From Candidatus Aminicenantaceae bacterium (lineage in GTDB: Bacteria > Acidobacteriota > Aminicenantia > Aminicenantales > Aminicenantaceae): a stretch of DNA of 64,000 nucleotides. Shown in pieces: positions 1 through 64,000 of this stretch; positions within the stretch are counted from its first letter, which is position 1, and the number at the start of each line of letters is the position of its first letter. Location: contig JAZFSR010000121.1 of assembly GCA_036446295.1 (NCBI GenBank), positions 4,427-68,426 of the forward strand. The letters run 5' to 3'. Both the position numbers and the translations under genes were made by a program. Below the pieces are notes generated by a model that did not search any database, was not told where the DNA came from, and worked only from the letters and a program-made list of their open reading frames with translations.

Positions 1-501
1 GCAGAATTTTGTCAGAAACAGGGCTTCCGTGAGTGCCCAGTCGCCTCCCCCTACCACGGCCAGATCCTTTTCCTTAAAAAACGCTCCGTCACATGTAGCG
101 CAGTAGGAGATCCCTCTCCCGAGATACTTGCCTTCGTTCTCGAGTCCCAACTTCCTGTGAGTCGAACCCGTGGCGATAATCACCGTGCGCGTCTTGTATT
201 CTCCCTGTCCGGCCACAACATTCCACAGGTCGTCTTTTTTTTCAATCCTTTCGACTTCATCCTGTATGATCTTGGCCCCGAACTTTTCGGCCTGCAAACG
301 GAATTTTTCCATCAGCTCAAAGGGCACAACACCATCAGGAAATCCCGGATAGTTTTCCACAAAATCAGTCAGGAGAATCTGTCCGCCTGGGATCCCTTTT
401 TCGAGAATGAGGGTGTTGAGTCTACCCCGTCCGGTGTAGATTCCCGCTGACAGGCCCCCAGGCCCGGCGCCAATAATGACGACATCGTAAATTTCACTCA
501 T
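1..501 (-). CDS. trxB: Thioredoxin-disulfide reductase, N-terminal part; gene continues beyond the window start
   Basis: Reverse-strand translation from the ATG at 501 reads [16 protein letters not shown]... (FAD-binding GxGxxG) and later ...CATCDG (redox CxxC). ATGA overlap with the trxA stop at 498-500. Confidence 0.85.
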
Positions 502-824
502 AGATGCTTGTTTATGGCTTCTTCTATTTTCTTTTGGGGAAGGGCCCCAATAATAGTCTCTTTGATCTCGCCGCCCTGAAAGAGGAGAAGGGTTGGGATG
601 CTCATTACGGAAAATTTGGAGGGGGTCATCGGGCTTTCATCTACATTCATTTTGGCCACTTTTAAACGGCCTTTATATTCTTTAGCGATATTCTCCAGGG
701 AAGGAACAATGATCTTGCAAGGTCCGCACCAGACGGCCCAAAAGTCCAGAAGGACAGGCGTGTCGGACTTAAGAACGTCTTTTTCAAAAGTCGAATCTGT
801 GACTTCAATAATATCTTCTGACAT
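498..824 (-). CDS. trxA: Thioredoxin
   Basis: 108-aa ORF with the canonical WCGPC active site; the length is typical. Confidence 0.95.
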
Positions 825-891
825 GATCTTCTCCTTTTGTGATCGTAAAATCCATGATAATCCCCCCCCTAATAAATGTCAATCTGAGGGG

Positions 892-1734
892 TTATCCCCA
901 GCTGAGTTTTTCCTGGAGCAGGTCGAAGTAGTTGCGTTTGGGGGAGGAGACGAGTGTAAGCTCCAGCGACGAGGTGCGCACCTCTATGATGTCGTCGATG
1001 TCCATCTTGTAGCCTCTCTGCCCGTCCAGGGTCAGATAGGCCTCTTCTCCGGCCACAAGCTTGATCTTGATGGTCGAGCTCGAGGCGATAACCATGGGGC
1101 GGAAGGACAGGGTGTGAGGGCAGATTGGCGCAATGATGATAGCGGGAATGTAGGGCTGGATGATAGGCCCCCCGGCCGAAAGAGAATAGGCCGTAGAACC
1201 CGTGGGAGTCGAGATGATCAGACCGTCGGCGCGAGTGGTGACAATCTCTTTTTCGTCGATCCAAATTTTAGCCTGGATCATCCGTGCCAGAGCGCCCTTG
1301 TTGATCACCACATCATTAAGACAACAGGACGTCTCTCCTCTATAAAAAACATCAAGCAGGCGCCTCTGGCTGACAATCTTTGTATTTCCCTCCAGAAAGG
1401 CATCCAGGGTCAGGAAAGCCTCATCGAGGGGCACTTCTGTCAGAAATCCGAGGCTTCCCAAATTGACGCCCAGAACAGGAATCTTGTCCTGCGCGGCCAG
1501 GTGTGCGATGGTCAGAAGCGTTCCGTCTCCGCCCAATACAATCACCAGATCCACGCGGGACGGGAGGTCTTCTCTTTTTACGCCTTCCTTTAAACCTAGC
1601 TTTTCGGCGGCGGCCTCTTCGAGAAGACATTCAATATCTTTTCGGTCGAAGTATTGGAGGAGCTCTTCTAGAGCTTTTTCCGCCTCTGGGGCGTGGGGCT
1701 TTATGACAAAACCGACATGCTTAATGTTTCTCAT
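892..1734 (-). CDS. nadK: NAD+ kinase
   Basis: 280 aa with GGDGT motif, NGxxxGSxGFL region and overall NadK/PpnK architecture. Confidence 0.9.
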   Translation of the reverse strand: MRNIKHVGFVIKPHAPEAEKALEELLQYFDRKDIECLLEEAAAEKLGLKEGVKREDLPSRVDLVIVLGGDGTLLTIAHLAAQDKIPVLGVNLGSLGFLTEVPLDEAFLTLDAFLEGNTKIVSQRRLLDVFYRGETSCCLNDVVINKGALARMIQAKIWIDEKEIVTTRADGLIISTPTGSTAYSLSAGGPIIQPYIPAIIIAPICPHTLSFRPMVIASSSTIKIKLVAGEEAYLTLDGQRGYKMDIDDIIEVRTSSLELTLVSSPKRNYFDLLQEKLSWG

Positions 1735-2518
1735 CCCAAACAGCCTCCTTGATTATATCAGAAATCACAACAGATGGCTTTTCTCCCTTAACCTTTTTCT
1801 TCCAGAGAAAAAAATATTCCTGGTTTCCCTTTCGCCCGCGGACAGTGGGTTTCATGGCATCTACAAAAGAAAATCCGATTGCCGATGCCCCTTGGGCGAT
1901 AGAGAGCAGCACTCCCTCATGGAGCGCCCGGTTCCGGACGATTCCTTTTTTCCCCACCTGATGCCGTTCGACTTCAAACTGGGGTTTAATTAAGGACACC
2001 ACCACTCCATCCTCCACTATATTTTTAACGGCCGGGAGCACTTTGAGCACCGAGATAAAGGAAAGATCGATAGTCACGATATCCAAGAGACCGGAAATAT
2101 CCTTTTTTTCAAGATATCGGGCATTTTTTTCCACAAGCACCACCCGGGGATCTTCCCTGAGTTTCATGTCGAGCTGCCGCGTGTCCACATCGACGGCGTA
2201 CACTCTAGCGACCCCCCTCTTGAGAAGGCAGTCCGTAAAGCCACCGGTCGAGGCCCCGATATCGGCCGCAATCTTTCCTTCTAGTTCTAGGGAAAGGGCA
2301 AACGATTTCAACGCCTCATCAAGCTTTAATCCTCCTCGGCTGACAAAAGGAAGTTTTTCCTTAAGGGTCAACACCCGTTCAACATCTAGGAGCTGCCCCG
2401 CCTTCTCCACCTTCTGCCCGTCGGCAAAGACAAGTCCGGCCATAATCAGAGCCTGTGCTTTCTTGGGGTTCTCCGCCAGCCCTGCACTCACAACCATCTT
2501 ATCGGCACGGTCTTTCAA
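1721..2518 (-). CDS. tlyA: TlyA family rRNA 2'-O-methyltransferase (hemolysin A-like)
   Basis: 265 aa. Has an N-terminal S4-like region, then a FtsJ-like SAM methyltransferase core (DIGASTGGFTD). Confidence 0.85.
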   Translation of the reverse strand: MKDRADKMVVSAGLAENPKKAQALIMAGLVFADGQKVEKAGQLLDVERVLTLKEKLPFVSRGGLKLDEALKSFALSLELEGKIAADIGASTGGFTDCLLKRGVARVYAVDVDTRQLDMKLREDPRVVLVEKNARYLEKKDISGLLDIVTIDLSFISVLKVLPAVKNIVEDGVVVSLIKPQFEVERHQVGKKGIVRNRALHEGVLLSIAQGASAIGFSFVDAMKPTVRGRKGNQEYFFLWKKKVKGEKPSVVISDIIKEAVWDEKH

Positions 2519-2524
2519 AGTACC

Positions 2525-4396
2525 TCAGGATTTATAGAATTCTTTGATCTGCTTGATCAGCCCTTCCGTGTCCAGGTCATACATCCGTTTGATCTGGTCC
2601 ACTTTTCCGACAGGATAGATCTCGACGGGAAGACCAATGGGTTTGAACCGCAGGTCAAATTTTTTCTCGCTGTCCAAAAACTCCCGCACCGCGCTCCCGA
2701 ATCCACCGGCCAGGACGGCTTCCTCCACCGTTACAATCACTCCCCCGGACCGTGCGTATTGGAGAAGAACCTCCTCATCTAATGGTTTGGCAAAACGGGC
2801 ATTGACCACTGCCAGGGAAATTCCCTCCTTTTCGAGTGCTTTAGCGGCATCAAGAGCAGGGTAGACCATACTTCCAAAGGCCAGGAGAAGATCTTGTCCC
2901 TCCTTGAGCTTTTCACTTTTCCCAAGAGGAAGAGTCTTCAACGCCGCGTCCATCTCCACTCCGACGCCTTTTCCTTTGGGGAACCGCACGGCCGCCGGGT
3001 GCGCGTAGGACAGGGCCGAATGGATCATGTGCTGCAGCTCATTTTCATCCTTGGGGGCCATTACAATCATGTTGGGAAGATGGCGGAGATAGACGATATC
3101 ATTGATTCCCTGGTGGGTGGGTCCGTCATCGGGAACAATCCCCGAGCGGTCCAGAGCAAACACGATGGGGACATCCATCAGGCATACATCATGGTAGAGC
3201 TGGTCATAGGCCCTCTGGAGAAATGTCGAATAGATGGCCACGATAGGTTTAAATCCATTGAGAGCCAGGCCCGATGCAAAATCGACCGCATGCTGTTCGG
3301 CAATGCCCACATCGAAGAATCGATCGGGAAATTTATTTGCGAATTCAACAAGACCCGTTCCTTCCCGCATAGCCGCCGTAATGGCGACAACTTTGTCGTC
3401 CGCCTCCCCCACCTTAACCGCGGTCTGACCAAAAACTTTCGAGTAAGAGAGCCTCTTGTTTTTATTGAGAGATTTTCCTGTTTCAATATCAAAGGGAGAT
3501 GTCCCGTGAAAGGCCGAGGAGTCTTTCTGGGCCGGGCCGTAACCCCTCCCTTTTTTTGTGACACAGTGGATGAGCACGGGGCCGTCGTATTTTTTGGCCT
3601 CCTCAAAAACCTCGATGAGTGAAGAAATATTATGTCCTTGAACGGGACCGATGTATCTGATCCCGAGTTCCTTAAAGACTAGGCCCGGGAAAAAGATCTT
3701 CTTTACGGCCTCTTCGACGGCGCGGCCGATCTTTATCATGGGCCAGCCCACGGCCGGAACACTCTTGAGGACAGTTTTGGCCGTATCCTTGATCTTGAGA
3801 TAGTGCTGCCCGGAAACCAGGTACTCCAAATACTTGGACAGAGCTCCAACGTTATGGGAAATGGACATCTCGTTGTAGTTGAGGACGATGATCATCCTAT
3901 CCCGAGAATTCCCGATCTGGTTGAGCGCCTCCCAGGCCACTCCTCCGGTCAGGCTCCCGTCTCCCACAACAGCGACCACATGATGATCTTCTTTGTTCCT
4001 GTCCCGGGCCACAGCCATGCCAGCCGCTGCCGACAGCGCCGTAGACGCATGCCCCGTGTTGTACACATCATAAGGGCTTTCTCCGCGGTCGGGAAATCCA
4101 CACAGCCCATCATGCTGCCGGAGTTTCCGGAACTGTTCCTTCCGGCCCGTGATGATCTTGTGTGTATAGCACTGGTGCCCGACATCCCATATGATCTTGT
4201 CTTTTTCAGCATCAAAAACCAGGTGAAGGGCTAGTGTCAGCTCTACGACTCCAAGGTTTGGGGAGAGATGACCCCCTGTTTTCGAGACCACTTGAATGAT
4301 CAGATCTCTGATCTCCTTAGCCAGCTGGCCTAATTCTTTCCGGTTGAGTTCTTTAACATCCTTGGGTGACTGAACACGATTCAGAATTTTATCCAT
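2525..4396 (-). CDS. dxs: 1-deoxy-D-xylulose-5-phosphate synthase
   Basis: 623 aa. N-terminus LSPNLGVVELTLALH...GHQCYTHKIITGR and a TPP-binding GDG region are characteristic of DXS. Confidence 0.95.
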   Translation of the reverse strand: MDKILNRVQSPKDVKELNRKELGQLAKEIRDLIIQVVSKTGGHLSPNLGVVELTLALHLVFDAEKDKIIWDVGHQCYTHKIITGRKEQFRKLRQHDGLCGFPDRGESPYDVYNTGHASTALSAAAGMAVARDRNKEDHHVVAVVGDGSLTGGVAWEALNQIGNSRDRMIIVLNYNEMSISHNVGALSKYLEYLVSGQHYLKIKDTAKTVLKSVPAVGWPMIKIGRAVEEAVKKIFFPGLVFKELGIRYIGPVQGHNISSLIEVFEEAKKYDGPVLIHCVTKKGRGYGPAQKDSSAFHGTSPFDIETGKSLNKNKRLSYSKVFGQTAVKVGEADDKVVAITAAMREGTGLVEFANKFPDRFFDVGIAEQHAVDFASGLALNGFKPIVAIYSTFLQRAYDQLYHDVCLMDVPIVFALDRSGIVPDDGPTHQGINDIVYLRHLPNMIVMAPKDENELQHMIHSALSYAHPAAVRFPKGKGVGVEMDAALKTLPLGKSEKLKEGQDLLLAFGSMVYPALDAAKALEKEGISLAVVNARFAKPLDEEVLLQYARSGGVIVTVEEAVLAGGFGSAVREFLDSEKKFDLRFKPIGLPVEIYPVGKVDQIKRMYDLDTEGLIKQIKEFYKS

Positions 4397-4454
4397 GTTT
4401 TCAATTGTCCTTCACAACTAAAAGTTTTGTCTTATTATCCTTATTTATCCTTTC

Positions 4455-4718
4455 CTAAAAAGGAAGATCATCGTTTTCCTCTTTTTTTTCTTCCCCTGTC
4501 AATTCGAACGGCTCGGCCTTGACCTCTCCGCTCTCATCCTTGAGAAGAATTTCGGTCTTTTTTTCGGCCTTTCCCAGCTCTTCCCGCAAAAATTTGGCCC
4601 GCTTGACTCCTTTTTCAAACAAGGACAGGGATTCGTTGAGTGGAAGGCCGCCCTCCTCCAGTTTGGATACAATGTTTTCCAGCTCAGCCAGGGCTTTTTC
4701 GAAGCTTAACTCGGCCAT
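4455..4718 (-). CDS. xseB: Exodeoxyribonuclease VII small subunit
   Basis: MAELSFEKALAELENIVSKLEEG... is the typical XseB helical protein. The internal Met at 4718 was chosen as start because it avoids overlap with xseA. Confidence 0.85.
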   Translation of the reverse strand: MAELSFEKALAELENIVSKLEEGGLPLNESLSLFEKGVKRAKFLREELGKAEKKTEILLKDESGEVKAEPFELTGEEKKEENDDLPF

Positions 4719-4731
4719 GTGAAACTCCTCT

Positions 4732-6063
4732 TTATTGGGGACTGTCCCCAATTTTTTTATTTGGATCGATGGATTTTACCAAACAGGTCAGCTCGCCTTT
4801 ATAAAAAGAGACGGCCAGCTCCTCATTCTCCTTCACCTCTTCGATGGTCCGGACGAGCTGACGCCCCTTGTCCGTCCAACACAATGTATAGCCTTTTTTG
4901 AGAATATTTAGAGGGCTCAGGTTGTGGAGCTCGGCTGCCAACCGCTCCCATGTGCTTTTTAAGCCCTGGATCTTCTCCCGCATTAAACTCAACAATCTAG
5001 CTTCGGCGAAACGCGTGCGCGACCGGCTCTCGATAATCTTCTGCTGCAGGTCTTTGATCACATTCCACGCTCTCATATCCAGTTCGTCCACTTTCTGCTC
5101 TAAGCTCTTGAGCTTGAGCTTGAAATTTTGGAACGCCCTGTGATGGATCAGGCTCTGCACACGGTGTTTATTCTCCTGAATTGTGTACCGCAAAAGATGG
5201 GACATCTGCTGCTGCAGATTATCGATACGTTCGGTAAACGCCTCTTCCTTTTCGATCATCATCTCGGCGGCGGCGGAAGGCGTGGACGCGCGGATATCGG
5301 CCACAAAATCGGCAATCGTGAAATCCACCTCATGCCCCACGGCCGAAATCAGCGGCACCGGACAGTTAAAAATGGCCCGGGCCACAATCTCTTCGTTAAA
5401 GGCCCACAGGTCCTCCATGGACCCGCCGCCCCGTCCGGCGATAATGACATCGATATCGGCTAGACTTCCGAGATAATCGATGCCTTCGGCGATCTCCCGG
5501 GCCGCACCTTCGCCCTGAACCCGTGCCGGATAAATCACCACATGCAGGCGAGCAAACCTCCTGTCCAGGGTGCGGAGGATGTCGGTGATGGCCGCCCCCT
5601 GGGGGGATGTCACGACTCCGACTTTTTTCGGCAGGGCCGGTAGATTTTTCTTGATTTCAGGGTCGAACAGTCCCTCTTTGGACAGCTTGTCCTTGAGCTG
5701 TTCAAAGGCCAACTGCAAGTCGCCCTTTCCTTTGGGTTCAACAAAATCCACGATGAGTTGGTATGTCCCCCTTGGCTCGTAAACATTGATAGGCCCACGG
5801 CAGATGACCTGGAGGCCACTTTGGATGTCAAACTTCACTTTATTTGCCGAAGAGCGCCACATGACAGCCTTCATCTGGCTGTCCTTATCCTTTAGAGTAA
5901 AATAGAGATGCCCTGAATGGGCCCGTGTAAAATCGGCAATTTCGCCCATGACCCAAACTTTAGGAAAAGAGCCCTCCAAGTCGGCTTTTATCCGAGCGGT
6001 CAATTCCGAAACGGAATACACCTTATCCGGATGCTCTGGGTTGTTAGAGTTCCATGTCCTCAT
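4732..6063 (-). CDS. xseA: Exodeoxyribonuclease VII large subunit
   Basis: 443 aa with an OB-fold N-terminus and the ExoVII large-subunit catalytic region; it is adjacent to xseB. Confidence 0.9.
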   Translation of the reverse strand: MRTWNSNNPEHPDKVYSVSELTARIKADLEGSFPKVWVMGEIADFTRAHSGHLYFTLKDKDSQMKAVMWRSSANKVKFDIQSGLQVICRGPINVYEPRGTYQLIVDFVEPKGKGDLQLAFEQLKDKLSKEGLFDPEIKKNLPALPKKVGVVTSPQGAAITDILRTLDRRFARLHVVIYPARVQGEGAAREIAEGIDYLGSLADIDVIIAGRGGGSMEDLWAFNEEIVARAIFNCPVPLISAVGHEVDFTIADFVADIRASTPSAAAEMMIEKEEAFTERIDNLQQQMSHLLRYTIQENKHRVQSLIHHRAFQNFKLKLKSLEQKVDELDMRAWNVIKDLQQKIIESRSRTRFAEARLLSLMREKIQGLKSTWERLAAELHNLSPLNILKKGYTLCWTDKGRQLVRTIEEVKENEELAVSFYKGELTCLVKSIDPNKKIGDSPQ

Positions 6064-6847
6064 CGATAATCATCTCTCTCCGTATAGAAAGGGCCTTGCC
6101 CGTTTGGGCATCCACCGTGATAAAAACACTCGATAAAATAGCGCCTTCTTTTGACGGTTCAAACCGCTGTGACCGGGAGGTCAGGAAACGGGCTACACCC
6201 GCTTCTTTTTTGATCCCGATGACCGCATTATATCCTCCCACCATGCCCACATCCGAGATGTAGGCGGTGCCCTGCGGCAGGATCCTTTCGTCGGCTGTGG
6301 TCACATGCGTGTGCGTACCAATGACAGCCGAAACTCGGCCGTCCAGATACCATCCCAAGGATTGTTTTTCGGAGGTGGCCTCGGCATGAATGTCTACAAG
6401 GATGACAGGAGTGGCGGCCTTCAAGACCTCCAACTCTTTGTCCACCGTCCGGAATGGGCAGTCGATGGGCTCCATAAAAACGCGTCCCTGGATGCTCAGC
6501 ACTCCCACTTTGGCTCCGCTGTCCGCTTCAAAAACACATGCCCCACGGCCGGGATTGACCGGAGGGTAATTGGCCGGCCGCAGGAGATGGGGTTCTTTGT
6601 CTAAAATCTCGAGCACTTCACGCTTATCCCAGATGTGATTTCCTGAGGTCAAAACATCTACCCGCACAAAGAGCTCACGGGCAATCTTCATCGTCATCCC
6701 CGCGCCTCCGGCGGCATTTTCCCCGTTGGCTATAATAACTGTCGGAGACAGTCTCTCGATAAGTGGGGGCAGATGTTTTTCGAGGACCTTCCGGCCGGGC
6801 CGGCCGATGATATCTCCTAAAAAAAGGATGCTTATTTTATCGGGCAT
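6044..6847 (-). CDS. ymdB: TIGR00282/YmdB-like metallophosphoesterase (2',3'-cyclic nucleotide phosphodiesterase family)
   Basis: 267 aa with GDIIGRPGR and GNHxWD calcineurin-like motifs. It sits immediately downstream of rny, as in Bacillus. Confidence 0.85.
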
Positions 6848-8408
6848 ATTCGACAGCCCTCATTTCGCGGATAACGGTAACCTTGATTTTCCCAGGATAT
6901 TCCATCTCATCCTTGATTTTCTGTGCAATCTCTTTAGCGGCCAGCGCTGCTTTTTCATCCGAGATCTTCTTGCTTTCAACAATAATTCTGATCTCCCGGC
7001 CGGCCTGAAGCGCGAAGGCTTTGGCTACGCCCTCATAGGCATTGGCGATCGCTTCCAGCTTCTCCAGCCTCTTGATATAGGCCTCGAGCAGTTCCCGGCG
7101 TGCGCCGGGACGGGCCGCCGAAAGCGTGTCCGCAGACTGGACAAGGACGGCCTCTACAGAAGGAAAGTCTACATCTCTATGGTGGGAAGCGATGGCGCCC
7201 ACCACACGTTCGGTCTCCCCGTACTTTCGGGTCAATTGCACACTCAGCTCTGTATGCGTACCTTCGATCTCCCGATCGACGGCCTTTCCGATATCATGGA
7301 GAAGGCCGGCGCGAATCGCGACGTTGACATCCACTCCCAGCTCTGTCGCCATGATTCCGGATAAAAAAGCCACTTCTTTGGAGTGTTGGAGAACATTCTG
7401 GCCGTAGCTCGTTCTGTATTTGAGCCGTCCGAGAAGTTTGACCAGCTCGGGATGAAGATTCTGGACCCTGAGCTCCAACATCACAGTCTCTCCCTCCTGT
7501 CTAATCTTCTCTTCCAGCTCTTTTTTGACCGATTCGACGATATCCTCAATACGGGCAGGATGGATCCGTCCGTCTTTAACAAGTTTTTCAATGGCCAGAC
7601 GGGCCATTTCACGACGGATGGGATCAAAGCTCGAAAGGATGACGGCTTCTGGTGTATCATCGACAATGATATCCACACCTGTGGCCAATTCCAGGGCCCG
7701 GATGTTCCGGCCTTCACGGCCGATAATGCGTCCCTTCATATCGTCAGACGGCAGATCGACAACAGACACCGTTGTCTCCACAACATGCTCGGCGGCAGAA
7801 CGCTGGATGGCCTGGCTGATGATATCATGTGCCAGGGCCTCCCCCTTTTCTCTTGTCTCTTCCTCGATCGTGCGTACAATCTGAATGGCTTCGAGCTTGG
7901 CTTCGTCCTCTATTTTTTTCTTGAGCTCATTCTTGGCCTCTTCCTGTGTGATTTTGGCTATGCGCTCCAGTTCTTCTATCGCTTTCTGGTTGAGCTCGTT
8001 TAATTTTGTCTCTTTGGTATCGATCTCCCGGGAACGTTCACTGAGACGATGTTCTTTGTTCGAGAATTCCCGCTCTTTTCTTTCCAATCCTTGAAATTTC
8101 TGTTCCAGGTTCTCTTCTTTTTTGACCAGTCGTCTTTCCGTTTCATTAAACTTGTGCCGCCGGTCACGGGTTTGACGTTCAAAATCCGATTTGAGATTGA
8201 TGAGTTTTTCTTTTGTCTCAATTTCGACTTCTCGTCTTTTTTTATCGGCCTCTTCCACGGCGTTGTCGACAATTGACTTGGATTCCTGTTTGGCCTTTAA
8301 AATAGAGTTGGCTCCTGATTTCTTCTGGACGAGGATAAAAATCAGGACTCCTGACAATAAAGCAATAATAATAATCGCTATCAGTAATGTGATGTTCACA
8401 ACAAGCAC
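6837..8408 (-). CDS. rny: Ribonuclease Y
   Basis: 523 aa with an N-terminal TM helix, a long coiled-coil, a KH domain and an HD domain (GLLHDIGK). GTG start preceded by AAGGAGG. Confidence 0.92.
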
Positions 8409-8496
8409 CTCCTTAAGGAGGTCAAAGGAGATGAAAGGGAGGAGGGCTTATATGTTTTTTTTTCCTTTGGCTCTAACCGTCGAGATTTCCCTCATA

Positions 8497-8859
8497 CTAT
8501 TTATTCAATTCTGAACCGATTTCCTCGGTTTTTTTCGATACGGCCCCTTTGGGCTTTTCCGTATTCTTATCTCTGTGAATGAATGCCTCCAAACTTTCAA
8601 CGTCATCTTCCATATGCCCTAATACTTCATTCAGTTGATCCAGCTTCTTCTGGCTTAAAAAGTATTCATCTGCAATGTTCAAGGCCGCCAAGATTGCAAT
8701 CTTGAACATATCCATGGATTTTGATTTAACCGCAATTTCTTGCATTTTTTGATCAACATGAGAAGTAAGATGACCTATGTATTTTTCATCCTCTTCTCCT
8801 TTGACTCTAATTTTATATTTTTGTCCGTAAATTTCGATTTCAATAACTTTATCAATCAT
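8497..8859 (-). CDS. zapA: Cell division protein ZapA
   Basis: 120 aa. The pattern V.I.I.G..Y.I...... then AILAALNIADE matches the ZapA fold. Confidence 0.7.
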   Translation of the reverse strand: MIDKVIEIEIYGQKYKIRVKGEEDEKYIGHLTSHVDQKMQEIAVKSKSMDMFKIAILAALNIADEYFLSQKKLDQLNEVLGHMEDDVESLEAFIHRDKNTEKPKGAVSKKTEEIGSELNK

Positions 8860-9116
8860 AGTCCTATCTGATCTATCTGACTGATAATGGTCTCAATTTT
8901 TTCCTTCATTTCCTCCTTTTCATTCTTATAATCTTTTAAAATACTGTCATAATTTTCGAATTTTCTTGCCTGCTCTTCCAACTCTTTTTTTGCTGCCCTG
9001 AGATCTTTGACTTGATTCTTGAGCTGTCCGTTTTCGCTGAGAAGCTTGTTGATATAGTCAACAATCTGGGAAACTTTTCCTCCTAGAATTTTAATTCTTT
9101 CTATTTCACTTGTCAA
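8856..9116 (-). CDS. Coiled-coil protein, ZapB-like
   Basis: 86 aa, entirely heptad-like coiled coil, overlapping the zapA start and pheT end. Confidence 0.4.
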   Translation of the reverse strand: MTSEIERIKILGGKVSQIVDYINKLLSENGQLKNQVKDLRAAKKELEEQARKFENYDSILKDYKNEKEEMKEKIETIISQIDQIGL

Positions 9117-11166
9117 TTTTTCCCCCTTTTCTCAGTTCGATTTTAAATTTAGCATTCAGCATTTTAACGGCCTTGGTGATGGAATTCTCAACGTCCTCTG
9201 CCAAGAGTGTCCGCTGAGGGTGCCGGAACACAAAACGCAGCGAAAGGCTCACTTTCCTCTTGGGAATAGAGGCTCCCGTAAAACGGTCCTGGAGATCGAA
9301 TGTCTCCAGAAAGGGAAGTTGAAGCTCACGGATGTCTTTTTGGATGTCCTGGTAATTGACTTCGCGGCCCACGATAAAAGTGATATCACGCGTGATAGTT
9401 GGGAATTTGCCGATCGGGGTAAAATGAAACGCTTTCGGCTGCTTTTCAAACAGTACATCCAGGTTGATTTCAGCGGCCCAGGCTGGATCCTTGAGGAAAT
9501 AGGCCTTGAGGATGTCTTGATGAATACGCCCGAGAGAACCTATCCGGAGTCCCTTATAGTATATACAGATGGAATGTCCCGGTTCAAAGCAGGGGTTTTT
9601 CGATTCTTCAAAAGAATACGCCGAGTACCCAAGATTCGACAGCAGGGCTTCACAGGCCCCCTTTAGATGAAAAAAGTCTTCCTTTTCGGTCTTGGCCTGC
9701 CAGTGTTGAGGTTCATTATTTCCAGTAACCGCCATGCCCAGCATCGTGTCTTCATGTGTCACTTCTTCTTCCCAGGAGTAGGCCTTCCCAATTTCAAAAA
9801 GGCACACACCTTCCGCTCCACGGTTGATGTTCCAGATAATGTTCTCCAAAAGTCCTCCCATGAGTGTAGTCCTCATGATAGAGGCTTTCTCGGAGATGGG
9901 ATTTCGAATTTCGACAGGCACGAGGCCAACCTTGAAGAGCGCATCTTTCTCCGGATCCACAAAGCTGAAATTGACGGCTTCATCAAGGCCGTGATGAAAG
10001 AGGGTCTGTCGGATCTTGGAGATGAAACTTTTCTTTACATCGCGGGTGTACTCGAGAACATTATAAGAAGGAACCATCGAGGGAATATTATCGTAGCCAT
10101 AAAACCTGGCGACCTCTTCGATCAAGTCGGCTTCTCTTTCGATATCCACACGGAAAAAAGGCACCTTGACCTGCCAGATGCCCTGCTGCTGATTTTCCAG
10201 GCTGAAACCCAGATTGGTCAGAATATTCGTTATAAATTCGTCAGCAATGCCGACACCTATCAGTTCTTTCACTCTGTGGCTCCGGAGCAGGACAGTCCTG
10301 GCTTTTTTGGGCTTGGGATAGACATCGATTATGCCTTGAGTAGCGGTCCCCCCAAACTGCATCATTAAGGAGGCGGCCATCAATGCGGCTTTGGGCGGAA
10401 ACGATACATCCGCACCCCTTTCAAAACGGTAGGACGCGTCTGTCTGGATCCCGGCTTTTTTGCCGGTCTTACGGACAGACACCGGATCGAAGCAAGCGCT
10501 CTCGATAAACACATCCCGGGTGTCTTCGGTCACTGCGGAGTTTTCTCCACCGATCACTCCGGCCAGTGCCACAGGATTCTTTTCGTCAGCAATCACCATC
10601 ATATCCGTTGTGAGGAATAAATCCTCCCCTTCCAGGGTTCTCAGTTTTTCGCCCTTGTTGGCTTTTCGGACAATAATCTTCCCGCCTGAGATCTTGGCCA
10701 GATCGAACGCATGGATGGGATGGGCCGTGGCAAAGAGGACATAGTTGGTGATATCGACAACATTGTTGATGGATTTAAGACCCATGGCCGAGATCCTCTC
10801 CTTCAACCAGTCGGGAGACGGCCCGACTTTGACGTCTTTGACAATGATTCCGGAATACCTGGGACAGAGATCTTCTTCATAAATTTCAATGTCTATAAGA
10901 TCGGCTGTCTTGGCCTCGTTTTCGACCAACGGCCAGTTCTGCTCCTTGACCGGCTTGCCCACTATGGCGGCCAATTCACGGGCCACTCCAAGGTGACCGT
11001 TGGAGTCCGGGCGGTTGGCATATGTTTCGAGTTCCAGGATGACATCATTTTTCCGTTTATCGACATCATCGACCAGCAAACCGATGTTGTTGAGACTGTC
11101 AATCAATTGGGGAATAGAGAGGTCTATATCAACAAATTCTTTGAGCCATTCAATGCTTATTTTCAT
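9106..11166 (-). CDS. pheT: Phenylalanine--tRNA ligase beta subunit (short form lacking EMAP/tRNA-binding insertion)
   Basis: 686 aa with B3/4, B5 and anticodon-binding regions recognisable; directly downstream of pheS. Confidence 0.92.
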   Translation of the reverse strand: MKISIEWLKEFVDIDLSIPQLIDSLNNIGLLVDDVDKRKNDVILELETYANRPDSNGHLGVARELAAIVGKPVKEQNWPLVENEAKTADLIDIEIYEEDLCPRYSGIIVKDVKVGPSPDWLKERISAMGLKSINNVVDITNYVLFATAHPIHAFDLAKISGGKIIVRKANKGEKLRTLEGEDLFLTTDMMVIADEKNPVALAGVIGGENSAVTEDTRDVFIESACFDPVSVRKTGKKAGIQTDASYRFERGADVSFPPKAALMAASLMMQFGGTATQGIIDVYPKPKKARTVLLRSHRVKELIGVGIADEFITNILTNLGFSLENQQQGIWQVKVPFFRVDIEREADLIEEVARFYGYDNIPSMVPSYNVLEYTRDVKKSFISKIRQTLFHHGLDEAVNFSFVDPEKDALFKVGLVPVEIRNPISEKASIMRTTLMGGLLENIIWNINRGAEGVCLFEIGKAYSWEEEVTHEDTMLGMAVTGNNEPQHWQAKTEKEDFFHLKGACEALLSNLGYSAYSFEESKNPCFEPGHSICIYYKGLRIGSLGRIHQDILKAYFLKDPAWAAEINLDVLFEKQPKAFHFTPIGKFPTITRDITFIVGREVNYQDIQKDIRELQLPFLETFDLQDRFTGASIPKRKVSLSLRFVFRHPQRTLLAEDVENSITKAVKMLNAKFKIELRKGGKIDK

Positions 11167-12197
11167 TTTCGTGAAAACTGCCTTATAAACCGCAAATCAT
11201 TTTCGTAGAAATACCGCATGTCGGGAATTTGATAGGAAAACATCGCTGTGCGATCCACACCCAAGCCGAATGCAAAACCCGAATACCGTTCAGGATCAAT
11301 ATTGACATTTTTAAAGACCTGGGGATCAACCATACCCGCACCAAGAATTTCGATCCATCCGCCGCCTCCGCAAACTCTACATTTTTCGTCCTTGCGGCCG
11401 CAAACCGTACATTCGATATCGACTTCGGCCGAAGGTTCGGTAAACGGGAAAAAACTCGGGCGGAAACGGATCTCGATTTTGTCATGAAAGAGGGCCTTTA
11501 GAAAGTATTCCAGCGTGCCCTTCAGATGGGCCATTGTAATACCGTAATCGACAACTAAGCCTTCGACCTGATAAAACATGGGCAGGTGTGTCGGATCGGG
11601 GGACTCCTTCCTGTACACTTTTCCGGGAGTGATGATGCGGATAGGGGGCTTTTTTTTCTGCATGACCCGAATCTGGACGGGAGACGTATGTGTGCGGAGC
11701 AGAATGTCGTCATTGATATAGAGCGTGTCCCAATCGTCACGGGCAGGATGGTGCGGGGGGAAATTCAAAGCTTCAAAGTTAAAGTAGTCCGTTTCGATCT
11801 CGGGGCCGCTTTCGATCGTGAAACCCATACTCTGAAAAATGCTCTCGATTCTCTCCTGAAAAACAACGAGAGGATGTGGAGAACCCCAGTACCGGGATTT
11901 TCCCGGGAGTGTCAGGTCGAATTTGGCGTCTTTAGTCTTTGGGGCACTCAACGCTGCCTTCAGGCTGTCCAGTTTTTCCTGCACATCTGTCTTGAATTGG
12001 TTGATCAGAAAGCCCGCTTCCGGCTTGTCCTCTGGCTTGACCTTTTTCAACTCTTCAAACAGGCCGGCCATGTGGCCTCTTTTCCGGCTCAAATAGAGGT
12101 GGTGGAGCTTTTTGATCTCGATCTCGGTTTTAACAGCGGCAGCGTCCTTTTTAAAGCCTCTCCCGAGATCTCTGATCTTGTCTTTCAGTTTTTTCAT
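11163..12197 (-). CDS. pheS: Phenylalanine--tRNA ligase alpha subunit
   Basis: 344 aa with class II aaRS motifs (FRPSFFPFTEPS, GxGxDR). Confidence 0.95.
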   Translation of the reverse strand: MKKLKDKIRDLGRGFKKDAAAVKTEIEIKKLHHLYLSRKRGHMAGLFEELKKVKPEDKPEAGFLINQFKTDVQEKLDSLKAALSAPKTKDAKFDLTLPGKSRYWGSPHPLVVFQERIESIFQSMGFTIESGPEIETDYFNFEALNFPPHHPARDDWDTLYINDDILLRTHTSPVQIRVMQKKKPPIRIITPGKVYRKESPDPTHLPMFYQVEGLVVDYGITMAHLKGTLEYFLKALFHDKIEIRFRPSFFPFTEPSAEVDIECTVCGRKDEKCRVCGGGGWIEILGAGMVDPQVFKNVNIDPERYSGFAFGLGVDRTAMFSYQIPDMRYFYENDLRFIRQFSRK

Positions 12198-12214
12198 TCT
12201 TTTTGTTTAGGCGC

Positions 12215-12571
12215 TCAGGCCGCGGTCTCCTTGACTTTATGGACGATGTGCTCGAATGTCTGCGGTGACTGGACAGCCAGATCCGCAAGGATCTTCCTGT
12301 CGATATCGATGTTGAGTGTTTTAAGTCCGTGAATAAACCGGCTGTAGGACAGGCCGTTCGATTCGGAGGCTGCCTTGATCCGGATGATCCAGAGGCGCCT
12401 GAAGTCCCTCTTGCGGGTCCGACGGTCTCTGTAAGCATACTGCAGCGCTCGTTCGACAGCTTCCTTGGCCGTGCGGTAGTTGCTGTTGCGCGCTCCATAG
12501 TATCCTTTCGCAAGTTTTAAAATTTTTGTTCGTCTTTGTCTTTTTTTTGTTCCTCTTGTTACTCTGGGCAT
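12215..12571 (-). CDS. rplT: 50S ribosomal protein L20
   Basis: 118 aa, [26 protein letters not shown]... Confidence 0.95.
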
Positions 12572-12670
12572 TGTCTTCTCCTCATCTCATATATCACAAA
12601 AAAACGTTCTGTGTTTTCAGTATTCTCCTAGTTCCCTTCTTACTCCCCTCCGTAGGAGGTGTTCCCAATT

Positions 12671-12706
12671 GAAAAAACGGCTTCCCCTAAAAGCGGCCGG
12701 GAAGCA
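12671..12706 (-). terminator. Hairpin plus U6 tract immediately after the rpmI stop (putative intrinsic terminator/attenuator between rpmI and rplT)
   Basis: Minus-strand RNA GCUUCCC-(11-nt loop)-GGGAAGC is followed by CGUUUUUU. The 5' arm overlaps the last rpmI codons. Confidence 0.35.
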
Positions 12707-12887
12707 TGGCTTTAATGTTTTTTTTGTCCGCTGGGCTGACGAGGCCCCGTTTTCCCAGCTTTCTCTTTCTCTTCGGGCTCTTTTTGGTCAGAATGTGGCT
12801 CTTATATGCTTTATTTCGCACTATCTTTTTCGTTCCCGTCACTTTGAACCGCTTTTGGGCTCCCTTGTGTGTCTTTAGTTTTGGCAT
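12687..12887 (-). CDS. rpmI: 50S ribosomal protein L35
   Basis: 66 aa, [21 protein letters not shown]... Confidence 0.95.
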
Positions 12888-13443
12888 CTTTTCCTCCAGT
12901 TTTTAAGGGGCTCAAAAGGGCAGATACAGCCCAGCTCTGCTTCCGGATCGTCCCATCCTGCTGTCCGAGTTCTTTCATGTCATTAAAAACTCTATCCATT
13001 ATGCGGTAGGCCAATTCAGGTTTTGCTTTTTCTCTGCCTCGAAGCATCACTGTAATCTTCACCTTGTTTCCTTCCTTAAGAAAACGTTCGACGTGCCGGA
13101 TCTTAAACGTGTAATCGTGGATGCTGATCTTCGGTCGAAACTTGATCTCTTTGATCTGAATTTGCTTTTGATGCTTTTTTGCTTCATGAGCCTTTTTATG
13201 TAATTCGTATAAAAATTTTCCGTAGTCCATGATCCGGCCAACAGGGGGCGCTGCATTTGGCGCCACTTCCACAAGATCCAGGTCTCGCTCTTTGGCCAGA
13301 GCCAAAGCTTCCTGAAAGGGAAGGACTCCCAACTGCTTCTTTTCCTCATCGATTATTCTCATTTCACTGGCATGAATCATTTCATTAATTTTGTGTGGCT
13401 TTTCCTTTCTTCCTCCACCTGGATAAAATCTACGTCTTCTGAT
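12811..13443 (-). CDS. infC: Translation initiation factor IF-3; probable non-AUG (AUC) start and C-terminal extension overlapping rpmI
   Basis: IF3 homology (…[22 protein letters not shown]…, …GKFLYE…, …LLSP…) continues upstream of the first ATG at 13380, with no in-frame ATG. AGGAGG-6nt-ATC at 13441-13455 immediately follows the thrS stop. Confidence 0.75.
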
Positions 13444-13455
13444 GGTAAGCCTCCT

Positions 13456-15369
13456 TTAAAAATTGACGCTCAACGATCTATTTTTAATCAATTCCCTGAC
13501 TTTTTCAAGGAATTCATTTACGTTTATTTCGCCTTTGTCGCCTTCAAGATGAATTCTCAATGCGGCCGTTTGATTTTCGACCTCCTTATCTCCGACGATG
13601 AGGATAAGGGGAACTTTGCCGGTTTCGGCATCTCGAATCTTGTAGCCCACCTTTTCTCGGCGTTTATCCACAGACGCCCGAATATTATTTTTTCTGAAAA
13701 GAGTCTCTAAAGATTCGGCGTATTCATGGTGGCGGTCGGCGATGGGGATCGTCAAAATCTGCACCGGTGCCAGCCAGAGGGGAAAATTTCCATTGTAGTG
13801 TTCGATAAGGATCCCAAAAAATCTTTCCAGTGATCCGAGCAGTGCACGGTGTACGAGGTAAGGCCTGTGAACCTTTCCGTCCTCACCAATATAGCCGAGG
13901 TCGAACCGTTCGGCCAGGTTGAAATCGAGCTGAACTGTGGTCAGCTGCCAGGACCGCTGCAGAGCATCCTTGATTTTAATGTCGATTTTCGGGCCGTAGA
14001 ACACGCCTTCGCCCTCATCGATTGTGAAGCCTTGATCTATATCATTGAGTGCGCGGGCCAACGCGGCCTCGGCTTTTTCCCAATCACCCTTGGCACCGCA
14101 AGAATTTTTCGGGCAGGTGGACAAAAAGACATCAAAATCGGTGAAACCGAATGTGGTCAGTATTTTTTTTGCCAGGATAACAACACTCTTAATCTCTTCC
14201 TCGAGCTGGTCTTCCCGGCAGAAGATGTGGGCATCATCCTGGGTAAATCCCCTCACGCGCAAAAGCCCGGTCAGGACACCGCTTCTTTCGTAGCGGTAAA
14301 CCGTGCCCAGTTCTCCCCATCGGAAGGGAAGATCCCGGTAGCTTCGCTGCCGGGAATTGTAGACCATGATGTGAAAAGGGCAGTTCATGGGTTTGAGCTG
14401 GTACTCGATTCCATCGCTCAAGAGCGGGGGATAGAGAGCATCATAGTACTCGGTATGTCCGCTGGTACGCCACACATCGAGTTTGGCCACATGGGGAGTG
14501 TAGAGAATGTCATAGCCGGCATGGAAGTGTTCCTCATACCAGTACTCCTCTATGGCCCTGCGGACAGCCGCTCCTTTGGGATGCCAGAGAATCAAGCCCG
14601 CCCCGAGGCTTTCATTAAAGCTGAACAGATCGAGTCCGGGTCCGAGTTTGCGGTGATCCCTTTTTTTGGCCTCTTCGACAAGATTGAGATAGATTCTCAA
14701 ATCTTTTCTGGTAAAAAATGCGGTTCCATGGATTCTCTGGAGCTGGATGCCCTTTTCATCTCCCTTCCAATAAGCTCCGGAAACAGACAGCAGCTTGAAG
14801 TTCTTGATATGGCCGGAGGAGGGGACATGAGGGCCCAGGCAGAAATCGATAAATTCTCCCTGTCTGTAGCAGGTGACTTCCTTGCCTCCCTTTTCCTCTA
14901 TGAGCTGGACTTTGAGATCCTGCCCCATATTCGAAAACATTTTTATCGCGTCTTTTTTGGAGAGAACGACTTTTTCGATAGGAACATTCTGTGAAGTCAG
15001 TTCTTTCATTTTATCTTCAATCACCCCTAGGACATCGGGAGTGAAGGGTTCTTCTTTGAGGAAATCATAGTAGAATCCATTTTCGATGTCGGGGCCGATT
15101 CCGATCTGTATGCCAGGAAATAGTTCACAGACGGCGTGGGCCAGAAGATGGGCGGCGCTGTGTCTGAGCACATGGAGAGCATTTTTGTCTTCTGTATAGA
15201 CCAGTTGGATCTCAACATCTTCTGTCAAACTCTCATTAAGGTCATTCATCTTTCCATTTATCCACGCAAGCATAGGTGTCCTCTTCAGCTCCTGTGCTGA
15301 AAGAAAATCTTTTAGAAGGGTGCCTTTTTCGACAGAATAAAGAGATCCCTCTAGTTTAATCTGTACCAA
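13456..15369 (-). CDS. thrS: Threonine--tRNA ligase
   Basis: 637 aa with TGS, editing and class II catalytic domains. TTG start with AAGGTGAG Shine-Dalgarno. Confidence 0.95.
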   Translation of the reverse strand: MVQIKLEGSLYSVEKGTLLKDFLSAQELKRTPMLAWINGKMNDLNESLTEDVEIQLVYTEDKNALHVLRHSAAHLLAHAVCELFPGIQIGIGPDIENGFYYDFLKEEPFTPDVLGVIEDKMKELTSQNVPIEKVVLSKKDAIKMFSNMGQDLKVQLIEEKGGKEVTCYRQGEFIDFCLGPHVPSSGHIKNFKLLSVSGAYWKGDEKGIQLQRIHGTAFFTRKDLRIYLNLVEEAKKRDHRKLGPGLDLFSFNESLGAGLILWHPKGAAVRRAIEEYWYEEHFHAGYDILYTPHVAKLDVWRTSGHTEYYDALYPPLLSDGIEYQLKPMNCPFHIMVYNSRQRSYRDLPFRWGELGTVYRYERSGVLTGLLRVRGFTQDDAHIFCREDQLEEEIKSVVILAKKILTTFGFTDFDVFLSTCPKNSCGAKGDWEKAEAALARALNDIDQGFTIDEGEGVFYGPKIDIKIKDALQRSWQLTTVQLDFNLAERFDLGYIGEDGKVHRPYLVHRALLGSLERFFGILIEHYNGNFPLWLAPVQILTIPIADRHHEYAESLETLFRKNNIRASVDKRREKVGYKIRDAETGKVPLILIVGDKEVENQTAALRIHLEGDKGEINVNEFLEKVRELIKNRSLSVNF

Positions 15370-15460
15370 TTAACTCACCTTATATCTATATGCATTCAAG
15401 CGGGAAGGCTTTACATGCGGTTCCTGCTAAGTTCCTCTTGAATACTCACTCCTGACATAA

Positions 15461-15535
15461 TGGTAGGCGCGGAGGGTATCGAACCCTCGACTTCTTCCGC
15501 GTCAGGGAAGCACTCTACCACTGAGCTACGCGCCT
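15461..15535 (-). tRNA. tRNA-Val (anticodon GAC), CCA encoded
   Basis: Reverse-complement folds as a cloverleaf: acceptor AGGCGCG/CGCGCCU, D-arm GCUC…GAGU, anticodon stem CUUCC/GGAAG with loop CUGACGC, T-arm GAGGG-UUCGAUA-CCCUC. Confidence 0.85.
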
Positions 15536-15550
15536 GTGCTTTAAGCCTAC

Positions 15551-15580
15551 ATATACTAATGTCTTACCCCTCTAAAGTCA
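15551..15580 (-). promoter_or_regulatory. Candidate sigma70-type promoter for tRNA-Val/thrS (TTGACT-18-TAGTAT)
   Basis: Read on the minus strand ~15 nt upstream of the tRNA 5' end. Confidence 0.3.
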
Positions 15581-15618
15581 ATAGAATGTGTGCCCTCTTG
15601 TCCGCTTGGAATTAAAGG

Positions 15619-15724
15619 AATTAAAGGGACATCATACTTAATTAATTAAAGGGACATCATACTTAATTCTCACGAATTAAGTATGATGTCCCTTTAATTA
15701 ATTAAGTATGATGTCCCTTTAATT
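15619..15724. repeat. Palindromic repeat: 2 direct + 2 inverted copies of the 25-nt unit AATTAAAGGGACATCATACTTAATT around a 6-nt spacer (perfect 50-bp stem)
   Basis: Exact copies at 15619-15643 and 15644-15668, spacer CTCACG, then reverse-complement copies at 15675-15699 and 15700-15724. A partial copy lies at 15609-15618. The same unit recurs at 55983-56048. Confidence 0.9.
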
Positions 15725-16701
15725 CACTCCATGGGGTATTTGAGGCCCCATTGGGCACGGACCGTATCCATGGTTTCCATAATGGACAGAGATTCGTCGA
15801 GCGGCATGATATGGCTTTCGAGCCGGCCTTCCCGAATGCATCTCATCACTTCTTCAGCCTCAAAACTGAATCCGTTTCCTTTAAAAGGGAATTTAAGAAC
15901 TTTTTCTCTTTTTCCAAACTTCAGGGATAATTTTTTCGATTGCCACCAGGGGGAATACATGCGGAGTCTTCCTTTGGTCCCGATGATATACGCGTCCTGA
16001 GGGATTTCAGTGCGGACAGCCGCAGCCAGGACGGCCATCTGTCCAAGCTCATAACGAAGGAGTACGGCAGACTGCTCGTCTACCCCTGTATTGCCTAGAT
16101 GGCACTGGCTCGATATTTGGGCCGGTTGTCCAAACACCATGGACGCAAACGACACGGGATAGACCCCCACGTCCAGCAGCGCTCCACCACCAAGAGAAGG
16201 ATTGAACAATCTGTGGGATGGGTCAACTTCGGCTTTAAAACCAAAACCGGCGAAAAACATGCGGATTTCGCCGAGAAGCCCTTTCGTAAGGATCTCGCGC
16301 ACCTTGACTACAGCCGGCAGGAATCGCGTCCACATGGCTTCCATAATAAAGCACTTTTTCTCTTTGGCCAGAGAGATCACCTCTTTCGCCTGTGCGGCAT
16401 TTATGGTGAACGGCTTCTCACAGAGGACAGCCTTTCCTTCTCGAATCAGCATCAGGCAGTTTTCATAGTGAAGGTTGTGTGGTGTGGACACATACACCAC
16501 GTCGATGTCGGGATCAAGGGCAAGATCTTCATAGCTCCCGTACCTCTTTGGGATGCCGAACCTCCGCCCGAATTTATCTGCCGCCTCCTGTGTGCGGGAT
16601 CCGACGGCGGCCAGGTGGGCATCGGGCACTCGAGCCAATCCTTTGGCCATGGCGGCGGCAATGCCACCGGTGGCTAGTATTCCCCAGTTTATCTTTGGCA
16701 T
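15724..16701 (-). CDS. Gfo/Idh/MocA family NAD(P)-dependent oxidoreductase
   Basis: Rossmann N-terminus MPKINWGILATGGIA and a typical C-terminal alpha/beta domain. The ATG at 16701 was preferred over the ORF-track Met at 16749, which overlaps the upstream gene. Confidence 0.85.
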   Translation of the reverse strand: MPKINWGILATGGIAAAMAKGLARVPDAHLAAVGSRTQEAADKFGRRFGIPKRYGSYEDLALDPDIDVVYVSTPHNLHYENCLMLIREGKAVLCEKPFTINAAQAKEVISLAKEKKCFIMEAMWTRFLPAVVKVREILTKGLLGEIRMFFAGFGFKAEVDPSHRLFNPSLGGGALLDVGVYPVSFASMVFGQPAQISSQCHLGNTGVDEQSAVLLRYELGQMAVLAAAVRTEIPQDAYIIGTKGRLRMYSPWWQSKKLSLKFGKREKVLKFPFKGNGFSFEAEEVMRCIREGRLESHIMPLDESLSIMETMDTVRAQWGLKYPME

Positions 16702-16705
16702 AGTT

Positions 16706-17191
16706 CTAATATAAAGGCACAATATCGGCCGTTTTGTCCGCCGGATCAAAGAGGACCACAGTGTGTTTCCCGGTCACCCAGCCTCCCGTCTCACCGGGAT
16801 TGATAAGGAGTGTGTTTCCCTGGAAACGGACTTCAGGCTTGTGTGTATGGCCAAAAATGAGAACATCCGGATCGTACTGCTTCAGATAAGACTTGAGGGG
16901 AAAATCCAGATGTGACAGCAAATACTTCGCCCCCTCCCATTCAAATACAAAAGGCGCTTCTTGTATGTCCCCAAAATGCTGAATACCTCTCGTAAGCCCC
17001 TGTTTTTCCCCATCGCAGTTGCCAAACACTGCCTTGACCCGGCAGTTCAGATTGGCCAGCTCGGAGACCGCAAATGGGGCCACAAAATCTCCCACATGGA
17101 TCACCAGTTCACAGTCCATGCTGTTGAATAAACGGACGGCCTGTTTTATGGCATCACGGTTGTCATGTGAGTCCGACATCACTCCAATCAT
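16706..17191 (-). CDS. YfcE/MJ0936-family metallophosphoesterase
   Basis: 161 aa. MIGVMSDSHDNRD…GNCD…GHTH are the calcineurin-like phosphoesterase motifs. Confidence 0.85.
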   Translation of the reverse strand: MIGVMSDSHDNRDAIKQAVRLFNSMDCELVIHVGDFVAPFAVSELANLNCRVKAVFGNCDGEKQGLTRGIQHFGDIQEAPFVFEWEGAKYLLSHLDFPLKSYLKQYDPDVLIFGHTHKPEVRFQGNTLLINPGETGGWVTGKHTVVLFDPADKTADIVPLY

Positions 17192-17200
17192 TCTCCCCCC

Positions 17201-17343
17201 GAATTATTCATAAAAACTGCCTCCACCATCATTTCTCTCCAATGATATCAACTTTATAGCATGATTTTAGTAAGATCTCGAACATTTCTTTGTTTGTTGG
17301 CTAGTTTATACTAAATGTCGGCATTTTTTACCCCAAGGGGGCT
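17201..17343 (-). promoter_or_regulatory. Conserved 143-nt upstream leader (repeat B copy 1) with embedded sigma70-like promoter TTGGGG-17-TAGTAT
   Basis: About 75% identical to 31954-32096, in the same position relative to a different minus-strand gene. Read on the minus strand the putative -35/-10 are at 17331-17336 and 17308-17313. Confidence 0.5.
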
Positions 17344-17443
17344 GAGATGCGCCCCTCCATTGAAAAATTGGCAGGGGTATATTATACTAACAATTCCATT
17401 TTGGAACTTATATGCTTATAAAAAAACAAATAACGGAGTTTTA

Positions 17444-18751
17444 ATGAAAAAGAATGTCATCATCATGGGCGCCGCAGGAAGGGACTTTCATAACTTCAAC
17501 ACCTTCTTGAGAGACAACCAAAACTATCAGGTCGTTGCGTTCACGGCCACACAAATTCCGGACATAGATGGCCGGAAATATCCCGCCGAACTGGCGGGCC
17601 GGTTGTACCCGGAGGGAATCCCTATTTTCTCTGAAGATGACCTGACTAAGCTGATCAAATCCATGGAAGTCACAGAAGTCTTTTTTTCCTACAGTGATAC
17701 ATCCAATGACTATGTCATGCATAAGTCCGCCGATGTTATGGCCGCCGGAGCCAGTTTCACACTCCTCGGCCCCAGAGAGACGATGATAGCCAGCCGTAAG
17801 CCACTGATCTCTGTCTGCGCAGTGCGAACGGGAGTCGGCAAAAGCCAGACCAGCCGTAAAATTGCTCTGATGCTCAAGAACAAAGGCCATCGGGTTGTAG
17901 TCATCCGGCATCCCATGCCCTATGGGGATCTGGTCAAACAAAAAGTCCAGCGCTTTGCCAATTACGACGACATGATCAAACACAAATGCACGATCGAAGA
18001 GATGGAGGAGTACGAACCCCATATCAGCAACGGCATCATCGTCTATGCCGGGGTGGACTACGGCGCCATCCTGGAAGAAGCCGAAAAGGAAGCCGATATC
18101 ATCCTCTGGGACGGCGGAAACAATGACTACCCGTTTTACAGGGCGAATCTGGAAATCGTCCTCATCGACCCCCACCGCCCGGGACACGAACTTCAGTATT
18201 ACCCTGGAGAAGTGAATTTCAAAAGAGCACAGGTCCTCATCATCAACAAGATGGATACGGCCGAGCAAGGCAACATCGACCGCGTTGTCGAAAATATTAA
18301 GAGGTACAATCCCGAAGCCACAATCATCAGGGCCAATTCCCCCATCAGTGTTCCGGACGGCAAAGACATCGAGGGAAAGACCGTCCTGGTCGTTGAAGAC
18401 GGCCCAACTCTGACACACGGAGGCATGGCTTTCGGAGCCGGCATTGTGGCGGCCAAAAAATATGGTGCCGGCCGCATCGTCGATCCACGCCCCTATGCTT
18501 TAGGAAGCATTAAAAAGACATTTGAAAAATATACGCACCTCGACCGCGTCCTCCCGGCCATGGGATATGGACAGGAACAAATCGACGAACTCACCGAAAC
18601 CATCAACCGCACCGAATGTGACCTCGTTATCGGAGCGACCCCTATCGATCTGAGCCGCCTGATCCAAACTAACAAAAGAATTCTCCGCGTCTCTTACGAT
18701 TTGGAAGAAATCGGGTCTCCCAACCTTCAGGAGGTCCTCAAGGATTTCTGA
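17444..18751 (+). CDS. P-loop NTPase resembling cyclic 2,3-diphosphoglycerate synthetase (CPGS) family
   Basis: 436 aa from the MKKNVIIMGAAG Met. Walker A-like CAVRTGVGKSQTS; size and layout are consistent with the CPGS family. The assignment is from memory of the family, not a search. Confidence 0.55.
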   Translation: MKKNVIIMGAAGRDFHNFNTFLRDNQNYQVVAFTATQIPDIDGRKYPAELAGRLYPEGIPIFSEDDLTKLIKSMEVTEVFFSYSDTSNDYVMHKSADVMAAGASFTLLGPRETMIASRKPLISVCAVRTGVGKSQTSRKIALMLKNKGHRVVVIRHPMPYGDLVKQKVQRFANYDDMIKHKCTIEEMEEYEPHISNGIIVYAGVDYGAILEEAEKEADIILWDGGNNDYPFYRANLEIVLIDPHRPGHELQYYPGEVNFKRAQVLIINKMDTAEQGNIDRVVENIKRYNPEATIIRANSPISVPDGKDIEGKTVLVVEDGPTLTHGGMAFGAGIVAAKKYGAGRIVDPRPYALGSIKKTFEKYTHLDRVLPAMGYGQEQIDELTETINRTECDLVIGATPIDLSRLIQTNKRILRVSYDLEEIGSPNLQEVLKDF

Positions 18752-19701
18752 TGAAACGCAAGATCGCCCTCATAGCTTTTGGAGGAAACGCACTCCTTCC
18801 CAAGCCAAAACAAGGACTCCAAGGCGAGCAGATCAAACTTGCCGAAAAGGCCGCCCGTTTGATGATTCATGTCGTGCAGAGAGGATATGACCTCATCATC
18901 GTTCACGGCAACGGGCCCCAGGTCGGAAATCTGCTCATCCAGATGGAGGAATCCATCAATAAGGTTCCCCCTTTCTCTCTCGACATCTGCAATGCGATGA
19001 CCGAGGGAAGCATAGGATTTATGCTGGAGAAAGCCGTCATCAACGAACTCCGTAAAAAATCGGTGGATAAGGAGGTGGCCACCCTGATCACTCAGGTTAT
19101 TGTAGATAAGGAAGATCCGGCCTTCATGGCCCCGTCCAAACCCGTCGGCCCCTTCTACTCGAAATACCGGGCCAAGATGCTCATGCGGGAAAAAAAATGG
19201 ATTATGAAGGAAGATGCAGGAAGGGGTTTCCGGAAAGTCGTGCCATCCCCCAGGCCGATTGACATCGTTCCCAAACACGTAATGAGCGAACTCGTCGGCT
19301 CGGGAAAGATCGTCATCGCCGGCGGAGGAGGAGGCATTCCGGTCATCATCAACGGCAAGGGACTCTTCCAGGGAGTCGAAGCGGTCATCGACAAGGATTA
19401 TACATCCGGCCTCATCGCTCGAGAGACTCGAACCGATCTCTTCATCATCCTAACCACTGTCCCTCAGGTGTATCTGAATTTCGGCACACCAAAGGAAAAG
19501 CCCATCCTTGAGATGACTGTGGACGAGGCCAAAGAACAACTGGCCATGGGACAGTTTCCTCGGGGATCCATGGGTCCAAAAATAGAAGCCGCCGTCGACT
19601 ACATCGAAAGAGGAGGAAAAGAAGTCCTGATCACCTCCGTCAGCCACTTGAAGGCGGCCATGATAAACCGGTCAGGCACACGAATTACAGGTTCGAACTA
19701 G
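18751..19701 (+). CDS. arcC: Carbamate kinase
   Basis: 316 aa, MKRKIALIAFGGNALL…HGNGPQVGNLL…, the amino-acid kinase fold typical of carbamate kinase. Confidence 0.9.
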   Translation: MKRKIALIAFGGNALLPKPKQGLQGEQIKLAEKAARLMIHVVQRGYDLIIVHGNGPQVGNLLIQMEESINKVPPFSLDICNAMTEGSIGFMLEKAVINELRKKSVDKEVATLITQVIVDKEDPAFMAPSKPVGPFYSKYRAKMLMREKKWIMKEDAGRGFRKVVPSPRPIDIVPKHVMSELVGSGKIVIAGGGGGIPVIINGKGLFQGVEAVIDKDYTSGLIARETRTDLFIILTTVPQVYLNFGTPKEKPILEMTVDEAKEQLAMGQFPRGSMGPKIEAAVDYIERGGKEVLITSVSHLKAAMINRSGTRITGSN

Positions 19702-19709
19702 GAGAAAAG

Positions 19710-20630
19710 ATGGATAACTTTCTTTCAATTCATGATTTGAGCATTTATGAATTCCATGAACTGTTGGACCTTTCCAGTCAAGTTAAAGCTCAACCACAGC
19801 GCTATAGAGAAAAGCTATCGAATACGGTTTTGGCCATGATTTTCGAAAAACCGTCTCTTCGGACACGAATGACCTTTCAAGTCGGCATGCTCCAACTGGG
19901 CGGCCAGGCCATTTATCTCGGCCCCCTTGATATCCGGATGGGCCAGAGAGAAAGCACGTACGACATAGGAAAAAACCTCGAACGATGGATCGATTTAATC
20001 ATGATCCGCACATTTGATCATCAGATCGCCAAGGATCTGGCCAAATACACACGTGTTCCGGTCATCAACGCCTTGACCGATTCCCTGCATCCCTGTCAGG
20101 GGATGGCCGACTTTCTGACTATCAGGGAAAAGCATTATGATCTGACCGACCTTTGCCTCGCCTACGTCGGAGACGGGAACAATGTCTGTCACAGCCTGCT
20201 CTTTGCGGCAGCCAAAGCAGGATCTCAGATGAAGGTGGCCACTCCTCCAGGATACGAACCCGATCCCGACATTGTCAAACAGGCCGAGGAGGACGGAAAG
20301 GACACAGGCTTCAGCGTCGAGGTCTATAATGATCCGGCTGAGGCAGTTCAGGGAGCCCATGCCGTCTATACCGACACCTGGACATCGATGGGACAGGAAG
20401 ACGAAAAAAAAGAACGACTCCGGATCTTTGCACCCTTCCAAGTCAACAAAGATCTGATGGCCAAGGCTCACCCCAAAGCGATATTCATGCACTGTCTTCC
20501 CGCACACAGAGGCGAAGAAGTCACAGATGAGGTTATCGACTCGACTCAATCGGTTGTTTTCGATCAGGCCGAAAACAGGCTTCATTTCCAAAAAGCCATT
20601 ATGTTATTATTAATGGGGATAAAAAAATAG
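19710..20630 (+). CDS. argF: Ornithine carbamoyltransferase
   Basis: 306 aa with S-L-R-T-R carbamoyl-P motif, HPCQ and HCLP motifs of OTCase. Confidence 0.88.
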   Translation: MDNFLSIHDLSIYEFHELLDLSSQVKAQPQRYREKLSNTVLAMIFEKPSLRTRMTFQVGMLQLGGQAIYLGPLDIRMGQRESTYDIGKNLERWIDLIMIRTFDHQIAKDLAKYTRVPVINALTDSLHPCQGMADFLTIREKHYDLTDLCLAYVGDGNNVCHSLLFAAAKAGSQMKVATPPGYEPDPDIVKQAEEDGKDTGFSVEVYNDPAEAVQGAHAVYTDTWTSMGQEDEKKERLRIFAPFQVNKDLMAKAHPKAIFMHCLPAHRGEEVTDEVIDSTQSVVFDQAENRLHFQKAIMLLLMGIKK

Positions 20631-20632
20631 AA

Positions 20633-22831
20633 ATGGACCAAGAAAACGAAATTACGCAAATTAACAACGACGATCTTTCCTTTTTAGAAAAGGAACTGGC
20701 CAAAACCAAAACCCCTGTCGTACAGGAAGAACTGGTCACTAAAACCGCCTTCAAAAAGACTGCAATCCAGCGGTGCCTGGAAGCCAAAAAATACAATTCC
20801 GATTGTTTGTATGAAATCGGCGACCTCGTGTTTAAGGAATATGATGAACCGCTGACCATCAGCTCTAAAGGTACCGAACACTTTAAAGGTTCCGTGGTGC
20901 TTAAGGTAGTCAACAAATTTTCTCTTCCTGATTTCAACTGTGAAATGCTGGAAGTGGATTACTTGGGTGGGGGAGTATTCCGGAAGCATATCGACTACAT
21001 GAAAAAAACTCGTACGCAGGTTCTCCTTCCGAGCAACTGCGACGGAAAGGCTCTCTCTCCAAAAATATTACAGAAAGACGAAGACCCTCGGTTAAACGAA
21101 CTTCCCATGACAGATAAAGACCTGAGGAAACTGGAGAAAAATCTCAAATCGGCACTTTTAAAATCCGATAAATTTTTTAACTGGAATGAATTCTGGCAGC
21201 TGGAAGCAAACCGGATCGCTATTACAGACAAAGAGATTAAAAAAATTGAAAAAAAATTTATGGAGACCCCCCTCTCCACGGCCACGACAGATTTGATCCT
21301 TCAACTCTTTGATATCGATAAAAAAAATGAGCTGTTTGCCATTCACGCCCTCAGTCTCAATTTTGTTCTGGAAAAGAACTACAAGAAAAAATTCGTCTAT
21401 ATTTCTCCGGAAGATTGGGGGAAATGGTTCTCCAAGGAGACTCTCGATTCGTTTCTGGCCAATCTTCCCATCACAAAATCCAAGGCCAAGGTTCCACGTC
21501 TGGATGAAACCAGTCATGAATCCCTCTCTAATGCCCCGGAAATGCCATTAAAAGTCTATCTAACATGGAGAGAAGTTCTCTCCGGCTGCATTAAAATCCC
21601 CAAGAGTATGAACCGGCATTTTTCAAAGTCCAGAGAATACATCTTTACGGATTCAGACAGCGGCAAAGACTATGTCGTCTACTACTACCCCTCATCCAAT
21701 ATCTTTTATGGGCTGCAGGAATTCTACGAAAAAAACAATGTTCCCCAGGGAGCCAGTCTCACTATCGAGAAAAAGGACCTCACTTCATGCCATTTCAGCT
21801 TGAAAAAGTCAAAAAAGAAGCTCGAAGTACCCCACCTCACATATGACCCTAAAAAGGATGAGATCATGGACACCGGGGAAGAGGCATTCACTTTTTCCCT
21901 TCCTAACAAGATCATCTTTTTGGAACGTGAAACTCTGACCACTCTCTTGACTCTTTACAGACAGCGGAAAAATGTTGACCTTAAAGACCTGCTCATCCTC
22001 ATCTTTAAAAATTTTGGATTGGAAGGGCAGGCCCTCACTATCCACTATCAACGCGCTTTTCATCTTGTCGATTTTATCAAACGCACCACTATCGAAGATG
22101 TGGAGAATGTTCTTCTCAACTCTCCTGAATTTACACAATCGGAAAAGAGCAAGGGTCTTTTTCTCTATCCGCTTGAACTAGAAGAAGTATCCCCGGATGA
22201 GACAGGGGTGGAAGAACATATAGAAAAGCCCGTTGACGAAAAGATCGCCGCCATGGTCGAAGAAATAGAGGAAGAGATTCTCCCTGAAATCGGGACTGTC
22301 GGCGAGGTAGCCATCCCAGAAGGATCCAAGATTGTCGAAGTCATCGAGCCCGAAAAACCGGCTCCCGTCAAAGTTAAACCTCCCCCAGTAAAGCCTGACC
22401 GACCTCTACGCCGTAAAAAAGCTGTCGACATTGTAACCCCAGAAGAAAAAGTCCCCTTAGAGCCTTCTAAAAAAGAAAAACCGGCCAAAAAGAAAAAGGC
22501 CCGATTGAAGGAAGAGCAGGAAAGAGTTCCACGACGCAGACGCGGAGGGAAACGCTTCATCGAAGAACGGATCGAACTGGAAGAATCGGAACACGAAGCC
22601 CTGATCGCCCGCAAAGCAGAAGAATCGGAACAGGAAAGCATCATCCTGCCTGAGAAACCCAAAAAAGACGAAGCAAAAGAAATGGGCAAGAAAGAAGAAC
22701 TTGCGGAGTATGTCTCCGAAACCCCGGCGTCGTCTCTCTTTGCCGACAAACTCAAGTCAGCCCTGGGGAAGACACCGCCCAAAGCTTCTGACAAAGGGAA
22801 AAAATCTAAAAAAAGAAGAAAACAAACCTGA
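20633..22831 (+). CDS. Hypothetical protein, 732 aa, with extremely K/E/R-rich C-terminal ~200 aa
   Basis: Uninterrupted ORF starting 2 nt after the argF stop. No family recognised. The tail reads …KPAKKKKARLKEEQERVPRRRRGGKRF…KGKKSKKRRKQT. Visibly A-rich codon usage. Confidence 0.7.
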   Translation: MDQENEITQINNDDLSFLEKELAKTKTPVVQEELVTKTAFKKTAIQRCLEAKKYNSDCLYEIGDLVFKEYDEPLTISSKGTEHFKGSVVLKVVNKFSLPDFNCEMLEVDYLGGGVFRKHIDYMKKTRTQVLLPSNCDGKALSPKILQKDEDPRLNELPMTDKDLRKLEKNLKSALLKSDKFFNWNEFWQLEANRIAITDKEIKKIEKKFMETPLSTATTDLILQLFDIDKKNELFAIHALSLNFVLEKNYKKKFVYISPEDWGKWFSKETLDSFLANLPITKSKAKVPRLDETSHESLSNAPEMPLKVYLTWREVLSGCIKIPKSMNRHFSKSREYIFTDSDSGKDYVVYYYPSSNIFYGLQEFYEKNNVPQGASLTIEKKDLTSCHFSLKKSKKKLEVPHLTYDPKKDEIMDTGEEAFTFSLPNKIIFLERETLTTLLTLYRQRKNVDLKDLLILIFKNFGLEGQALTIHYQRAFHLVDFIKRTTIEDVENVLLNSPEFTQSEKSKGLFLYPLELEEVSPDETGVEEHIEKPVDEKIAAMVEEIEEEILPEIGTVGEVAIPEGSKIVEVIEPEKPAPVKVKPPPVKPDRPLRRKKAVDIVTPEEKVPLEPSKKEKPAKKKKARLKEEQERVPRRRRGGKRFIEERIELEESEHEALIARKAEESEQESIILPEKPKKDEAKEMGKKEELAEYVSETPASSLFADKLKSALGKTPPKASDKGKKSKKRRKQT

Positions 22832-22853
22832 GACCGAAAAATCGGTCGCCCGA

Positions 22854-24008
22854 ATGAGCACTTGGCAAAAAACAGCTGATGTCGCCATCCTCGGAGGAGG
22901 CATCCTCGGCGTAAGCGCCGCATTTTTTCTTTCGCGCCATAAGCCGTTCCGGATCGTGCTGCTTGAAAAAGATGGCCTCGCCCAGGCCACGACCGGATTG
23001 AGCGTCGGAGGCATTCGGCAGCAGTTTTCTCATCCCTCAAATATTCTCCTTTCCCAAAACACTCTCGCTTTTTTTGATTTTTTCCAGAAGGAATACGGCA
23101 TCCCTCTAAGCTTCCACAAGGTAGGTTATCTCTTTCTCGCCCAAAAGGAGGACACTTGGAAAGATTTTCTCTCGAGTGTCCGGACCCAGAAGCGATACAA
23201 TGTCCCCGTAGAGGCACTTCTTCCTGGCGAAATCCAGCGGCGGTGGCCCTATCTGAATGTTGCGGATCTCAAAGGAGGCACATTCTGCCCGGAGGACGGC
23301 TATGCAGATCCCTACGAAGTAACGATGGCCATGGCAAATATCGCACGGCAGAAGGGGGTAGACATCTTTGAACAGACGGAAGTGACGGGAGTTCTTGTGG
23401 ACCGGGGAAAGGTGAGCGGCGTGCAAACAAGCCGGGGTGATCTTTCCGTTCCCATTGTAATCAATGCAGCCGGGCCGTGGAGCGGAAACATAGGGCGGAT
23501 GGCCGGGTTGAACTATCCCGTTTTTCCCTTCAGGCGCCAGGTGTTTGTAACCAAGGCGTTTCAAGAGTTAGCTAAACCCATCCCCTTTATTTTGGATTTT
23601 GATTCCCTCTTTTATTTTCGGGAGGAGGGACCGGCTATCCTCATGGGAAAAAGTGATCCGGAGGAACCTTCAAGCTTCAACATCCATGTGGACAGGGGGT
23701 TCATGGAAACCGTCATAGAGGCGGCATGCCATAGAGTCCCCGTTCTCGGCAGCGCGGAAATTGCGAAGGGCTGGGGAGGGCTGTACACCATTACGCCAGA
23801 TGGAAATCCGATCATCGGAGCCGACCCCAACGTCAAAGGATTCTACAATGCCATCGGATTTTCAGGGCATGGATTCCAGCACGGCCCTGCCGTCGGACAG
23901 ATTCTCTCCGATCTCATAGTACACGGCTCTACAGCCTTGGATATGACCCCATTCTTTTCAGAACGATTCACTCAAGGACCACTTCTTGGGGAAAAACGTG
24001 TTGTGTAA
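22854..24008 (+). CDS. FAD-dependent oxidoreductase (DAO/sarcosine-oxidase-beta-like)
   Basis: N-terminal dinucleotide fold ADVAILGGGILGVSAAFFL and C-terminal DAO-family region. The internal Met at 22854 was chosen; the ORF-track start would overlap the upstream gene. Confidence 0.8.
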   Translation: MSTWQKTADVAILGGGILGVSAAFFLSRHKPFRIVLLEKDGLAQATTGLSVGGIRQQFSHPSNILLSQNTLAFFDFFQKEYGIPLSFHKVGYLFLAQKEDTWKDFLSSVRTQKRYNVPVEALLPGEIQRRWPYLNVADLKGGTFCPEDGYADPYEVTMAMANIARQKGVDIFEQTEVTGVLVDRGKVSGVQTSRGDLSVPIVINAAGPWSGNIGRMAGLNYPVFPFRRQVFVTKAFQELAKPIPFILDFDSLFYFREEGPAILMGKSDPEEPSSFNIHVDRGFMETVIEAACHRVPVLGSAEIAKGWGGLYTITPDGNPIIGADPNVKGFYNAIGFSGHGFQHGPAVGQILSDLIVHGSTALDMTPFFSERFTQGPLLGEKRVV

Positions 24009-24022
24009 GGAGGACCATACTT

Positions 24023-25015
24023 GTGAAGATAAAAATCCTTAATCAAGAAAACGTCATGGAGGCCATCACTATCAAGGAGGCCATATCGGCTGTGAAGGAT
24101 GCCTTTATCCAGCTTTCCGCACAGGAAGCGGTTGTGCCGATGCGAAGCCAGATCCAGGTAGCCAAAGACAAAGGGATCTCCCTCTTTATGCCGGCTTATC
24201 TGGAAAAAAGCCATTCTCTCGGGGCTAAAATCGTCTCTGTGTTTCCAGACAATACCTCTAAGAACCTGCCCACCATTTTTGCTGTGGTTATCGTTCTGGA
24301 TGCCGATACCGGCCGTCCCCGGGCCATTCTGGACGGCACTTTTTTGACGGCACTGCGCACGGGGGCGGCATCTGGGGTAGCGACAGATTTGCTTGCGAAA
24401 AAAGACGCTTCGACAGCCGCTGTCTTTGGCGCAGGAATACAAGGCCGGACTCAAATGGAGGCCGTATGTACAGTCAGATCCATAGACAAAATTTGGATCT
24501 ATGATCCCCGTGCCTCTGCGGCGGACGCATATGTCCGAGATTTAAAAGAAAAGGGCCCCCCTTTTCCACAGGACATATCCGTTGCCTCCTCCCCAGAACA
24601 GGCGGCTGGCCAAGCCGATATCATCTGTACGGCCACAACCTCTTCCGTACCTGTTTTTAACGATAACCATATCAAACCGGGCGTCCACATCAACGGCGTC
24701 GGCTCTTACACTCCGGAAATGCAGGAGATTCCTTCAGCAACCGTAGTGAGGGCTAAAGTGTTTGTAGATTCTGTATCCTCCAGCTGGGAAGAGGCCGGAG
24801 ATCTGATTATTCCCCTTCAAAAGGGGCTCATCGACAAAGCCCATGTCCGCGGAGAGATCGGAGAACTGGCGTTGGGACAAATTCGGGGAAGGGACAAGGA
24901 GGATGACATCACGTTCTTTAAATCCGTAGGCGTGGCCGTGCAGGATATTTCTGTTGCACAAGTCATTCTCCAAACCGCCGAAAAGCTCGGATTGGGACTG
25001 GATGTCGACTTATAA
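24023..25015 (+). CDS. Ornithine cyclodeaminase/mu-crystallin family protein (candidate Pyr2C reductase or OCD)
   Basis: 330 aa with a Rossmann region GAGIQGRTQ and the OCD/mu-crystallin pattern throughout. Confidence 0.85.
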   Translation: MKIKILNQENVMEAITIKEAISAVKDAFIQLSAQEAVVPMRSQIQVAKDKGISLFMPAYLEKSHSLGAKIVSVFPDNTSKNLPTIFAVVIVLDADTGRPRAILDGTFLTALRTGAASGVATDLLAKKDASTAAVFGAGIQGRTQMEAVCTVRSIDKIWIYDPRASAADAYVRDLKEKGPPFPQDISVASSPEQAAGQADIICTATTSSVPVFNDNHIKPGVHINGVGSYTPEMQEIPSATVVRAKVFVDSVSSSWEEAGDLIIPLQKGLIDKAHVRGEIGELALGQIRGRDKEDDITFFKSVGVAVQDISVAQVILQTAEKLGLGLDVDL

Positions 25016-25029
25016 AAAGGAGGCACAGT

Positions 25030-26058
25030 ATGACTCAAACTTGGGAACCCCCTTCAGACTGGCTGCGGATTACAGCTATAGATGCACACACTGCCGGTGA
25101 ACCACTGCGGATCATCACCGGCGGATTTCCCCCCATCCCCGGGACAACGATTCTGGCCAAACGGCGGTACGTCCGGGAACACTTTGACCATCTGCGGAAA
25201 GCCCTCATGTGGGAACCACGAGGGCATGCCGATATGTACGGCTGTCTCCTCCTTGAACCCACAACTGAAGACGGAACCCTGAGCGTACTTTTTCTCCACA
25301 ATCTGGGCTACAGTTCCATGTGCGGTCACGGTATCATCGGCCTGTCCACCGTGGTTATGGAGACCGGTCTTTTCCATGTGGACAAAACTCAACCCAAGCT
25401 CCTTATCGACTCGCCCGCGGGGAGGATTACGGCGCGGGTTCATTGGGACAAAAACCGCATCCGGAGTACGACTTTCCAGAATGTCCCCTCATTTGTCCAT
25501 TCTCTCGATCAAACAATCACGGTCCCGGGTATTGGGGATGTCCGCTATGACATCGCATATGGAGGAGCTTATTATGCATTTGTAAAGGCGGAAGATTTTG
25601 GATTCAACCTTGTCCCTGATGAGTTTTCCACCCTTGTCGAAACCGGAAGACGCATCAAAAAGGCCGTTAAAAATCAAGTGGACATCCGGCATCCTTTTGA
25701 AGAAGATCTAGGCTTCCTCTACGGGACAATATTTGTCGGTCCCCCTCACGACAAGGCTCATCACAGCCGGAATGTGTGTGTTTTTGCCGATGGTGAAGTC
25801 GACCGGAGCCCGACGGGAACCGGAGTCAGTGCACGGGCCGCCCTTCATTTTGCCCGGAACGACATCACAGAGGGTGAGCCTTTTGTTATCGAAAGCCTTC
25901 TGGGAACATGTTTTACAGGACGTGTGGTCAACACCACGTCTTTTGGCAGCTATCCTGCCATTATCCCTGAAGTAACGGGGAGCGCTTTCATCGTGGGGCG
26001 CAGCGAATGGCTCATCGATCCCAATGACCCCCTCCGCCACGGTTTTTTCCTCCGCTAG
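25030..26058 (+). CDS. Proline racemase family protein, Cys/Thr type (predicted trans-3-hydroxy-L-proline dehydratase-like)
   Basis: 342 aa. First catalytic motif SMCGHG retains Cys. The second motif reads DRSPTGTG, so the second catalytic Cys is replaced by Thr. Confidence 0.85.
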   Translation: MTQTWEPPSDWLRITAIDAHTAGEPLRIITGGFPPIPGTTILAKRRYVREHFDHLRKALMWEPRGHADMYGCLLLEPTTEDGTLSVLFLHNLGYSSMCGHGIIGLSTVVMETGLFHVDKTQPKLLIDSPAGRITARVHWDKNRIRSTTFQNVPSFVHSLDQTITVPGIGDVRYDIAYGGAYYAFVKAEDFGFNLVPDEFSTLVETGRRIKKAVKNQVDIRHPFEEDLGFLYGTIFVGPPHDKAHHSRNVCVFADGEVDRSPTGTGVSARAALHFARNDITEGEPFVIESLLGTCFTGRVVNTTSFGSYPAIIPEVTGSAFIVGRSEWLIDPNDPLRHGFFLR

Positions 26059-27137
26059 AGGATCTCGCGTGTGGGACCTCTGCGCCGGGTGACTTTCATC
26101 TGGTCGAGAAGCTCGAGGAGAGGAATGGCGTACTTCCGGGAAAGGCCGGTCATCTCTTTGAATTGGCCAACAGTCAGCTCTTTTCCTTCTAGATTCCGGA
26201 TTTTGGCCACCAGCTCCTCCAGCCACTGAGAATGAAGGATAAATCCGTCTTCCCCCTGGACAATCTTTCTCCTTTCGGCCAGAAGAGAGAGAAGGTTTTG
26301 CAGCCGATGGGCGGAAAGATTGAAGCGTTTCTGGAAGTCTTCCATAGGGACAGAATGAAGCTTCCCCTCAAGACACATCTCTTCCAGCCTGTCAACGAGG
26401 CCTTCCTCCTCTGACGTCAGAGCCAGTTCAAAATCCATCACCGACAACCGTTTTTCGACCTCTTTAATTTGTTTCTCACGAATAAGATGTTTTAACGCGA
26501 GAAACCAGATTCGATCGGGGAGATCAAACTTCTGCTTCACTTCATTATTCAATACGCCCGGCTCATCCGGATGGGTCTCATGATAGCGCCGTATGAACTG
26601 GGTAATTTTCTCTTTGAGGAACTCAAAACTTGCATGAGAAAGCAAAAAAAGCGGGGAAAACGAGAGGATCCGGATCTGTCCTTCAGCTTCCAGCTTCTGA
26701 CAGAGAGGAAGCAGCGTTTTCCTTGTGATAGGAGCAAACTCCAGGATCTCTTTTTCCCTCAAACCCATAATTCCCTTATCCCGGGCGAGAACGGCTAACA
26801 TTCCGATCTTATCACCCCTGAGCTGGGGGAGAAGATTCGCCCTCTTTTTCGCGTCCTTCCCTATCAGTTTTTGATCGGCGGGATAGAGGACTTTTCCTGA
26901 ACCCAACACCTTCTCCGATCCCGGACTCAGGACATCAAAGGAATAGCTCCATTTAACAGTCACCGGTTTTGAGAGGGATACGGAAATGAATGAATCTTTC
27001 AAATCGTGGATACCGGTCTCATAGAAAGAAAATGAGCCCGGCACTTTTTCTTTTTTCAGCACAAATGTGGCATCGTGTGCATGGGCCTTCTTGGGCAAAA
27101 CAATATCGACAACCGCATCAAAAATAGAAGTTTTCAT
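26055..27137 (-). CDS. SelB C-terminal (winged-helix SECIS-binding) domain protein lacking the GTPase domain
   Basis: 360 aa. The C-terminus …GQFKEMTGLSRKYAIPLLELLDQMKVTRRRGPTREIL matches the terminal winged helix of SelB. Only 30 nt separate it from rnr upstream, so there is no room for EF-Tu-like domains I/II. Confidence 0.7.
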   Translation of the reverse strand: MKTSIFDAVVDIVLPKKAHAHDATFVLKKEKVPGSFSFYETGIHDLKDSFISVSLSKPVTVKWSYSFDVLSPGSEKVLGSGKVLYPADQKLIGKDAKKRANLLPQLRGDKIGMLAVLARDKGIMGLREKEILEFAPITRKTLLPLCQKLEAEGQIRILSFSPLFLLSHASFEFLKEKITQFIRRYHETHPDEPGVLNNEVKQKFDLPDRIWFLALKHLIREKQIKEVEKRLSVMDFELALTSEEEGLVDRLEEMCLEGKLHSVPMEDFQKRFNLSAHRLQNLLSLLAERRKIVQGEDGFILHSQWLEELVAKIRNLEGKELTVGQFKEMTGLSRKYAIPLLELLDQMKVTRRRGPTREIL

Positions 27138-27166
27138 CTCTTATCCTCACCTGGCTTAGAAAGGCA

Positions 27167-29227
27167 TTATAACACACTTTCCGGCAAAGCCAGAGTGAGC
27201 CTTCGTAGAACAGGATTCACAGCCGCCAGCACAACGCTGACACTATCACCCAGTTTGAAAGTTTTTCCTGTTCTTCGGTTGACCATTTGATTTTCCTTCT
27301 TACGAAAGACAAACCCGCCGCCCAGATCATCGAAAGGGACAAGGCCGGACACAAAATAGTCCTCCAATTCGACAAACAGTCCCGCCCGAGATATACGAAT
27401 CACAATCCCCTCCAATTCATCTCCCAGCTTGCCCTTCAGGAAACGGAGGATCCTCCACGTCACCAGATCCTTTTCCGCCTCCTCCGCATTCCTCTCTAAC
27501 TCAGAACAATGCCGTGCCGCAGAATTCAGAGCCGGAAGACGGAGGGTTTTTTTCTTAAGAGCACTTTTGAGGAGCCGGTGAACGAGCAGGTCTGGATAAC
27601 GCCTGATCGGAGAAGTAAAGTGCGTGTAGATTGTCTTGGCCAAACCATAGTGCCCTTTATTCTCCGTGGAATAGACAGCACGGGTCAGACTTTTTAAGAC
27701 CTGGATGCTGAGAAATTTTCCTCCTACCCTTCCGGCGGTTTGCTCCAGCACCCGCTGTAGATCTTTCGACCGGATTCTTTTATCCTGGGGAAGAAATATC
27801 TGAAAAAACTCCAAAATCTCCCGCAGCTTGGCCAGGGCATCCTTTGAAGGCGGGGGATGAACCCGAAAGATCAGCTCGATTTCCTTTTCAGCAAGGAACC
27901 GGGCCACGGCTTCGTTGGCCAAAATCATGATTTCTTCGATAACCCGGTGAGCCTCGTTGCGGGGAAAAAATGAAACGGATTGAAGGATTCCCTCTTTATA
28001 GACAAGTTCAGGTTCCAAGGCAAGATCAAAATCCAGGCTTCCTTCCCGCACACGGTTTTTCCGGAAACGTTCAGCCAGCTCCTGCAAAAGAAGAAGATCG
28101 GGAACAAGGGCCTCATATTTTTTCCTCTCCTCTTTGTCCCCCGAAAATATTTTAAAAACCGAGTCATAGGTCAATCTCTCCTCGGTGTGGATCACAGACT
28201 GACAAAATTCCGAGCTAACCACTTGTCCGTCCGCATCAACCGTGAGGAGAACGGACATTGTCAGCTTGTCTTCTCTGGGACGCAGACTGCAGATCTCATT
28301 GGCAATTTTTTCCGGAAACATGGGAAGGGTTAGGTCGGGAAAATAGACACTTGTTCCCCGGTCAAACGCCTCTTCATCCAATGCGGAGCCGGGATGGACA
28401 TAAAAAGAGACGTCCGCAATGTGAACGCCCAGCAGCATTTGTCCTCGGGGAAGCTTTCGGACACTTACGGCATCATCAAAGTCCTGGGCCTTTTCTCCGT
28501 CTATAGTCACGGTCCGCCAGCTTCGATAATCGACCCTGTCACGAATCTCTTTTTCCGGAATTTCAGCACTAATCCCTTCACCTTCTTCTGCGGCCAAGTC
28601 TGGAAAAGAGTCCTTTAAATTATGGTTCCGTATCACTACCTGAGTGTCCACCCCCAAGTCATCGGGAAAACCGAGAACTTCTTTCAGCATGTTCGAGTCC
28701 CTCTCGACAACAACGATTGTCCCCTTGAGAAGAGAAAAACCTGCGGTCCCCTTGAGTGGAAAATCCTCGGAAAGCGGAGAGTCCAGATTTTGGAAAAAGG
28801 GCTGTCCATAGCGTTCCCTATAGATGCCGTGGACAGATGTTCTTTTCTTTTCAATGATACGAAGGACTCTTCCTTCGGGTTTTCCTTTCCGCCCAAACTC
28901 CACAACGGACACCTCAACAACATCCCCCAAAATGGCCCCTCCGATTTGCCGGGCATGAATATAGATGTCATCCAAGCCCTCCTCATCAGGTCGGATAAAT
29001 CCGAATCCACGCTGACTCGTGACAAATGTTCCCCGAATAATATTTGATCTCTGACGGAAAAAATATCTTTTTTTAAGAAGAAGGATCACTCCCTGATCCT
29101 GAAGTTTTTGGAGATCCTTTGTCAGGATCTTTTTTTCTTTGGGAGAGAGATAAAGTTTACTCGCTAATTTCACATAGCTCATTCCCTGTTTGTTTTTTTT
29201 CAAGAGGGAAATAATCCGAGAGATCAT
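27167..29227 (-). CDS. rnr: Ribonuclease R
   Basis: 686 aa with an N-terminal HTH/cold-shock region, an RNB catalytic domain and a C-terminal S1 domain. Confidence 0.92.
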   Translation of the reverse strand: MISRIISLLKKNKQGMSYVKLASKLYLSPKEKKILTKDLQKLQDQGVILLLKKRYFFRQRSNIIRGTFVTSQRGFGFIRPDEEGLDDIYIHARQIGGAILGDVVEVSVVEFGRKGKPEGRVLRIIEKKRTSVHGIYRERYGQPFFQNLDSPLSEDFPLKGTAGFSLLKGTIVVVERDSNMLKEVLGFPDDLGVDTQVVIRNHNLKDSFPDLAAEEGEGISAEIPEKEIRDRVDYRSWRTVTIDGEKAQDFDDAVSVRKLPRGQMLLGVHIADVSFYVHPGSALDEEAFDRGTSVYFPDLTLPMFPEKIANEICSLRPREDKLTMSVLLTVDADGQVVSSEFCQSVIHTEERLTYDSVFKIFSGDKEERKKYEALVPDLLLLQELAERFRKNRVREGSLDFDLALEPELVYKEGILQSVSFFPRNEAHRVIEEIMILANEAVARFLAEKEIELIFRVHPPPSKDALAKLREILEFFQIFLPQDKRIRSKDLQRVLEQTAGRVGGKFLSIQVLKSLTRAVYSTENKGHYGLAKTIYTHFTSPIRRYPDLLVHRLLKSALKKKTLRLPALNSAARHCSELERNAEEAEKDLVTWRILRFLKGKLGDELEGIVIRISRAGLFVELEDYFVSGLVPFDDLGGGFVFRKKENQMVNRRTGKTFKLGDSVSVVLAAVNPVLRRLTLALPESVL

Positions 29228-29235
29228 TGGCCCGC

Positions 29236-29868
29236 TCAGTACAAAAAGGGAACCACATGGGGGATTTTGTACTTGCCCCGCATGAGCTTAATCAAGATAA
29301 CATGAAATATTCTCTGAAACTCTTCACGCCCAGTATCCGGAAAAGCGTCCACTGCTTCCTTTTTGGCCTCCTCTTTATCTTCAGAAGAAGAGAGGGAAAC
29401 CAGAAGTCCTTCGATGTCTTCCTCGGCCCTCTCGAGATCTTCTTCCGAGCAGTCCGGTAAAATCTCCTTCACTCGTCCATATGGCGCCTCAAGCCACTTG
29501 ACCTGCAGGGGAACTTCTTCTAAAAATTGGGCCACTGCCGCACAAATTTCCTTCTTTTTATCTTTCTTTACAGCCGGAGTACTCTTCCGGCCAACCGTTC
29601 TTTCCTTATACAGAGAAAAGGCTTCTTTCACATTGCGCTCGCAGTAAGACAGCGACCTGATCCTTCTCCTCGGGCCTGCCCCTCCATGCTTTTGACTCCG
29701 GTTCGAAAAAGACGCATTGATGCCTTCGAGCACAATGCGGAGGGGAATCCCGGCGGCTTCCCATTTTTCTACAAGAGACAGTTCGTTGGAGGACAGGAAA
29801 AATGGCGCCCCCCTGAGATCAAAATATTTTCGTGCTATCGTTTGGAAGTAAAAGCTCTGGTCGTCCAT
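29236..29868 (-). CDS. Hypothetical protein (acidic, K/E-rich C-terminus)
   Basis: ORF of 236 aa in the track. The internal Met at 29868 avoids a 59-nt overlap with coaX. No family recognised. Confidence 0.45.
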   Translation of the reverse strand: MDDQSFYFQTIARKYFDLRGAPFFLSSNELSLVEKWEAAGIPLRIVLEGINASFSNRSQKHGGAGPRRRIRSLSYCERNVKEAFSLYKERTVGRKSTPAVKKDKKKEICAAVAQFLEEVPLQVKWLEAPYGRVKEILPDCSEEDLERAEEDIEGLLVSLSSSEDKEEAKKEAVDAFPDTGREEFQRIFHVILIKLMRGKYKIPHVVPFLY

Positions 29869-29887
29869 TATTTTCCCGGAAAATCCC

Positions 29888-30655
29888 TCAAGAAGTGTTT
29901 CTTTCGTGAATGATGCGGAGTCCCTCCAGAACGAGATGGCGTTCATAGATATCGATCTGATCTATTTTTTCAAATATAAGGGAGGCAAACCCTCCCGTCG
30001 CAATAACTTTGGCCTGACTCCCCAGCTCATTCTTAAATTTGTTTATAATGTTGGTCACCAAGCCGATGTAACCAAAATAAAGACCACTTTGCATGCTGGA
30101 TACCGTCGTCCGTCCAATGGCTTTTTTTGGAATTTTGATTTCAATCCGAGGTAGTTTGGCTGTTTTCATAGACAGGGCTTCGGCGGCAATCTGAATTCCC
30201 GGAGCAATGGCACCTCCAAGGTATTCTCCTTCCGCGGAGATGGCATCAAATGTCGTGGCTGTCCCAAAATCAACTACAATCGCAGGCCCTCCGTATTTTG
30301 AGAACGCCGCCACGGAAGAGACAATTCTGTCTGCCCCGACTTCAAGCGGGTTTTCATACAGAATGGGCATTCCTGTTTTTAATCCCGGTCCCACAACTAA
30401 GGGTTTGATGTTGAATTGATTCTGGCTCAGCTCCTGGAAAACAGGAGTCAGGGGCGGGACAACGCTGGAGATGATCACATCGCGGATCTCTTCGACAGCC
30501 ACTCCAGACAAGGCAAACAGCTGAAGCAGAGTCACCGCATACTCATCACATGTTTTATCTCTCCCAGATTGGATGTTCCAGTGTTGAGTAAGGGTTTCTC
30601 CCTGGAAAACGCCAATGACAATATTTGTGTTCCCAAGATCTAGGGCTAGAAGCAT
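29888..30655 (-). CDS. coaX: Type III pantothenate kinase
   Basis: 255 aa, MLLALDLGNTNIVIGVF… and a GTATTFD… acetate/sugar-kinase fold typical of CoaX. Confidence 0.9.
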   Translation of the reverse strand: MLLALDLGNTNIVIGVFQGETLTQHWNIQSGRDKTCDEYAVTLLQLFALSGVAVEEIRDVIISSVVPPLTPVFQELSQNQFNIKPLVVGPGLKTGMPILYENPLEVGADRIVSSVAAFSKYGGPAIVVDFGTATTFDAISAEGEYLGGAIAPGIQIAAEALSMKTAKLPRIEIKIPKKAIGRTTVSSMQSGLYFGYIGLVTNIINKFKNELGSQAKVIATGGFASLIFEKIDQIDIYERHLVLEGLRIIHERNTS

Positions 30656-30656
30656 A

Positions 30657-31412
30657 TCAATTCTCCTTTGCCTCTCGAAGTGATTTTATGTCCACAGAAA
30701 CGTATGTGTTTATTCCTTCCCGGGTCTCCAGGATGACTCCCCCCTGTCTGTCAATTCCCCTAAAATATCCCGACACCGGTCCTTTAACAGTAAGAGCCAC
30801 GAGCTTCTGGCCGGGGGAATAACACGAAGACTCCATGAAGGATGATATAATAAAGTCCGTCTTTTTTTGCATAAAAAAATCATACCAGATTTCGAGCGTT
30901 TTCCATAAGTTTAGGAGAAACAACTCTCTGTTGAGATCTTTGTGCTTTATCTGCTTTAAAGAGATAGCGGTCTCCCTGATGCTTTCCGGGAAGTCCTCTT
31001 CACTTTGGTTTATATTTATGCCGATGCCGACAACAACATGGTTGAGCTGGTTTCCAATAAAACTGCTCTCGCTGAGGATCCCGCCTAGTTTTTTTCCCTC
31101 CCAGAGAAGATCGTTGGGCCATTTGAGACAAACTCTCACTCCCCAAACATTCCATAGGGCCTCGGCTACAGCCAGTCCCACAGTCAGCGTAAGGAGGGAT
31201 ATTTCAGGCTGTAGAGGGTGGAGAAGGACAGAGAGATAGAGGCCTTTTCCACAGGGAGAATGCCACAAGCGCCGAGATCTCCCCTTACCCAGAGTCTGCT
31301 CCTCCGCGATGACGACAGTCCCTTCGGGCGCTCCTTTAACGGCCATGTCTTTGACGACATCGTTTGTTGATGTGCATCTCTGTAGATAATGGATTTGATC
31401 TCCGATTTTCAT
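30657..31412 (-). CDS. birA: Biotin--[acetyl-CoA-carboxylase] ligase (no N-terminal HTH)
   Basis: 251 aa with a GKGRSRRLWHSP biotin-binding loop and a BPL catalytic core. Confidence 0.88.
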   Translation of the reverse strand: MKIGDQIHYLQRCTSTNDVVKDMAVKGAPEGTVVIAEEQTLGKGRSRRLWHSPCGKGLYLSVLLHPLQPEISLLTLTVGLAVAEALWNVWGVRVCLKWPNDLLWEGKKLGGILSESSFIGNQLNHVVVGIGININQSEEDFPESIRETAISLKQIKHKDLNRELFLLNLWKTLEIWYDFFMQKKTDFIISSFMESSCYSPGQKLVALTVKGPVSGYFRGIDRQGGVILETREGINTYVSVDIKSLREAKEN

Positions 31413-31437
31413 TCCCCATGTTCTCCCTATTGAATGG

Positions 31438-31944
31438 CTATTCGTCCTTCTTTATGCCCTCGAGAACGTATGCTTTCAGGTGTTCAGCAATCAGGCTTTT
31501 TATCTTGTCCTCCAATTCCGCACCGCCTGAACGATCCTCAGCCGGCACCGGTTCCTCCGGAAGCGTTTGAGGATCAAAATCGCTTCCTGCCGCATCTCGG
31601 ACTTTTCGGACCAGGCTTATTGAATCGAACGGTTCCTCTATGAGTTCCCGGTATTCCAGCCCGTCTATCCTCTCCTCATCGACACTCTCAAATGCCCCCT
31701 TGAGGAGAAAAGTCGGAACAGTCTTGAATCGCTCCTGGTGGTTGAGAAAACGACAGACATCATATCCATCCTTGGAATCAAGAAACAGGTTCAAAAGAAT
31801 AACATCGGGCTGAAAGGTCTCCAACTCCGTGAGCATCTCTTGGCCATCTGAAAAAAAGGAAATTTCGAATTCTGTCTCAGGAAATGCCGCCCGGACAGCC
31901 ATAATAACTGAAGGGGTGCAGTCTGCAAGTATCACTTTAATCAT
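31438..31944 (-). CDS. Atypical (pseudo-)receiver domain protein
   Basis: 168 aa with a CheY-like fold pattern. The phospho-acceptor position reads N (DVILLNLFLDSKDG) and the conserved Lys reads E (…EEPF…). Confidence 0.65.
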   Translation of the reverse strand: MIKVILADCTPSVIMAVRAAFPETEFEISFFSDGQEMLTELETFQPDVILLNLFLDSKDGYDVCRFLNHQERFKTVPTFLLKGAFESVDEERIDGLEYRELIEEPFDSISLVRKVRDAAGSDFDPQTLPEEPVPAEDRSGGAELEDKIKSLIAEHLKAYVLEGIKKDE

Positions 31945-31953
31945 GTTAAGCCT

Positions 31954-32096
31954 GAATTATTCATAAAAACTACCAACACCTTCATTTAACTTAAACAATT
32001 TCGACTTGATAGCATTGTATTTAACAATATCCGAGAACATTACTTTGTTTGTCAGATTATATCTATTAAATGTCGTCATTTTTTACCCCAAGAGGG
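31954..32096 (-). promoter_or_regulatory. Conserved 143-nt upstream leader (repeat B copy 2) with TTGGGG-17-TAATAG promoter-like element
   Basis: Homologous to 17201-17343, in the same position relative to the receiver-domain gene start (31944). Confidence 0.5.
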
Positions 32097-32210
32097 CGAA
32101 CCGATCTTACCACATCTGCTTCGTTACAACCAATTCGCGGTGGAAAACCACAGCTTCATTGGCCGTAGCCTCGCATTTGTAGCAACCTCGGATCGTGAAT
32201 AATCCAGGGA

Positions 32211-35200
32211 TTAGTACTCAATCAAAACAGAGTCTTCTCCTAAAAGGGCTTCGACGTTCCTGGTAAACTCCTCGGAAGGCTTGACACTCTGGGCTTCGAT
32301 GGACTGCACCACCATCCGGTAGGAATGCGGGGTCTGAAGATCAAACAAAATAGGACATTTTCCCTGGTGTTTTTCCAAGATAGTTTTGAGTTCTTCAAAG
32401 ATAGTCTCCTCTAATCCCGGAAGAAATATCTTCAGGACAACTCTTCTCGCAAGTTTTTCAAAGGCCTCGATCAGTGGGGTGATCCGCGAGAGATGAATCC
32501 TCCGTCCTTCCCCCTCACCCAAAAACTTACCTTTTACCAGGACCATAAGATCTTCCCGAAGATGTTCATAGAATTTCTGGAAATTATCCGGAAAGACAAC
32601 CACCTCGATCCGCCCGGTCAGATCCTCGAGCATAAACGTTGCCATACGCTCGTCTTTTTTTGTCTTGAGCGGCTTGATGGAGGCGATGATGCCTGCCAGC
32701 CGAATCTCGCTGTTAAAATCATTGTTCTCATCCACCTCTCCTATGAAATGAGAAGTCAAGCGTTTCAAACTTTTCCCAAACTGTGCCAGAGGGTGACCGG
32801 TGACGTAAAAACCCAGAGCATCTTTTTCATAGGACAGCAGCAGAGGTTCATCCCACTCTCTCATCCCTCTAATCTCTGCGGAAACCTCCGGAGGATCGTC
32901 CTGCCCCTGGCTAAAGAGAGAGGACTGCTTCGAGGCCTTCATTTTTTGCAGTTCATGGGCATAGCCGATCATCCTGTCCACAAGATGGAAGAGCTGCGAT
33001 CTTTTCCATCCCAGAGAATCCAGAGATCCGGACTTGATCAGACTTTCGATCACCTTGCGGTTCACCGCCTTGGAATCCACATCTTCAAATAGATCAAAGG
33101 GAGAAGAAAACATACCCCTCTTCTTTCTGGATTTAAGAATGGCCTGAATAGCTCCTTCCCCCACATTCTTCACTGCCGAAAGTCCGAACCGGATGTTGCC
33201 CTCGGACTCGGTGAAGTTGAAATCACTGGCATTGATGTCAAGCGGTAGAAGTTCGATCCCCATCTCTTTGCACTCATTGATATACTTGACCAACTGAGAG
33301 GTCGCGCCTCTCTCCGCTTCTGATGTCAGGAGGGAGGCTAAAAAATACACAGGATAGTGCGCTTTCAGATAGGCCGTCCTGTAGGCCAAACAGGCATAGG
33401 CTGCGCTGTGAGATTTATTGAAACCATATCCTGCAAAGTAATTGATTTGTTCGAAAATTTTGGTGGCTTTGGAATGACTCACGCCTTTCTCTTTGGCCCC
33501 ATGAATAAACCGCTGCTTCTGGGCCTTCATGACCGATGTTTTTTTCTTCCCCATCGCCTTGCGCAGAATATCGGCCTCGGCCATTGAAAATCCTGCAAGA
33601 TTTGTTGCAATCTGCATCACCTGTTCCTGATAGACGATAACGCCTTTTGTTTCTTTGAGAATAGGTTCGAGTTCCGGCGATTCATATTTGATGCGATCCG
33701 GGTGGTGTTTGCATTTTACAAATTCATCGGTCATCCCGCTTTTTAAAGGGCCCGGACGGTAAAGCGCATTCATAGCGATCAGGTCCCGAAAATTTTCCGG
33801 AATATATTTCCTTAAAAGATCCTTCATCCCCGGACTTTCAAACTGGAAGACCCCGTCCGTATTTCCGGTCTGGAAAAGGGAAAACGTTTTTTCGTCATCC
33901 AGAGGGATTTCATCGAGGCAAAGCGTTTCGCCGGTTTTCTTTTTGATGATCTCAACCGTATCTTTTATGACGGTCAGGTTGCGCAAGCCCAGCAAATCCA
34001 TTTTGAGAAGACCGATAGCTTCGATGTCTCCCATGGGAAACTGTGTTGTGATTTCACCTTTGGTTGACTGGTAGATGGGCATGAACTCCACAATTGGGGT
34101 CGGCGTGATGACGATTCCGGCGGCATGAATGGAGGGATGGCGGACCTGTCCTTCCAGCTTTACTGCATTGGCCAAAAGATTGGCGATTTTTACGTTTTGA
34201 TCTCTCAGCTCTTTCAGGGGTTTGATAGTTTTCAGGGCCCGCTCGATCGATGCATCAGGGCCCACAGGAGGAATCATTTTGGCAATCTTGTCCACCTCCG
34301 GCAGAGGGACTTCCAGTGCGCGGCCCACATCCCGGACGGCTCCACGCGCCGCCATGGTTCCAAATGTGATAATTTGACAGACGTTATCCCGGCCGTATTT
34401 ATTCTTTACATAGGAAAGGATTTCATCCCGCCGTCGAGCACAAAAGTCGATATCGATGTCGGGCAAACTGATCCGCTCCGGATTGAGGAACCGCTCGAAG
34501 ATGAGACCGTACTCTATGGGATCTATATCCGTTATACCCAGGCTGTAAGCAAGGAGGCTTCCTGCTGCAGACCCTCTTCCCGGACCTACAGGAATATCCT
34601 TTATTTTGGCTTCCCGGATGAGATCCCAGACGATCATGAAGTAGCCCTCAAATCCCATCTGTTTTACCAGCCGGACTTCCCGATCAAAACGCTTTGTATA
34701 CACTTCCCGGTCTGGAAGTTCTGCCTTATCCCGGGACTCCACAATTGCCTGCATCCGCTTTTCAAATCCCTCCCTGGCTATGCGCTCAAAATACTCATCC
34801 AAATCAATCCCTTTGGGAGGCGTAAACTGGGGCAGGGAATACCCGGAGCCTGTACTTGAGTGAAATTCAAAATTGCACTGGGAGGCAATTTTGGTGGAAT
34901 TGTCGACGGCATCAGGAACATCTGCAAACAGCTCCATCATCTCATCCCCGGATTTGAAGTAGAACTCATGCGAATCGAATCTGATTCGCTCCTGATCTGT
35001 CACTTTCTTGTTTGTCTGGACACAGAGAAGAATATCATGGCTTTCCCAGTCCTCTTTTTGGCGGTAATGAACATCATTTGTCGCGATCAGAGGAAGATTG
35101 AGCTTCCGGGCCAGACGGATGAGAAGGGGATTGATCTTTTTCTGGAGTTCCAAGTCATGGTCCTGAATTTCTATATAAAAATCCCCCTCTTGAAAAAAGG

Positions 35201-35708
35201 AAGCATATTCAAGCGCAGCTTCCTCTGCTTTGTCCTCAAGTCCCAATCTCAGATAATGACTGATTTCTCCATTGAGACACCCTGAAAGGGCAATAAAGCC
35301 CTCCCCGTGCCTGGCTAAGAGTTCTTTGTCGACTCTTGGCCTATAGTAGAATCCCTCCCGGTAGCTGTCTGTGATGAGCTGACAAAGATTTCTGTAGCCT
35401 TTGTCGTCCTTGACGAGGAGAACGAGATGAAAGTGCTTCGGGCCCCGGACCTCCGGACTTTTATCAAACCGGCTCTTTGGCGCAACATAAACCTCACAGC
35501 CTAGGATAGGCTTAACTTTCCTCTCCTTTGCTTCCCGGAAAAAACTGACGGCGCCAAAAATGTTTCCGTGATCGGTCAGAGCTACGGCCGGCATGTTGAA
35601 TTCGTATGCGGCATCCACCATAGCCTTTGTCTTCCATGCCCCGTCCAGGATGCTGAATTCGGAATGGTTGTGTAGATGGATAAACGAAGCGCCCATGATC
35701 ATTCCCAC
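32211..35708 (-). CDS. dnaE: DNA polymerase III alpha subunit
   Basis: 1165 aa with an N-terminal PHP domain HLHNHSEFSILDGA, a polymerase core and an OB fold. Confidence 0.95.
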   Translation of the reverse strand: MGMIMGASFIHLHNHSEFSILDGAWKTKAMVDAAYEFNMPAVALTDHGNIFGAVSFFREAKERKVKPILGCEVYVAPKSRFDKSPEVRGPKHFHLVLLVKDDKGYRNLCQLITDSYREGFYYRPRVDKELLARHGEGFIALSGCLNGEISHYLRLGLEDKAEEAALEYASFFQEGDFYIEIQDHDLELQKKINPLLIRLARKLNLPLIATNDVHYRQKEDWESHDILLCVQTNKKVTDQERIRFDSHEFYFKSGDEMMELFADVPDAVDNSTKIASQCNFEFHSSTGSGYSLPQFTPPKGIDLDEYFERIAREGFEKRMQAIVESRDKAELPDREVYTKRFDREVRLVKQMGFEGYFMIVWDLIREAKIKDIPVGPGRGSAAGSLLAYSLGITDIDPIEYGLIFERFLNPERISLPDIDIDFCARRRDEILSYVKNKYGRDNVCQIITFGTMAARGAVRDVGRALEVPLPEVDKIAKMIPPVGPDASIERALKTIKPLKELRDQNVKIANLLANAVKLEGQVRHPSIHAAGIVITPTPIVEFMPIYQSTKGEITTQFPMGDIEAIGLLKMDLLGLRNLTVIKDTVEIIKKKTGETLCLDEIPLDDEKTFSLFQTGNTDGVFQFESPGMKDLLRKYIPENFRDLIAMNALYRPGPLKSGMTDEFVKCKHHPDRIKYESPELEPILKETKGVIVYQEQVMQIATNLAGFSMAEADILRKAMGKKKTSVMKAQKQRFIHGAKEKGVSHSKATKIFEQINYFAGYGFNKSHSAAYACLAYRTAYLKAHYPVYFLASLLTSEAERGATSQLVKYINECKEMGIELLPLDINASDFNFTESEGNIRFGLSAVKNVGEGAIQAILKSRKKRGMFSSPFDLFEDVDSKAVNRKVIESLIKSGSLDSLGWKRSQLFHLVDRMIGYAHELQKMKASKQSSLFSQGQDDPPEVSAEIRGMREWDEPLLLSYEKDALGFYVTGHPLAQFGKSLKRLTSHFIGEVDENNDFNSEIRLAGIIASIKPLKTKKDERMATFMLEDLTGRIEVVVFPDNFQKFYEHLREDLMVLVKGKFLGEGEGRRIHLSRITPLIEAFEKLARRVVLKIFLPGLEETIFEELKTILEKHQGKCPILFDLQTPHSYRMVVQSIEAQSVKPSEEFTRNVEALLGEDSVLIEY

Positions 35709-37231
35709 TCAATGGTTCCGGGAGGCTTGGATGTGATGTCGTACACCACCCGGTTTACACCATTGACTTCGTTGACGATACGGTTGGAGATCTTGGTCAG
35801 GAGAGAAGGTTCCGCCGGATACCAGTTGGCCGTCATCCCGTCCACACTCTGAACAAGCCTGATGACAACAACTCTCTGGTACGTCCTGAGGTCACCCATG
35901 ACTCCTACAGACCGGACAGGGAGCAGGACGGTAAACGCCTGCCACAACTGCTTGTACAGGCCAGATCGTATAATCTCATCAAGAAGAACACTGTCCGCTT
36001 CCCGTAGAATTCTCAGTCTCTCTCGTGTAACTTCCCCCACAATCCTGACGGCCAGCCCCGGGCCGGGAAAAGGATGCTGATGGATAAAGTCCCTGTCTAC
36101 GCCCAGTTCTTCTCCCAGGGCCCGTACTTCATCCTTAAAAAGTTCTCGGAGGGGCTCGATGAGCTTGAATTTCAATCCTTTGGGAAGACCCGCGACATTA
36201 TGGTGAGATTTAATTCTGGATGAAGGGCCTTTGACAGGACTGCTTTCGATAACATCCGGATAAATCGTGCCTTGGGCCAGAAATTGGACATTCCCAATCT
36301 TGGCCGCTTCCCTTTCAAAGATCCGGATGAAGACTTCACCAATGATTTTTCTTTTTCTCTCAGGGGAGATGATTCTCTCAAGCCTTTTGAGGAAGTCCTC
36401 GGTGGCGTCCACTCCGATTACATTTAGGGAGAACTTTTCCCGGAATTTGTCCATAAGGTCCTGGTGCTGTCCCTTCCGAAGCAGCCCATTGTCGACAAAA
36501 ATACACGTGAGATTGTCTCCGACAGCCTTATGGACGATGAGGGAGGTGACCAAAGAATCCACTCCACCACTCAGGCCGCAGATAATCTTTCCATTCTTGA
36601 CCTGTTCGCGGATGATATCGGCTTCCCTTTGGACGAAAGACCCCATCGTCCAATCTGGTTTTAAACCGGCTTGAGAAAAAATGAAATTGGACAGGATCTT
36701 TTTTCCCTGTTTGGTGTGAACAACTTCAGGATGAAACTGAACGCCGAAAATTCTTTTTTTCCTGTTTTCGATCACCGCGGCTTTCGAATTGGACGTCAAT
36801 CCTGTGACGACAAATCCCTCTGGAATCCTGTTGATTTTATCCCCATGACTCATCCAGACCTGGCTGCTCTCCCTTATTCCGGCAAGAAGCCCCTTTCGGT
36901 CTTTAACAGTCAGGGATGCAAATCCGTATTCTCTTTTTGTCGAAGACGCAACCTTCCCGCCCAATACGTGGGCCATGAGCTGCAGGCCGTAGCAGATGCC
37001 AAGCACTGGAATTCCGAGAAAAAATATTCCTTCCGGGATCAGAGGCGCTTTTTCCGAGTACACACTGCTGGGGCCCCCGGACAAGATAATGGCCCCAGGA
37101 TTTTCTTTTTTTATCCGGGAAAGGGAAATATTAAAAGGAACGATTTCAGAGAAAATTCCGAGTTCTCTAACCTTGCGGGCAATGAGTTGAGTGTACTGTG
37201 AGCCAAAATCGAGGACTAAAACCTTATCCAT
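35699..37231 (-). CDS. guaA: GMP synthase (glutamine-hydrolysing)
   Basis: 510 aa with a GATase1 domain (Cys in GICYGLQ), an ATP-PPase SGGVDS motif and a C-terminal dimerisation domain. Confidence 0.95.
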   Translation of the reverse strand: MDKVLVLDFGSQYTQLIARKVRELGIFSEIVPFNISLSRIKKENPGAIILSGGPSSVYSEKAPLIPEGIFFLGIPVLGICYGLQLMAHVLGGKVASSTKREYGFASLTVKDRKGLLAGIRESSQVWMSHGDKINRIPEGFVVTGLTSNSKAAVIENRKKRIFGVQFHPEVVHTKQGKKILSNFIFSQAGLKPDWTMGSFVQREADIIREQVKNGKIICGLSGGVDSLVTSLIVHKAVGDNLTCIFVDNGLLRKGQHQDLMDKFREKFSLNVIGVDATEDFLKRLERIISPERKRKIIGEVFIRIFEREAAKIGNVQFLAQGTIYPDVIESSPVKGPSSRIKSHHNVAGLPKGLKFKLIEPLRELFKDEVRALGEELGVDRDFIHQHPFPGPGLAVRIVGEVTRERLRILREADSVLLDEIIRSGLYKQLWQAFTVLLPVRSVGVMGDLRTYQRVVVIRLVQSVDGMTANWYPAEPSLLTKISNRIVNEVNGVNRVVYDITSKPPGTIEWE

Positions 37232-37323
37232 GTATAGATTTTATCAGAAAATATTTCCTCACGCTAGAAAAAACGTCAAAACATCCTCATTTTCGTGATT
37301 TAGAGAACTAGTTTTCCATGAAC

Positions 37324-37596
37324 TAGCTAGATTATTAGAAATCAAACCTTGTCTTCTTCTTGAGATGAAGGCGGGACCCCTCCGCGGCGCACCTCCGTCC
37401 TCGCTCTGATCGCTGCGCGCAGAGATACACCGCTTCGCCCTTCCTTCATCTCCTTCAAGATAAATCTGATATAGGGATGCATACCTTTCGTAACACCTGC
37501 AGCAGAGTCGGATGGACGTCGAGAAGTGTGTCTCCGCCCGGAGCTTCAGCGAGGAATGGAGACATACCTCGTAAGGGTTCCGTCCGACTCTAAAAG
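37324..37596. repeat. ~270-nt GC-rich structured repeat (repeat A copy 1)
   Basis: About 90% identical to 42643-42913 in the same orientation. Contains nested stems, e.g. GAGATGAAGG…CCTTCATCTC and GAGTCGGATGGACG…CGTCCGACTC enclosing GTGTCTCC…GGAGACAT. Confidence 0.85.
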
Positions 37597-37607
37597 AAAT
37601 AAGGGAA

Positions 37608-38879
37608 ATGGAAAGACTTTCGCCTGTTTTCTCTCCAATTGACTTGGGAAGGCATATTTCTTATAGTGTCTATCTGATGGACAGGCAAAAAATCACGTCA
37701 GAATTGAGCTACGACACTCCTTCTAAAATCGTGCTGCTGGTTTTGGACGGCCTGGGAGGCCTGCCCATAAATGGAAAAACCGCCCTCCAAGCCGCAAAAA
37801 CTCCCCATCTCGATGCCTTGGCGGCCCGAAGTGTATGCGGGCTGACAGATCCTGTTTTTATGGGGATCACTCCAGGAAGCGGTCCCGCTCACCTCTCTCT
37901 ATTTGGATACGATCCCACGAAATACATCCTCGGCCGGGGCATCCTTGAAGCCATGGGCATAGGAGTGGACGTGGGAGAAAATGACCTTGTTGCCCGGGGA
38001 AATTTTGCCACACTCACAAACGGTCTTATCTCGGACCGCAGGGCCGGAAGGATTCCTTCCAGTGAAAACGCCCGTATCTGTGAAAAAATCAACAGGGAAT
38101 TAGGAACCGTCGAAGAGACAGATATCTCTCTTTTCCCCGGAAAAGAACACCGGTTTGTCGTCAGATTTAGAGGGGAAGGGCTCTCGGACTCTCTTTATGA
38201 TGCCGACCCTCAAAAAAATAACACGGCCCCGATATCCCCCGAAGCCAAAAAAGAGGAGGCCGAACGGGCCGCAAAGATCGTGAATGTCTTTATGGAGAAA
38301 ACAACTCTCCTCTTAAAGGATTCCCCAAAGGCCAATACCGTTCTTCTGCGCGGTTTTTCTAAGCTCCCCTCACTCCCGGCCATGGACAACCTGTTCCATC
38401 TGAAACCGGTCGCCGTGGCGCACTACCCCATGTACAGGGGTCTCGCCAAGCTAGTCGGTATGGAGATTGCTGAAGTTGGGCCAACAATCGAAGACGTCTT
38501 TACGACGGCCGAAAAAATCTATGAAGACTATAACTTCTTCTATCTGCACGTCAAAAAGCCGGATGCTGCCGGAGAAGATGGATGTTATGAAGAGAAGATA
38601 AAGGCTATTTCAGAAATCGATACATACATTCCCCGACTTCTGGCCCTTCATCCCGATGTCCTCGCCGTCACATCAGACCATTCCACGCCCTGTCTGCTCA
38701 AATCCCATTCCTGGCATCCTAATCCCTTTCTGCTTCATTCACGCACGGCTCAGCAGGACCAGGTGGAGACTTTCTCTGAAATACAGTGCGCTTCCGGATA
38801 CCTGGGCCGTTTTTCAGCCCTCAACACCATGCCCCTTTTAATGGCCCATGCGGAGAAGCTTAAAAAATATGGCGCCTAA
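37608..38879 (+). CDS. apgM: Cofactor-independent phosphoglycerate mutase, archaeal-type (ApgM family)
   Basis: 423 aa with a metalloenzyme-superfamily N-terminus …IVLLVLDGLGG… and an ApgM-like C-terminal domain. AAGGGA Shine-Dalgarno 6 nt upstream. Confidence 0.8.
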   Translation: MERLSPVFSPIDLGRHISYSVYLMDRQKITSELSYDTPSKIVLLVLDGLGGLPINGKTALQAAKTPHLDALAARSVCGLTDPVFMGITPGSGPAHLSLFGYDPTKYILGRGILEAMGIGVDVGENDLVARGNFATLTNGLISDRRAGRIPSSENARICEKINRELGTVEETDISLFPGKEHRFVVRFRGEGLSDSLYDADPQKNNTAPISPEAKKEEAERAAKIVNVFMEKTTLLLKDSPKANTVLLRGFSKLPSLPAMDNLFHLKPVAVAHYPMYRGLAKLVGMEIAEVGPTIEDVFTTAEKIYEDYNFFYLHVKKPDAAGEDGCYEEKIKAISEIDTYIPRLLALHPDVLAVTSDHSTPCLLKSHSWHPNPFLLHSRTAQQDQVETFSEIQCASGYLGRFSALNTMPLLMAHAEKLKKYGA

Positions 38880-40083
38880 ACCGCATGTGACAAGAATGCA
38901 GAAACCTAAGATTTTCTCTCTCCTATTCGGACCGCTGCTTTTCTTCTTCTGTTTCTCTCTTGTCCTTCTCTTTTCGCAGGGTGACACCCGTGTTGAAATC
39001 GCCAATCTTCGCTATCATATCCATCCCTCTTTTACACGGATTGTCCTAGACATCGGAAAGATCAGAGAGTTCAGCTCCAATCAGTTGACCTCGCCCGGCC
39101 GGGTCTATGTCGATATCTATCAAACCAAGCTCAATCCCATTCTCAAAGACAGAACCATTACGGTCAACAATGCCTACATCCACCAAATCCGGATTGCCCA
39201 GAGTACCAATTCAACCGTTAGGGTCGTCGTGGATGTGGACATCAATTCGGTCAAACGCTACGATGTGTTTCCTCTCCTTGATCCCTTCCGGATTGTCTTG
39301 GACATTTACCCAAAAGAGGCCTCTTCGACTCCCCCTGCTTCAAAAGTCAGCAAGACCCCCAAACCCACCTCCTCCGGATACAGCATGGTCCGACAGCTCG
39401 GATTGGGGATCCAGAGGATTGTCATCGATCCAGGACACGGAGGAAAAGATCCGGGGTGCATCGGAAAAAAGGGCACCTATGAAAAGGATATAGTCCTGGA
39501 TATCTGCATTCGCCTGAAGAAACTCCTACTCCAGAACAAGGGACTCGAAATTATCCTCACAAGGGAGACAGACATCTTCGTTCCCCTGGAATACAGGGTT
39601 AAGATCGCCAACCAGAAAAAGGCTGATATTTTCATCTCCGTACATGCCAACTCCTACCCGAACAGGAAACGCGCCGGAGTCGAAACCTACTACCTCAATT
39701 TCAGCCGGGATCCGGATGTGCTCGAAGTCGCCGCCCGGGAAAATGCCACCGTCACCAAAAACATCAGCCAACTAGGAGAAATCCTGGAAGAAATCATCCG
39801 GACCAGCAAACTCTTGGAATCGAGAGATCTCGCCAACCGCCTACAAAAAAACCTGGTCACACGGCTTGCCTTAAAATACAAAGAGGTCAAGAACTTAGGC
39901 GTCAAAGGGGGCCCGTTCTGGGTTCTGAAGGGAGGAGAAATGCCGTCCGTTCTTGTGGAAATTTCCCATCTCAGCAATCCACTCGAAGAAGAACGGCTCA
40001 ACACCACCCAATACCGTCAAGCGGTCGCCCAAGGAATCTACGAAGGAATCCTTCAATATATAGAATCGCTAGGAAAAGGATGA
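38869..40083 (+). CDS. N-acetylmuramoyl-L-alanine amidase (Amidase_3) with N-terminal TM/AMIN-like region
   Basis: The catalytic domain VIDPGHGGKDPG…ISVHANS…ETYYL is clear. The exact start is ambiguous (Met at 38848, 38869 or 38896). Confidence 0.75.
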   Translation: MAPKPHVTRMQKPKIFSLLFGPLLFFFCFSLVLLFSQGDTRVEIANLRYHIHPSFTRIVLDIGKIREFSSNQLTSPGRVYVDIYQTKLNPILKDRTITVNNAYIHQIRIAQSTNSTVRVVVDVDINSVKRYDVFPLLDPFRIVLDIYPKEASSTPPASKVSKTPKPTSSGYSMVRQLGLGIQRIVIDPGHGGKDPGCIGKKGTYEKDIVLDICIRLKKLLLQNKGLEIILTRETDIFVPLEYRVKIANQKKADIFISVHANSYPNRKRAGVETYYLNFSRDPDVLEVAARENATVTKNISQLGEILEEIIRTSKLLESRDLANRLQKNLVTRLALKYKEVKNLGVKGGPFWVLKGGEMPSVLVEISHLSNPLEEERLNTTQYRQAVAQGIYEGILQYIESLGKG

Positions 40084-40089
40084 TCGGCC

Positions 40090-40977
40090 ATGAAGAGAAG
40101 AGAATTCATCAAAGATCTTGCCATCGGAGGCCTGGTCCTCAATCTGAATCCCCAAATATATGCGCAGGGATCGAGCTCACCTGATCTGGCTGTTATTATG
40201 GGAGACTCGCCTGCTCTCATCACCCAAGAGGCTGTTTCCGCGCTGGGTGGAATGAAACGTTTTGTCTCAAAGGGAGACAAAGTGATGGTCAAACCCAACA
40301 TTGGCTGGGATAGGACTCCGGAACAGGGAGCCTGCACCAATCCCGAAGTTGTAAAAACTCTCGTCGAACTCTGCTTTGATGCGGGAGCTAAACAGGTCAC
40401 GGTCATGGACAATCCCTGCAATCCTGCTCAGAGGACATACGTACGTTCAGGAATTGCCAAGGCGGCCAAGGCTGCCGGTGCCAAAACACCGTTCCCCAAC
40501 AAGTTCAAGCTGAAAAAACTGGCCCTCAATGGAGAATGGTTTAAAGAATGGGATATCTACACCGACTTCACCGAAGTGGACAAGATCATCAATGTCCCCG
40601 CAGCTAAAACTCACAGCCTTTCAAGGATCACGCTGGGCATGAAAAACTGGCTCGGAGCCCTGGGAGGCAACCGCAGTCAACTCCATCAAAACCTGGACTA
40701 TGCCATGGTCGATCTCGCCCGATTCTTCAAACCCACTTTGACCGTGCTCGATGCCTACCGCCTGCTGATCCGAAACGGACCACAGGGCGGCAGGCTTTCC
40801 GATGTTAAAGTTTTTAAAACCATAGTGGCCGGTGTGGACTATGTCGCCGTTGACGCTATGGGGGCAACCTTTTTCGACATCAAACCAGAAGAACTTCCCT
40901 ACCTCCAGCTGTCCAAGGAAAGAGGGATGGGAGAAATTGACCTGGAGAAACTAAACGTTGAAAAAAGAACGGTCTAA
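40090..40977 (+). CDS. DUF362 domain protein with twin-arginine signal
   Basis: 295 aa. N-terminal MKRREFIKDLAIGGLVL… is a Tat motif. The remainder matches the DUF362 family that commonly accompanies ferredoxins. Confidence 0.75.
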   Translation: MKRREFIKDLAIGGLVLNLNPQIYAQGSSSPDLAVIMGDSPALITQEAVSALGGMKRFVSKGDKVMVKPNIGWDRTPEQGACTNPEVVKTLVELCFDAGAKQVTVMDNPCNPAQRTYVRSGIAKAAKAAGAKTPFPNKFKLKKLALNGEWFKEWDIYTDFTEVDKIINVPAAKTHSLSRITLGMKNWLGALGGNRSQLHQNLDYAMVDLARFFKPTLTVLDAYRLLIRNGPQGGRLSDVKVFKTIVAGVDYVAVDAMGATFFDIKPEELPYLQLSKERGMGEIDLEKLNVEKRTV

Positions 40978-42586
40978 AAAATACAAGCTCATCCAGACTC
41001 TTAGAATTATCACCCAGATAGGTTTTTTCTGCTTGTTCTTTTTTCTCCTTATGCAAACCCGATTTCTCGGACAGGACTACATCGGCCGGGTGGAAATATT
41101 TTTTCACTTCGATCCCCTGCTGGCAGTCGCCACCTTTATCGCCTCCCGCGCCATCTTCCTTGCTTTTGTGTATGCCGCCATCACTCTTATAGTCACCGTT
41201 GTGCTTGGGCGGGTCGTGTGTGGCTGGGTCTGTCCTTTAGGATCTCTGCATCAGTTTTTTTCCTGGATTTTCAAAAAGACAAAACTGCTCCGCCCTGAGA
41301 GACTTAAGACAGTCAAAGACAAGCGCCTTGCCTGGAAATATTATCTTCTTATCTTCCTTCTGGTCAGCACTTTCTTTACCCTGGATTTGGTCGGAATTTT
41401 TGATCCCTTCTCTCTTCTCTACCGGTCTTTTATCTTAGGATTCCTTCCTGCCATCGATTTTACCATTGAAAATCTGATTGGGGTTTTGTACAAAATCAAT
41501 CTCTCCTCAATCGGGGACGGGCTCGTTCAATTTTTTGAAACCCTGGCAATTAATGCCATTTTCATCCAGGGAGCTTTAATCGCCGCTATCTTCATCGGCC
41601 TGGTGCTGTTGAATATGCACAGGGAAAGATTCTGGTGCCGGTATCTCTGTCCACTTGGTGCTTTTCTCGGTCTGGCCAGCCGATTTAATCTCCTCAAGCT
41701 TAAAGTGTCAGAAAAAAAATGCATCAAATGCAACCTGTGTACCATACACTGTCAAACTTTGGCCAATCCCTGGCCCAATGAAGATTGGAAGAGTTCGGAG
41801 TGCGATTACTGCTTCACCTGCAGCGCAATCTGTCCGACCAACGCCATCACTTTTCCCGTTAAAGCCAAATCCGAGAGCATCGATGCTGTCGATCTCTCCC
41901 GCCGGAAAGTTATTCTGACCTCTTTAATGAGCATCGTCGCCGTGCCCTTTTTTCGGATTTCTCCGGCGAAAATCCGGGCTTCGGAAAAATTGATACGGCC
42001 TCCCGGAGCCCTTCCTGAAGCCCAATTCCTTCAGAAATGTGTCCGATGTGGTGAATGCATGAAGGTCTGCCCAACCAACGCCCTGCAGCCGGCTTGGACA
42101 GAAGCCGGACCGGAAGGGCTCTGGACACCCATGCTCGTTCCCAAGATCGGGTACTGTGAACACTACTGCTCTCTCTGCACCCAGGTCTGTCCGACCGGAG
42201 CCATCAAAGCCCTGTCAATCGCCGCAAAAAATCAGATCTGTATCGGAACAGCCTGGATCGATAAGAACCGCTGTATTCCCTGGATATACGGGGACTCCTG
42301 CATTGTCTGTGAGGAACACTGTCCCGTCTCCCCTAAAGCCATCAAGTTCATCAAAATCGAAGTCCCCCTCCCCGACGGGGTGATCAAAACCCCACTGGCC
42401 CCACAAATTGAAGTGGACAGCTGCACGGGATGCGGTATATGTGAAACAAAATGCCCCGTGGTCGATTTGCCTGCCATCTATATAACGAGTGTGGGGGAAA
42501 CCCGGTCAGAGCAGAATCAGATGCGGCTGGAATTGATCCAACCCGAATTCAATATCATCGATCCCGGTGAAGATATCTTCAAGTAA
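40958..42586 (+). CDS. Membrane-bound polyferredoxin (4Fe-4S binding protein, NapH/MauN-like)
   Basis: 542 aa. N-terminal TM helices with CGWVCPLG, then at least four CxxCxxCxxxCP clusters. Confidence 0.75.
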   Translation: MKKERSKKYKLIQTLRIITQIGFFCLFFFLLMQTRFLGQDYIGRVEIFFHFDPLLAVATFIASRAIFLAFVYAAITLIVTVVLGRVVCGWVCPLGSLHQFFSWIFKKTKLLRPERLKTVKDKRLAWKYYLLIFLLVSTFFTLDLVGIFDPFSLLYRSFILGFLPAIDFTIENLIGVLYKINLSSIGDGLVQFFETLAINAIFIQGALIAAIFIGLVLLNMHRERFWCRYLCPLGAFLGLASRFNLLKLKVSEKKCIKCNLCTIHCQTLANPWPNEDWKSSECDYCFTCSAICPTNAITFPVKAKSESIDAVDLSRRKVILTSLMSIVAVPFFRISPAKIRASEKLIRPPGALPEAQFLQKCVRCGECMKVCPTNALQPAWTEAGPEGLWTPMLVPKIGYCEHYCSLCTQVCPTGAIKALSIAAKNQICIGTAWIDKNRCIPWIYGDSCIVCEEHCPVSPKAIKFIKIEVPLPDGVIKTPLAPQIEVDSCTGCGICETKCPVVDLPAIYITSVGETRSEQNQMRLELIQPEFNIIDPGEDIFK

Positions 42587-42642
42587 TCTTTCCTCAAGAA
42601 GGCCTCTCTGTTTTCACTATAGGAGCAGAGTTCTGTAAAGTG

Positions 42643-42913
42643 ATTAGAAATCACGCTTTGTTATCTTCTGCTGGAGATGAAGGCGGGACCCCTTCCGCGG
42701 CGCACCTCCGTCCTCACTCCTCCGTCGTTGCGCGCAGAGATACACCGCTTCGCCCTCCCTTCATCTCTATCAAGATAGATCGGCTTGAGAAGGATGCATA
42801 CCTTTCGTAACACCTGCCGTTGAGTCGGATGGACGTCGAGAAGTGTGTCTCCGCCCGGAAGCTTTAGCGAGGAATGGAGACATACCTCGTAAGGGTTCCG
42901 TCCGACTCTCAAA
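42643..42913. repeat. ~270-nt GC-rich structured repeat (repeat A copy 2)
   Basis: See 37324-37596. Lies between the convergent polyferredoxin (+) and etfA (-) genes. Confidence 0.85.
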
Positions 42914-42955
42914 TTAACACGGAGGAACTACGGATTTCTCCAACATCTTCTCTAG

Positions 42956-43933
42956 TCATTCAGAAAGGAGTTTTTTGAGTTCGTCTTTAAGCAGCGGGAG
43001 GATCTGGAAGAGATCACCAATCACACCGAAGTCGGCCACTCTGAAAATCGGGGCCTCAGGATCCTTGTTGACGGCCACTATGACCTTCGACGAGGACATC
43101 CCTGCGATGTGCTGGATGGCTCCCGAAATACCAAAAGCAAAATAGATGTTTGGTGACACGGTTTTCCCTGTCTGTCCGACCTGATGCTGGTGGTCGATCC
43201 AACCGGCATCAACGGCCGAACGAGATGCCCCGACTGCTGCGTGAGGAAGGATGGAAGTGAGCTCCCGCAGTAAATCAAAATTTTCCGGGCCCTTCATCCC
43301 GCGTCCACCCGAAACCACAATTTCCGCCTCGGTCACATCCAGGGCCGTACCTTCCGTCTTGAGTCGTTCGACAACCTGATCCATCACCTTCTCTTCCGCC
43401 AAAGCCACGTCTTTCTTGACCAATTCCCCCCGAGTATCAAGGGGCTCAATCAGGGGAAACACATTGGGCCGAAGTGAGGCCATCACGGGAGAAGATTTAA
43501 AAGAGAACGTTGCCAAGACCCTGCCTGCGTAGATCGGCCGGACGACTTCCAGTTTCCCGCTGTTGACCGTCAGCCGGATACAATCCGTTGCCAGGCTCAC
43601 ACCAAGGCTTGCCGCCAATCGAGGCGCCAGATCCTTGCCCATCGCCGTGGCCGAGAAGAGGACTGCGGCAGGTTTGAGTTCATCTATTAAAACTTTGAGG
43701 GCCAAGGCAAAGCCTGAGGGAGAATAGTGGCTTAGCAGCGTATTCTCCAGAACAAACACCTTTGAGGCCCCATAGCGGAATACTTCTGAAGAGAAATCTT
43801 CAACATTGTGCCCCAAGATAGCCGCAGCAACAGCCAGGTTCATCTCATCGGCCCGTCTCTTGGCTTCAGAAAGAACCTCCAGTGAAGATTTCTTGATTTT
43901 CCCGTCCCTTATTTCTATGTAAACTAAAAACAT
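42956..43933 (-). CDS. etfA: Electron transfer flavoprotein alpha subunit
   Basis: 325 aa with an N-terminal ETF domain and a C-terminal FAD-binding region …[17 protein letters not shown]…. Confidence 0.9.
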
Positions 43934-43942
43934 CGATTCCTC

Positions 43943-44725
43943 CTATAAAACCTTTGCTTCTTCTCTCAAAAATTCGACAATTTTTTTTGCCGCCACATCC
44001 GGTTCCTCTTCGATAACCTCTCCGTCTCCTCTCAGGGGAGGGCTCTCCATTTTGATAAGCTCGAGCATAGGAGCCAGTTGATCCTCATCAAGTCCCAATT
44101 CCTCCACTTTAACGACGGGAATCTCCTTCCTTTTGGCCGCCATAATCCCCTTTAATGTTTCATAGCGGGGTTCATTCAATCCTTTTTGGGCGCTGATTAC
44201 GGCAGGAAGTGTAAATGCGACTTTTTCTACTGCGCCTTCTATCTCCCGGTAAGCACTTCCGGTATTTCCCTCTATCTCCAGTTTGGTCACCACGTTTACC
44301 TGCGGGAGTCCAAGCCCTTCCGCCACCATTGATGGAATCTGGGAATTATCTGCCCCGACGGACTGCTTCCCGAACAAAAGAAGATTATAATCAGAATATT
44401 TTGTCCGGAGGACCTGGACAAGAATGCGTGCTGTCCGCAGTCCATCGTATGTTTCTTTTAACTCGTCCTTTAAAAGCACCGCCTCATCTGCACCCATGGC
44501 CAACGCCTTTTTCAAAATGGGGATGCTGTCATCCGAGCCTACGGAAAATACGGTCACAGTGGTCTCCCCGGCTTCTTTGAGACGAAGGGCCTCTTCGACG
44601 GCATATTCATCATAAGGATTGATCACAAAGCTCAATCCTTCTTCTATGATACTGTTGGCTGCATGGTCTATTCTGATTTTGGATTCGGTATCTGGAACTC
44701 TTTTTACAAATACAAAAATATTCAA
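43943..44725 (-). CDS. etfB: Electron transfer flavoprotein beta subunit
   Basis: 260 aa, MNIFVFVKRVPDTESKIRID… is the typical EtfB. Confidence 0.9.
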   Translation of the reverse strand: MNIFVFVKRVPDTESKIRIDHAANSIIEEGLSFVINPYDEYAVEEALRLKEAGETTVTVFSVGSDDSIPILKKALAMGADEAVLLKDELKETYDGLRTARILVQVLRTKYSDYNLLLFGKQSVGADNSQIPSMVAEGLGLPQVNVVTKLEIEGNTGSAYREIEGAVEKVAFTLPAVISAQKGLNEPRYETLKGIMAAKRKEIPVVKVEELGLDEDQLAPMLELIKMESPPLRGDGEVIEEEPDVAAKKIVEFLREEAKVL

Positions 44726-44769
44726 TTAGACCTCCTTATAAATAATCTTATTTATATGTATGAAAAAAT

Positions 44770-44798
44770 ATTATATTTTTTTTACCGATGCCGGTCAA
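44770..44798 (-). promoter_or_regulatory. Candidate sigma70 promoter for etfBA (TTGACC-17-TATAAT)
   Basis: Read on the minus strand ~45 nt upstream of the etfB ATG. Confidence 0.4.
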
Positions 44799-44823
44799 AT
44801 ATTGAATGAAAATGAGGATACAT

Positions 44824-44846
44824 CATCTTCTGCATGAGATGAAGGG
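44824..44846. repeat. Partial third copy of the 5' end of repeat A (ATCTTCTGCATGAGATGAAGG)
   Basis: Matches the first ~22 nt of the repeat A core (TCTTCT.C.TGAGATGAAGG) and is followed by a G8 run. Confidence 0.5.
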
Positions 44847-44861
44847 GGGGGTTAGGAGTTT

Positions 44862-46121
44862 TTATTCAGGCAAATAGCGTTTCAGGAGAAGAGTAGCATT
44901 CGTTCCCCCAAAACCGAAGGAATTGGACAGGCCAAAATTAATGCTCGCTTTCCGCGCTGTATTAGGCACATAATCCAGGTCACATTCAGGGTCCGCGGTC
45001 TCATAGTTGATCGTGGGTGGCATGATCTGGTTGTATAGAACTAAGGCCGTAATCCCTGCCTCAATACCTCCCGCAGCACCAAGAAGATGCCCGGTCATGG
45101 ATTTTGTGGAACTGATGGCAATCTTGTTTGCGTGATCCCCAAAGACTTTTTTGATCGCCAGAGTTTCAATTTTATCATTATAGAACGTGGACGTGCCGTG
45201 CGCATTGATATAATCAACGGCCTCGGGAGGGATTCCGGCATCTTTGATCGCCTCTCTCATCGACAACTGGGCTCCGGCCCCATCCAGCTGCGGAGAAGAC
45301 ACATGATAGGCATCCCCGCTCATCCCGTAGCCGGTGATTTCAGCATAAATCTTGGCTCCTCGTTTTTTCGCCGTTTCCAACTCCTCAAGAAGAAGGATTC
45401 CGGCGCCCTCTGACATGACAAAGCCGTCTCTGTCTTTGTCGAAAGGCCGGGACGCCTTTTGGGGTTCATTATTCCTTGTCGACAGGGCTCTCATGGCACA
45501 AAATCCAGCAATTCCCAGCGGTGTCAGCGGCGCTTCCGCGCCCCCGGCAATCATCCGGTCCGCATCGCCTCTGGCAATCATCCGAAAGGCATCCCCCACG
45601 GCGTGAGAACTAGTCGAACACGCCGTGCAAGTGGCCGAATTGGGTCCTTTGGCTCTGAACCGGATGGAGATCTGTCCGGCAGCTTCATTGATAATCGATG
45701 AGATTAAAAAGAAGGGAGAAACTCTTGTGGGGCCCTTTTCTAGAAGCAACTTGTGGTTTTCTTCGATCGCCCCGATCCCGCCAATTCCCGAGCCCACACA
45801 GACTCCCGTTCGCTCTCCGGAGAGAACCTCGGGATCGATTCCGGACATATCGACAGCAATTTGAGCCGCGACCACACCAAACTGGATAAAGGGGTCCATC
45901 TTTCGAACCTCTTTCCTCTCGATGAATTGGAGGGGATCGAAATCTTTGACCTCTCCTGCAATTGTCGTTGTAAATCCCGCAGTGTCGAACCTTGAAATAT
46001 ATCCAATTCCGCTTTTTCCTTCAAGAAGAGACGCCCAGGTTTCCTCCGTCCCGACGCCCAAGGCGGAAACCATCCCAATTCCGGTGATTACGACTCTACG
46101 AATTGAAGGATTCTGTCCCAT
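44862..46121 (-). CDS. fabF: 3-oxoacyl-[ACP] synthase II
   Basis: 419 aa with the KAS II catalytic triad context (…ACSTSSHA…, …HGTST…, …GHLLGAAG…). Confidence 0.95.
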   Translation of the reverse strand: MGQNPSIRRVVITGIGMVSALGVGTEETWASLLEGKSGIGYISRFDTAGFTTTIAGEVKDFDPLQFIERKEVRKMDPFIQFGVVAAQIAVDMSGIDPEVLSGERTGVCVGSGIGGIGAIEENHKLLLEKGPTRVSPFFLISSIINEAAGQISIRFRAKGPNSATCTACSTSSHAVGDAFRMIARGDADRMIAGGAEAPLTPLGIAGFCAMRALSTRNNEPQKASRPFDKDRDGFVMSEGAGILLLEELETAKKRGAKIYAEITGYGMSGDAYHVSSPQLDGAGAQLSMREAIKDAGIPPEAVDYINAHGTSTFYNDKIETLAIKKVFGDHANKIAISSTKSMTGHLLGAAGGIEAGITALVLYNQIMPPTINYETADPECDLDYVPNTARKASINFGLSNSFGFGGTNATLLLKRYLPE

Positions 46122-46142
46122 AGTTCAATTTAAAAAGATCTT

Positions 46143-46385
46143 CTATTTCATGTGTTCTAAAACGTAATCCATAGCTCCACCAACAGTGGTGAGTTTTTCA
46201 GCAGCTTCATCAGGAATGTCCATATTGAATTCATCTTCAAGGGCCATGACCAACTCGACCGTATCCAGTGAATCGGCACCCAAATCATCGATGAAAGAGG
46301 CTTCTTCGGTAATCTGGTCTTCACTGATGCTCAGCTTATCAGCCACGATAGCCTTTATTTTCTTAATTAATTCATCTCTTTCCAT
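46143..46385 (-). CDS. acpP: Acyl carrier protein
   Basis: 80 aa with a DLGADSLD phosphopantetheine attachment site. Confidence 0.92.
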
Positions 46386-46430
46386 TTTTTTTCTCCTCTG
46401 TTGAAAATCTTTCTTTAATATTTATCCGGA

Positions 46431-47171
46431 TCACATAAGCATTCCACCATTGATGCCTATGACCTGACCTGTTATATATGCGGCCTCGTCGGAGACCAAA
46501 AATTTGACCAAATGGGCCACTTCCTCTGGCGTTCCAAATCTTTTCATGGGGATGATATCGACAAACGTCTTCTTAATGGAATCAGGAAGCACTTCCGTCA
46601 TGGATGTCGCAATATAGCCCGGAGCAATCGCGTTGACAGTGATCCCCCTTGCCGCTACCTCGCGGGCCAGGGATTTTGTTAATCCAACAACTCCTGCCTT
46701 AGAGGCCGAATAGTTGGCCTGTCCTGCATTCCCCATCAATCCTACGACCGAAGAAAGATTTACGATACGCCCATAACGATTGGAAATCATGTGTCGAATG
46801 ACCGCTTTGCAGAAGTTAAAAACTCCTTTCAGGTTTACGGCCACCACCGCATCCCACTCGTCCTCCTTCATTCTCATCATCAGGTTATCCCGTGTGATTC
46901 CCGCATTGTTAACGATAAAATCGATCTTCTGGAATTTTTCAAGGATGGTCTCAACTGTCTGTCCTACCATGTCGAAGTTAGACACATCCACACAGTAGGC
47001 CGCCGCTTTCCCGTCGGCCTTCTTTATTTTGTCCACGACCTTTTCGAGTTTATCTTTTTGGACATCAATCAGAATGACCTCGGCTTTCTCTCTGGCAAGT
47101 TCAAGGGCCAATGATTCTCCAATCCCTTGAGAGGCTCCGGTGACAATTCCAACCTTGTTTTCCAAGGACAT
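46431..47171 (-). CDS. fabG: 3-oxoacyl-[ACP] reductase
   Basis: SDR family, GIVTGASQGIG… and YSASKAG motifs. The Met at 47171 starts the Rossmann fold; the upstream extension in the ORF track overlaps plsX. Confidence 0.92.
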   Translation of the reverse strand: MSLENKVGIVTGASQGIGESLALELAREKAEVILIDVQKDKLEKVVDKIKKADGKAAAYCVDVSNFDMVGQTVETILEKFQKIDFIVNNAGITRDNLMMRMKEDEWDAVVAVNLKGVFNFCKAVIRHMISNRYGRIVNLSSVVGLMGNAGQANYSASKAGVVGLTKSLAREVAARGITVNAIAPGYIATSMTEVLPDSIKKTFVDIIPMKRFGTPEEVAHLVKFLVSDEAAYITGQVIGINGGMLM

Positions 47172-47172
47172 G

Positions 47173-48189
47173 TTATACTTTCGCTCCCAAAGAGGGATGA
47201 AGACCTCGGCCCAACTCAATCTGTATTTTTTCCTGCACTCTTTGCAAGACAAACTCCCGGGCCATACGAACAGCATTCTTGACTGCTATGGGATTGGAAC
47301 GTCCGTGTCCGATGATACAGACACCATTCAGGCCGAGAAGATGCGCTCCTCCATACTCGGTATAATCTATCTTTTTATACAGCTTCTTGACATTCCTTTT
47401 CATAAGAACAAATCCGATTTTGGCAAAGAGGTTTTTCATGATCTCGGTCCGGGCCATATTGAAAAAGGTTTCCACCACCCCTTCGCTCACCTTGAGAGCA
47501 ATGTTTCCCGTAAACCCATCACTGACAATGACATCAGCCTGGCCTGAATAAATGTCCTTCCCCTCTATATTGCCGATAAAGTTTAAAGACGAGGCCACCA
47601 GCCGTTCGTGGACCTCCTTAGTCAGATCGTTTCCTTTCGTCTCTTCCTCCCCAACGCTCATGAGCGCAACCCGGGGATTTTTCAGCTTCATAACGGATTC
47701 CATAAACACATGCCCCATCACAGCAAACTGCACCAGGTGTTGAGGTTTGCAGTTGACATTGGCTCCGACGTCCGTCAGAAGAGTCAATCCTTTAAGCGTG
47801 GGGACCAGAAGGGAAAGAGCCGGCCTCTCCACTCCCGGCAGGGCTCCTAAAACTTTTTTTGATATGTACACAACGGCAGCCGTATTTCCCGTGCTGACAA
47901 AGGCATCGGCTTCCTTGGATTTGACCAACTCAGTTCCGATACGAATGGAAGATTTTTTCTTTTTGCGGATAGACAAGAGCCCCTCCTCCATATCAATGGA
48001 TTCGGAGGCATTGATAATGGTCACGTTTGCTTTGGAATAGGGAAGCTTGTCAAGCTCTTTTTTAATCAGGTCCTCAACGCCTACAAGAATGACTTCAGCC
48101 TGGTATTCCAGAGAAGCCCTGATGGCGCCTTCAACAATAACTCCGGGCCCATGGTCACCACCCATCGCATCTACTGCAACCTTCATCAT
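47173..48189 (-). CDS. plsX: Phosphate acyltransferase PlsX
   Basis: 338 aa, MMKVAVDAMGGDHGP…, the typical PlsX. Confidence 0.9.
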   Translation of the reverse strand: MMKVAVDAMGGDHGPGVIVEGAIRASLEYQAEVILVGVEDLIKKELDKLPYSKANVTIINASESIDMEEGLLSIRKKKKSSIRIGTELVKSKEADAFVSTGNTAAVVYISKKVLGALPGVERPALSLLVPTLKGLTLLTDVGANVNCKPQHLVQFAVMGHVFMESVMKLKNPRVALMSVGEEETKGNDLTKEVHERLVASSLNFIGNIEGKDIYSGQADVIVSDGFTGNIALKVSEGVVETFFNMARTEIMKNLFAKIGFVLMKRNVKKLYKKIDYTEYGGAHLLGLNGVCIIGHGRSNPIAVKNAVRMAREFVLQRVQEKIQIELGRGLHPSLGAKV

Positions 48190-48201
48190 CCCCTTCCTAT
48201 A

Positions 48202-48384
48202 TCACTCTTCAGTGCCTTCGATCACCTGTCGACCGTTGTAAAAACCGCAGTCCGGGCAGGCCCTGTGGGGAAGTTTCGGATTCCCACAGTTTGAACAAAG
48301 GGACAGGGGGGGAACCTCTAGGGCATCATGTGCGCGTCTCTTCTTTTTTCTTGAATGAGAATGTCTTCGTTTTGGATTTGCCAT
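48202..48384 (-). CDS. rpmF: 50S ribosomal protein L32
   Basis: 60 aa, MANPKRRHSHSRKKKRRAH…C..C…C..C zinc ribbon. Confidence 0.92.
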   Translation of the reverse strand: MANPKRRHSHSRKKKRRAHDALEVPPLSLCSNCGNPKLPHRACPDCGFYNGRQVIEGTEE

Positions 48385-48903
48385 TTATCTTTTATCTCTC
48401 AAAAATATTTTAAATTTATCCAGGAGAATATCAGAATCTTGTGTAACACAGTGGCAGTCCCCATCCTTCTCGACCTTCCCGCAGACAGGGCAAAGCCCCT
48501 GGCAGTTTTTTTCACACAGCGGCTTGACCGGAAAGGTAAGGTTGATCTGCTCCAGTACCACATCGAGAAGATCTATGACAGGGTTTATATAGAAAAACCT
48601 GCTCATGTCCCCTTCCTCTAACTGGTCTCCCAGCTCTTCAAGCTCCTCGGGGAGATAGACAAGATCGAACAAGGAATCCACTGGCATTTCATAGGGCGAA
48701 AGACACCGGCTGCAGATAAAGCTGAGCTGGGTCGTAATCCTCCCTTTGATAAAAATTTCATCCTGGATTCTTTTTATAGAGATATCCGCATGAACCGGTT
48801 TGCGGAAAACCACGTTTTCGTCCAACAGATCCGTGCTGAGAAATTCAAAATTTTTGCTGATTTTCAGCTCTTTTTCGTTTAATCTAGCTATCTCTATAAT
48901 CAT
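48385..48903 (-). CDS. yceD: YceD/DUF177 family protein
   Basis: 172 aa with C-terminal CxxC…CxxC; sits directly upstream of rpmF, its conserved partner. Confidence 0.85.
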   Translation of the reverse strand: MIIEIARLNEKELKISKNFEFLSTDLLDENVVFRKPVHADISIKRIQDEIFIKGRITTQLSFICSRCLSPYEMPVDSLFDLVYLPEELEELGDQLEEGDMSRFFYINPVIDLLDVVLEQINLTFPVKPLCEKNCQGLCPVCGKVEKDGDCHCVTQDSDILLDKFKIFLRDKR

Positions 48904-48996
48904 ATTTTAGGCTCTTTGGAAAAAAGTTAACTTATTATACCATCTTACCTTAGTTTGTCAATAATGCAGATATCCATTTCATCCTAAGAGTTCCGC

Positions 48997-49024
48997 TTGA
49001 AATCGCTGGAAAGAGACGTATAAT
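48997..49024 (+). promoter_or_regulatory. Candidate sigma70 promoter TTGAAA-16-TATAAT upstream of small ORF/polA
   Basis: Near-consensus hexamers with 16-nt spacing, 25 nt before the ATG at 49049. Confidence 0.45.
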
Positions 49025-49048
49025 AGGAAAAAACGAGCAGGAAAAAAT

Positions 49049-49300
49049 ATGGCAGGATTTAACACAAAAATCGAACACAAAGGCGTCACCTATATTGTTC
49101 AAACACAGGACCTTGGAAACCCTTCTCATTGTATCGAATCCCTCATCTACAAATCCGGGAAAGCTCTTTCTCCTCGAAAATATTTCTACTCACAACTCTT
49201 GAACAGCCCCAGACTCCAAGAACGTATCGATCAACTCCTCGAACAAGAGCATAAGGCCGCCATCAAAACCATTACAGACGGGCGGTTCGACCACGCTTAA
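49049..49300 (+). CDS. Small hypothetical protein (83 aa)
   Basis: Only ORF in the 414-nt yceD-polA intergenic region, downstream of a strong promoter-like element. No family recognised. Confidence 0.4.
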   Translation: MAGFNTKIEHKGVTYIVQTQDLGNPSHCIESLIYKSGKALSPRKYFYSQLLNSPRLQERIDQLLEQEHKAAIKTITDGRFDHA

Positions 49301-49317
49301 TTCATCCGTGAAAAAAA

Positions 49318-51993
49318 ATGGCTGAAAAAACGATTCTTCTGATCGATGGAAACTCTCTCCTCTACCGTTCTTTTTATGCGATCAAGAATCTCTCCAATTC
49401 AAAGGGATTTCCGACCAACGCTATTTTTGGCTTTCTCTCATCACTGCACAAGTTTATGGACCAACACAATCCTGATTCACTGGGAGTTGTCTTTGATACA
49501 AAAGGGCCGACCATTCGTCACCTGGCATTTAAAGAATACAAGGCCCACCGTAAACCGATGCCCGATGATCTGGTCATTCAGCTCCCCATGTTGAAGAAAA
49601 TATTGAAGGCCTTGAACATTCCGATTCTCGAAAAAAAAAAATACGAAGCCGACGACATTCTCGGCAGCCTCGCCCGCATCATTCCCTCACACAATCTCCA
49701 TACAATAATTGTTACGACCGATAAAGATCTGCTCCAACTCGTTGACAAAAACACCTCCGTCTACAACAACTCTAAAGACCTGCTTCTCAATGAAGACGGA
49801 GTAGAAAAGACGTTTGGCGTTCCTCCGTCTAAAATTATTGATGTCCTTGCCCTCTGGGGCGATGCTTCTGACAATATCCCGGGAGTCCCTGGAATTGGAG
49901 AAAAAACGTCAAAGGCGCTTATTAACCAGTTCGGCTCCATCGATGAACTGCTGGACAATCTCGGCCGTGTCGAAAAAATTGGCCTCAGGAAAAATATCAC
50001 AGAAAATCTGGCCCAACTGCAGCTTAGCCGGTGGCTGGTGACCATTGAAATAAATCTTGACATACCATTTGATCCGGAAGATTTCGTCCTCAAGGAACCT
50101 AACTATGCAGCGCTGATCCCTCTTCTTCAGGAAATGGAATTTTACTCTCTTCTTTCGGAGTACCTAACGAAGTCCGATCAAAAAGACAAGGACTACGCCA
50201 TCATTTGGGAAGAGACTCAACTCAAAGAGCTTGTGGATAAAATAAAAAAGGCCAAACGCATGGCCTTGGACACGGAAACGGACAGCCCTTTTCCCACCCG
50301 GGCCAACTTGGTGGGGATGTCATTTGCGATAGAAAAACACAAAGCGTATTATCTTCCCCTCGGTCACGACTACCCTGATGCTCCCGCTCAAATCTCGAAG
50401 AAGCGGGCCTTTTCTCTCCTTTCCGAGATCCTTGCCGATCCAGAAATTAAAAAAATCGGCCAGAACATCAAATACGATGCCATCGTGCTTAAGAGAGCAG
50501 GACTCCCTGTTGAAGGGATCGATTTAGACACAATGGTCCTCTCCTATCTACTGGAGCCGAATTGGGGAAAGCACAATCTGAACCGACTCGCCCTGTCCTA
50601 TCTTCAGATCAAAACCATTCCCTTTCAGGATATCGCAGGAAAGGGCAAGGAGGAAAAAACACTCAATGCCGTCGATATCCAAAGGGTCGCTCCCTATGCC
50701 TGCCAGGACGCAGATTTAGCCCTCGATCTGAGCGACTGTCTCTGGCCTCGTGTGAAGGATCAAAAATTGGAATCTCTCTACCGGCAGATCGAACTGCCTC
50801 TTATTCCCATCCTTTCCGACATGGAAATGCAGGGGATTAGAATCGATTCTTCCGCTTTAAAAAAACTTTCCATGGAACTCCATGAAGACCTGGAGAGGCT
50901 CAAGATAAAAATATTTTCGGTCAGCGGAGAAGAATTTAATCTCAATTCACCGCAGCAGCTGGCTCATATCCTTTTCGAAAAACTCAAGCTGCCCCCATCT
51001 CGTAAAACGAAAATCACAAAAGGGTATTCGACAAGCTCCAGCATCTTGCAGGAACTTTCCCGGAACTTCCCTGTGGCTAAACATGCGCTGGAATATAGGC
51101 AGCTGGCCAAACTCAAGTCCACATATGCCGACGCTCTTCCCCTGCTCATCAATCCCGAAACAGGCCGCATTCATACCTCCTACAACCAGACTGTGGCGGC
51201 GACAGGACGCCTGTCCAGCTCTGATCCCAATCTTCAAAATATCCCGATCCGGGGAGAGCTTGGCCCACGGTTCCGGCAGGCCTTTATCCCAGCAGAAGGC
51301 CATCTCTTCCTTTCCGCAGACTATTCCCAGATTGAACTTCGCGTCCTGGCTCATCTTTCCAAAGACAAAGCCCTTATCGAGACTTTCCTTAAAGACCAGG
51401 ATATTCACTTGGAAACCGCCAATCGTGTATTTGGTCCTGCGTCCTCTCTTTTCGATGACGAGCAGCGGCGGCGGGCCAAGATCATCAATTTCAGCATGAT
51501 TTACGGTGCCTCGGCCTTTTCTATAGCAAAAGAGCTGGGGACAACAACTGCCGAAGCCCAACAGTTCATCGATATGTATTTTGAAAAATATCCGAACGTC
51601 CGCGACTTTCTCGAAAAAAGTGTAGAAGACGCCAAAAAGAGAGGTTATTCCGAGACCCTCTTCGGTAGAAAACGCCAAATCCCCGAGCTCTTGCAGGGCG
51701 ACCATATGACTCAACAGATCGGCCGCCGCATTGCACTCAACACTCCTATTCAAGGGACCGCCGCCGACCTCATAAAAAAAGCCATGATCGATGTCTGGAA
51801 GGAACTTCGACGGCGTTCATTGAAGAGTAAAATGATTCTTCAGGTCCATGATGAACTGGTGTTCGAAGTCCCAGATGATGAACAGGAAGCTATGGAAGAT
51901 CTTGTAAAGAAGAAGATGGAGAAGGTCTGTCCTCTCGAGGTTCCTCTAAAGGTCCATCTCGGCTGGGGAGTAAACTGGGCCGAGGCCAAATAA
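49318..51993 (+). CDS. polA: DNA polymerase I
   Basis: 891 aa with a 5'-3' exonuclease domain, a 3'-5' exonuclease domain and a family A polymerase domain (…RRRAKIINFSMIYG…, …QVHDELVFE…). Confidence 0.95.
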   Translation: MAEKTILLIDGNSLLYRSFYAIKNLSNSKGFPTNAIFGFLSSLHKFMDQHNPDSLGVVFDTKGPTIRHLAFKEYKAHRKPMPDDLVIQLPMLKKILKALNIPILEKKKYEADDILGSLARIIPSHNLHTIIVTTDKDLLQLVDKNTSVYNNSKDLLLNEDGVEKTFGVPPSKIIDVLALWGDASDNIPGVPGIGEKTSKALINQFGSIDELLDNLGRVEKIGLRKNITENLAQLQLSRWLVTIEINLDIPFDPEDFVLKEPNYAALIPLLQEMEFYSLLSEYLTKSDQKDKDYAIIWEETQLKELVDKIKKAKRMALDTETDSPFPTRANLVGMSFAIEKHKAYYLPLGHDYPDAPAQISKKRAFSLLSEILADPEIKKIGQNIKYDAIVLKRAGLPVEGIDLDTMVLSYLLEPNWGKHNLNRLALSYLQIKTIPFQDIAGKGKEEKTLNAVDIQRVAPYACQDADLALDLSDCLWPRVKDQKLESLYRQIELPLIPILSDMEMQGIRIDSSALKKLSMELHEDLERLKIKIFSVSGEEFNLNSPQQLAHILFEKLKLPPSRKTKITKGYSTSSSILQELSRNFPVAKHALEYRQLAKLKSTYADALPLLINPETGRIHTSYNQTVAATGRLSSSDPNLQNIPIRGELGPRFRQAFIPAEGHLFLSADYSQIELRVLAHLSKDKALIETFLKDQDIHLETANRVFGPASSLFDDEQRRRAKIINFSMIYGASAFSIAKELGTTTAEAQQFIDMYFEKYPNVRDFLEKSVEDAKKRGYSETLFGRKRQIPELLQGDHMTQQIGRRIALNTPIQGTAADLIKKAMIDVWKELRRRSLKSKMILQVHDELVFEVPDDEQEAMEDLVKKKMEKVCPLEVPLKVHLGWGVNWAEAK

Positions 51994-52879
51994 AAATAAT
52001 CACTCCAAAAAGATAGATCAAAACCCATCCGACAATTTGCGAACTGGCCACGATAGGAGCGTTCACTCCGAGTAGGCCATAAAGATAAATCCCCATAGCC
52101 TGGCGTATTCCCAACCCGTTTACGGAGATTGGAATGAGGGCTGAAAATGTTTCCATGGTGCTGATCTGGAGAATTTTGAACACCAAAATCCGGACGTTCA
52201 GCCCGACAGAAAAAATAAAGTAATTCATCAGGGCTATAGAGCCAAATCCCAGAAGTTTTATTCCCAAGCTTACAACCAGTAATCCTCTGTGTTTCCGGAA
52301 GTACGAGGAAAAGGCAGAAAAAAATCCTGCAAACCGCTCCCTGGTTTTCTCAGGAAGAATCTTCCGGATTATTTTCTGGCCGAATGCAGAAAGGAGAAAA
52401 AACACAAAGCCACCCAAAACAGCCACGAGAAGGAGAAATAACTGAACGGCCACCCAAAAAGAAAAAAAAGTGAAAAATCCTGTTGAAGCAATCATCCCAA
52501 GGGCAAAAACGGTCACCGTTTTTCCCGTGACAAAAAACGCCGTCCCCTGACCAACTGCAATATCCCGCTTTTTCAAATAATACACGATGGACACTTCCCC
52601 GAGTTTTCCCGGCAGGAATAATCCGATGGCCCAGGATGGGAAGTAACAGGGCAAAAATTCACGGAAAGACAATGGGGAAAAAGCCCGCAGAAGCACCCAC
52701 GACCCCAGAGAAGACAGGCCTAAAAAGATCACAAAAAATCCTACGGCTAAAGGAAGTGCCCAGAGGTTCAAATGAGCCAGGCTCTCCACAATTTTATCAA
52801 AGCCAATCTTAAAAAAAAGGCCGAAGAGAATAAGCCCTCCAAAAAGAATTCTCGCCAGGATTTTAATTTTGTTCTTCAT
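51890..52879 (-). CDS. Flippase-like/LPG synthase TM-region family membrane protein (UPF0104)
   Basis: 329 aa with ~8 predicted TM helices and a conserved …GKLGEVSIVYYL… region. Its 3' end overlaps polA convergently. Confidence 0.65.
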   Translation of the reverse strand: MKNKIKILARILFGGLILFGLFFKIGFDKIVESLAHLNLWALPLAVGFFVIFLGLSSLGSWVLLRAFSPLSFREFLPCYFPSWAIGLFLPGKLGEVSIVYYLKKRDIAVGQGTAFFVTGKTVTVFALGMIASTGFFTFFSFWVAVQLFLLLVAVLGGFVFFLLSAFGQKIIRKILPEKTRERFAGFFSAFSSYFRKHRGLLVVSLGIKLLGFGSIALMNYFIFSVGLNVRILVFKILQISTMETFSALIPISVNGLGIRQAMGIYLYGLLGVNAPIVASSQIVGWVLIYLFGVIIFIWPRPSLLPSRDGPLEEPREDRPSPSSSLQDLP

Positions 52880-53028
52880 GACATAGCTTTAAGTCCCATC
52901 CTGGTAACAGCTTATCCATAAAGGGAAAAAGCGTCAAATGAAAATTTTTCACTATTTTTATCAATTATCCTGGTTAGCAAATATAGATTCAATTATCTAT
53001 AATGATTATTCATTCAAAACTTAAAACA

Positions 53029-54033
53029 ATGCTTAGAAAAAAACAGTCTTCTGAGGCCGGCACAAAACCAATTCTTCTCAAAGCCGCTGTCTTTGTCCTG
53101 ACCGCCTCTCTCCTGAGTTTTATCCAATTGAGGGTTGCCCGGCCTATGCTTATGGCAGAACGTTTTTTCCCCGGATGGGGGTGGTTCGAAATCTTGGCTT
53201 TATCTCTGTATGCAGTATTTATAGCAGGAAAAATGTTCTCTCCAACGCAGTCTCCCCGGTGGCGGCTAAGTATATGGATGCTCTTTTCCATTGTTTTTTT
53301 CGCCCAGCTTCTGATAGGCCTATTAGGAGTGGATCAGTTTCTGATGACGGGAACGCTCCATATTCCCGTTCCAGCCATGATTGTTGCCGGGCCTCTTTTC
53401 CGCGCCGAGCGATTCTTTATGCCCATCCTCTTTGCCTCCACTGTTTTTCTGGTAGGACCGGCATGGTGCAGCCATCTGTGCTACATCGGTGCATGGGATG
53501 CCGCAGCCTCGGTTCATAAAAATAAGCCGCTGGCTATGCCCAAGTGGAGACACCCCGTTCGGATCGGCATCCTTCTGTTTGTCGCGGCGGTCAGTCTTGT
53601 CCTTCGTTGGATCGGAGTTTCGGCGGTTGCAGCGGGAGGGTTCGGACTGGCTTTTGGCCTTTTTGGGATCGGAATGATTGTCCTCTGGTCGCGAAAATCC
53701 GGAGTGATGACTCACTGCATCACCTTCTGTCCCATTGGGCTTCTGGCTAACTGGTTCGGTCGCCTTTCCCCCTTTCGCATCAGAATCCATCCCAGCTGCA
53801 ATGCATGCGGGGCATGCCGCCCCGTCTGCAGGTATGCCGCTCTGACAGAGAAAGACATTCAAAACAGAACTCCGGGAAAGACCTGCACTCTCTGTGGAGA
53901 CTGCATCAAAAGCTGTAAAGATCAATGGATAGAATACCGTTTTTTCCGCATGTCTCCGGATAGCGCAAGAAAACTTTTTATTGTGCTCATCGTCAGCCTT
54001 CATGCCGTGTTTCTTGGAGTCGCCCGAATATAA
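53029..54033 (+). CDS. Membrane 4Fe-4S binding protein
   Basis: Multiple TM helices followed by CNACGACRPVC…CTLCGDCIKSC. Start placed at the Met downstream of a TATAAT box that overlaps the ORF-track start. Confidence 0.6.
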   Translation: MLRKKQSSEAGTKPILLKAAVFVLTASLLSFIQLRVARPMLMAERFFPGWGWFEILALSLYAVFIAGKMFSPTQSPRWRLSIWMLFSIVFFAQLLIGLLGVDQFLMTGTLHIPVPAMIVAGPLFRAERFFMPILFASTVFLVGPAWCSHLCYIGAWDAAASVHKNKPLAMPKWRHPVRIGILLFVAAVSLVLRWIGVSAVAAGGFGLAFGLFGIGMIVLWSRKSGVMTHCITFCPIGLLANWFGRLSPFRIRIHPSCNACGACRPVCRYAALTEKDIQNRTPGKTCTLCGDCIKSCKDQWIEYRFFRMSPDSARKLFIVLIVSLHAVFLGVARI

Positions 54034-54041
54034 GAATAAAG

Positions 54042-54737
54042 GTGAACAAAATGAAAAAAAACCACATTTTAGCCCTTTGCATCATGATCTCCCTCTTTTC
54101 AATCTCCTGTTTAAAGGAAGACGAAAACATCGCTCTCGACGGGATGTCTCTCGAGGGATTTACGCCTCTCTTCGATGGGCGGTCACTCGAGGGATGGCAT
54201 AGTCTCTCCGATGGTCAGGGAGAGGGAGGATTGTGGATCGTTGAAGACAGGGCCATTGTAGGGGAGCAGGGGCCCAACAGAGAAGGAGGGATTTTGATCA
54301 CACAGACACTCTACAGCCATTATGAAGTCTACATGGAGATCAAGGCGGATTATCCCATCGATTCGGGTCTCTTTCTGCGTATTCAGCCGGAAATATTGTC
54401 CTATCAAGTCACCATCGATTACAGGCCCGAAGGGGAGATTGGCGGCATCTACAGCCCTGGCGGCGGTGGATTTTTAGTCCATACTCCAAATGGAAAAGAT
54501 CTCTGGAAGGCCGAAGAATTCAATGCCGTCCGTGCACGGATCAAGGGCCAGCCCCCTCACATCGAAGCCTGGATCAACGGGACAAAAGTGGTCGATTTCC
54601 AGGATTCTCTTGTCGATGGAAAATCTCGGGTTCCCACGGAGGGCGCCGTGGGGATACAGGTTCACCCGGGAGGAAGCGTGGAGAAGGGAAACAAGGTCAC
54701 CTGCCGTAAGATAATGATAAAAAACCTAATGAATTAA
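54042..54737 (+). CDS. DUF1080 (3-keto-disaccharide hydrolase-like) lipoprotein
   Basis: 231 aa with a lipobox LFSISC. The conserved DUF1080 pattern …WHSLSDGQGEGGLWIVEDRAIVGEQ…GIQVHPGG… is present. Confidence 0.75.
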   Translation: MNKMKKNHILALCIMISLFSISCLKEDENIALDGMSLEGFTPLFDGRSLEGWHSLSDGQGEGGLWIVEDRAIVGEQGPNREGGILITQTLYSHYEVYMEIKADYPIDSGLFLRIQPEILSYQVTIDYRPEGEIGGIYSPGGGGFLVHTPNGKDLWKAEEFNAVRARIKGQPPHIEAWINGTKVVDFQDSLVDGKSRVPTEGAVGIQVHPGGSVEKGNKVTCRKIMIKNLMN

Positions 54738-54747
54738 CTTCTAAGCC

Positions 54748-55872
54748 TTAAAGATTTTTTTGAAAGATGCGGAAGCGTTTATACAACTTTCCTCCTACCC
54801 TGACCATTTCGGCCCGCACTTTCACGTTGGACTCCATTTCATGATGCGTATCCATAACTTCCAACCCGGCTTCATGTGCGGACTGAATCATTTTCAGTCC
54901 CATTAAGCCATCCAAGCCGCGACCTCGGTAACTTTCCTTTATGGCGCCGAGAAGCAGATCAAGCTGTTTCGTCTTCTTGGCTGCCTTTAGGATTTTTATG
55001 AATCCAAACGGCAACAGCCTTCCACGGGCCTTCTGGATGCCTTCTGTAAAATCCGGCATGGCAATGACAAACGCAACAACCTCACCGGAAACAGTCACGG
55101 CCTTAACAAACCTGGGATCAAGTACGGGCATATAGCGTTTGGCCAAAGCCTCCATCTCTTTCTCATCCAGTGGAGTATATCCATAGATATCGCTGGCAGT
55201 GTATGTTTCGTTCATGAGGTGGAGGATGGGTTTAATCCAAGGCTTAAACTCCTTTTTTTTCTTAAACTCAATAATGTTGTAGTCGCCTTTTCTCTTGGCC
55301 CGTTCGTAAATTTTCCGGTAAAACTCCGGTATTTCCTTCGGGACTTCAATCCTGTAGACAAAATAATCGATATCTTTCGAATACCCTTGTTTCTCCACCA
55401 GCCGGGGCATCCACTCATAATTGTAATATGTGGCAATTGTGGCGCGGTTTTCAAAACCCTCAATAAGAAAGCCTTCCGGGTCCTGGTCTGTAAAACCATA
55501 CGGTCCTACAATTTTCGTCATTCCTTGTTTTCGGCCCCACTCCTCAACTCCCTGGAGAAGATTCTTAACAACAGACTCGTCTTCCAGGGCCTCGAGATAG
55601 CCAAATCTGACTGTATTTTCGTTCTTATACTCGTTGTAGCGGTCGTTTATGATACCCATGACCCGGCCTGCGGCTTCTCCGTTTTTGTAGGCCAGGAGCA
55701 AAACCGTCTTACAATAGGCAAAGGCTTTATTCTTTTTCGCATCAAAATATTTCCATTCATCCATGTAGATGGGGTGCACCCAGTTCTTGTGGCCGGCATG
55801 AATCTTTTCCGGAAGATAGATAAATGTTTTTAAATCCTTCCGGGTTTTGACTTCTTTGATAGTTATCTCCAT
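54748..55872 (-). CDS. GNAT-superfamily acyltransferase (374 aa)
   Basis: Resembles the widespread ~370-aa GNAT-family proteins (FemAB-like fold). Assignment is by overall pattern only. Confidence 0.55.
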   Translation of the reverse strand: MEITIKEVKTRKDLKTFIYLPEKIHAGHKNWVHPIYMDEWKYFDAKKNKAFAYCKTVLLLAYKNGEAAGRVMGIINDRYNEYKNENTVRFGYLEALEDESVVKNLLQGVEEWGRKQGMTKIVGPYGFTDQDPEGFLIEGFENRATIATYYNYEWMPRLVEKQGYSKDIDYFVYRIEVPKEIPEFYRKIYERAKRKGDYNIIEFKKKKEFKPWIKPILHLMNETYTASDIYGYTPLDEKEMEALAKRYMPVLDPRFVKAVTVSGEVVAFVIAMPDFTEGIQKARGRLLPFGFIKILKAAKKTKQLDLLLGAIKESYRGRGLDGLMGLKMIQSAHEAGLEVMDTHHEMESNVKVRAEMVRVGGKLYKRFRIFQKNL

Positions 55873-55982
55873 TTTATTTCCTTAAAACATTTCAAGTCGT
55901 GCCTAATTTATCCCAATCCTACACTAAAAATCAATTCCCCCCGTGCACGAGGATAAACAGGCAAGGGGTGGATGGCACAATG

Positions 55983-56048
55983 AATTAAAGGGACATCATA
56001 CTTAATTATCGCTTTAATTCAATAATTAAGTATGATGTCCCTTTAATT
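55983..56048. repeat. Second locus of the 25-nt palindromic unit (1 direct + 1 inverted copy, 16-nt spacer), nested in an outer imperfect inverted repeat CCCCGTGCACGA…TCGTGCCGGGG
   Basis: Exact unit AATTAAAGGGACATCATACTTAATT at 55983-56007 and its reverse complement at 56024-56048. The outer inverted repeat lies at 55938-55950 and 56051-56061. Confidence 0.85.
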
Positions 56049-56088
56049 CATCGTGCCGGGGACCGCTCCTCTCACAACTACATTTGGG

Positions 56089-56117
56089 TTGACACTCAAG
56101 GGCAGAATGAATAAACT
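56089..56117 (+). promoter_or_regulatory. Candidate sigma70 promoter for rnf operon (TTGACA-17-TAAACT)
   Basis: Located 36 nt upstream of the rnfC ATG. Confidence 0.35.
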
Positions 56118-56153
56118 TGAGAATCACAAAAAAAAACAGACACTCGCTTTCAC

Positions 56154-57473
56154 ATGAAGATAAAAACGTTTCCACGAGGCACCCATCCTCCGGAACAAAA
56201 ATCTCTAACGGCCGGATCTCCTCTTGAATCCATGCCCCCTCCCGAAAAAGTTTTCATCCCGCTCCATCAGCATTTTGGCAGCCCCGCAAAAGCCATTGTG
56301 CAGAAAGGGGATGAGGTCCTACTTGGACAAAAAATCGGAGAAGCCACAGCACTCTTTTCTGCGGATGTACATGCCAGTGTCTCGGGAAAAGTCTTGGCTG
56401 TTGACGGCTACAACCACCCGCTCGGAAAGCCCGTTCTGGCCGTCTCCATTGCCAACAATGGCGAAGACAGGCCCGACCCCGGAATATCTGGAACCGAAAA
56501 TCCTCTCTCTCTGGAGCCGGAGGCTATCCGGACAAAAGTGAAGGAAGCTGGGATTGTAGGACTGGGAGGCGCAGGATTCCCAACGGCCGTTAAGCTGTCT
56601 CCCCCTAAAGACAAGCCGATCGACACCGTCATTATTAACGGCTGTGAATGTGAGCCCTTGCTCAACGCCGATTACAGACTTTTGATAGAATTTGCCGACC
56701 ATGTTCTTCAGGGAGCCGAACTTGTCCGAATCGCCACAGGCGCCGACCGGATTATTATCGGGATTGAAGACAATAAGAAAGATGCTTTTGCCCTCTTTAA
56801 AGATAAGACTTTGGATTCTCAAATAGAGATTGTCCTTCTCAAAACAAAATATCCACAAGGTGCTGAGAAAAATCTTATCTCTGCCCTTCTCGATAGGAAG
56901 GTCCCTAAAGGCGGGCTTCCCTTTGACGTTGGAGTTGTGGTCCAGAATGTCGGGACGGCCAAAGCCATCTGGGACGCCGTCAAAACAGGACGGCCTCTCT
57001 ATGAGCGCGCCCTGACCGTATCCGGATCGGGTGTCAATAATCCCAAAAATTTGATAGTCCGGATCGGGACCCTGTTCAAGGATGTGCTGGAATTCTGCGG
57101 CGGACAAGAAAACGATGCGAATATCCTTGTTATGGGCGGCCCCATGATGGGGCTTTCCCAGTGGACGTCGGATGTTCCCGTCATAAAGGGAACCTCTGGG
57201 ATCCTCTCCTGGCAGACCGATCCTCCTTTTTTTGTGCACACCTGCATCCAGTGTGCCCGGTGTGTTGGACACTGCCCCATGAACCTTGTGCCCACTCGGC
57301 TTATGAAATATGCGAAAAATGACCATATCAAAGAAGCGGAAGACTGGGGAATTCTGGACTGCGTGGAGTGCGGCTGCTGTCAGTACATATGCCCTGCCGG
57401 CATTCCCCTGGTCCATTGGATTCGGCTGGGAAAAAACAACGTGATGATTGAAAAAAGGAAAAAGAGTGCCTGA
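56154..57473 (+). CDS. rnfC: Rnf electron transport complex subunit C
   Basis: 439 aa with the NADH-binding region GGAGFP and two 4Fe-4S motifs (CIQCARCVGHCP, CVECGCCQYICP). Confidence 0.9.
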   Translation: MKIKTFPRGTHPPEQKSLTAGSPLESMPPPEKVFIPLHQHFGSPAKAIVQKGDEVLLGQKIGEATALFSADVHASVSGKVLAVDGYNHPLGKPVLAVSIANNGEDRPDPGISGTENPLSLEPEAIRTKVKEAGIVGLGGAGFPTAVKLSPPKDKPIDTVIINGCECEPLLNADYRLLIEFADHVLQGAELVRIATGADRIIIGIEDNKKDAFALFKDKTLDSQIEIVLLKTKYPQGAEKNLISALLDRKVPKGGLPFDVGVVVQNVGTAKAIWDAVKTGRPLYERALTVSGSGVNNPKNLIVRIGTLFKDVLEFCGGQENDANILVMGGPMMGLSQWTSDVPVIKGTSGILSWQTDPPFFVHTCIQCARCVGHCPMNLVPTRLMKYAKNDHIKEAEDWGILDCVECGCCQYICPAGIPLVHWIRLGKNNVMIEKRKKSA

Positions 57474-58447
57474 TGACAGATAAGGCTCTTTTGCTCGAAT
57501 CGTCCCCACACTTTAGAGACCAGGATTCCGTCCCGAAAATCATGTATGCGGTCATTCTCAGCCTCTTCCCAGCTGTCCTGGCATCCATCTATTTTTTCAG
57601 ATGGAGAGCCCTATTGCTTTATGCCTGCTGTATTGTCGGCGGGCTGGTCACGGAAGCTCTTTTTCTCTGGATAAGAAAAAAACCCATGAACTCCCTGTGG
57701 GATGGATCGGTTATCATAACAGGCTTACTTCTCGCAATGACGCTCCCTCCAGAGCTTTCCCTTGACTCTGCCGTTATCGGAGCCGTTGTGGCCGTAGGGC
57801 TTGGGAAACACGTCTTTGGAGGGCTTGGACACAACATCTTTAATCCGGCGCTGGTGGGACGCGCCTTCCTTCAAACGGCTTTTCCTGTTGCCATGACCAC
57901 CTGGACAGCCCCGGCGGCCCTCTCTGTAGATGCGGTCACCTTTGCAACTCCCCTAGGTAATCTGAAATTTGACGCCGCCCTCCTTGAGGGAACCCTCACT
58001 CCGGTCAAAGATCTGTTCTGGGGAAATGTTGGAGGAAGTTTAGGAGAGACCTCGGCCATTGCCCTCTTGATTGGGGCCGCCTTTCTCTTTTATAAAAAAG
58101 CCATCGACTGGAAAATTCCTGCCGGAATCATCCTCTCTTTGACTGTCTTTACCGGAATTTTCTGGCTTATCCGTCCCGATACCTATGCCACTCCCTTGTT
58201 CCATCTGATGGCAGGAGGCATGATCCTTGGAGCCTTTTTTATGGCCACAGATATGGTCACTTCCCCGATCACACCGAGGGGAACTTGGATCTATGCCTTG
58301 GGAATCGGACTGCTTGTCGGATTGATCCGTCTCTTTGGCGGACTGGCAGAAGGAGTGATGTTCTCGATCCTCTTTATGAACATGTTCGTGCCGCTTCTCA
58401 ATCGATTCTCCCGTCCACGCATCCTTGGAGAAGGGAGGGGAAAATGA
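57473..58447 (+). CDS. rnfD: Rnf complex subunit D
   Basis: 324-aa polytopic membrane protein with the FMN-attachment region …MATDMVTSP…. Confidence 0.9.
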   Translation: MTDKALLLESSPHFRDQDSVPKIMYAVILSLFPAVLASIYFFRWRALLLYACCIVGGLVTEALFLWIRKKPMNSLWDGSVIITGLLLAMTLPPELSLDSAVIGAVVAVGLGKHVFGGLGHNIFNPALVGRAFLQTAFPVAMTTWTAPAALSVDAVTFATPLGNLKFDAALLEGTLTPVKDLFWGNVGGSLGETSAIALLIGAAFLFYKKAIDWKIPAGIILSLTVFTGIFWLIRPDTYATPLFHLMAGGMILGAFFMATDMVTSPITPRGTWIYALGIGLLVGLIRLFGGLAEGVMFSILFMNMFVPLLNRFSRPRILGEGRGK

Positions 58448-59052
58448 GCCTGTCTTCAAAGATGATCCTCTCTCTCACATGTGTCGGGCTCATTTCAAGC
58501 GGATTTCTTGCCGGCGTCGGCATCTGGACCAAGGATAAAATTGCCTTCAATGTCCAGCAGGAAATTGAACAGGCCATAAAAACAGTCGTTCCAGGTACGG
58601 CTGTCAGCGAAAAACTCTACGAAGAGCGGGCCTTCGCCGTGTACGCAGGAAAGACCGAAGACGGGTCCTTAGTCGGCTATGCCGTCTATGCCTCCGGATC
58701 TGGATTTCAGGACACAATCACCATGATGTTTGGGACGGATATTGAAGTAAAAAAGCTAACCCGGCTGACAATTCTCAAGCAGACGGAAACGCCGGGGTTG
58801 GGGGCAAACATTGAGAAAGAGGACCTCTTTCTCAAGTTCTGGGAGGACCGAGACATCCGGACTATCCTCACCCTTCATAAACCTGCCGCCAGCTCTCCCA
58901 ATGAACTAACCCCAACCGAAATCAATACCATAACAGGGGCCACGATTTCTTCGGAGTCCGTCCTCAAAATCGTCAATCTTTCGCTGGAAAAACTCAGGGA
59001 AAAAATCAAACATGGAGGCCTATTAGGGGGCCGTGAAAAAGATGGCAACTAA
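58444..59052 (+). CDS. rnfG: Rnf complex subunit G
   Basis: An N-terminal TM helix followed by an FMN-binding domain (…TGATISS…). ATGA overlap with the rnfD stop. Confidence 0.85.
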   Translation: MSLSSKMILSLTCVGLISSGFLAGVGIWTKDKIAFNVQQEIEQAIKTVVPGTAVSEKLYEERAFAVYAGKTEDGSLVGYAVYASGSGFQDTITMMFGTDIEVKKLTRLTILKQTETPGLGANIEKEDLFLKFWEDRDIRTILTLHKPAASSPNELTPTEINTITGATISSESVLKIVNLSLEKLREKIKHGGLLGGREKDGN

Positions 59053-59656
59053 AACGCTCTCTGCAGAATATGTCAAGGGACTATGGGATGAAAATCCGGT
59101 CTTTCGACAGCTTTTGGGACTGTGCCCAACCCTGGCTGTAACCAATGCCGTCATCAATGGGATTGCGATGGGCCTGGCTACGACATTTGTCCTTCTCCTC
59201 AGCTCTCTTGTGGTCTCCTTGATAAAAAAAGTCATCCCCAATCAAGTCCGGATTGCCAGCTATATCGTCATTATCGCCTGCTTTGTGACCGTGGCAGATC
59301 TCTTTCTCCAGGCTTTTTTCTATCCGATTTCCAAGGCCCTCGGCCCCTATGTGCCGCTGATTGTGGTCAACTGTGTGATCCTTGGCCGCCAGGAAGCGTT
59401 TTCCTCAAAAAACTCCGTAGGACGCTCGATGATTGATGCCCTCGGGATGAGTACAGGATTTGTCCTGGCCCTGCTGCTTCTCAGCTCTGTGCGTGAAATT
59501 CTTGGGGCAGGGACTTTTCTCGGCATCCAGGTGCTCGGCTCCTGGTTTAAACCTTGGATCATCATGCTGCTGCCTGCAGGAGCCTTTATCGCTTTTGGCC
59601 TCCTTCTCGGTTTAGCTCTTCTTATTGAAAGCAAAACACAAAAGAGGAGAGCCTGA
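59033..59656 (+). CDS. rnfE: Rnf complex subunit E
   Basis: 207-aa membrane protein of the RnfA/E family (…LGLCPTLAVT…). Confidence 0.9.
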   Translation: MKKMATKTLSAEYVKGLWDENPVFRQLLGLCPTLAVTNAVINGIAMGLATTFVLLLSSLVVSLIKKVIPNQVRIASYIVIIACFVTVADLFLQAFFYPISKALGPYVPLIVVNCVILGRQEAFSSKNSVGRSMIDALGMSTGFVLALLLLSSVREILGAGTFLGIQVLGSWFKPWIIMLLPAGAFIAFGLLLGLALLIESKTQKRRA

Positions 59657-60234
59657 TGGAACTGCTGGCGCTTTTCATTTCGGCCATTTTGATCAACAAC
59701 TTTGTTCTCTACTACTTCCTAGGCATCTGTCCGTTCCTGGGTGTAAGCAAGAAGCTTGATTCTGCCATCTCCATGGGCCTGGCCGTGACTTTCGTCATGA
59801 CCATTACTGCGGTTATCTCCTGGATGATCAACAACTGGATTCTGATCCCCTACAATATCGGCTATCTGCAGACTGTGGCCTTCATCCTGGTTATCGCCTC
59901 TCTTGTGCAGCTGGTGGAGATGTTTATCCGAAAGATGAGCCCTCCGCTCTATCAAGCGCTTGGGATTTATTTGCCTTTAATCACGACGAACTGTGCCATC
60001 ATGGGGCTGGCCCTTCTCGCGGCAAGGAAATATTATACTTTCTTCGAAGCCGTCGTCTTTGGTACTGGTTCTGGAATAGGATTTACGTTAGCCATCGTGC
60101 TTATGGCAGGGATCCGGGAACAGCTCGACCTTGCCGATGTTCCCGAACCCTTAAAGGGTGCCGGGATTGCTCTTATCGTGGCGGGGATTATGGCGCTGGC
60201 ATTTACTGGTTTTTCAGGGATGATTAAACTATGA
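59656..60234 (+). CDS. rnfA: Rnf complex subunit A
   Basis: 192-aa membrane protein, …FLGICPFLGVS…. Confidence 0.9.
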   Translation: MELLALFISAILINNFVLYYFLGICPFLGVSKKLDSAISMGLAVTFVMTITAVISWMINNWILIPYNIGYLQTVAFILVIASLVQLVEMFIRKMSPPLYQALGIYLPLITTNCAIMGLALLAARKYYTFFEAVVFGTGSGIGFTLAIVLMAGIREQLDLADVPEPLKGAGIALIVAGIMALAFTGFSGMIKL

Positions 60235-61073
60235 GCTTTCTTATCCCTGTTCTCACCATGACCGTCCTGAGCCTTCTTTTTTCCACAGGACTGGTCATCG
60301 CCTACAAAAAACTTAAAGTCGAAGAAGATCCAAAGATTGAAGCCGTCAATGAAGCCCTTCCCCAGGCAAACTGCGCCGCCTGTGGATTCTCAGGATGCCG
60401 GGCCTTCGCCGAGGCCGTCGTCAAGGGGACAGCCGAATCCAACGGCTGCCCGGTTGGGGGGAATGATGTCGCTGCCGAAGTTGCTGAAATCCTTGGCGTA
60501 TCCGCCGGGACGGTTCTCCAACGCGTTGCGCGACTCCACTGCCGCGGAACAAAAGAGGCGGCGGCCTCCCGGGGTCTTTACCTCGGAGTCACGACCTGTG
60601 CCGCCTCTCATATCATAGGAGGGAACAAGCAGTGCTCCTATGGATGTATGGGCTATGGCGACTGCGTGCTGTCCTGTCAGTTTGATGCCATGGAGATGGG
60701 CGAGGACGGCCTCCCTGTTGTCATAGAAGAGAATTGCACAGCCTGTGGAAAATGTGTGGAAGCCTGCCCCCGGGGCTTGTATGAGCTTCACCCCATTGAA
60801 CAGAACATCTTTGTCTACTGCCGGTCTTTGGATGGCCCTAAAACTTCCCGGAAATTCTGTAAAAACGCCTGTATTGCCTGCGGGATATGCGCTCGTGCCT
60901 GTCCTGAGCAAATCATTATGGAAAACAACCTGGCTGTCATCCGTGATTATAAAAATATCGATCCGGAAAAAATCCCGGCCATCGAAAAGTGCCCGACAAA
61001 TGCTATCGGGCGTTTTAAAATAGAAGAGATAGAAATGGATGAAAGAAACGAGGCAGAAACAAATGCAGGATAG
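60231..61073 (+). CDS. rnfB: Rnf complex subunit B
   Basis: An N-terminal TM helix, then Cys-rich ferredoxin domains (CAACGFSGC, CTACGKC…CP, CIACGIC…CP). Confidence 0.88.
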   Translation: MSFLIPVLTMTVLSLLFSTGLVIAYKKLKVEEDPKIEAVNEALPQANCAACGFSGCRAFAEAVVKGTAESNGCPVGGNDVAAEVAEILGVSAGTVLQRVARLHCRGTKEAAASRGLYLGVTTCAASHIIGGNKQCSYGCMGYGDCVLSCQFDAMEMGEDGLPVVIEENCTACGKCVEACPRGLYELHPIEQNIFVYCRSLDGPKTSRKFCKNACIACGICARACPEQIIMENNLAVIRDYKNIDPEKIPAIEKCPTNAIGRFKIEEIEMDERNEAETNAG

Positions 61074-61503
61074 CGGCCTGGTTATTTCTGCCCGGAATAA
61101 ACTGGCCGAAGTTGAAGTCCAGTGTTTCACGGCCTGTCAAAAATGCTCGGTCAAGAATCTGTGCATTGGTCAGAGCCAGTCAAAGGGCCTCCTCTCTGCA
61201 AAAAATCCGATCCACGCACAACCCGGCAACACTGTATCTCTGGAAATTCCCGAAACACAATACAATAAATCCCTGATCCTGTTATTCGGCACATTCCTCT
61301 TGGCCGCTCTTTTGGGTATGGCCGCGGGCCATTTCAGCGCAGCCCTTTTCTCTCTTCCCACGCCTGCAACCAGTATTTTGGGGCTTTTTCTCGGCCTTTT
61401 TGTATCCGGATTCTGGCTTTTCCGTTTTTTTCGAAATAAAAACAATGACCGGCTCTTTCCGGTTATTACCTCGATTATCAATGAGGGAGGACACCATGGA
61501 TAG
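61039..61503 (+). CDS. rseC: RseC/MucC family (SoxR-reducing system) protein
   Basis: 154 aa with N-terminal Cys motifs (CFTACQKCSVKNLC) and two C-terminal TM helices. Immediately follows rnfB, as is frequent. Start could instead be the Met at 61063. Confidence 0.65.
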   Translation: MKETRQKQMQDSGLVISARNKLAEVEVQCFTACQKCSVKNLCIGQSQSKGLLSAKNPIHAQPGNTVSLEIPETQYNKSLILLFGTFLLAALLGMAAGHFSAALFSLPTPATSILGLFLGLFVSGFWLFRFFRNKNNDRLFPVITSIINEGGHHG

Positions 61504-62227
61504 ACGCGACTTTTTTAAATCAATTTTTTTAACTCCACTCCTAACCCCACTTCTACTGGCATCAAAGAATTCAAACAGCGATGCCGAGCTCTACCTGATT
61601 TCAGATTCCCCCCATCACATTCTGCCCCCTCTCCTCCAGGAGCTTAAAGCCCTACGGCTAATTTCCGGGAATTCCTTTTCTCTCTACAACTCAATTTCCC
61701 AACAGGAGCCGTTAACCGGCACTCTCGTCTCTTCCGGATGGATCCCTGTTTCGAACGGAGCAAGGGCCCACATGACATTGGCATCCAGCTTCCTTCGCAG
61801 CCCGGCAATGCCTTCTTTTACTCTGGCAAGAGAAGGAAAAGTCTGGGACCTTCGCACTCGGACGCTCCGCTCACTCTGGACAGAGATGAATCACCAAGCA
61901 CGCTCCAACAGATTGACCGTGGTTTCCTTTCATGCCTGCCCGGCTGAACTGAGTTCAGGAAAAGCGGTTTCGCTCTATAAGGGCGGAAAAAAAGTCAAGA
62001 CCCTCTCCCTCCGACAAAACTCCACCCACTCTTTCCGGACAAAAGACGGCCGGATCACGGTCTCGGTGAAGGAGGGTAAGGCGAGGGTGGAAGAATCGTC
62101 CTGCCGCCATAAAATCTGTGTCCACTGTCCACCTGCTGCCTATGCCGGTGAGCGCATTATCTGCGCCCCCAATCAATTCATGCTTTTGGTCGACGGCCCC
62201 TCCACAATCGACACAATTATTGGGTAA
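61496..62227 (+). CDS. Tat-signal protein with C-terminal NusG-domain-II-like (DUF1312) region
   Basis: GAGGGAGG Shine-Dalgarno then MDRRDFFKSIFL… (twin-arginine). The C-terminus …CRHKICVHCPPAAYAGERIICAPNQFMLLV matches the DUF1312 signature often found next to rnf/apbE. Confidence 0.55.
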   Translation: MDRRDFFKSIFLTPLLTPLLLASKNSNSDAELYLISDSPHHILPPLLQELKALRLISGNSFSLYNSISQQEPLTGTLVSSGWIPVSNGARAHMTLASSFLRSPAMPSFTLAREGKVWDLRTRTLRSLWTEMNHQARSNRLTVVSFHACPAELSSGKAVSLYKGGKKVKTLSLRQNSTHSFRTKDGRITVSVKEGKARVEESSCRHKICVHCPPAAYAGERIICAPNQFMLLVDGPSTIDTIIG

Positions 62228-62294
62228 AAATTATTGGGGCAAAAGAAGTGGGGACTGTCCCCACTTCTTTTTAACCCTAGAATCCTCGAATCCT

Positions 62295-63734
62295 TTATTT
62301 CAGTTCCTTGATGAAAATGTTCCGGAAGTATGCAGGCGCCCGGCTGTCGTGGTTCTGAAGACCAATGTACCCTTCTGATGCAAAATCTCTGATTTTTCCT
62401 CTTGGTTCAGCCTCCCAGTCCAAAACCTGAACATTATTCAGCTCGACCGATATTCGACTCCCCTTAAACGTGATTTTGAAGTGATTCCATTCTCCTGTTG
62501 GTTTGGAGGCTTTTTGTGTCGGAGCCTCGGCGTCGTAGGCCGAGCCCGTCGCATGGATCCCCTCGCTGGCATCGTCAATCTGGATCTCAAACGAATGGTA
62601 AATGTAGTTGTTGCTGGACGGCATTTCAGGAACCCGGACAAAGATGCCGGAGTTTGTGATATCCATCTCACATTTAAAATCCAGCTCCAAAATAAAGTCC
62701 TTATATTTTTTGACGCTGTACCAGAAGAGCCCCATTCCGCCATTCCCTTTGAGGATCCCTGTTTTTTCATCCAGAACAAAGTAGCCCGGCCCATAATGGT
62801 TCCAGCCCTGCTTGGAATAACGTCCGCGGTTCCTGGGCAGGATTTCCTCGTATCCTTTAAAGTAGGTGATGCTGTCTATGTATTCGAGCCCCTTTTTAAT
62901 CGATGCGGAGGGTTCGTCGGGCTCACTCTCATATTCGATTGTAATATAGCCGGCAAAATTTTGCCGTGTCAGCTCGGCCAGAATATCCCGGATATTGGCC
63001 TTGCCCGCTCCGTAGGGAACATCGTTGGCCCGCCTCTCTCCGAACACATCCAGATCTTTGAGGTGGACATCGATGAGCCGGCCTTCAAGCATTCTCAGGG
63101 CCTCGAGGGGATCGACTCCGGTTCTCATCCAGTGCCCCGTGTCCGCACAGTCTCCGATACGATCGTCCCGTCCCTTAACATTCGCCAAAACCGTTTCCGG
63201 CCGGGCATACTTGGAGGGAGCAGGATGGTTGTGGATAGCGATGTTGATGCGGTACTCTTTGACCATTTTTTCCAGCAGTGTAAAGTCATCATATTCCGGC
63301 TCGGTGACAATAGTGGGGATCCGCATCTCTTTCGCAAAATCAAAAACTTTCCGCATCTCCGCTTCTTCATTCTTAAAATTCACAACTCCATATCCGACAA
63401 AAGATAGCCCTAGTTTTCTAAGTCTCGCTTTAGCCAGCTTAATGTTTTCCGGGCTTAGGTTGTGATTGAAGGGAACGCCGGGCTGTTCGGCACTAAATTT
63501 CTGTCCCGGATAGGCCTGGATATATCTCAAGCCCAGATCTTTGACTTTCTGGAGGGTTTCCAGAAATGTAAACCGCCTAAAACTGTAGCACTGGACGGCA
63601 AAGGGGAATTCTTTAATCCGGATTTCCTGATAGTCTATTTCTCCCGCCTTGCCCGCCGCTTGAAAGTGCCCCGGGAAAAAAAGACCGGTCAATAATATAA
63701 GCCCGATAAGAAATGCCACATACCCTTTTTTCAT
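62295..63734 (-). CDS. Secreted fusion protein: xylose-isomerase-like TIM-barrel (sugar phosphate isomerase/epimerase) N-terminal domain + DUF1080 C-terminal domain
   Basis: 479 aa with a signal peptide. The N-terminal ~290 aa carry AP-endonuclease-2/xylose isomerase-like TIM-barrel features (…IHNHP…, …DTGHW…). The C-terminal ~180 aa match the DUF1080 pattern (…GIFVRV…, …IGLQNHD…). Confidence 0.7.
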   Translation of the reverse strand: MKKGYVAFLIGLILLTGLFFPGHFQAAGKAGEIDYQEIRIKEFPFAVQCYSFRRFTFLETLQKVKDLGLRYIQAYPGQKFSAEQPGVPFNHNLSPENIKLAKARLRKLGLSFVGYGVVNFKNEEAEMRKVFDFAKEMRIPTIVTEPEYDDFTLLEKMVKEYRINIAIHNHPAPSKYARPETVLANVKGRDDRIGDCADTGHWMRTGVDPLEALRMLEGRLIDVHLKDLDVFGERRANDVPYGAGKANIRDILAELTRQNFAGYITIEYESEPDEPSASIKKGLEYIDSITYFKGYEEILPRNRGRYSKQGWNHYGPGYFVLDEKTGILKGNGGMGLFWYSVKKYKDFILELDFKCEMDITNSGIFVRVPEMPSSNNYIYHSFEIQIDDASEGIHATGSAYDAEAPTQKASKPTGEWNHFKITFKGSRISVELNNVQVLDWEAEPRGKIRDFASEGYIGLQNHDSRAPAYFRNIFIKELK

Positions 63735-63758
63735 TGTTCCTCCTTTACCCTTTACCCA

Positions 63759-64000
63759 TTATCTTTTCTTTGGATTCCATTCTCCCCTTGCTACGGCTGG
63801 AATAAAGGTTTCCAGGTCCTCGGGAGGAAAAGGAATCGTTTTTTCTTCTTCGGCACTTTTGTAGGCGGTCATCAGGAGCTCCGTGACGTTGAGCCCGTCA
63901 CTATAATTTTCCATCGGCCGCTTCCCCTTCAGGAAGGACTGCACCATGTGGCGATTTTCCCCCTCATACCCGTAATCAGCGGCTTCGTTGGAAACAATGG
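63759..64000 (-). CDS. Gfo/Idh/MocA family oxidoreductase, C-terminal fragment; gene begins beyond the window end
   Basis: The open frame runs to the window edge: …IVSNEAADYGYEGENRHMVQSFLKGKRPMENYSDGLNVTELLMTAYKSAEEEK… resembles the C-terminal domain of this family. Confidence 0.55.
   Translation of the reverse strand, partial: IVSNEAADYGYEGENRHMVQSFLKGKRPMENYSDGLNVTELLMTAYKSAEEEKTIPFPPEDLETFIPAVARGEWNPKKR

Follow-up and report, generated by a model that had tools for sequence, protein, structure and literature searches.

Genes and features around the two hairpins

The window, by which we mean the whole 64-kb stretch of DNA analysed here, is by its sequence Aminicenantes-like and contains two hairpins that are built from one and the same 25-nt unit, AATTAAAGGGACATCATACTTAATT (Table 1). 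Locus 1 lies between a Gfo/Idh/MocA oxidoreductase gene and a gene for tRNA-Val(GAC), past which the gene order continues as thrS-infC-rpmI-rplT-pheS. The final base of the fourth unit copy is the A of the TGA stop codon of the oxidoreductase gene, and 38 nt separate the end of the hairpin from the promoter-like site of the tRNA gene. Locus 2 is flanked by a divergent GNAT-like gene and by rnfC, whose promoter-like site begins 41 nt past the sixth unit copy. The context given in the first-pass annotation of this DNA, with the oxidoreductase stop and the tRNA-Val promoter at locus 1 and the rnf promoter close to locus 2, was thereby borne out.

Table 1. Positions of the repeat units, hairpins, neighbouring genes and promoter-like sites in the window
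Feature	Position	Strand	Remark
tRNA-Val(GAC)	15461..15535	-	downstream of locus 1
Promoter-like site TTGACT-17-TAGTAT of tRNA-Val	15581-15553	-	conserved in relatives
Partial unit terminus GAATTAAAGG	15609..15618	+	beside locus 1
Locus 1, doubled REPIN-like element	15618..15725	.	perfect hairpin
Locus 1 arms	15618-15669 / 15674-15725		100% complementary
Locus 1 loop	15670-15673		TCAC
Unit copy 1, outer, direct, AATTAAAGGGACATCATACTTAATT	15619..15643	+	exact match
Unit copy 2, inner, direct	15644..15668	+	exact match
Unit copy 3, inner, inverted	15675..15699	-	exact match
Unit copy 4, outer, inverted	15700..15724	-	exact match
Gfo/Idh/MocA oxidoreductase gene	15724..16701	-	stop codon abuts locus 1
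Element X, two copies	37349-37604 and 42661-42922		away from both loci
Locus 2, single REPIN-like doublet	55974..56057	.	hairpin
Locus 2 arms	55974-56009 / 56022-56057		97% complementary
Unit copy 5	55983..56007	+	exact match
Partial unit terminus, TCGCTTTAATTCA vs TCCCTTTAATTCA	56009..56021	+	within locus 2 loop
Unit copy 6	56024..56048	-	exact match
Promoter-like site TTGACA-17-TAAACT	56089..56117	+	upstream of rnfC; conserved in relatives
rnfC	56154-57473		

No terminator-like U-tract follows locus 1, in agreement with what had been noted before. An intrinsic (Rho-independent) terminator was considered and rejected, there being no terminator-like site at locus 1, whose stem is A/T-rich. At gathering thresholds the tRNA was the sole Rfam match; at E ≤ 0.1 nothing was added but sub-threshold matches of the hairpins to models of eukaryotic miRNA precursors, which we take as a generic hairpin artefact. 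The hairpins may influence how the oxidoreductase, tRNA-Val or rnf genes are expressed, as a barrier to 3'-exonucleases or a block to read-through.

The unit occurs six times in the window, every time exactly, and at just the six positions and orientations that had been listed for it. In 100 dinucleotide-preserving shuffles there was no match to it, even with up to three mismatches allowed. At locus 1, two direct and two inverted copies (2+2) form a fully paired hairpin, as described earlier, but its extent needed correction: the arms measure 52 nt rather than 50, because the G/C flanking each unit pairs too, and the loop is one of 4 nt. As single-stranded DNA this hairpin folds at -56.3 kcal/mol (z = -21), and its inner doublet consists of unit copies 2 and 3 around the loop CTCACG. 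Locus 2 has a single pair of copies (1+1), with 36-nt arms, made up of the unit, 9 flanking nt and 2 loop-side nt, around a 12-nt loop; its single-strand fold has an energy of -34.5 kcal/mol (z = -11). A lone unit forms only a 6-bp A/T stem at -0.1 kcal/mol, a value that 60 of 200 shuffles matched, and without a stable fold of its own it is no classical REP. Partial 5' copies of the unit ahead of full units, of the kind listed in Table 1 beside locus 1, were seen at many loci in other genomes.

The outer imperfect inverted repeat in which locus 2 had been described as nested (CCCCGTGCACGA...TCGTGCCGGGG) proved weak, at 79% over 14 nt with its halves 94 nt apart. Its left arm is a small local palindrome, CCCCGTTCACGGGG, which is also found in a unit-free relative (L142) and is ancestral. 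The true extension of the stem at locus 2 is the adjoining 9 nt, GGCACAATG/CATCGTGCC.

Distribution of the unit in other genomes

We scanned for exact matches to the 20-nt core of the unit across one genome per species, a set to which the window's own source genome does not belong. The core was present in 49 stretches from eight species-representative MAGs, with about 34 of these stretches in a single MAG, CAZEWV01, which is labelled 'Eubacteriales' and yet contains DNA that is syntenic with, and 87-89% identical to, that of an Aminicenantes MAG. The other core-bearing MAGs are two Aminicenantes, CAZLLG01 (which carries an 83% orthologue of the window's oxidoreductase), one 'Desulfobacca' and three Omnitrophota. 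In viral contigs the core gave no match. Allowing up to five substitutions, we counted 133 unit-like copies, 88 of them perfect; loci of CAZEWV01, an incomplete MAG, hold at least 96, and another MAG holds 14.

Adjacent units are nearly always arranged as convergent pairs (37 convergent, +-, to one divergent, -+). All 62 unit clusters lie between genes, whether these are divergent (17), convergent (13) or in tandem (24), and many abut a stop codon. Solo and tandem units are common, and the bases that flank units vary. The loop of a doublet is usually C-N3-5-G and varies among most loci, with the arms identical. The CTCACG loop, however, is common to the inner doublet of locus 1 and to ordinary 1+1 doublets at unrelated sites in two other genomes (L032 and L014), and its presence in three non-orthologous doublets of three genomes indicates that doublets are copied together with their loop. 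Apart from the repeat itself, no region of the window is orthologous to the REPIN-bearing loci of other MAGs. Three Omnitrophota MAGs share an imperfect version of the unit at one orthologous site, ahead of a small ORF.

Presence and absence at orthologous sites

The order oxidoreductase - tRNA-Val - thrS is kept in relatives whose oxidoreductases are 96, 89, 83 and 81% identical, and the palindrome of locus 1 is absent from the orthologous spacers of all four, which have 170-300 nt of other sequence from the oxidoreductase stop to the tRNA promoter. Likewise, the unit of locus 2 is absent upstream of rnfC in relatives at 96, 91, 91 and 85% identity. The comparison of orthologous intergenic regions that the first-pass annotation had suggested thus finds relatives with flanking proteins 81-96% identical and no unit at either window locus, and both loci are therefore lineage-specific gains.

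Both window spacers are hot spots for repeats. In one relative, a GC-rich repeat that we call element X, of which the window has two copies elsewhere (Table 1), occupies both orthologous sites. No clean empty site was recovered for locus 1 or locus 2, the ancestral spacer having been replaced rather than simply interrupted, and because the spacers of relatives are hypervariable and hold other repeats, neither a target nor a duplication can be defined at the window loci. Filled and empty sites could be paired in other genomes: L060 and L059 both carry a solo unit that is missing from L120, and L041 carries an extra doublet that is missing from L060. There was no clear target duplication at either pair (L060 vs. 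L120, L041 vs. L060). A further comparison, of L008 with L018, was not alignable.

The earlier reading of the hairpins as a REP/BIME-like mobile palindrome is upheld by a unit that has many copies outside genes and differs in its presence from one related genome to another. The 25-mer is clearly not confined to its two loci in the window, nor is it free of polymorphism, given the 49 stretches and the differences in presence and absence.

A Y1 transposase gene bracketed by the unit

When the ORFs of the 49 loci were compared all against all, just one family resembling transposases, of the Y1 type, was found to recur beside units, and no DDE transposase gene was seen there. The protein encoded at L028:93-767 (about 217 aa) matches PF01797 (Y1_Tnp) at 38 bits, against a gathering threshold of 23. 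Among NCBIfam models, REP_Tyr_transpos matches it best, at 58 bits, and the IS200 model gives 17 bits. Scores of 58-72 bits remain below the cut-off of 80 for NF047646 (RAYT equivalog), though this is the best-matching model; the 17-24 bits obtained with the IS200 model are likewise below the cut-off of 55 for an IS200-type TnpA. At the sequence level 4ER8, the structure of the RAYT E. coli TnpA_REP with its REP bound, is the sole PDB match, and a Foldseek search with an AF2 model (pLDDT 90) placed 4er8_A at the top (E = 3e-9, TM 0.68), with the TnpA structures of IS608, ISDra2 and IS200 ranking after it (E ~1e-4). Invariant residues make up an HUH motif, N59-H60-x-H62, and a catalytic-tyrosine motif, R118-Y119-x-E-x-N123, and Y115/N119 of E. 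coli TnpA_REP have the same Y-x3-N spacing (PMC6006769). The protein also has a conserved C-terminal extension of about 75 aa. The family is large, with more than 7,000 proteins at E ≤ 1e-30, every one of them named just 'transposase'.

Another protein, of 216 aa at L017, scores above the Pfam gathering threshold for Y1_Tnp, again has REP_Tyr_transpos as its best NCBIfam model (below the cut-off) and is 29% identical to the L028 protein; its gene is 195 nt from a unit and has no unit bracket. At the Omnitrophota locus L047, two direct hairpins 931 bp apart were examined as possible IS200/IS605 ends and rejected, the segment between them consisting of a zinc-ribbon-like ORF and a CopG-type antitoxin, with no transposase.

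Three assemblies, the high-copy MAG among them, have the Y1/HUH gene in a bracket of units, which flank it in L028, L059 (100% identity) and L060 (88%). Brackets of this REPtron type surround the Y1 gene in L028, L059, L060 and L144, and the syntenic neighbourhood of the gene is common to these four and L145. Among the retrieved loci of the high-copy MAG there is only one p28-type gene. Read in the orientation of the gene, the L028 bracket starts on the 5' side with canonical unit(s), a 12-nt loop and a variant unit (AATTCGAGGGACACTATACTTAATT on the other strand), and continues with about 115 nt containing a promoter-like TTGTCA, the gene, and once more the variant unit, a few bases from the stop. 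L059 and L060 have this bracket too, but the number of canonical units beside the gene varies between species at the one locus, with two in L028 and one plus a fragment in L060.

A metagenome scan with the L028 protein returned 80 loci. The bracket is AATTAGAGGGACATCATACTTAATT around a homologue of 80% identity, AATTAGGGGACGTGATACTTAATT around one of 70%, and AATTCCAGGGACACAACACTTAATT around one of 58% in a complete Omnitrophota genome; homologues of 40-49% are bracketed by inverted pairs, TAGGGACAGCGCCTA / type AAAATAGGGACAGCGCCTATTTT, and the cognate repeat AAAATAGGGACAGCGCCTATTTT does fold (-4.4 kcal/mol). The diverged brackets retain a GGGAC core and A/T-rich palindromic ends. One inverted pair stands around the gene in L144, L146, L063-L069 and L103. 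The repeat thus co-varies with the gene down to 40% identity, which makes the relationship REPtron-like (PMC6006769). This series of repeats and transposases, from 100% to 40% identity, is unusually clean and could be of help in finding which bases the enzyme reads; the conserved parts are GGGAC and the ACTTAATT end.

The association with a RAYT that the first-pass annotation had proposed looking for was accordingly found in related genomes rather than within the window, where a tblastn search of the 64 kb detected no Y1 transposase gene. Since the window holds no such gene and its source genome lay outside the scan, activity in this organism is putative and the window copies could be relics; the genome presumably still encodes the enzyme.

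Nature of the element and alternative explanations

The 25-nt unit is probably, and we hold this with good confidence, the REP-type repeat of a RAYT-like Y1/HUH tyrosine transposase lineage in Aminicenantes-like bacteria. We regard as established the distribution of the unit, its polymorphism, the bracket with its co-variation, and the motifs and fold of the protein. Enzyme and unit are associated through position and co-variation. The inverted doublets would be REPIN-like, non-autonomous elements whose single strands fold into long hairpins. On the model of E. coli TnpA_REP and IS608, the transposase would copy or move doublets in trans, presumably by cleaving and joining the unit, with single-stranded DNA at the replication fork as its substrate and no target duplication left behind. 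Locus 2 would then represent one doublet, and locus 1 either a doublet set precisely in the middle of another or a doublet that was symmetrically duplicated.

Doublets at the exact centre of other palindromes were found not only in the 2+2 arrangement at locus 1, but also in nested forms at L013 and L022 and within a second hairpin family at L007/L049. The outer units are truncated in the nested forms of L013, L022 and L003; L045 is a loop-less doublet. For the 2+2 form we slightly favour the insertion of a CTCACG-loop doublet into the centre of another doublet, because that loop is common to the 1+1 doublets of two other genomes; alternatively, the form may be read as a symmetric duplication in place.

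A minor, though appreciable, chance goes to the idea that the long perfect palindromes in general grew in place, through template-switching or slippage around a single inserted unit, with neither transposition of whole doublets nor self-insertion. Of the 37 doublets, 13 have flanks that pair perfectly with each other over 7-47 nt beyond the unit, duplicated partial termini stand beside full units, and at L007 the right flank mirrors the left, including 2-3 nt that are loop in a unit-free copy of the family (L013:973). However, the identical CTCACG in three non-orthologous doublets argues for the copying of whole doublets, some of the complementary flanks are the arms of other palindromic families that exist without the unit, and published REP dimers too sit inside palindromes (PMC3733652). 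The complementary flanks could reflect either pre-existing hairpins or palindrome growth in place. Such growth bears on the shape of the copies, and not on the identity of the element.

That identity would be different if the unit were a non-mobile host motif (a protein-binding site, a stabiliser or attenuator at RNA 3' ends, or an uptake-like signal) kept by selection or biased recombination, which we consider improbable. Such a motif might well abut stop codons, as many copies do, and be kept in imperfect form at one orthologous site, as in the three Omnitrophota MAGs; the uptake signals of Neisseria and Haemophilus, too, form inverted pairs with variable loops. But divergent promoter regions hold copies as often as the 3' sides of genes do, close relatives keep the same genes and promoters yet are without both window loci, there is no U-tract (locus 1), no Rfam family matches, and a specific, co-varying bracket around a transposase gene is unexpected for a host signal. 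An uptake signal in particular was ruled out on the grounds that all copies are intergenic and that the transposase bracket co-varies with the gene.

Very improbable, in our estimate, is a MITE, for which a DDE-type insertion sequence would have supplied the pair of 25-bp terminal inverted repeats that make up the doublet as well as the transposase that moves it. The doublet does resemble two such repeats back to back, and the AATT with which the unit begins and ends might represent a duplicated target, given an ancestral locus 1 spacer of TGAATTC ... CAATTAAAG. Against this, the filled/empty pairs show no consistent target duplication; among the ORFs of the 49 loci no DDE gene lies beside units, Y1 being the sole recurrent transposase-like family; solo and tandem units are common; and loops differ between copies, as do flanking bases. 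The 'MITE-like' alternative offered in the first-pass annotation was therefore dropped, there being neither a target duplication nor a DDE transposase to support it. An artefact of assembly or sequencing, such as a fold-back chimera, is scarcely credible, for although perfect 52-bp palindromes are hard for short reads and the copy number inside them (2+2) may be wrong, the unit and the doublet architecture recur with different flanks in dozens of contigs that independent projects and assemblers have produced. This excludes an artefact for the repeat family, though the exact number of copies at locus 1 may still be affected by one.

Two wider propositions go past the usual picture of REPINs, a spread of the system across phyla and an integration of doublets centred on hairpins; we hold these to be doubtful and rather unlikely. 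The arm is identical at 22 of 25 nt in MAGs assigned to Aminicenantes (Acidobacteriota) and to Omnitrophota, and p28-type transposases occur in both phyla, with 58% identity in Omnitrophota. For REPIN-RAYT systems, inheritance is considered almost strictly vertical; provided that the binning is right, the REPIN/RAYT-type system or its repeat would here have crossed phyla. Hairpin-centred integration, if true, would mean that the Y1 enzyme prefers hairpin tips for integration, or that insertion itself creates inverted flank duplications; no such rule is known, to our knowledge, for this enzyme family.

No new mechanism is revealed by the element, and no question of long standing is opened by it. 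Its occurrence extends the range of REPIN/RAYT (or 'TIRtron') type systems to uncultured Aminicenantes-like bacteria. For annotation, such hairpins are not to be read as terminators, riboswitches or miRNA-like RNAs, and breaks of contigs near hairpins might partly reflect the repeats.

Comparison with known systems

Bacterial MITEs (Correia/NEMIS, RUP, ERIC, Nezha) resemble the element described here in that they are small sequences between genes without coding content, which fold into hairpins and have terminal inverted repeats. A MITE descends from a DDE insertion sequence, measures 70-300 bp, is conserved in its interior and comes with target-site duplications, whereas the present element is about 56 bp long, its loop interior is variable, no duplication was seen, and the enzyme is of the Y1 type. 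Elements of the IS200/IS605 group and PATEs have in common with it the transposase superfamily, the use of DNA hairpins as recognition elements and the lack of a target duplication. Unlike in IS200/IS605, the gene lies outside any multi-copy insertion sequence and the small repeat alone has been amplified, and the structural matches to the TnpA proteins of IS608 and ISDra2 are about 10^5-fold weaker in E-value than that to 4ER8.

The likeness to REPIN-RAYT systems (Pseudomonas fluorescens SBW25; TnpA_REP and BIMEs of E. coli) extends to the repeat, which is short, lies outside genes, reaches tens to hundreds of copies and occurs mainly as inverted doublets that give long hairpins, with clusters and solo remnants besides, and to a Y1/HUH gene that is bracketed by its own, co-varying repeat and encodes a protein whose fold is closest to 4ER8. 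By the published definitions of REPINs and RAYTs, the arms of REPINs are conserved and their spacers vary from copy to copy (PMC3337134), and in the window's family, too, the arms are conserved while the spacers differ. The canonical REP carries the tag GT[AG]G or CGTC (PMC3733652, PMC6006769), whereas GTAG, GTGG and CGTC are all absent from both strands of the unit. Further differences are that the lone unit is no stable palindrome (-0.1 kcal/mol), that the stems of the doublets are perfect over 25-52 bp with loops of just 4-8 nt, that the protein falls below the NCBIfam RAYT cut-off and has its C-terminal extension of about 75 aa, and that the hosts are Aminicenantes and Omnitrophota rather than Proteobacteria.

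TIRtrons, with their TIRYT genes, were described by Di Nocera et al. (2013) as RAYT-like genes lying between inverted repeats that bear no relation to GTAG REPs (PMC3733652). Many of these repeats share GGGGWSAS and form moderately abundant families of dispersed dimers and clusters, and there is a distinct group in Acidobacteria (PMC3733652). By that published description our element is alike in having a RAYT-like gene with non-GTAG inverted repeats. Cores of the GGGGWSAS kind, GGGGACAG or GGGGACAC, are present in L065, L069 and the Omnitrophota copies, and the core of the unit itself, AGGGACAT, is one G short of it; the at least 96 copies in an incomplete MAG would be at the high end of 'moderately abundant'. 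On account of the missing GT[AG]G/CGTC tag, the foldless unit, the long perfect stems, the C-terminal extension and the sub-cut-off score, we file the element as REPIN-like/TIRtron-type rather than among the canonical GTAG REPs. It adds one more example to a kind of element already known, the REP/REPIN type, and is no new kind.

Other repeats in the genomes that carry the 25-nt unit

Besides the 25-nt unit, a second dispersed repeat occurs in the window and outside it (see table), namely element X, which is GC-rich, ~260 nt long and contains ...GAGATGAAGGCGGGACCCCTCCGCGGCGCACCTCCGTCCTCG...GCAGAGATACACCGCTTCGCCC...; the window has two copies of it, at 88-96% identity, and an Rfam search of the element at E <= 0.1 gave no match. 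In relatives, element X lies exactly at both intergenic sites that the 25-nt unit holds in the window (the oxidoreductase/tRNA-Val spacer and that upstream of rnfC). Both spacers look like hot spots, at which different repeats supplant one another.

The same genomes hold further palindromic repeat families (CCCCATTTCCGTGATTT..., GGGGTCAGACATTTAAAAC... and GGCC[AT]GGCTTTGAAA...), and at some loci the 25-nt doublet, i.e., the inverted pair of units, sits mid-stem at the centre of these other palindromes. A second, distant Y1 transposase paralogue, that of L017, has a canonical 25-nt unit 195 nt away (L017:1892-1916) and, on its 3' side, an unrelated 12-bp palindrome (AGTATTAATTTT...AAAATTAATACT); this may be another repeat family that has an enzyme of its own. 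Two further window segments resembling each other, each comprising an intergenic stretch and a gene's 5' end, are probably the upstream regions of paralogous genes; near the first of them, the contigs of two relatives (L056 and L057) end.

Coordinates of repeats and related features (L-numbers, stretches retrieved from other genomes)
Feature	Location	Strand	Remarks
Element X, window	37349-37604; 42661-42922
Element X, partial third copy, window	44823-44855
Element X, outside window	L050:10982-11150; L140:1148-1500; L058:1612-1648
Other palindromic families	L013:973-1040; L052:11146-11200; L007:4620-4720; L049:1985-2085; L022:1979-2123; L031:1591; L019:7028; L048:3946-4025
Similar segment pair, window	17178-17342; 31931-32097		75-83% similarity
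Distant Y1 transposase paralogue	L017:1050-1698	(-)	29% identity to the RAYT-like L028 protein; REP_Tyr_transpos 61 bits
Omnitrophota imperfect hairpin	L047:2395-2476 and 3340-3407; L037:~1540-1610; L042:~4750-4820

Assembly and taxonomic labels

Two assemblies (L052:11120-11288 and L050:11120-11360) encode identical oxidoreductases and part abruptly just past ...CTCTCAATTAA, inside the spacer 5' of tRNA-Val: the tRNA follows in one, and a different sequence that bears a repeat in the other. Either strains differ by a rearrangement here, or the sequence was mis-joined at a repeat. The most unit-rich MAG (L001-L048, contigs CAZEWV01...) bears the title 'uncultured Eubacteriales'. Long stretches of it are syntenic with an Aminicenantes MAG, at 87-89% nucleotide identity (L007/L049, L030/L046), and the closest named relative of its Y1 protein is from Aminicenantes; this taxonomic label is probably mistaken.

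An imperfect hairpin in Omnitrophota

At one orthologous site, three Omnitrophota MAGs retain the hairpin in imperfect form, AGGGGGACACAATACATAATT cgttg AATTAAGTATGATGTCCCTTTA; it stands immediately 5' of the ribosome-binding site of a zinc-ribbon-like ORF of 48 aa. L047 carries another copy 931 bp further downstream, and between the two lie this ORF, the gene of a CopG-type antitoxin and a partner ORF of 91 aa. Because one arm of the Omnitrophota hairpin matches the Aminicenantes unit at 22/25 positions, the likeness raises the possibility of either cross-phylum sharing or a binning error.

Follow-up and report, generated by a model that had tools for sequence, protein, structure and literature searches.

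In the window analysed here (a 64,000-nucleotide stretch of a contig from a Candidatus Aminicenantaceae bacterium) two unrelated genes are preceded by closely similar sequence, which raises the question of what this sequence is and whether it links the two genes in regulation. The regions at positions 17201–17343 and 31954–32096, both read on the minus strand, match at 110 of the 145 columns of a global alignment (76%), and the alignment scores 72, against an average of -23.7 (sd 6.6) and a highest value of -2 for 143-nt stretches taken at random from the window. The original prediction, that two regions of about 75% identity each lie just 5′ of a minus-strand gene, is thus borne out, and the likeness is far above chance. 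The longest blocks common to the two copies, which we refer to as copy A and copy B, are CTTGGGGTAAAAAATGnCGACATTTA, ACAAACAAAGwAATGTTC and AGTTTTTATGAATAATTC; these occur at only these two sites in the window, with none expected by chance. Over the next 60 nt beyond the shared interval the copies match at just 15 positions.

Both copies stop 6 nt short of a minus-strand start codon, at 17191 and 31944 respectively. The gene downstream of copy A encodes a YfcE-like metallophosphoesterase (16706–17191, minus strand; Pfam Metallophos_2, E=2.6e-32), and that downstream of copy B encodes a receiver-domain protein (31438–31944, minus strand) with a weak Pfam Response_reg match and an Asn at the acceptor Asp position (LLNLFL). 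To the upstream side of copy B is dnaE (32211–35708, minus strand), with its stop codon at 32211–32213, and the receiver gene is followed by birA, coaX and rnr. It had been pointed out that the phosphoesterase and receiver genes begin alike, and both do open with ATGATTnnAGTGAT; these codons, however, lie outside the repeat. Phosphoesterase orthologues without the repeat keep their start (MIGVMSD in loci L138 and L140), as do receiver orthologues without it (MIKVI, as MIKVI[VL]ADC, in L131–L134). Because the first codons are unchanged in orthologues that do not have the element, the shared ATGATTnnAGTGAT is native to each gene and coincidental, and the possibility that it forms part of the repeat is ruled out.

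A repeat family in Aminicenantes bacteria

The shared 143 nt are the right-hand half of a small non-coding mobile repeat (a MITE), and comprise a hairpin (P3), a helix (P4) and the right end. The whole unit is about 256 nt long and runs from the left end CCTGGATTATTCACG to the right end ATGAATAATTCAGG; likeness among copies begins and stops sharply, and the flanks are unrelated. The search for further copies was positive: across 128 related loci, drawn from Aminicenantes MAGs and sediment metagenomes, an nhmmer profile made from eight copies gives 175 matches, of which 102 are near full length. Near-full copies are mostly 252–258 nt long within a whole range of 203–302 nt, which takes in short forms (about 204 nt) and a small number of longer ones, and up to 3–4 copies are found inside 14 kb in locus L014. 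A scan for an exact 21-nt core, covering one genome per species, recovers nine loci, five of which are on contigs of one Aminicenantes MAG. Three of the nine are in MAGs labelled "uncultured Eubacteriales", and two of these MAGs carry Aminicenantes-type orthologues of both window genes. The match in a Bacteroidota MAG consists of the 21-mer alone and looks like chance. A pattern scan of metagenomes for the 5′ domain of the repeat finds more than 120 contigs among the matches listed, mostly from marine and estuarine sediment. The family has well over a hundred copies in Aminicenantes bacteria. Open reading frames within the element are not conserved, being interrupted in most copies.

Copy B is a full-length element of 258 nt (31951–32208, minus strand; nhmmer E=4.3e-85 at model positions 11–281, with boundaries taken from the family alignment), and sits between the dnaE stop codon and the ATG of the receiver gene. 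Its likeness to the family extends 112 nt further upstream than the shared interval, to position 32208, and no such extension is found in copy A. Read on the minus strand, copy B begins with the left terminal inverted repeat, which is the 5′ arm of a closing helix, P1 (CCTGGATTATTCA, 32196–32208). A 5′ domain follows (32097–32195), which forms a long irregular hairpin (P2, P2a, P2b and P2c) with near-invariant internal loops (ATGAAGC, GCGAA and AACGAAGCAGATG); this domain lies outside the interval first described. The small hairpin P3 (CTC-TTG-GGG, 32086–32094) is conserved across subfamilies in its pairing and not in its sequence, and to its right is the 3′ domain (31964–32083), in which helix P4 (32074–32083 with 31966–31975) closes a subfamily-variable interior that is missing in L001 and in the short forms of about 204 nt. 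The right terminal inverted repeat is the 3′ arm of P1 (TGAATAATTCAGG, 31951–31963).

Copy A (17198–17343, minus strand; nhmmer E=1.1e-35, model positions 130–276) is a 5′-truncated remnant from which the 5′ domain is absent, and which retains P3, P4 and the right end (ATGAATAATTCGGG). Two of the eight pairs in its P4 core (TGCCGACA versus TGGAGGCA) are broken. We also note a weak likeness to the family that perhaps runs on to about position 17356. A derivation of copy A from copy B was considered and rejected, copy A being closer, by eye, to the main-family consensus than to copy B.

Ends, target duplications and empty sites

The terminal inverted repeats are imperfect and 13–15 nt long (those of copy B span 13 nt, with one G/A difference), and inverted-repeat ends are present in 96 of the 102 near-full copies. 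Exact 4-bp duplications flank 31 of 91 distinct insertions, and duplications with one mismatch flank another 27; in offset controls, with either flank moved by 1–4 nt, there are 0–5. No exact flanking duplications of 5 or 6 bp are found among the 91 insertions. The exact duplications are TTAA (14), CTAA (5), TTAG (3), ATAA (3), CTAG (1) and others (5), such that 23 of the 31 fit YTAR, and the four YTAR tetranucleotides are used in roughly their proportions in non-coding DNA. A 2-bp TA duplication of the IS630 type was rejected, since the outer bases co-vary between the two flanks (e.g. CTAA…CTAA).

Orthologous loci without the element are available for both copies in the window. The copy B site is empty in L131–L134, where 2 nt separate the dnaE stop codon from the receiver ATG (gagtaCTAAccATG, gagtaCTAAccATGatt), compared to a gap of 266 nt in the window. 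The flanks of copy B, CTAATC and CTTAAC, contain no clean 4-bp duplication, and the filled site exceeds the empty one by the element and a further 6 nt. Identity between L134 and the window is 99.8% along 1.5 kb of dnaE, 99.2% in the receiver gene and 99.6% in the 1.9 kb that follow, and yet L134 is without the element. Because L130, with flanks 93–94% identical to the window, shares copy B at 93.8% identity, copy B is old. It appears to have been precisely lost, or replaced via recombination, in the very close relative L134. Copy A is present in L135 and L136 (99% identical protein) and absent in L138 and L139 (82%), which instead have 47 nt of native sequence including a Shine-Dalgarno site; copy A replaces about 47 nt of native upstream sequence relative to these two loci. 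No trace of copy A is found in L140 or L141 within about 110–150 nt upstream of the gene.

Inverted ends, 4-bp duplications, a large number of copies, and presence or absence at orthologous sites together identify a mobile element, and we consider it very likely to be a non-autonomous DNA transposon (MITE) that represents a new family within a known class of element. A transposase of the DDE type, encoded elsewhere, would recognise the ends of the element and paste it into YTAR sites with a 4-bp staggered cut, and these sites would often coincide with TAA or TAG stop codons or with AT-rich spacers. Copy B would have split an ancestral dnaE–receiver junction with a 2-nt stop–start spacing, and copy A would be the leftover of an insertion upstream of the phosphoesterase gene from which the left half of the element and about 47 nt of native DNA have been lost.

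Genomic setting

The setting of the element was tallied from simple ORF calls around 106 near-full copies. Next to the 3′ end lies the start of a co-oriented gene in 49 instances and a convergent stop in 43; upstream of the 5′ end there is a same-strand stop in 52 instances and a divergent start in 36. Where the element lies between co-directional genes, it is in the sense orientation in 25 cases and antisense in 18. Orientation with respect to neighbouring genes is close to random, and the genes adjoining the copies are unrelated to one another. Co-oriented gene starts lie at a median of about 26 nt from the 3′ end of the element. Many copies touch stop codons, as a YTAR target would predict.

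Rearranged copies and the search for an autonomous partner

Searches of the window, of related loci totalling about 0.97 Mb, and of plasmid, phage and viral collections found no autonomous element that combines the ends of the repeat with a transposase gene, and neither BLAST of the element against plasmids and phages nor a scan of viral contigs gave a match. All-against-all BLAST of the loci returned only syntenic orthologues, and a search for pairs of ends filtered by duplication returned nothing credible. Several candidates were considered and rejected. In L048 a head and a tail lie 2.2 kb apart with no transposase enclosed; the genes between them are putatively OsmC-like and SppA-like, as named from their sequences. 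The heads in L051 and L082 have no transposase nearby, and the sequence at L021:1077–1110 is a 34-nt derivative consisting of the two ends only.

Many loci contain a tail fragment followed, after 2–6 nt, by a full copy. Within L122 and L056 the spacer between the two is the duplication of the full copy (AGAA), which implies that new copies insert directly beside a resident right end. A mirror case is seen in L015 and L026, with a full copy, then GG, then a 24-nt head fragment, and head-only fragments occur in L048, L051 and L082. End-targeted insertion followed by deletion is known for several DDE families; the rearranged ends fit such a process, and reverse transcription is not needed. We considered, and rejected, the element as a SINE-like retroposed RNA, as the duplication is fixed at 4 bp and head fragments occur downstream of full copies. 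Truncation of the 5′ end of the type produced by reverse transcription is weakened both by the downstream head fragments and by the AGAA shared between a tail and its adjoining copy.

Relationship to known mobile elements

Correia (Neisseria), ERIC (enterobacteria), BOX/RUP (pneumococcus) and QMITE (Coxiella) are prokaryotic MITEs (PMC10969869). Like these, which give stable stem-loop transcripts and can act on their neighbours, the present element is small, non-coding and AT-rich; it has inverted repeats at its termini and duplicates a short stretch of its target, and it occurs in many copies that are mostly intergenic and often beside genes (PMC10969869). It departs from them in its sequence family, in its uncultured host phylum, in a 4-bp YTAR duplication in place of TA, and in a branched, covarying fold that is clearly strand-specific.

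With repeats derived from IS200/IS605 elements (PATEs), and with the omega-RNA and HEARO scaffolds belonging to them, the element shares a multi-copy, non-coding nature, strong structure on one strand and strand-specific biology. Elements of the IS200/IS605 type, however, are without inverted repeats or target duplication and insert 3′ of a fixed tetra- or pentanucleotide. Insertion of this type was rejected here, because the tetranucleotide at the flanks differs from copy to copy and appears in duplicate, once on each side, and because inverted-repeat ends are present.

Two transposon families offer partial likenesses. The ends of the element are unlike what we take to be the IS5 terminal repeat (GGAAGGTGCGAA…), and the searches described above yielded no transposase gene of the IS5 family bounded by such ends. 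The 4-bp YTAR duplication is nonetheless IS5-like, the IS5 target duplication being 4 bp with the consensus 5′-YTAR-3′ (PMC5009759). As in the IS1380 family (ISEcp1) the ends start with CC, and the first 8 nt (CCTGGATT on the left and CCTGAATT on the right) match the ISEcp1 IRL CCTAGATTCTACGT at seven of eight positions (PMC6061673); however, ISEcp1 duplications are 5 bp (PMC6061673), and the likeness spans 8 nt, with no partner gene found. The IS1380 family comprises prokaryotic relatives of piggyBac, and its transposases serve as the outgroup for these TTAA-targeting elements (PMC10813416); TTAA is the commonest duplication here, and the loss in L134 appears to be precise, as is piggyBac excision. 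The IS5-like duplication and the IS1380-like ends are leads only, and either might point to the mobilising family.

A conserved and strand-specific fold

The predicted RNA fold of copy B (261 nt, 31955–32215, minus strand) takes in nearly the whole element at -76.9 kcal/mol (z=-4.9), and with DNA parameters the same strand gives -36.6 (z=-4.6) compared to -27.3 (z=-2.5) for the other. Covariation was assessed in a set of 71 copies that are less than 93% identical to each other, aligned without structural input. The consensus fold consists of a 13-bp closing helix formed by the two ends, an irregular hairpin of about 100 nt, a 3-bp hairpin, and a 10-bp helix around the variable interior; 96.9% of cells are paired (95.6% in closing helix 1). 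The check for conserved structure was positive: changes on both sides of a pair are seen at 27 of the 50 pairs, in 107 cells compared to 21.9 in shuffles (0 of 500 shuffles reach 107), and helix P2b (32159–32165 with 32127–32133 in copy B) has a compensatory change at all seven of its pairs. Pairing falls to 30–42% when partners are slid by 1–3 columns.

The constraint is on one strand. G·U pairs occupy 148 cells and A·C 23, with two majority-G·U pairs excluded (these hold 93 more G·U), and the ratio is 70:20 when changes shared with the three nearest copies are set aside. In every one of the 71 copies it is the sense strand that folds better (mean MFE -92.3 versus -68.1 kcal/mol), and the alifold consensus energy is -47.3 for sense and -16.8 for antisense. 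Length is kept at 252–258 nt even though the 3′-domain interior cannot be aligned between subfamilies. Structural integrity, taken relative to co-directional neighbours, is 0.971 for sense insertions and 0.970 for antisense ones, which argues that the constraint acts on the lineage of elements that produces new copies, and not via host transcription. Selection at the level of the host through read-through transcription was rejected as the source of the strand asymmetry for the same reason.

A strand-specific, covarying fold is unexplained by double-stranded DDE cut-and-paste. Either it is a legacy of an unseen autonomous parent's mRNA, or the sense strand has a part in mobility, whether as RNA or as single-stranded DNA. 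Under the second alternative, propagation would depend on the strand-specific sense fold of the whole unit, which could act as a scaffold or guide for a mobilising enzyme, or as a single-stranded DNA intermediate with its ends joined by P1; such a reading overlaps with that of a MITE and differs in mechanism. It would account for the covariation and the near-complete pairing, for the excess of G·U over A·C of about 6:1, for the better folding of the sense strand, for integrity that is independent of insertion orientation, and for a constant length despite the unalignable interior. We nevertheless consider it improbable, as fixed-length duplications of palindromic type together with inverted-repeat ends are the signature of double-stranded DDE transposition, the copies have no linked gene for a reverse transcriptase, an HUH enzyme or another partner, and the mRNA of an unseen autonomous parent could have imposed the constraint. 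That truncated neighbours flank full copies on either side, as upstream tails and, in L015 and L026, as a downstream head, also speaks against 5′ truncation by reverse transcription. If dependence on the fold were true, the element would be a structured-nucleic-acid-dependent transposon, of a kind undescribed for DDE-type elements.

Regulatory and coding interpretations

The placement of the two copies upstream of genes had been interpreted differently, as a promoter (TTGGGG-17-TAGTAT/TAATAG) followed by a leader with a regulatory role common to both genes. A promoter scan flagged neither site, and the hexamers are not conserved across the family. The proposed -35 element, TTGGGG (32086–32091), falls mostly within P3, covering its 3′ arm and the edge of its loop, and other subfamilies have GAAGGG, AAAGGG or CCAGGG in this position with the pairing kept; the proposed -10 falls in a stretch that is unalignable between subfamilies. 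A sigma-54 reading of TGGGGT-N5-ATGC was also rejected, as copy B has GA where GC is required. What holds of the suggestion of a portable module is that the sequence is mobile, though in a sense that was not intended, and it is not a gene-specific regulatory leader. Copies might all the same now drive or tune the phosphoesterase and receiver genes, as a secondary exaptation that is compatible with a MITE origin. Copy B puts 266 nt between dnaE and the receiver gene, such that either read-through or a new promoter is needed, and it contains a sigma-70-like CTGACA-18-GATATT; the right end provides AGG or GGG just ahead of both start codons; the closeness of co-oriented gene starts to the 3′ end of the element points the same way; and promoters are known from within Correia and other MITEs (PMC10969869). 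This is to be set against the absence of an orientation bias in the numbers of adjoining gene starts (49 at the 3′ end, 36 at the 5′ end) and of sense and antisense placements, the location of both the proposed hexamers and the CTGACA site in parts that are unconserved between subfamilies, and the finding that promoter-like sites are no commoner than in shuffled sequence. Moreover, a perfect TATAAT at 17381–17386, upstream of copy A, is kept in the empty-site locus L138 and may be the native promoter. We give a promoter or 5′-UTR module of this sort a small but real chance.

A dedicated cis-regulatory RNA common to the two genes, such as a riboswitch, a thermosensor or a protein-binding leader, is much harder to sustain and we consider it very improbable, although both genes do have this structured sequence ahead of them on the coding strand. 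It is missing at orthologous loci of close relatives, and elsewhere it has many unrelated neighbours, is found in both orientations and often follows stop codons. Copy A is without the entire conserved 5′ domain and has its P4 pairs broken, and 164-nt segments folded alone do no better than shuffled sequence (z=-0.8 and -0.1). Rfam gave no family inside the element: at gathering thresholds Rfam 15 finds only a tRNA in the whole window, and at E<=10 over 31900–32260 nothing is found inside the element. The second-messenger theme suggested by the pairing of a phosphoesterase with a receiver domain is likewise unsupported; the neighbouring genes across the family are unrelated. A coding role for the repeat, as a small protein or as an upstream ORF, is scarcely credible, whether through a 14-codon ORF that terminates in ATGA at the gene start or through a 40-residue ORF. 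Copy B does have an open 40-residue frame from AAAAAATG to the TAA of the right end, and in both window copies a short frame ends at a TGA overlapping the gene ATG; the long frame, however, is kept in only 5 of 97 copies, most having stops within 3–25 codons, and in the short frame copies A and B differ mostly by non-synonymous changes.

Consequences and significance

As a MITE the element may still touch the genes beside it. Copy B lies within a dnaE–receiver–birA–coaX–rnr string and would have to be transcribed along with it unless the element carries its own promoter, and its arrival appears to have abolished the ancestral 2-nt stop–start junction. Copy A is probably in the 5′ UTR of the phosphoesterase gene; it seems to have replaced the native ribosome-binding region, and the GGGGGGAGA now present before the ATG would in part be the end of the element. 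Effects of the element on processing, stability or translation are plausible, and could be of the sort associated with Correia and ERIC (PMC10969869). Any effect on expression is incidental to the nature of the element.

The sequence shared upstream of these two genes has an ordinary explanation: the same mobile repeat landed before both, there is no co-regulation, and a gene-specific regulatory reading is not supported. In one of the two cases it split a tight operon junction, between dnaE and the receiver gene. There is also a consequence for annotation, in that such repeats, in uncultured phyla, can be mistaken for riboswitch-like leaders or promoters. The family itself is abundant in sediment Aminicenantes and absent from Rfam, and its branched fold is well supported and under constraint on just one strand. 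Of all its features, this conserved and strand-specific fold alone merits further study. If the constraint reflects movement of the element, it would point to an undescribed requirement in transposition, and if it reflects the mRNA of an unseen parent, it would provide a handle for finding that parent.

Empty and filled sites of copy B

Between dnaE and the receiver gene, where the window (31940-32215) carries the full-length element copy B, a related locus from an Aminicenantes MAG or sediment metagenome (L134:2440-2540) has no element, and its flanks are 99.2-99.8% identical to those in the window. Another relative, L130 (1-340), carries the same element copy as the window, despite flanks that are only 93-94% identical. 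The absence of the element from the closer relative and its retention in the more distant one implies that L134 would have lost it, either precisely or via allelic recombination. Compared with the empty site of L134, the filled site of the window has gained the element and a further 6 nt, with no clean 4-bp duplication. Copy B also has an open frame of 40 residues (window 31951-32079), running from AAAAAATG to the TAA of the right end and preceded by GGGG; it was rejected as coding and is taken to be a chance occurrence, because only 5 of 97 element copies keep this frame.

Arrangement and variation of element copies

Several loci have tail fragments, from the 3′ part of the element, lying 2-6 nt upstream of full copies (L005:2625-2689, L039:11578-11628, L056:1376-1412, L076:3132-3168, L093:6696-6750, L108:606-661, L113:525-568, L115:257-290, L122:749-796 and L122:2035-2089), and in the right flanks of L015 and L026 a full copy is followed, after 2 nt, by a 24-nt fragment of the 5′ head. 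Such tail/full and full/head junctions are abutted ends, resembling those formed where some insertion sequences join end to end. L101, L122 and L127 contain the element in tandem arrays, and at L021:1077-1110 there is a 34-nt derivative consisting of the two ends and nothing else (CCTGGATTATTCAAGAGTTTATGAATAATTCAGG), with TTAA a few bases 5′ of its left end and TTAG immediately 3′ of its right end.

The conserved 5′ hairpin tolerates extra sequence at certain points: L046:2695-2996 has about 50 nt inserted after GGTTG, and an insertion of 16 nt (CCGTCCCAACCTAACC) in the region of the 3′ arm is common to L009:237-509 and L001. The element is also present in three MAGs labelled 'uncultured Eubacteriales', those of L001 (CAZLLG01), L003 (CAZWHQ01) and L004 (CAZEWV01). 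The first two also contain Aminicenantes-type orthologues of window genes, which suggests that the label is misassigned.

Other repeats in the window

An unrelated repeat of about 260 nt is present at window 37349-37604 and 42661-42922, with a partial third copy at 44823-44855; its copies are 88-96% identical to each other. One copy lies upstream of an ORF starting at 37608, and the other between convergent ORFs. RNA folding gives a single long foldback on both strands (z=-3.8 and -3.5), and this is probably a separate MITE or foldback family. Two further places in the window have repeats of only about 25-33 nt (AATTAAAGGGACATCATACTTAATTA), present in either orientation and spaced 25 nt: a cluster at 15615-15726, adjoining a tRNA (15464-15535), and a second one at 55979-56050.

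The receiver protein

The receiver protein (window 31438-31944) is 168 aa long, compared to 179 aa for most orthologues, and 11 residues near the C-terminus are missing from it and from two relatives, P0001 and P0002. Because the acceptor Asp position is occupied by Asn (LLNLFL) in this protein and all of the orthologues compared, it is a conserved pseudo-receiver within the dnaE-birA-coaX-rnr gene string.

Follow-up and report, generated by a model that had tools for sequence, protein, structure and literature searches.

Arginine synthetase (ArcE) of Thermococcus kodakarensis, TK2200, was first described in 2024 in PNAS and catalyses the reaction Arg + ADP + Pi <-> citrulline + NH3 + ATP (PMC11032458). 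The reaction is reversible with a Keq of about 10, and the equilibrium favours deimination. The order in which the arginine synthetase pathway was discovered is the Thermococcales. ArcE homologues, which earlier carried the labels hypothetical protein or putative GTPase, have no more than a low similarity to cyclic 2,3-diphosphoglycerate (cDPG) synthase and lie near arcB/arcC in some genomes; Caldisericum, Virgibacillus, Bacillus, and Caldithrix are named as arcE-bearing (PMC11032458). A hydroxyproline/proline module, the LhpH/LhpI/ProDH cluster of T. litoralis, has been described separately (PMC4141209).

A seven-gene region of a Candidatus Aminicenantes contig, located in a 64-kb window (the whole stretch of DNA that was analysed), bears likeness to both systems. 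It is probably a composite operon, in which a catabolic arginine synthetase core (arcE-arcC-arcB) is combined with a lineage-specific gene (G4) and an optional tail (G5-G7) centred on pyrroline-2-carboxylate (Pyr2C).

Layout and conservation of the locus

Seven co-directional, tightly packed plus-strand ORFs are borne out at 17444-26058. Their order is G1-carbamate kinase (CK)-ornithine carbamoyltransferase (OTC)-orphan-DAO-OCD-ProR, which is not the order given in the title of the original prediction. The features are:

17360..17388, + strand: likely operon promoter, TTGAAA-17-TATACT, with an extended TATTATACT -10 region
17444..18751, + strand: G1, probable arcE (arginine synthetase / ATP-forming arginine deiminase), 435 aa
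18751..19701, + strand: G2, arcC, carbamate kinase, 316 aa
19710..20630, + strand: G3, arcB/argF, ornithine carbamoyltransferase, short type, 306 aa
20633..22831, + strand: G4, 732-aa protein limited to Aminicenantes and close relatives
21545..21907, + strand: B3-like pseudobarrel (putative DNA-binding) domain of G4, ~residues 305-425
22854..24008, + strand: G5, DAO-family FAD oxidoreductase, closest to L-proline dehydrogenase beta subunit and sarcosine oxidase beta, 384 aa
24023..25015, + strand: G6, OCD/mu-crystallin family, probable Pyr2C reductase (LhpI type), 330 aa, GTG start
25030..26058, + strand: G7, proline-racemase superfamily, Cys98/Thr262 type, probable trans-3-hydroxy-L-proline (T3LHyp) dehydratase (LhpH), 342 aa

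Pfam and NCBIfam agree with the families first assigned to the CK, OTCase, DAO, OCD/mu-crystallin, and Pro_racemase genes. The gaps from G1 to G7 are, in order, -1, 8, 2, 22, 14, and 14 nt. The predicted tight packing is therefore present, but the G1/G2 junction is TGATG and not ATGA, with a 1-nt overlap of the arcE stop with the arcC start. The same shared end/start coordinate is found in L001, L002, and L089. The promoter element is the best sigma-70-type match of the region (10 of 12 positions), and in 11 of 14 compared sequences, of which the window is one, TTGxxx-17-TATACT occurs 55-90 nt 5' of the G1 orthologue. Terminator-like sites in the region are not above chance (18 observed vs. 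15 expected), and the stretch from G4 to the tail contains no promoter motif, either in the window or in six relatives. Together with the tiny gaps and the single conserved promoter, this suggests that the seven genes are very likely co-transcribed, as originally proposed. Housekeeping genes surround the operon.

The operon is syntenic across the Aminicenantes-type loci examined. G4 lies directly after arcE-arcC(-arcB) in all 17 examined loci that contain it, and the full G1-CK-OTC-G4 arrangement recurs in 15 of them; in L008 and L013, G4 directly follows the kinase gene. This arrangement is not due to chance. The G5-G7 tail is variably present among the Aminicenantes relatives, and in L002-L004 the G6 orthologue is the sole tail gene kept, and no gene of these loci is an obvious source of Pyr2C. 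As this module comes and goes, the seven-gene set is modular and composite, not one obligatory pathway. The tail genes do concern proline, as expected.

The putative arginine synthetase core

G1 is probably ArcE, based on its modelled structure, its identity to homologues, and its gene context, with ArcE itself compared by published description. Full-length homologues measure 434-436 aa, in support of its start at 17444, and no family in Pfam or NCBIfam matches it. The protein contains Walker A (RTGVGKS, residues 128-134), Walker B (WDGGNND, 222-228), and NKMD (268-271) motifs. Foldseek with the AF2 model (pLDDT 87) returns cDPG synthetase (cDPGS) as the top match over the full length (1e-16, 17% identity), then LpxK 4ehx/4ehy (ranks 3-5), MeaB, and HypB, and a PDB sequence search gives E = 0.0018 for cDPGS. 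The protein is thus CPGS-like as first described, distantly so, and low similarity to cDPGS is also what has been published for ArcE (PMC11032458). LpxK 4EHY is likewise the structural relative that was superimposed on the TK2200 model, and the JGI label of G1 homologues, "predicted GTPase", recalls the putative GTPase annotation of ArcE homologues (PMC11032458). G1 retains the guanine-type NKxD motif, whereas TK2200 prefers ADP, with GDP giving 8.4% of the ADP activity (PMC11032458).

The G1 family is highly conserved, identity being 59% or more across phyla of bacteria and archaea, and 121 of 435 positions are at least 97% identical among 84 sequences. Homology of G1 to TK2200 is transitive and not direct, G1 having been compared with proteins from genera named as arcE-bearing. 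Identity to the Caldisericum exile protein is 60% over 428 residues without gaps, and OTC follows 2 nt after the gene for this protein. Loci of Virgibacillus and Bacillus, and one Calditrichaeota MAG, show 63-64%. Of 43 loci from non-Aminicenantes species whose flanks are adequate, 17 carry CK and/or OTC no more than 2.5 kb from the G1-type gene. The lineages with this proximity are Neomarinimicrobiota, Calditrichaeota, WOR-3, Acidobacteriota, Bacteroidota, Nitrospina, and Caldiserica. The CPGS-like gene therefore tracks arcC/argF across many phyla, as reported for ArcE homologues in some genomes (PMC11032458). Five Chloroflexota loci, most of them Anaerolineae, encode arginyl-tRNA synthetase directly 5' of the G1-type gene, and one Spirochaetota MAG encodes 2,4-diaminopentanoate dehydrogenase 9 nt 3' of it. 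In other lineages arcC is followed by sucC-sucD-ndk or ackA. These neighbours independently connect the family with arginine and ornithine in other phyla.

In the NCBI deposit G1 (MEE8377396.1) is named "cyclic 2,3-diphosphoglycerate synthase", as are many homologues. Taken at face value, this name would make G1 a synthetase of the thermoprotectant cDPG, unrelated to its arginine neighbours, which agrees with cDPGS being the top full-length Foldseek match. However, sequence similarity to cDPGS is very low, and the Lys-Arg of the cDPGS P-loop GTGKRVGKT aligns to Thr129-Gly130 in G1; in M. fervidus cDPGS, K145/R146 contact 2,3-DPG. Furthermore, cDPG has been reported from hyperthermophilic methanogens only, and the G1 family is tied strongly to arcC, arcB, argS, and genes of ornithine fermentation. 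A role in cDPG synthesis is therefore extremely improbable.

G2 exceeds the TIGR00746 cutoff (359.4 bits vs. 358.25), with P. furiosus carbamate kinase 1e19 as its best PDB match (292 bits). G3 scores 421 bits against NF001986 (cutoff 306) and 398 bits, above cutoff, against TIGR00658. Its best PDB matches are P. furiosus OTC 1a1s/1pvv (333 bits); 1dxh, the catabolic P. aeruginosa OTC, scores 204 bits. The closest solved relatives of both proteins are hence the CK and OTC of P. furiosus, and it was in Thermococcales that the pathway was found.

Since G1 fits the published account of ArcE, arcE-arcC-arcB would encode the published arginine synthetase pathway. G1 would convert L-arginine, ADP, and Pi to citrulline, NH3, and ATP, G3 would phosphorolyse citrulline to ornithine and carbamoyl phosphate, and G2 would use carbamoyl phosphate and ADP to form ATP and carbamate. 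This would yield 2 ATP per arginine and also supply ornithine and carbamoyl phosphate. The CPGS-like protein, initially placed outside all described pathways, instead fits this one (PMC11032458). As first noted, arginine deiminase and arcD are missing: among the genes called or scanned across the 64-kb window, none was assigned to an arcA or arcD family, and for the deiminase this is explained if G1 itself is the missing enzyme. The suggestion that CK and OTCase work catabolically, as the half of an arginine route that yields ATP, is most likely correct, but because G1 fits ArcE the likely substrate is arginine, not citrulline.

A catabolic direction is suggested by the arcE/arcC TGATG overlap and by CK, which the ArcE authors view as a catabolic signature (PMC11032458). 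It is also consistent with CK being unable to supply enough carbamoyl phosphate in vivo in T. kodakarensis (PMC13260591) and with the reconstruction of the Aminicenantes-PK28 genome as a peptide and amino-acid fermenter (PMC4897734). The same points, with arcC translationally coupled to arcE and the equilibrium on the deimination side, argue against a biosynthetic role. In such a role carbamoyl phosphate from CK and/or another source would be used by OTC to form citrulline, from which ArcE would produce arginine with ammonia and ATP, replacing argininosuccinate synthetase and lyase. ArcE is reversible and sustained arginine synthesis in vivo once citrulline was supplied, and the ArcE authors propose this role in organisms without argG/argH (PMC11032458). 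The short-type OTCs closest to G3 and the syntenic position of the operon among housekeeping genes are also compatible with synthesis, which is nonetheless unlikely here.

The lineage-specific protein G4

G4 has no match in Pfam, NCBIfam, or PDB sequences. Its distribution is narrow, with 906 homologues and just 94 matching representative clusters among 1.84 billion proteins. Residues 1-515 are globular and confidently modelled by AF2, while residues 516-732 form a disordered tail, acidic then Lys/Pro-rich, with two conserved helices. Foldseek matches the B3-like domain, bounded by DSSP strands 306-422, to plant B3 domains and the DNA-binding domains of LlaJI.R1 and BfiI (E = 3e-3 at best). 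The probability is 1.0 for the top B3 and LlaJI.R1 matches, with a TM on target of 0.5-0.7, and 0.87 for BfiI. Weak Pfam B3 matches, all below the gathering score, occur in 10 of 30 family members, at residues ~310-392 in the eight examined. From this fold we infer that G4 is a nucleic-acid-binding protein, perhaps regulatory or nucleoid-associated, and it is unlikely to be an enzyme of the pathway.

The putative hydroxyproline/proline tail

G5 belongs to the DAO family (Pfam E = 1e-75), and its best PDB match is 1y56_B (205 bits). This entry is labelled "sarcosine oxidase" but is the P. horikoshii L-proline dehydrogenase beta subunit. The P. horikoshii enzyme has an alpha subunit, whereas no alpha-subunit gene is present in the G1-G7 cluster, so the substrate of G5 is a predicted one.

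G6 is probably a Pyr2C reductase of the LhpI type, an alternative raised in the original prediction. Its best PDB match is the T. litoralis Pyr2C reductase 6t3e (272 bits vs. 109 bits for the P. putida ornithine cyclodeaminase (OCD) 1u7h), and its GTG start is backed by an AAGGAGG site and PDB alignments beginning at residues 2-5. True OCD has a Glu56-Asp228-Lys232 triad and TlLhpI has Leu-Val-Ala, whereas G6 has Leu-Tyr-Met, a pattern shared, as Leu-Tyr/Phe-Met, by all six full-length Aminicenantes orthologues that were compared. Ornithine cyclodeaminase was considered for G6 and found unsupported, given this triad and 6t3e as the best solved relative.

G7 is probably a T3LHyp dehydratase (LhpH), carrying the Cys-Thr pair of the dehydratase type (PMC4141209). 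The pair is retained in the L001, L007, and L089 orthologues. The best PDB match is 6r76 (460 bits), labelled "Proline racemase", which is the T. litoralis T3LHyp dehydratase. NCBIfam scores of both G6 and G7 are below equivalog cutoffs, every match of G6 falling short and the best of G7, NF045511 T3LHyp dehydratase, reaching 392 bits against a cutoff of 540. All three tail proteins thus best match Thermococcales hydroxyproline/proline enzymes. G7 would dehydrate trans-3-hydroxy-L-proline to Pyr2C, G6 would reduce Pyr2C to L-proline, and G5 would oxidise proline or a related secondary amine.

A rival reading, built on the pathway first envisaged, runs from citrulline or another carbamoylated amine to ornithine (OTC and CK, one ATP) and on to proline by a true OCD, G6, with the P-loop protein as an accessory. 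CK and OTC are indeed present and tightly linked, G6 is a member of the OCD/mu-crystallin family, and its orthologue alone follows arcE-arcC-arcB-G4 in some relatives. In T. kodakarensis, moreover, ornithine from the arginine synthetase pathway feeds proline synthesis. However, G1 fits ArcE, giving citrulline from arginine with an extra ATP, and without the Glu-Asp-Lys triad of the proposed cyclodeamination mechanism, and with a far higher score to Pyr2C reductase, G6 does not support the ornithine-to-proline step. This reading is therefore quite improbable, and a composite operon is the preferred reading. Its known parts would be a two-ATP arginine-breakdown pathway and a hydroxyproline/proline module, here joined with one uncharacterised protein, G4.

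The first gene as a probable ATP-forming arginine deiminase

The seven open reading frames of the cluster lie on the plus strand at 17444–26058, with successive gaps of −1, 8, 2, 22, 14, and 14 nt, which confirms the tightly packed, co-directional arrangement of the original prediction. G1 and G2 share a one-base TGATG overlap, G6 starts with GTG preceded by AAGGAGG, and 4 nt at the G7 stop are shared with a convergent gene. The features discussed are listed below.

17299–17314: first copy of a 16-nt direct repeat, GGCTAGTTTATACTAA
17360–17388: promoter-like element, TTGAAA-17-TATACT
17375–17390: second copy of the repeat, GGGTATATTATACTAA
17444–18751 (+): G1, probable arcE (435 aa)
18751–19701 (+): G2, arcC, carbamate kinase (CK)
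19710–20630 (+): G3, arcB, ornithine carbamoyltransferase (OTC)
20633–22831 (+): G4, 732-aa protein
22832–22847: perfect hairpin, GACCGA-AAAA-TCGGTC
22854–24008 (+): G5, DAO flavoenzyme
24023–25015 (+): G6, ornithine cyclodeaminase (OCD)/mu-crystallin family protein
25030–26058 (+): G7, proline-racemase-family (ProR) protein
26055–27137 (−): 360-aa protein with SelB-type winged-helix domains
56154–61073: Rnf complex genes rnfC, rnfD, rnfE/A-type, and rnfB-like

Neither G1 nor G4 matches a family in Pfam or NCBIfam, and release 20 of NCBIfam holds no model for an ArcE-like family. A sequence search of the PDB found no entry for the G1 family and gave E = 0.0018 to cyclic 2,3-diphosphoglycerate synthetase (cDPGS). 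Using the AlphaFold model of G1 (pLDDT 87), Foldseek placed cDPGS at the top (1e-16, full length, 17% identity), followed by LpxK (4ehx/4ehy, E ~3e-7 to 8e-7) and weaker matches to DUF1611, MeaB, and HypB. The fold is that of a P-loop NTPase resembling LpxK (4EHY) with low similarity to cDPGS, in agreement with the published description of ArcE, the ATP-forming arginine deiminase. ArcE was first described in Thermococcus kodakarensis (TK2200) by Michimori, Yokooji and Atomi (PNAS 2024, PMC11032458), who chose LpxK 4EHY as a structural relative for superposition on the predicted structure. Earlier annotation called the protein hypothetical or a putative GTPase, and it is distantly related to cDPG synthase (PMC11032458). 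The gene is widespread, including in Caldisericum, Caldithrix, Bacillus, Virgibacillus, Koribacter, and Synechocystis, is often found near arcB or arcC, and complements the absence of arcA (PMC11032458).

G1 belongs to a large and highly conserved family, with more than 8000 clusters scored in the homologue search. A scan of one genome per species identified at least 585 relatives, the best 80 of which share at least 59% identity with G1 and come from many bacterial and archaeal phyla. In a comparison of 84 sequences, identity reaches 97% or more at 121 of the 435 positions. The Caldisericum exile AZM16c01 protein aligns with 60% identity over 428 residues with zero gaps, and in that complete genome its gene is located 2 nt upstream of OTC. 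Identity is 63–64% for proteins encoded in genomes of Virgibacillus and Bacillus and in a Calditrichaeota MAG; orthology to the taxa listed as arcE-bearing assumes one such homologue per genome. A further homologue search, which started from the archaeal relative in L030 (labelled Aciduliprofundum), returned zero Thermococcales proteins. Literature searches returned nothing on COG2403, mention of sll0572 only as a "potential GTPase", and nothing useful on carbamate kinase in Aminicenantes.

The G1 family, annotated "cyclic 2,3-diphosphoglycerate synthase / GTPase", is most likely ArcE, and G1 would catalyse Arg + ADP + Pi <-> Cit + NH3 + ATP. Together, ArcE, OTC, and CK make up the "arginine synthetase pathway", with a gain of 2 ATP for each arginine (PMC11032458). 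The original prediction placed the cDPGS-like protein outside any described pathway; instead it fits this one and would supply the deiminase step that appeared to be missing. The published ArcE activity was preferred over three other roles considered for G1: a G3E-type metallochaperone GTPase, a DTBS-like carbamate/bicarbonate-activating partner making CK a carbamoyl-phosphate synthetase, and a nucleotide-energy enzyme tied to sucCD/ndk.

The window protein (MEE8377396.1) is itself named "cyclic 2,3-diphosphoglycerate synthase" by NCBI. The ArcE-like family is systematically given this label or "GTPase" there in both bacteria and archaea (P0349–P0467, of which P0458 is the Caldisericum exile protein). 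The cDPGS of M. fervidus (PDB 8ork/8oru) is similar to G1 in having two domains, one N-terminal and one an LpxK-like P-loop domain, but its taxonomy and gene neighbourhood differ. The Lys-Arg of its P-loop motif GTGKRVGKT, where K145/R146 contact 2,3-DPG, aligns to Thr129-Gly130 in G1, and G1 has NKMD (NKxD) in place of ITLAD. Given these differences, and as cDPG is reported from hyperthermophilic methanogens only, the cDPGS label for G1 is very probably wrong. Orthology to cDPGS was rejected on the E value, the low identity, and the lack of conservation of the 2,3-DPG-binding Lys-Arg, and the naming of the family is probably a widespread misannotation.

The proposed arginine pathway and its likely direction

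G2 scores 359.4 bits against TIGR00746 (carbamate kinase, arcC; equivalog cutoff 358.25), and its best PDB match is Pyrococcus furiosus carbamate kinase 1e19 at 292 bits. G3 is identified as an OTC by both NF001986 (421.3 bits vs. a cutoff of 306) and TIGR00658 (397.9 bits vs. 280.85), with the P. furiosus OTC structures 1a1s/1pvv as its best PDB matches at 333 bits. PDB entries labelled as catabolic OTCs score 161–174 bits to G3, while 1dxh, which we take to be the catabolic ArcB of P. aeruginosa, scores 204 bits. Taken alone, the closest solved relatives of G2 and G3 could suggest an anabolic pair.

In Thermococcales, the OTC/CK pair works with ArcE in arginine breakdown, and CK supplies too little carbamoyl phosphate in vivo (Front Microbiol 2026, PMC13260591). 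Because of this partnership and the translational coupling of arcE and arcC, the catabolic, ATP-yielding direction is favoured for arcE-arcC-arcB, although the reaction is reversible. One Aminicenantes genome has been reconstructed as that of an organism fermenting peptides and amino acids (PMC4897734), which also fits this direction. The ATP-yielding role originally proposed for CK and OTC therefore holds, by way of the arginine synthetase pathway and with the direction inferred.

The three enzyme families are the same as in T. kodakarensis (ArcE TK2200, ArcB TK0871, ArcC TK2158; PMC11032458, PMC13260591). The P-loop protein also shares its annotation history (putative GTPase or hypothetical), its distant relation to cDPGS and LpxK, and the family's tendency to adjoin arcB or arcC, and no arcA is nearby. 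However, arcE, arcC, and arcB are dispersed in T. kodakarensis, whereas in the window they form one tightly packed bacterial operon, in a candidate phylum absent from the taxon list of PMC11032458. The window operon further differs in carrying the conserved 732-aa gene and a proline module. The classical arcABC(D) pathway likewise relies on OTC and CK for its two later steps and draws its ATP from carbamoyl phosphate. In contrast to that pathway, the hydrolytic ArcA and the ArcD antiporter are lacking here, with no member of the arcA or arcD families reported among the genes of the 64-kb window. A non-homologous P-loop enzyme that forms ATP is predicted to take over the first step, so that 2 ATP would be gained instead of 1.

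Transcription, the 732-aa protein, and the proline-related tail

Of the 14 sequences compared, window included, 11 have the TTGAAA-17-TATACT element conserved upstream of arcE. In the window and six relatives, the interval separating G4 from the tail genes contains no sigma-70-like promoter. Terminator-like sites occur at chance level. On these grounds the seven genes are probably a single transcript, which bears out the co-transcription originally proposed. The two copies of the 16-nt repeat upstream of arcE are 76 nt apart; the second contains the conserved -10 element, and the first could be a second promoter or operator. The hairpin, directly 3' of the G4 stop in the 22-nt gap, has no T-run and could be a processing or attenuation site. 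An Rfam search of the window found no riboswitch or leader and only one tRNA.

The names of homologues assign the contig to Candidatus Aminicenantes. The surrounding 64 kb otherwise consists of housekeeping genes (pheST, thrS, infC, rplT, RNase R, dnaE, guaA, fab genes, polA, Rnf), of which the Rnf genes are suggestive of anaerobic, ferredoxin-dependent energy metabolism. The gene converging on G7 encodes only SelB-type winged-helix domains (WHD_2nd_SelB, WHD_3rd_SelB) with no GTPase domain and is syntenic in most Aminicenantes-type loci examined.

Aminicenantes-type loci were found through G1, or independently through four G4 homologues. The order arcE-arcC-arcB-G4 is constant in 15 of the 17 such loci with G4, and flanking synteny is also kept; in the other two, L008 and L013, G4 directly follows arcC. 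G4 has 906 homologues, and all those with a source name are labelled Aminicenantes or Aminicenantaceae. Residues 1–515 matched only 94 clusters when searched exhaustively against 1.84 billion representative proteins. Distant copies with 25–27% identity directly follow arcC in L013 and L035. The G4 gene has a GC content of 0.443 and a GC3 of 0.495, clearly below the 0.49–0.535 of its neighbours, to which its Lys/Glu-rich tail may contribute.

The AlphaFold model of G4 is confident for residues 1–515 and disordered beyond, except for two helices conserved in the alignment; the tail is acidic, then Lys/Pro-rich. A profile search of PDB sequences found nothing. A Pfam scan of ten distant representatives found nothing in nine and only unrelated Tubulin_2, HSP70, and HTH_18 matches in the tenth. 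Foldseek gave domain-level matches only, to plant B3 pseudobarrels, the DNA-recognition domains of LlaJI.R1 and BfiI, and, weakly, winged-helix domains. Probabilities were 1.0 for the top B3 and LlaJI.R1 matches and 0.87 for BfiI, with TM scores on target of 0.5–0.7 for B3 and LlaJI.R1 (0.57–0.69 for B3 targets) and E values no better than 3e-3. Sub-threshold Pfam B3 (PF02362) matches were present in 10 of 30 family members (best 18.6 bits vs. a gathering score of 30.1), mapping to residues ~310–392 in the eight members examined individually. Residues ~305–425 are predicted to adopt a B3 / EcoRII-N / BfiI-C pseudobarrel fold. In contrast to proteins with such domains, G4 has neither a nuclease domain nor a plant-type partner domain; it is over 700 aa in length and includes further domains, helical and beta, as well as the long disordered tail with its acidic and basic parts. 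The predicted fold and the tail weakly suggest a nucleic-acid-binding protein, either a regulator or nucleoid-associated, rather than an enzyme.

G5, G6, and G7 were assigned to the DAO flavoenzyme, OCD/mu-crystallin, and proline-racemase families by Pfam and NCBIfam. The best solved relative of G7 is 6r76 (460 bits), labelled "Proline racemase" and presumably the trans-3-hydroxy-L-proline (T3LHyp) dehydratase of T. litoralis. G6 is closest to the pyrroline-2-carboxylate (Pyr2C) reductase 6t3e (272 bits), which we take to be a T. litoralis enzyme, vs. 109 bits to the P. putida OCD 1u7h. For G5 it is 1y56_B (205 bits), labelled "sarcosine oxidase", which we assume to be the P. horikoshii L-proline dehydrogenase beta subunit. 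The proposed link of the downstream genes to proline holds. Since the NCBIfam equivalog cutoffs are not reached by G7 (NF045511, 392 bits vs. 540) or G6 (Pyr2C reductase models, 272 bits vs. 322), both are family-level assignments.

G7 carries the catalytic pair Cys98 (in SSMCGHG) and Thr262 (in DRSPTGTG), which is kept in orthologues, and a Cys-Thr pair defines the T3LHyp dehydratase type (PMC4141209). The diagnostic triad is Glu56-Asp228-Lys232 in true OCD (P. putida numbering), Leu-Val-Ala in TlLhpI, and Arg-Asp-Lys in A. fulgidus AlaDH (PMC4141209). At these positions G6 has Leu-Tyr-Met, and the triad reads Leu-Tyr/Phe-Met in the six full-length orthologues from Aminicenantes that were compared. 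G6 was thus rejected as a canonical cyclodeaminase, and the conversion of ornithine to proline originally ascribed to it is left without support. In the simplest reading, G7 would convert T3LHyp to Pyr2C and G6 would reduce this to L-proline, with G5 acting on proline or a related secondary amine. Watanabe et al. (2014, PMC4141209) described a similar T3LHyp/proline cluster in T. litoralis, with genes for the Cys-Thr dehydratase LhpH, the OCD-like Pyr2C reductase LhpI, and L-proline dehydrogenase. The Cys/Thr pair is shared by LhpH and G7 and a hydrophobic triad by TlLhpI and G6, albeit with different residues. The window module differs in being bacterial, in being fused to an arginine operon, and in having a beta-like flavoprotein only. 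No alpha-subunit-like gene is present in the cluster, so that G5 lacks the partner of a heteromeric L-proline dehydrogenase (PDH1 alpha4beta4).

The tail varies considerably among relatives.

Table. Tail genes in the window and in loci of relatives
Tail: Loci
DAO-OCD-ProR: window, L001, L007
DAO-OCD: L006
OCD-ProR: L089/L090
OCD only: L002–L004
DAO only: L008
None: L009–L012, L091/L092

No homologues of G5, G6, or G7 were found alongside arcE outside the Aminicenantes-type lineage in the loci examined. The seven genes are therefore composite and do not form an obligatory pathway. The hydroxyproline/proline module is repeatedly gained or lost at the 3' end of the operon. In L090, a DDE transposase gene (7253–8929) lies between the ProR-family and SelB-WHD genes, which fits gene turnover at this end.

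In an alternative reading, to which we give little credence, all seven genes would serve a single full route from arginine to proline, controlled by a regulator of its own. Ornithine and 2 ATP would come from ArcE, ArcB, and ArcC, and G5 would oxidise ornithine at C-alpha to 5-amino-2-oxopentanoate, which would cyclise spontaneously to Pyr2C. An LhpI-type G6 would then make L-proline, the two enzymes being a "split" stand-in for OCD, and the operon would be controlled by G4 as a new kind of DNA-binding protein, bacterial and non-nuclease, with a B3 fold.

ArcE-type genes in other lineages

The G1-type gene adjoins arcC and/or arcB in the window and all Aminicenantes-type loci. Among the 43 non-Aminicenantes species loci whose flanks extend 2.5 kb or more in each direction, CK and/or OTC are found within 2.5 kb of the arcE homologue in 17, usually directly downstream. 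Whether the cDPGS-like gene tracks arcC/argF, as raised originally, can thus be answered in the affirmative. In loci without CK or OTC, the genes directly flanking arcE are mostly uninformative singletons.

Other neighbours recur, among them sucC-sucD-ndk and acetate kinase or aldehyde dehydrogenase. Six loci (L016, L017, L040, L048, L069, L070) share the order arcE-arcC-sucC, with an aldehyde dehydrogenase upstream except in L017, sucD after sucC except in the short L069 contig, and then ndk in L016, L017, and L070. They come from Neomarinimicrobiota, Calditrichaeota, Zixiibacteriota, Nitrospina, Fidelibacterota, and one unclassified bacterial MAG, and the arrangement looks like a cluster of substrate-level phosphorylation enzymes. 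In a Spirochaetota MAG (L019, arcE homologue at 5264–6559), a 2,4-diaminopentanoate dehydrogenase (PF19328) gene 9 nt downstream ties ArcE to oxidative ornithine fermentation in that lineage. A Symbiobacterium MAG (L041) carries two arcE paralogues 2 kb apart (8001–9302 and 11208–12506, 61% and 58% identity to G1), with an OTC gene directly upstream of the first. Arginyl-tRNA synthetase is directly upstream of the arcE homologue in five Chloroflexota loci, mostly Anaerolineae (L025, L037, L053, L057, L065). In these five CK and OTC are not nearby, and the downstream gene was read by eye as Obg in all but L065; arcE may have a different, perhaps arginine-supplying, role here. Overall, the recurrent neighbours of arcE-type genes point to arginine, ornithine, and substrate-level phosphorylation.

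The window cluster probably represents a new bacterial instance of the arginine synthetase pathway, extended by genes specific to its lineage. Its residual novelty is G4, a B3-like protein always wedged into the arcE operon, and the recurrent docking of a Pyr2C/proline module there. The "cyclic 2,3-diphosphoglycerate synthase / GTPase" label, widespread among MAG proteins and present in Caldisericum exile, most likely hides ArcE. Conserved in all Aminicenantes-type loci examined, arcE-arcC-arcB provides a clean bacterial case in which to study the role of this pathway outside Thermococcales. For metabolic models of uncultured sediment fermenters, the ATP yield from arginine would change from 1 to 2.
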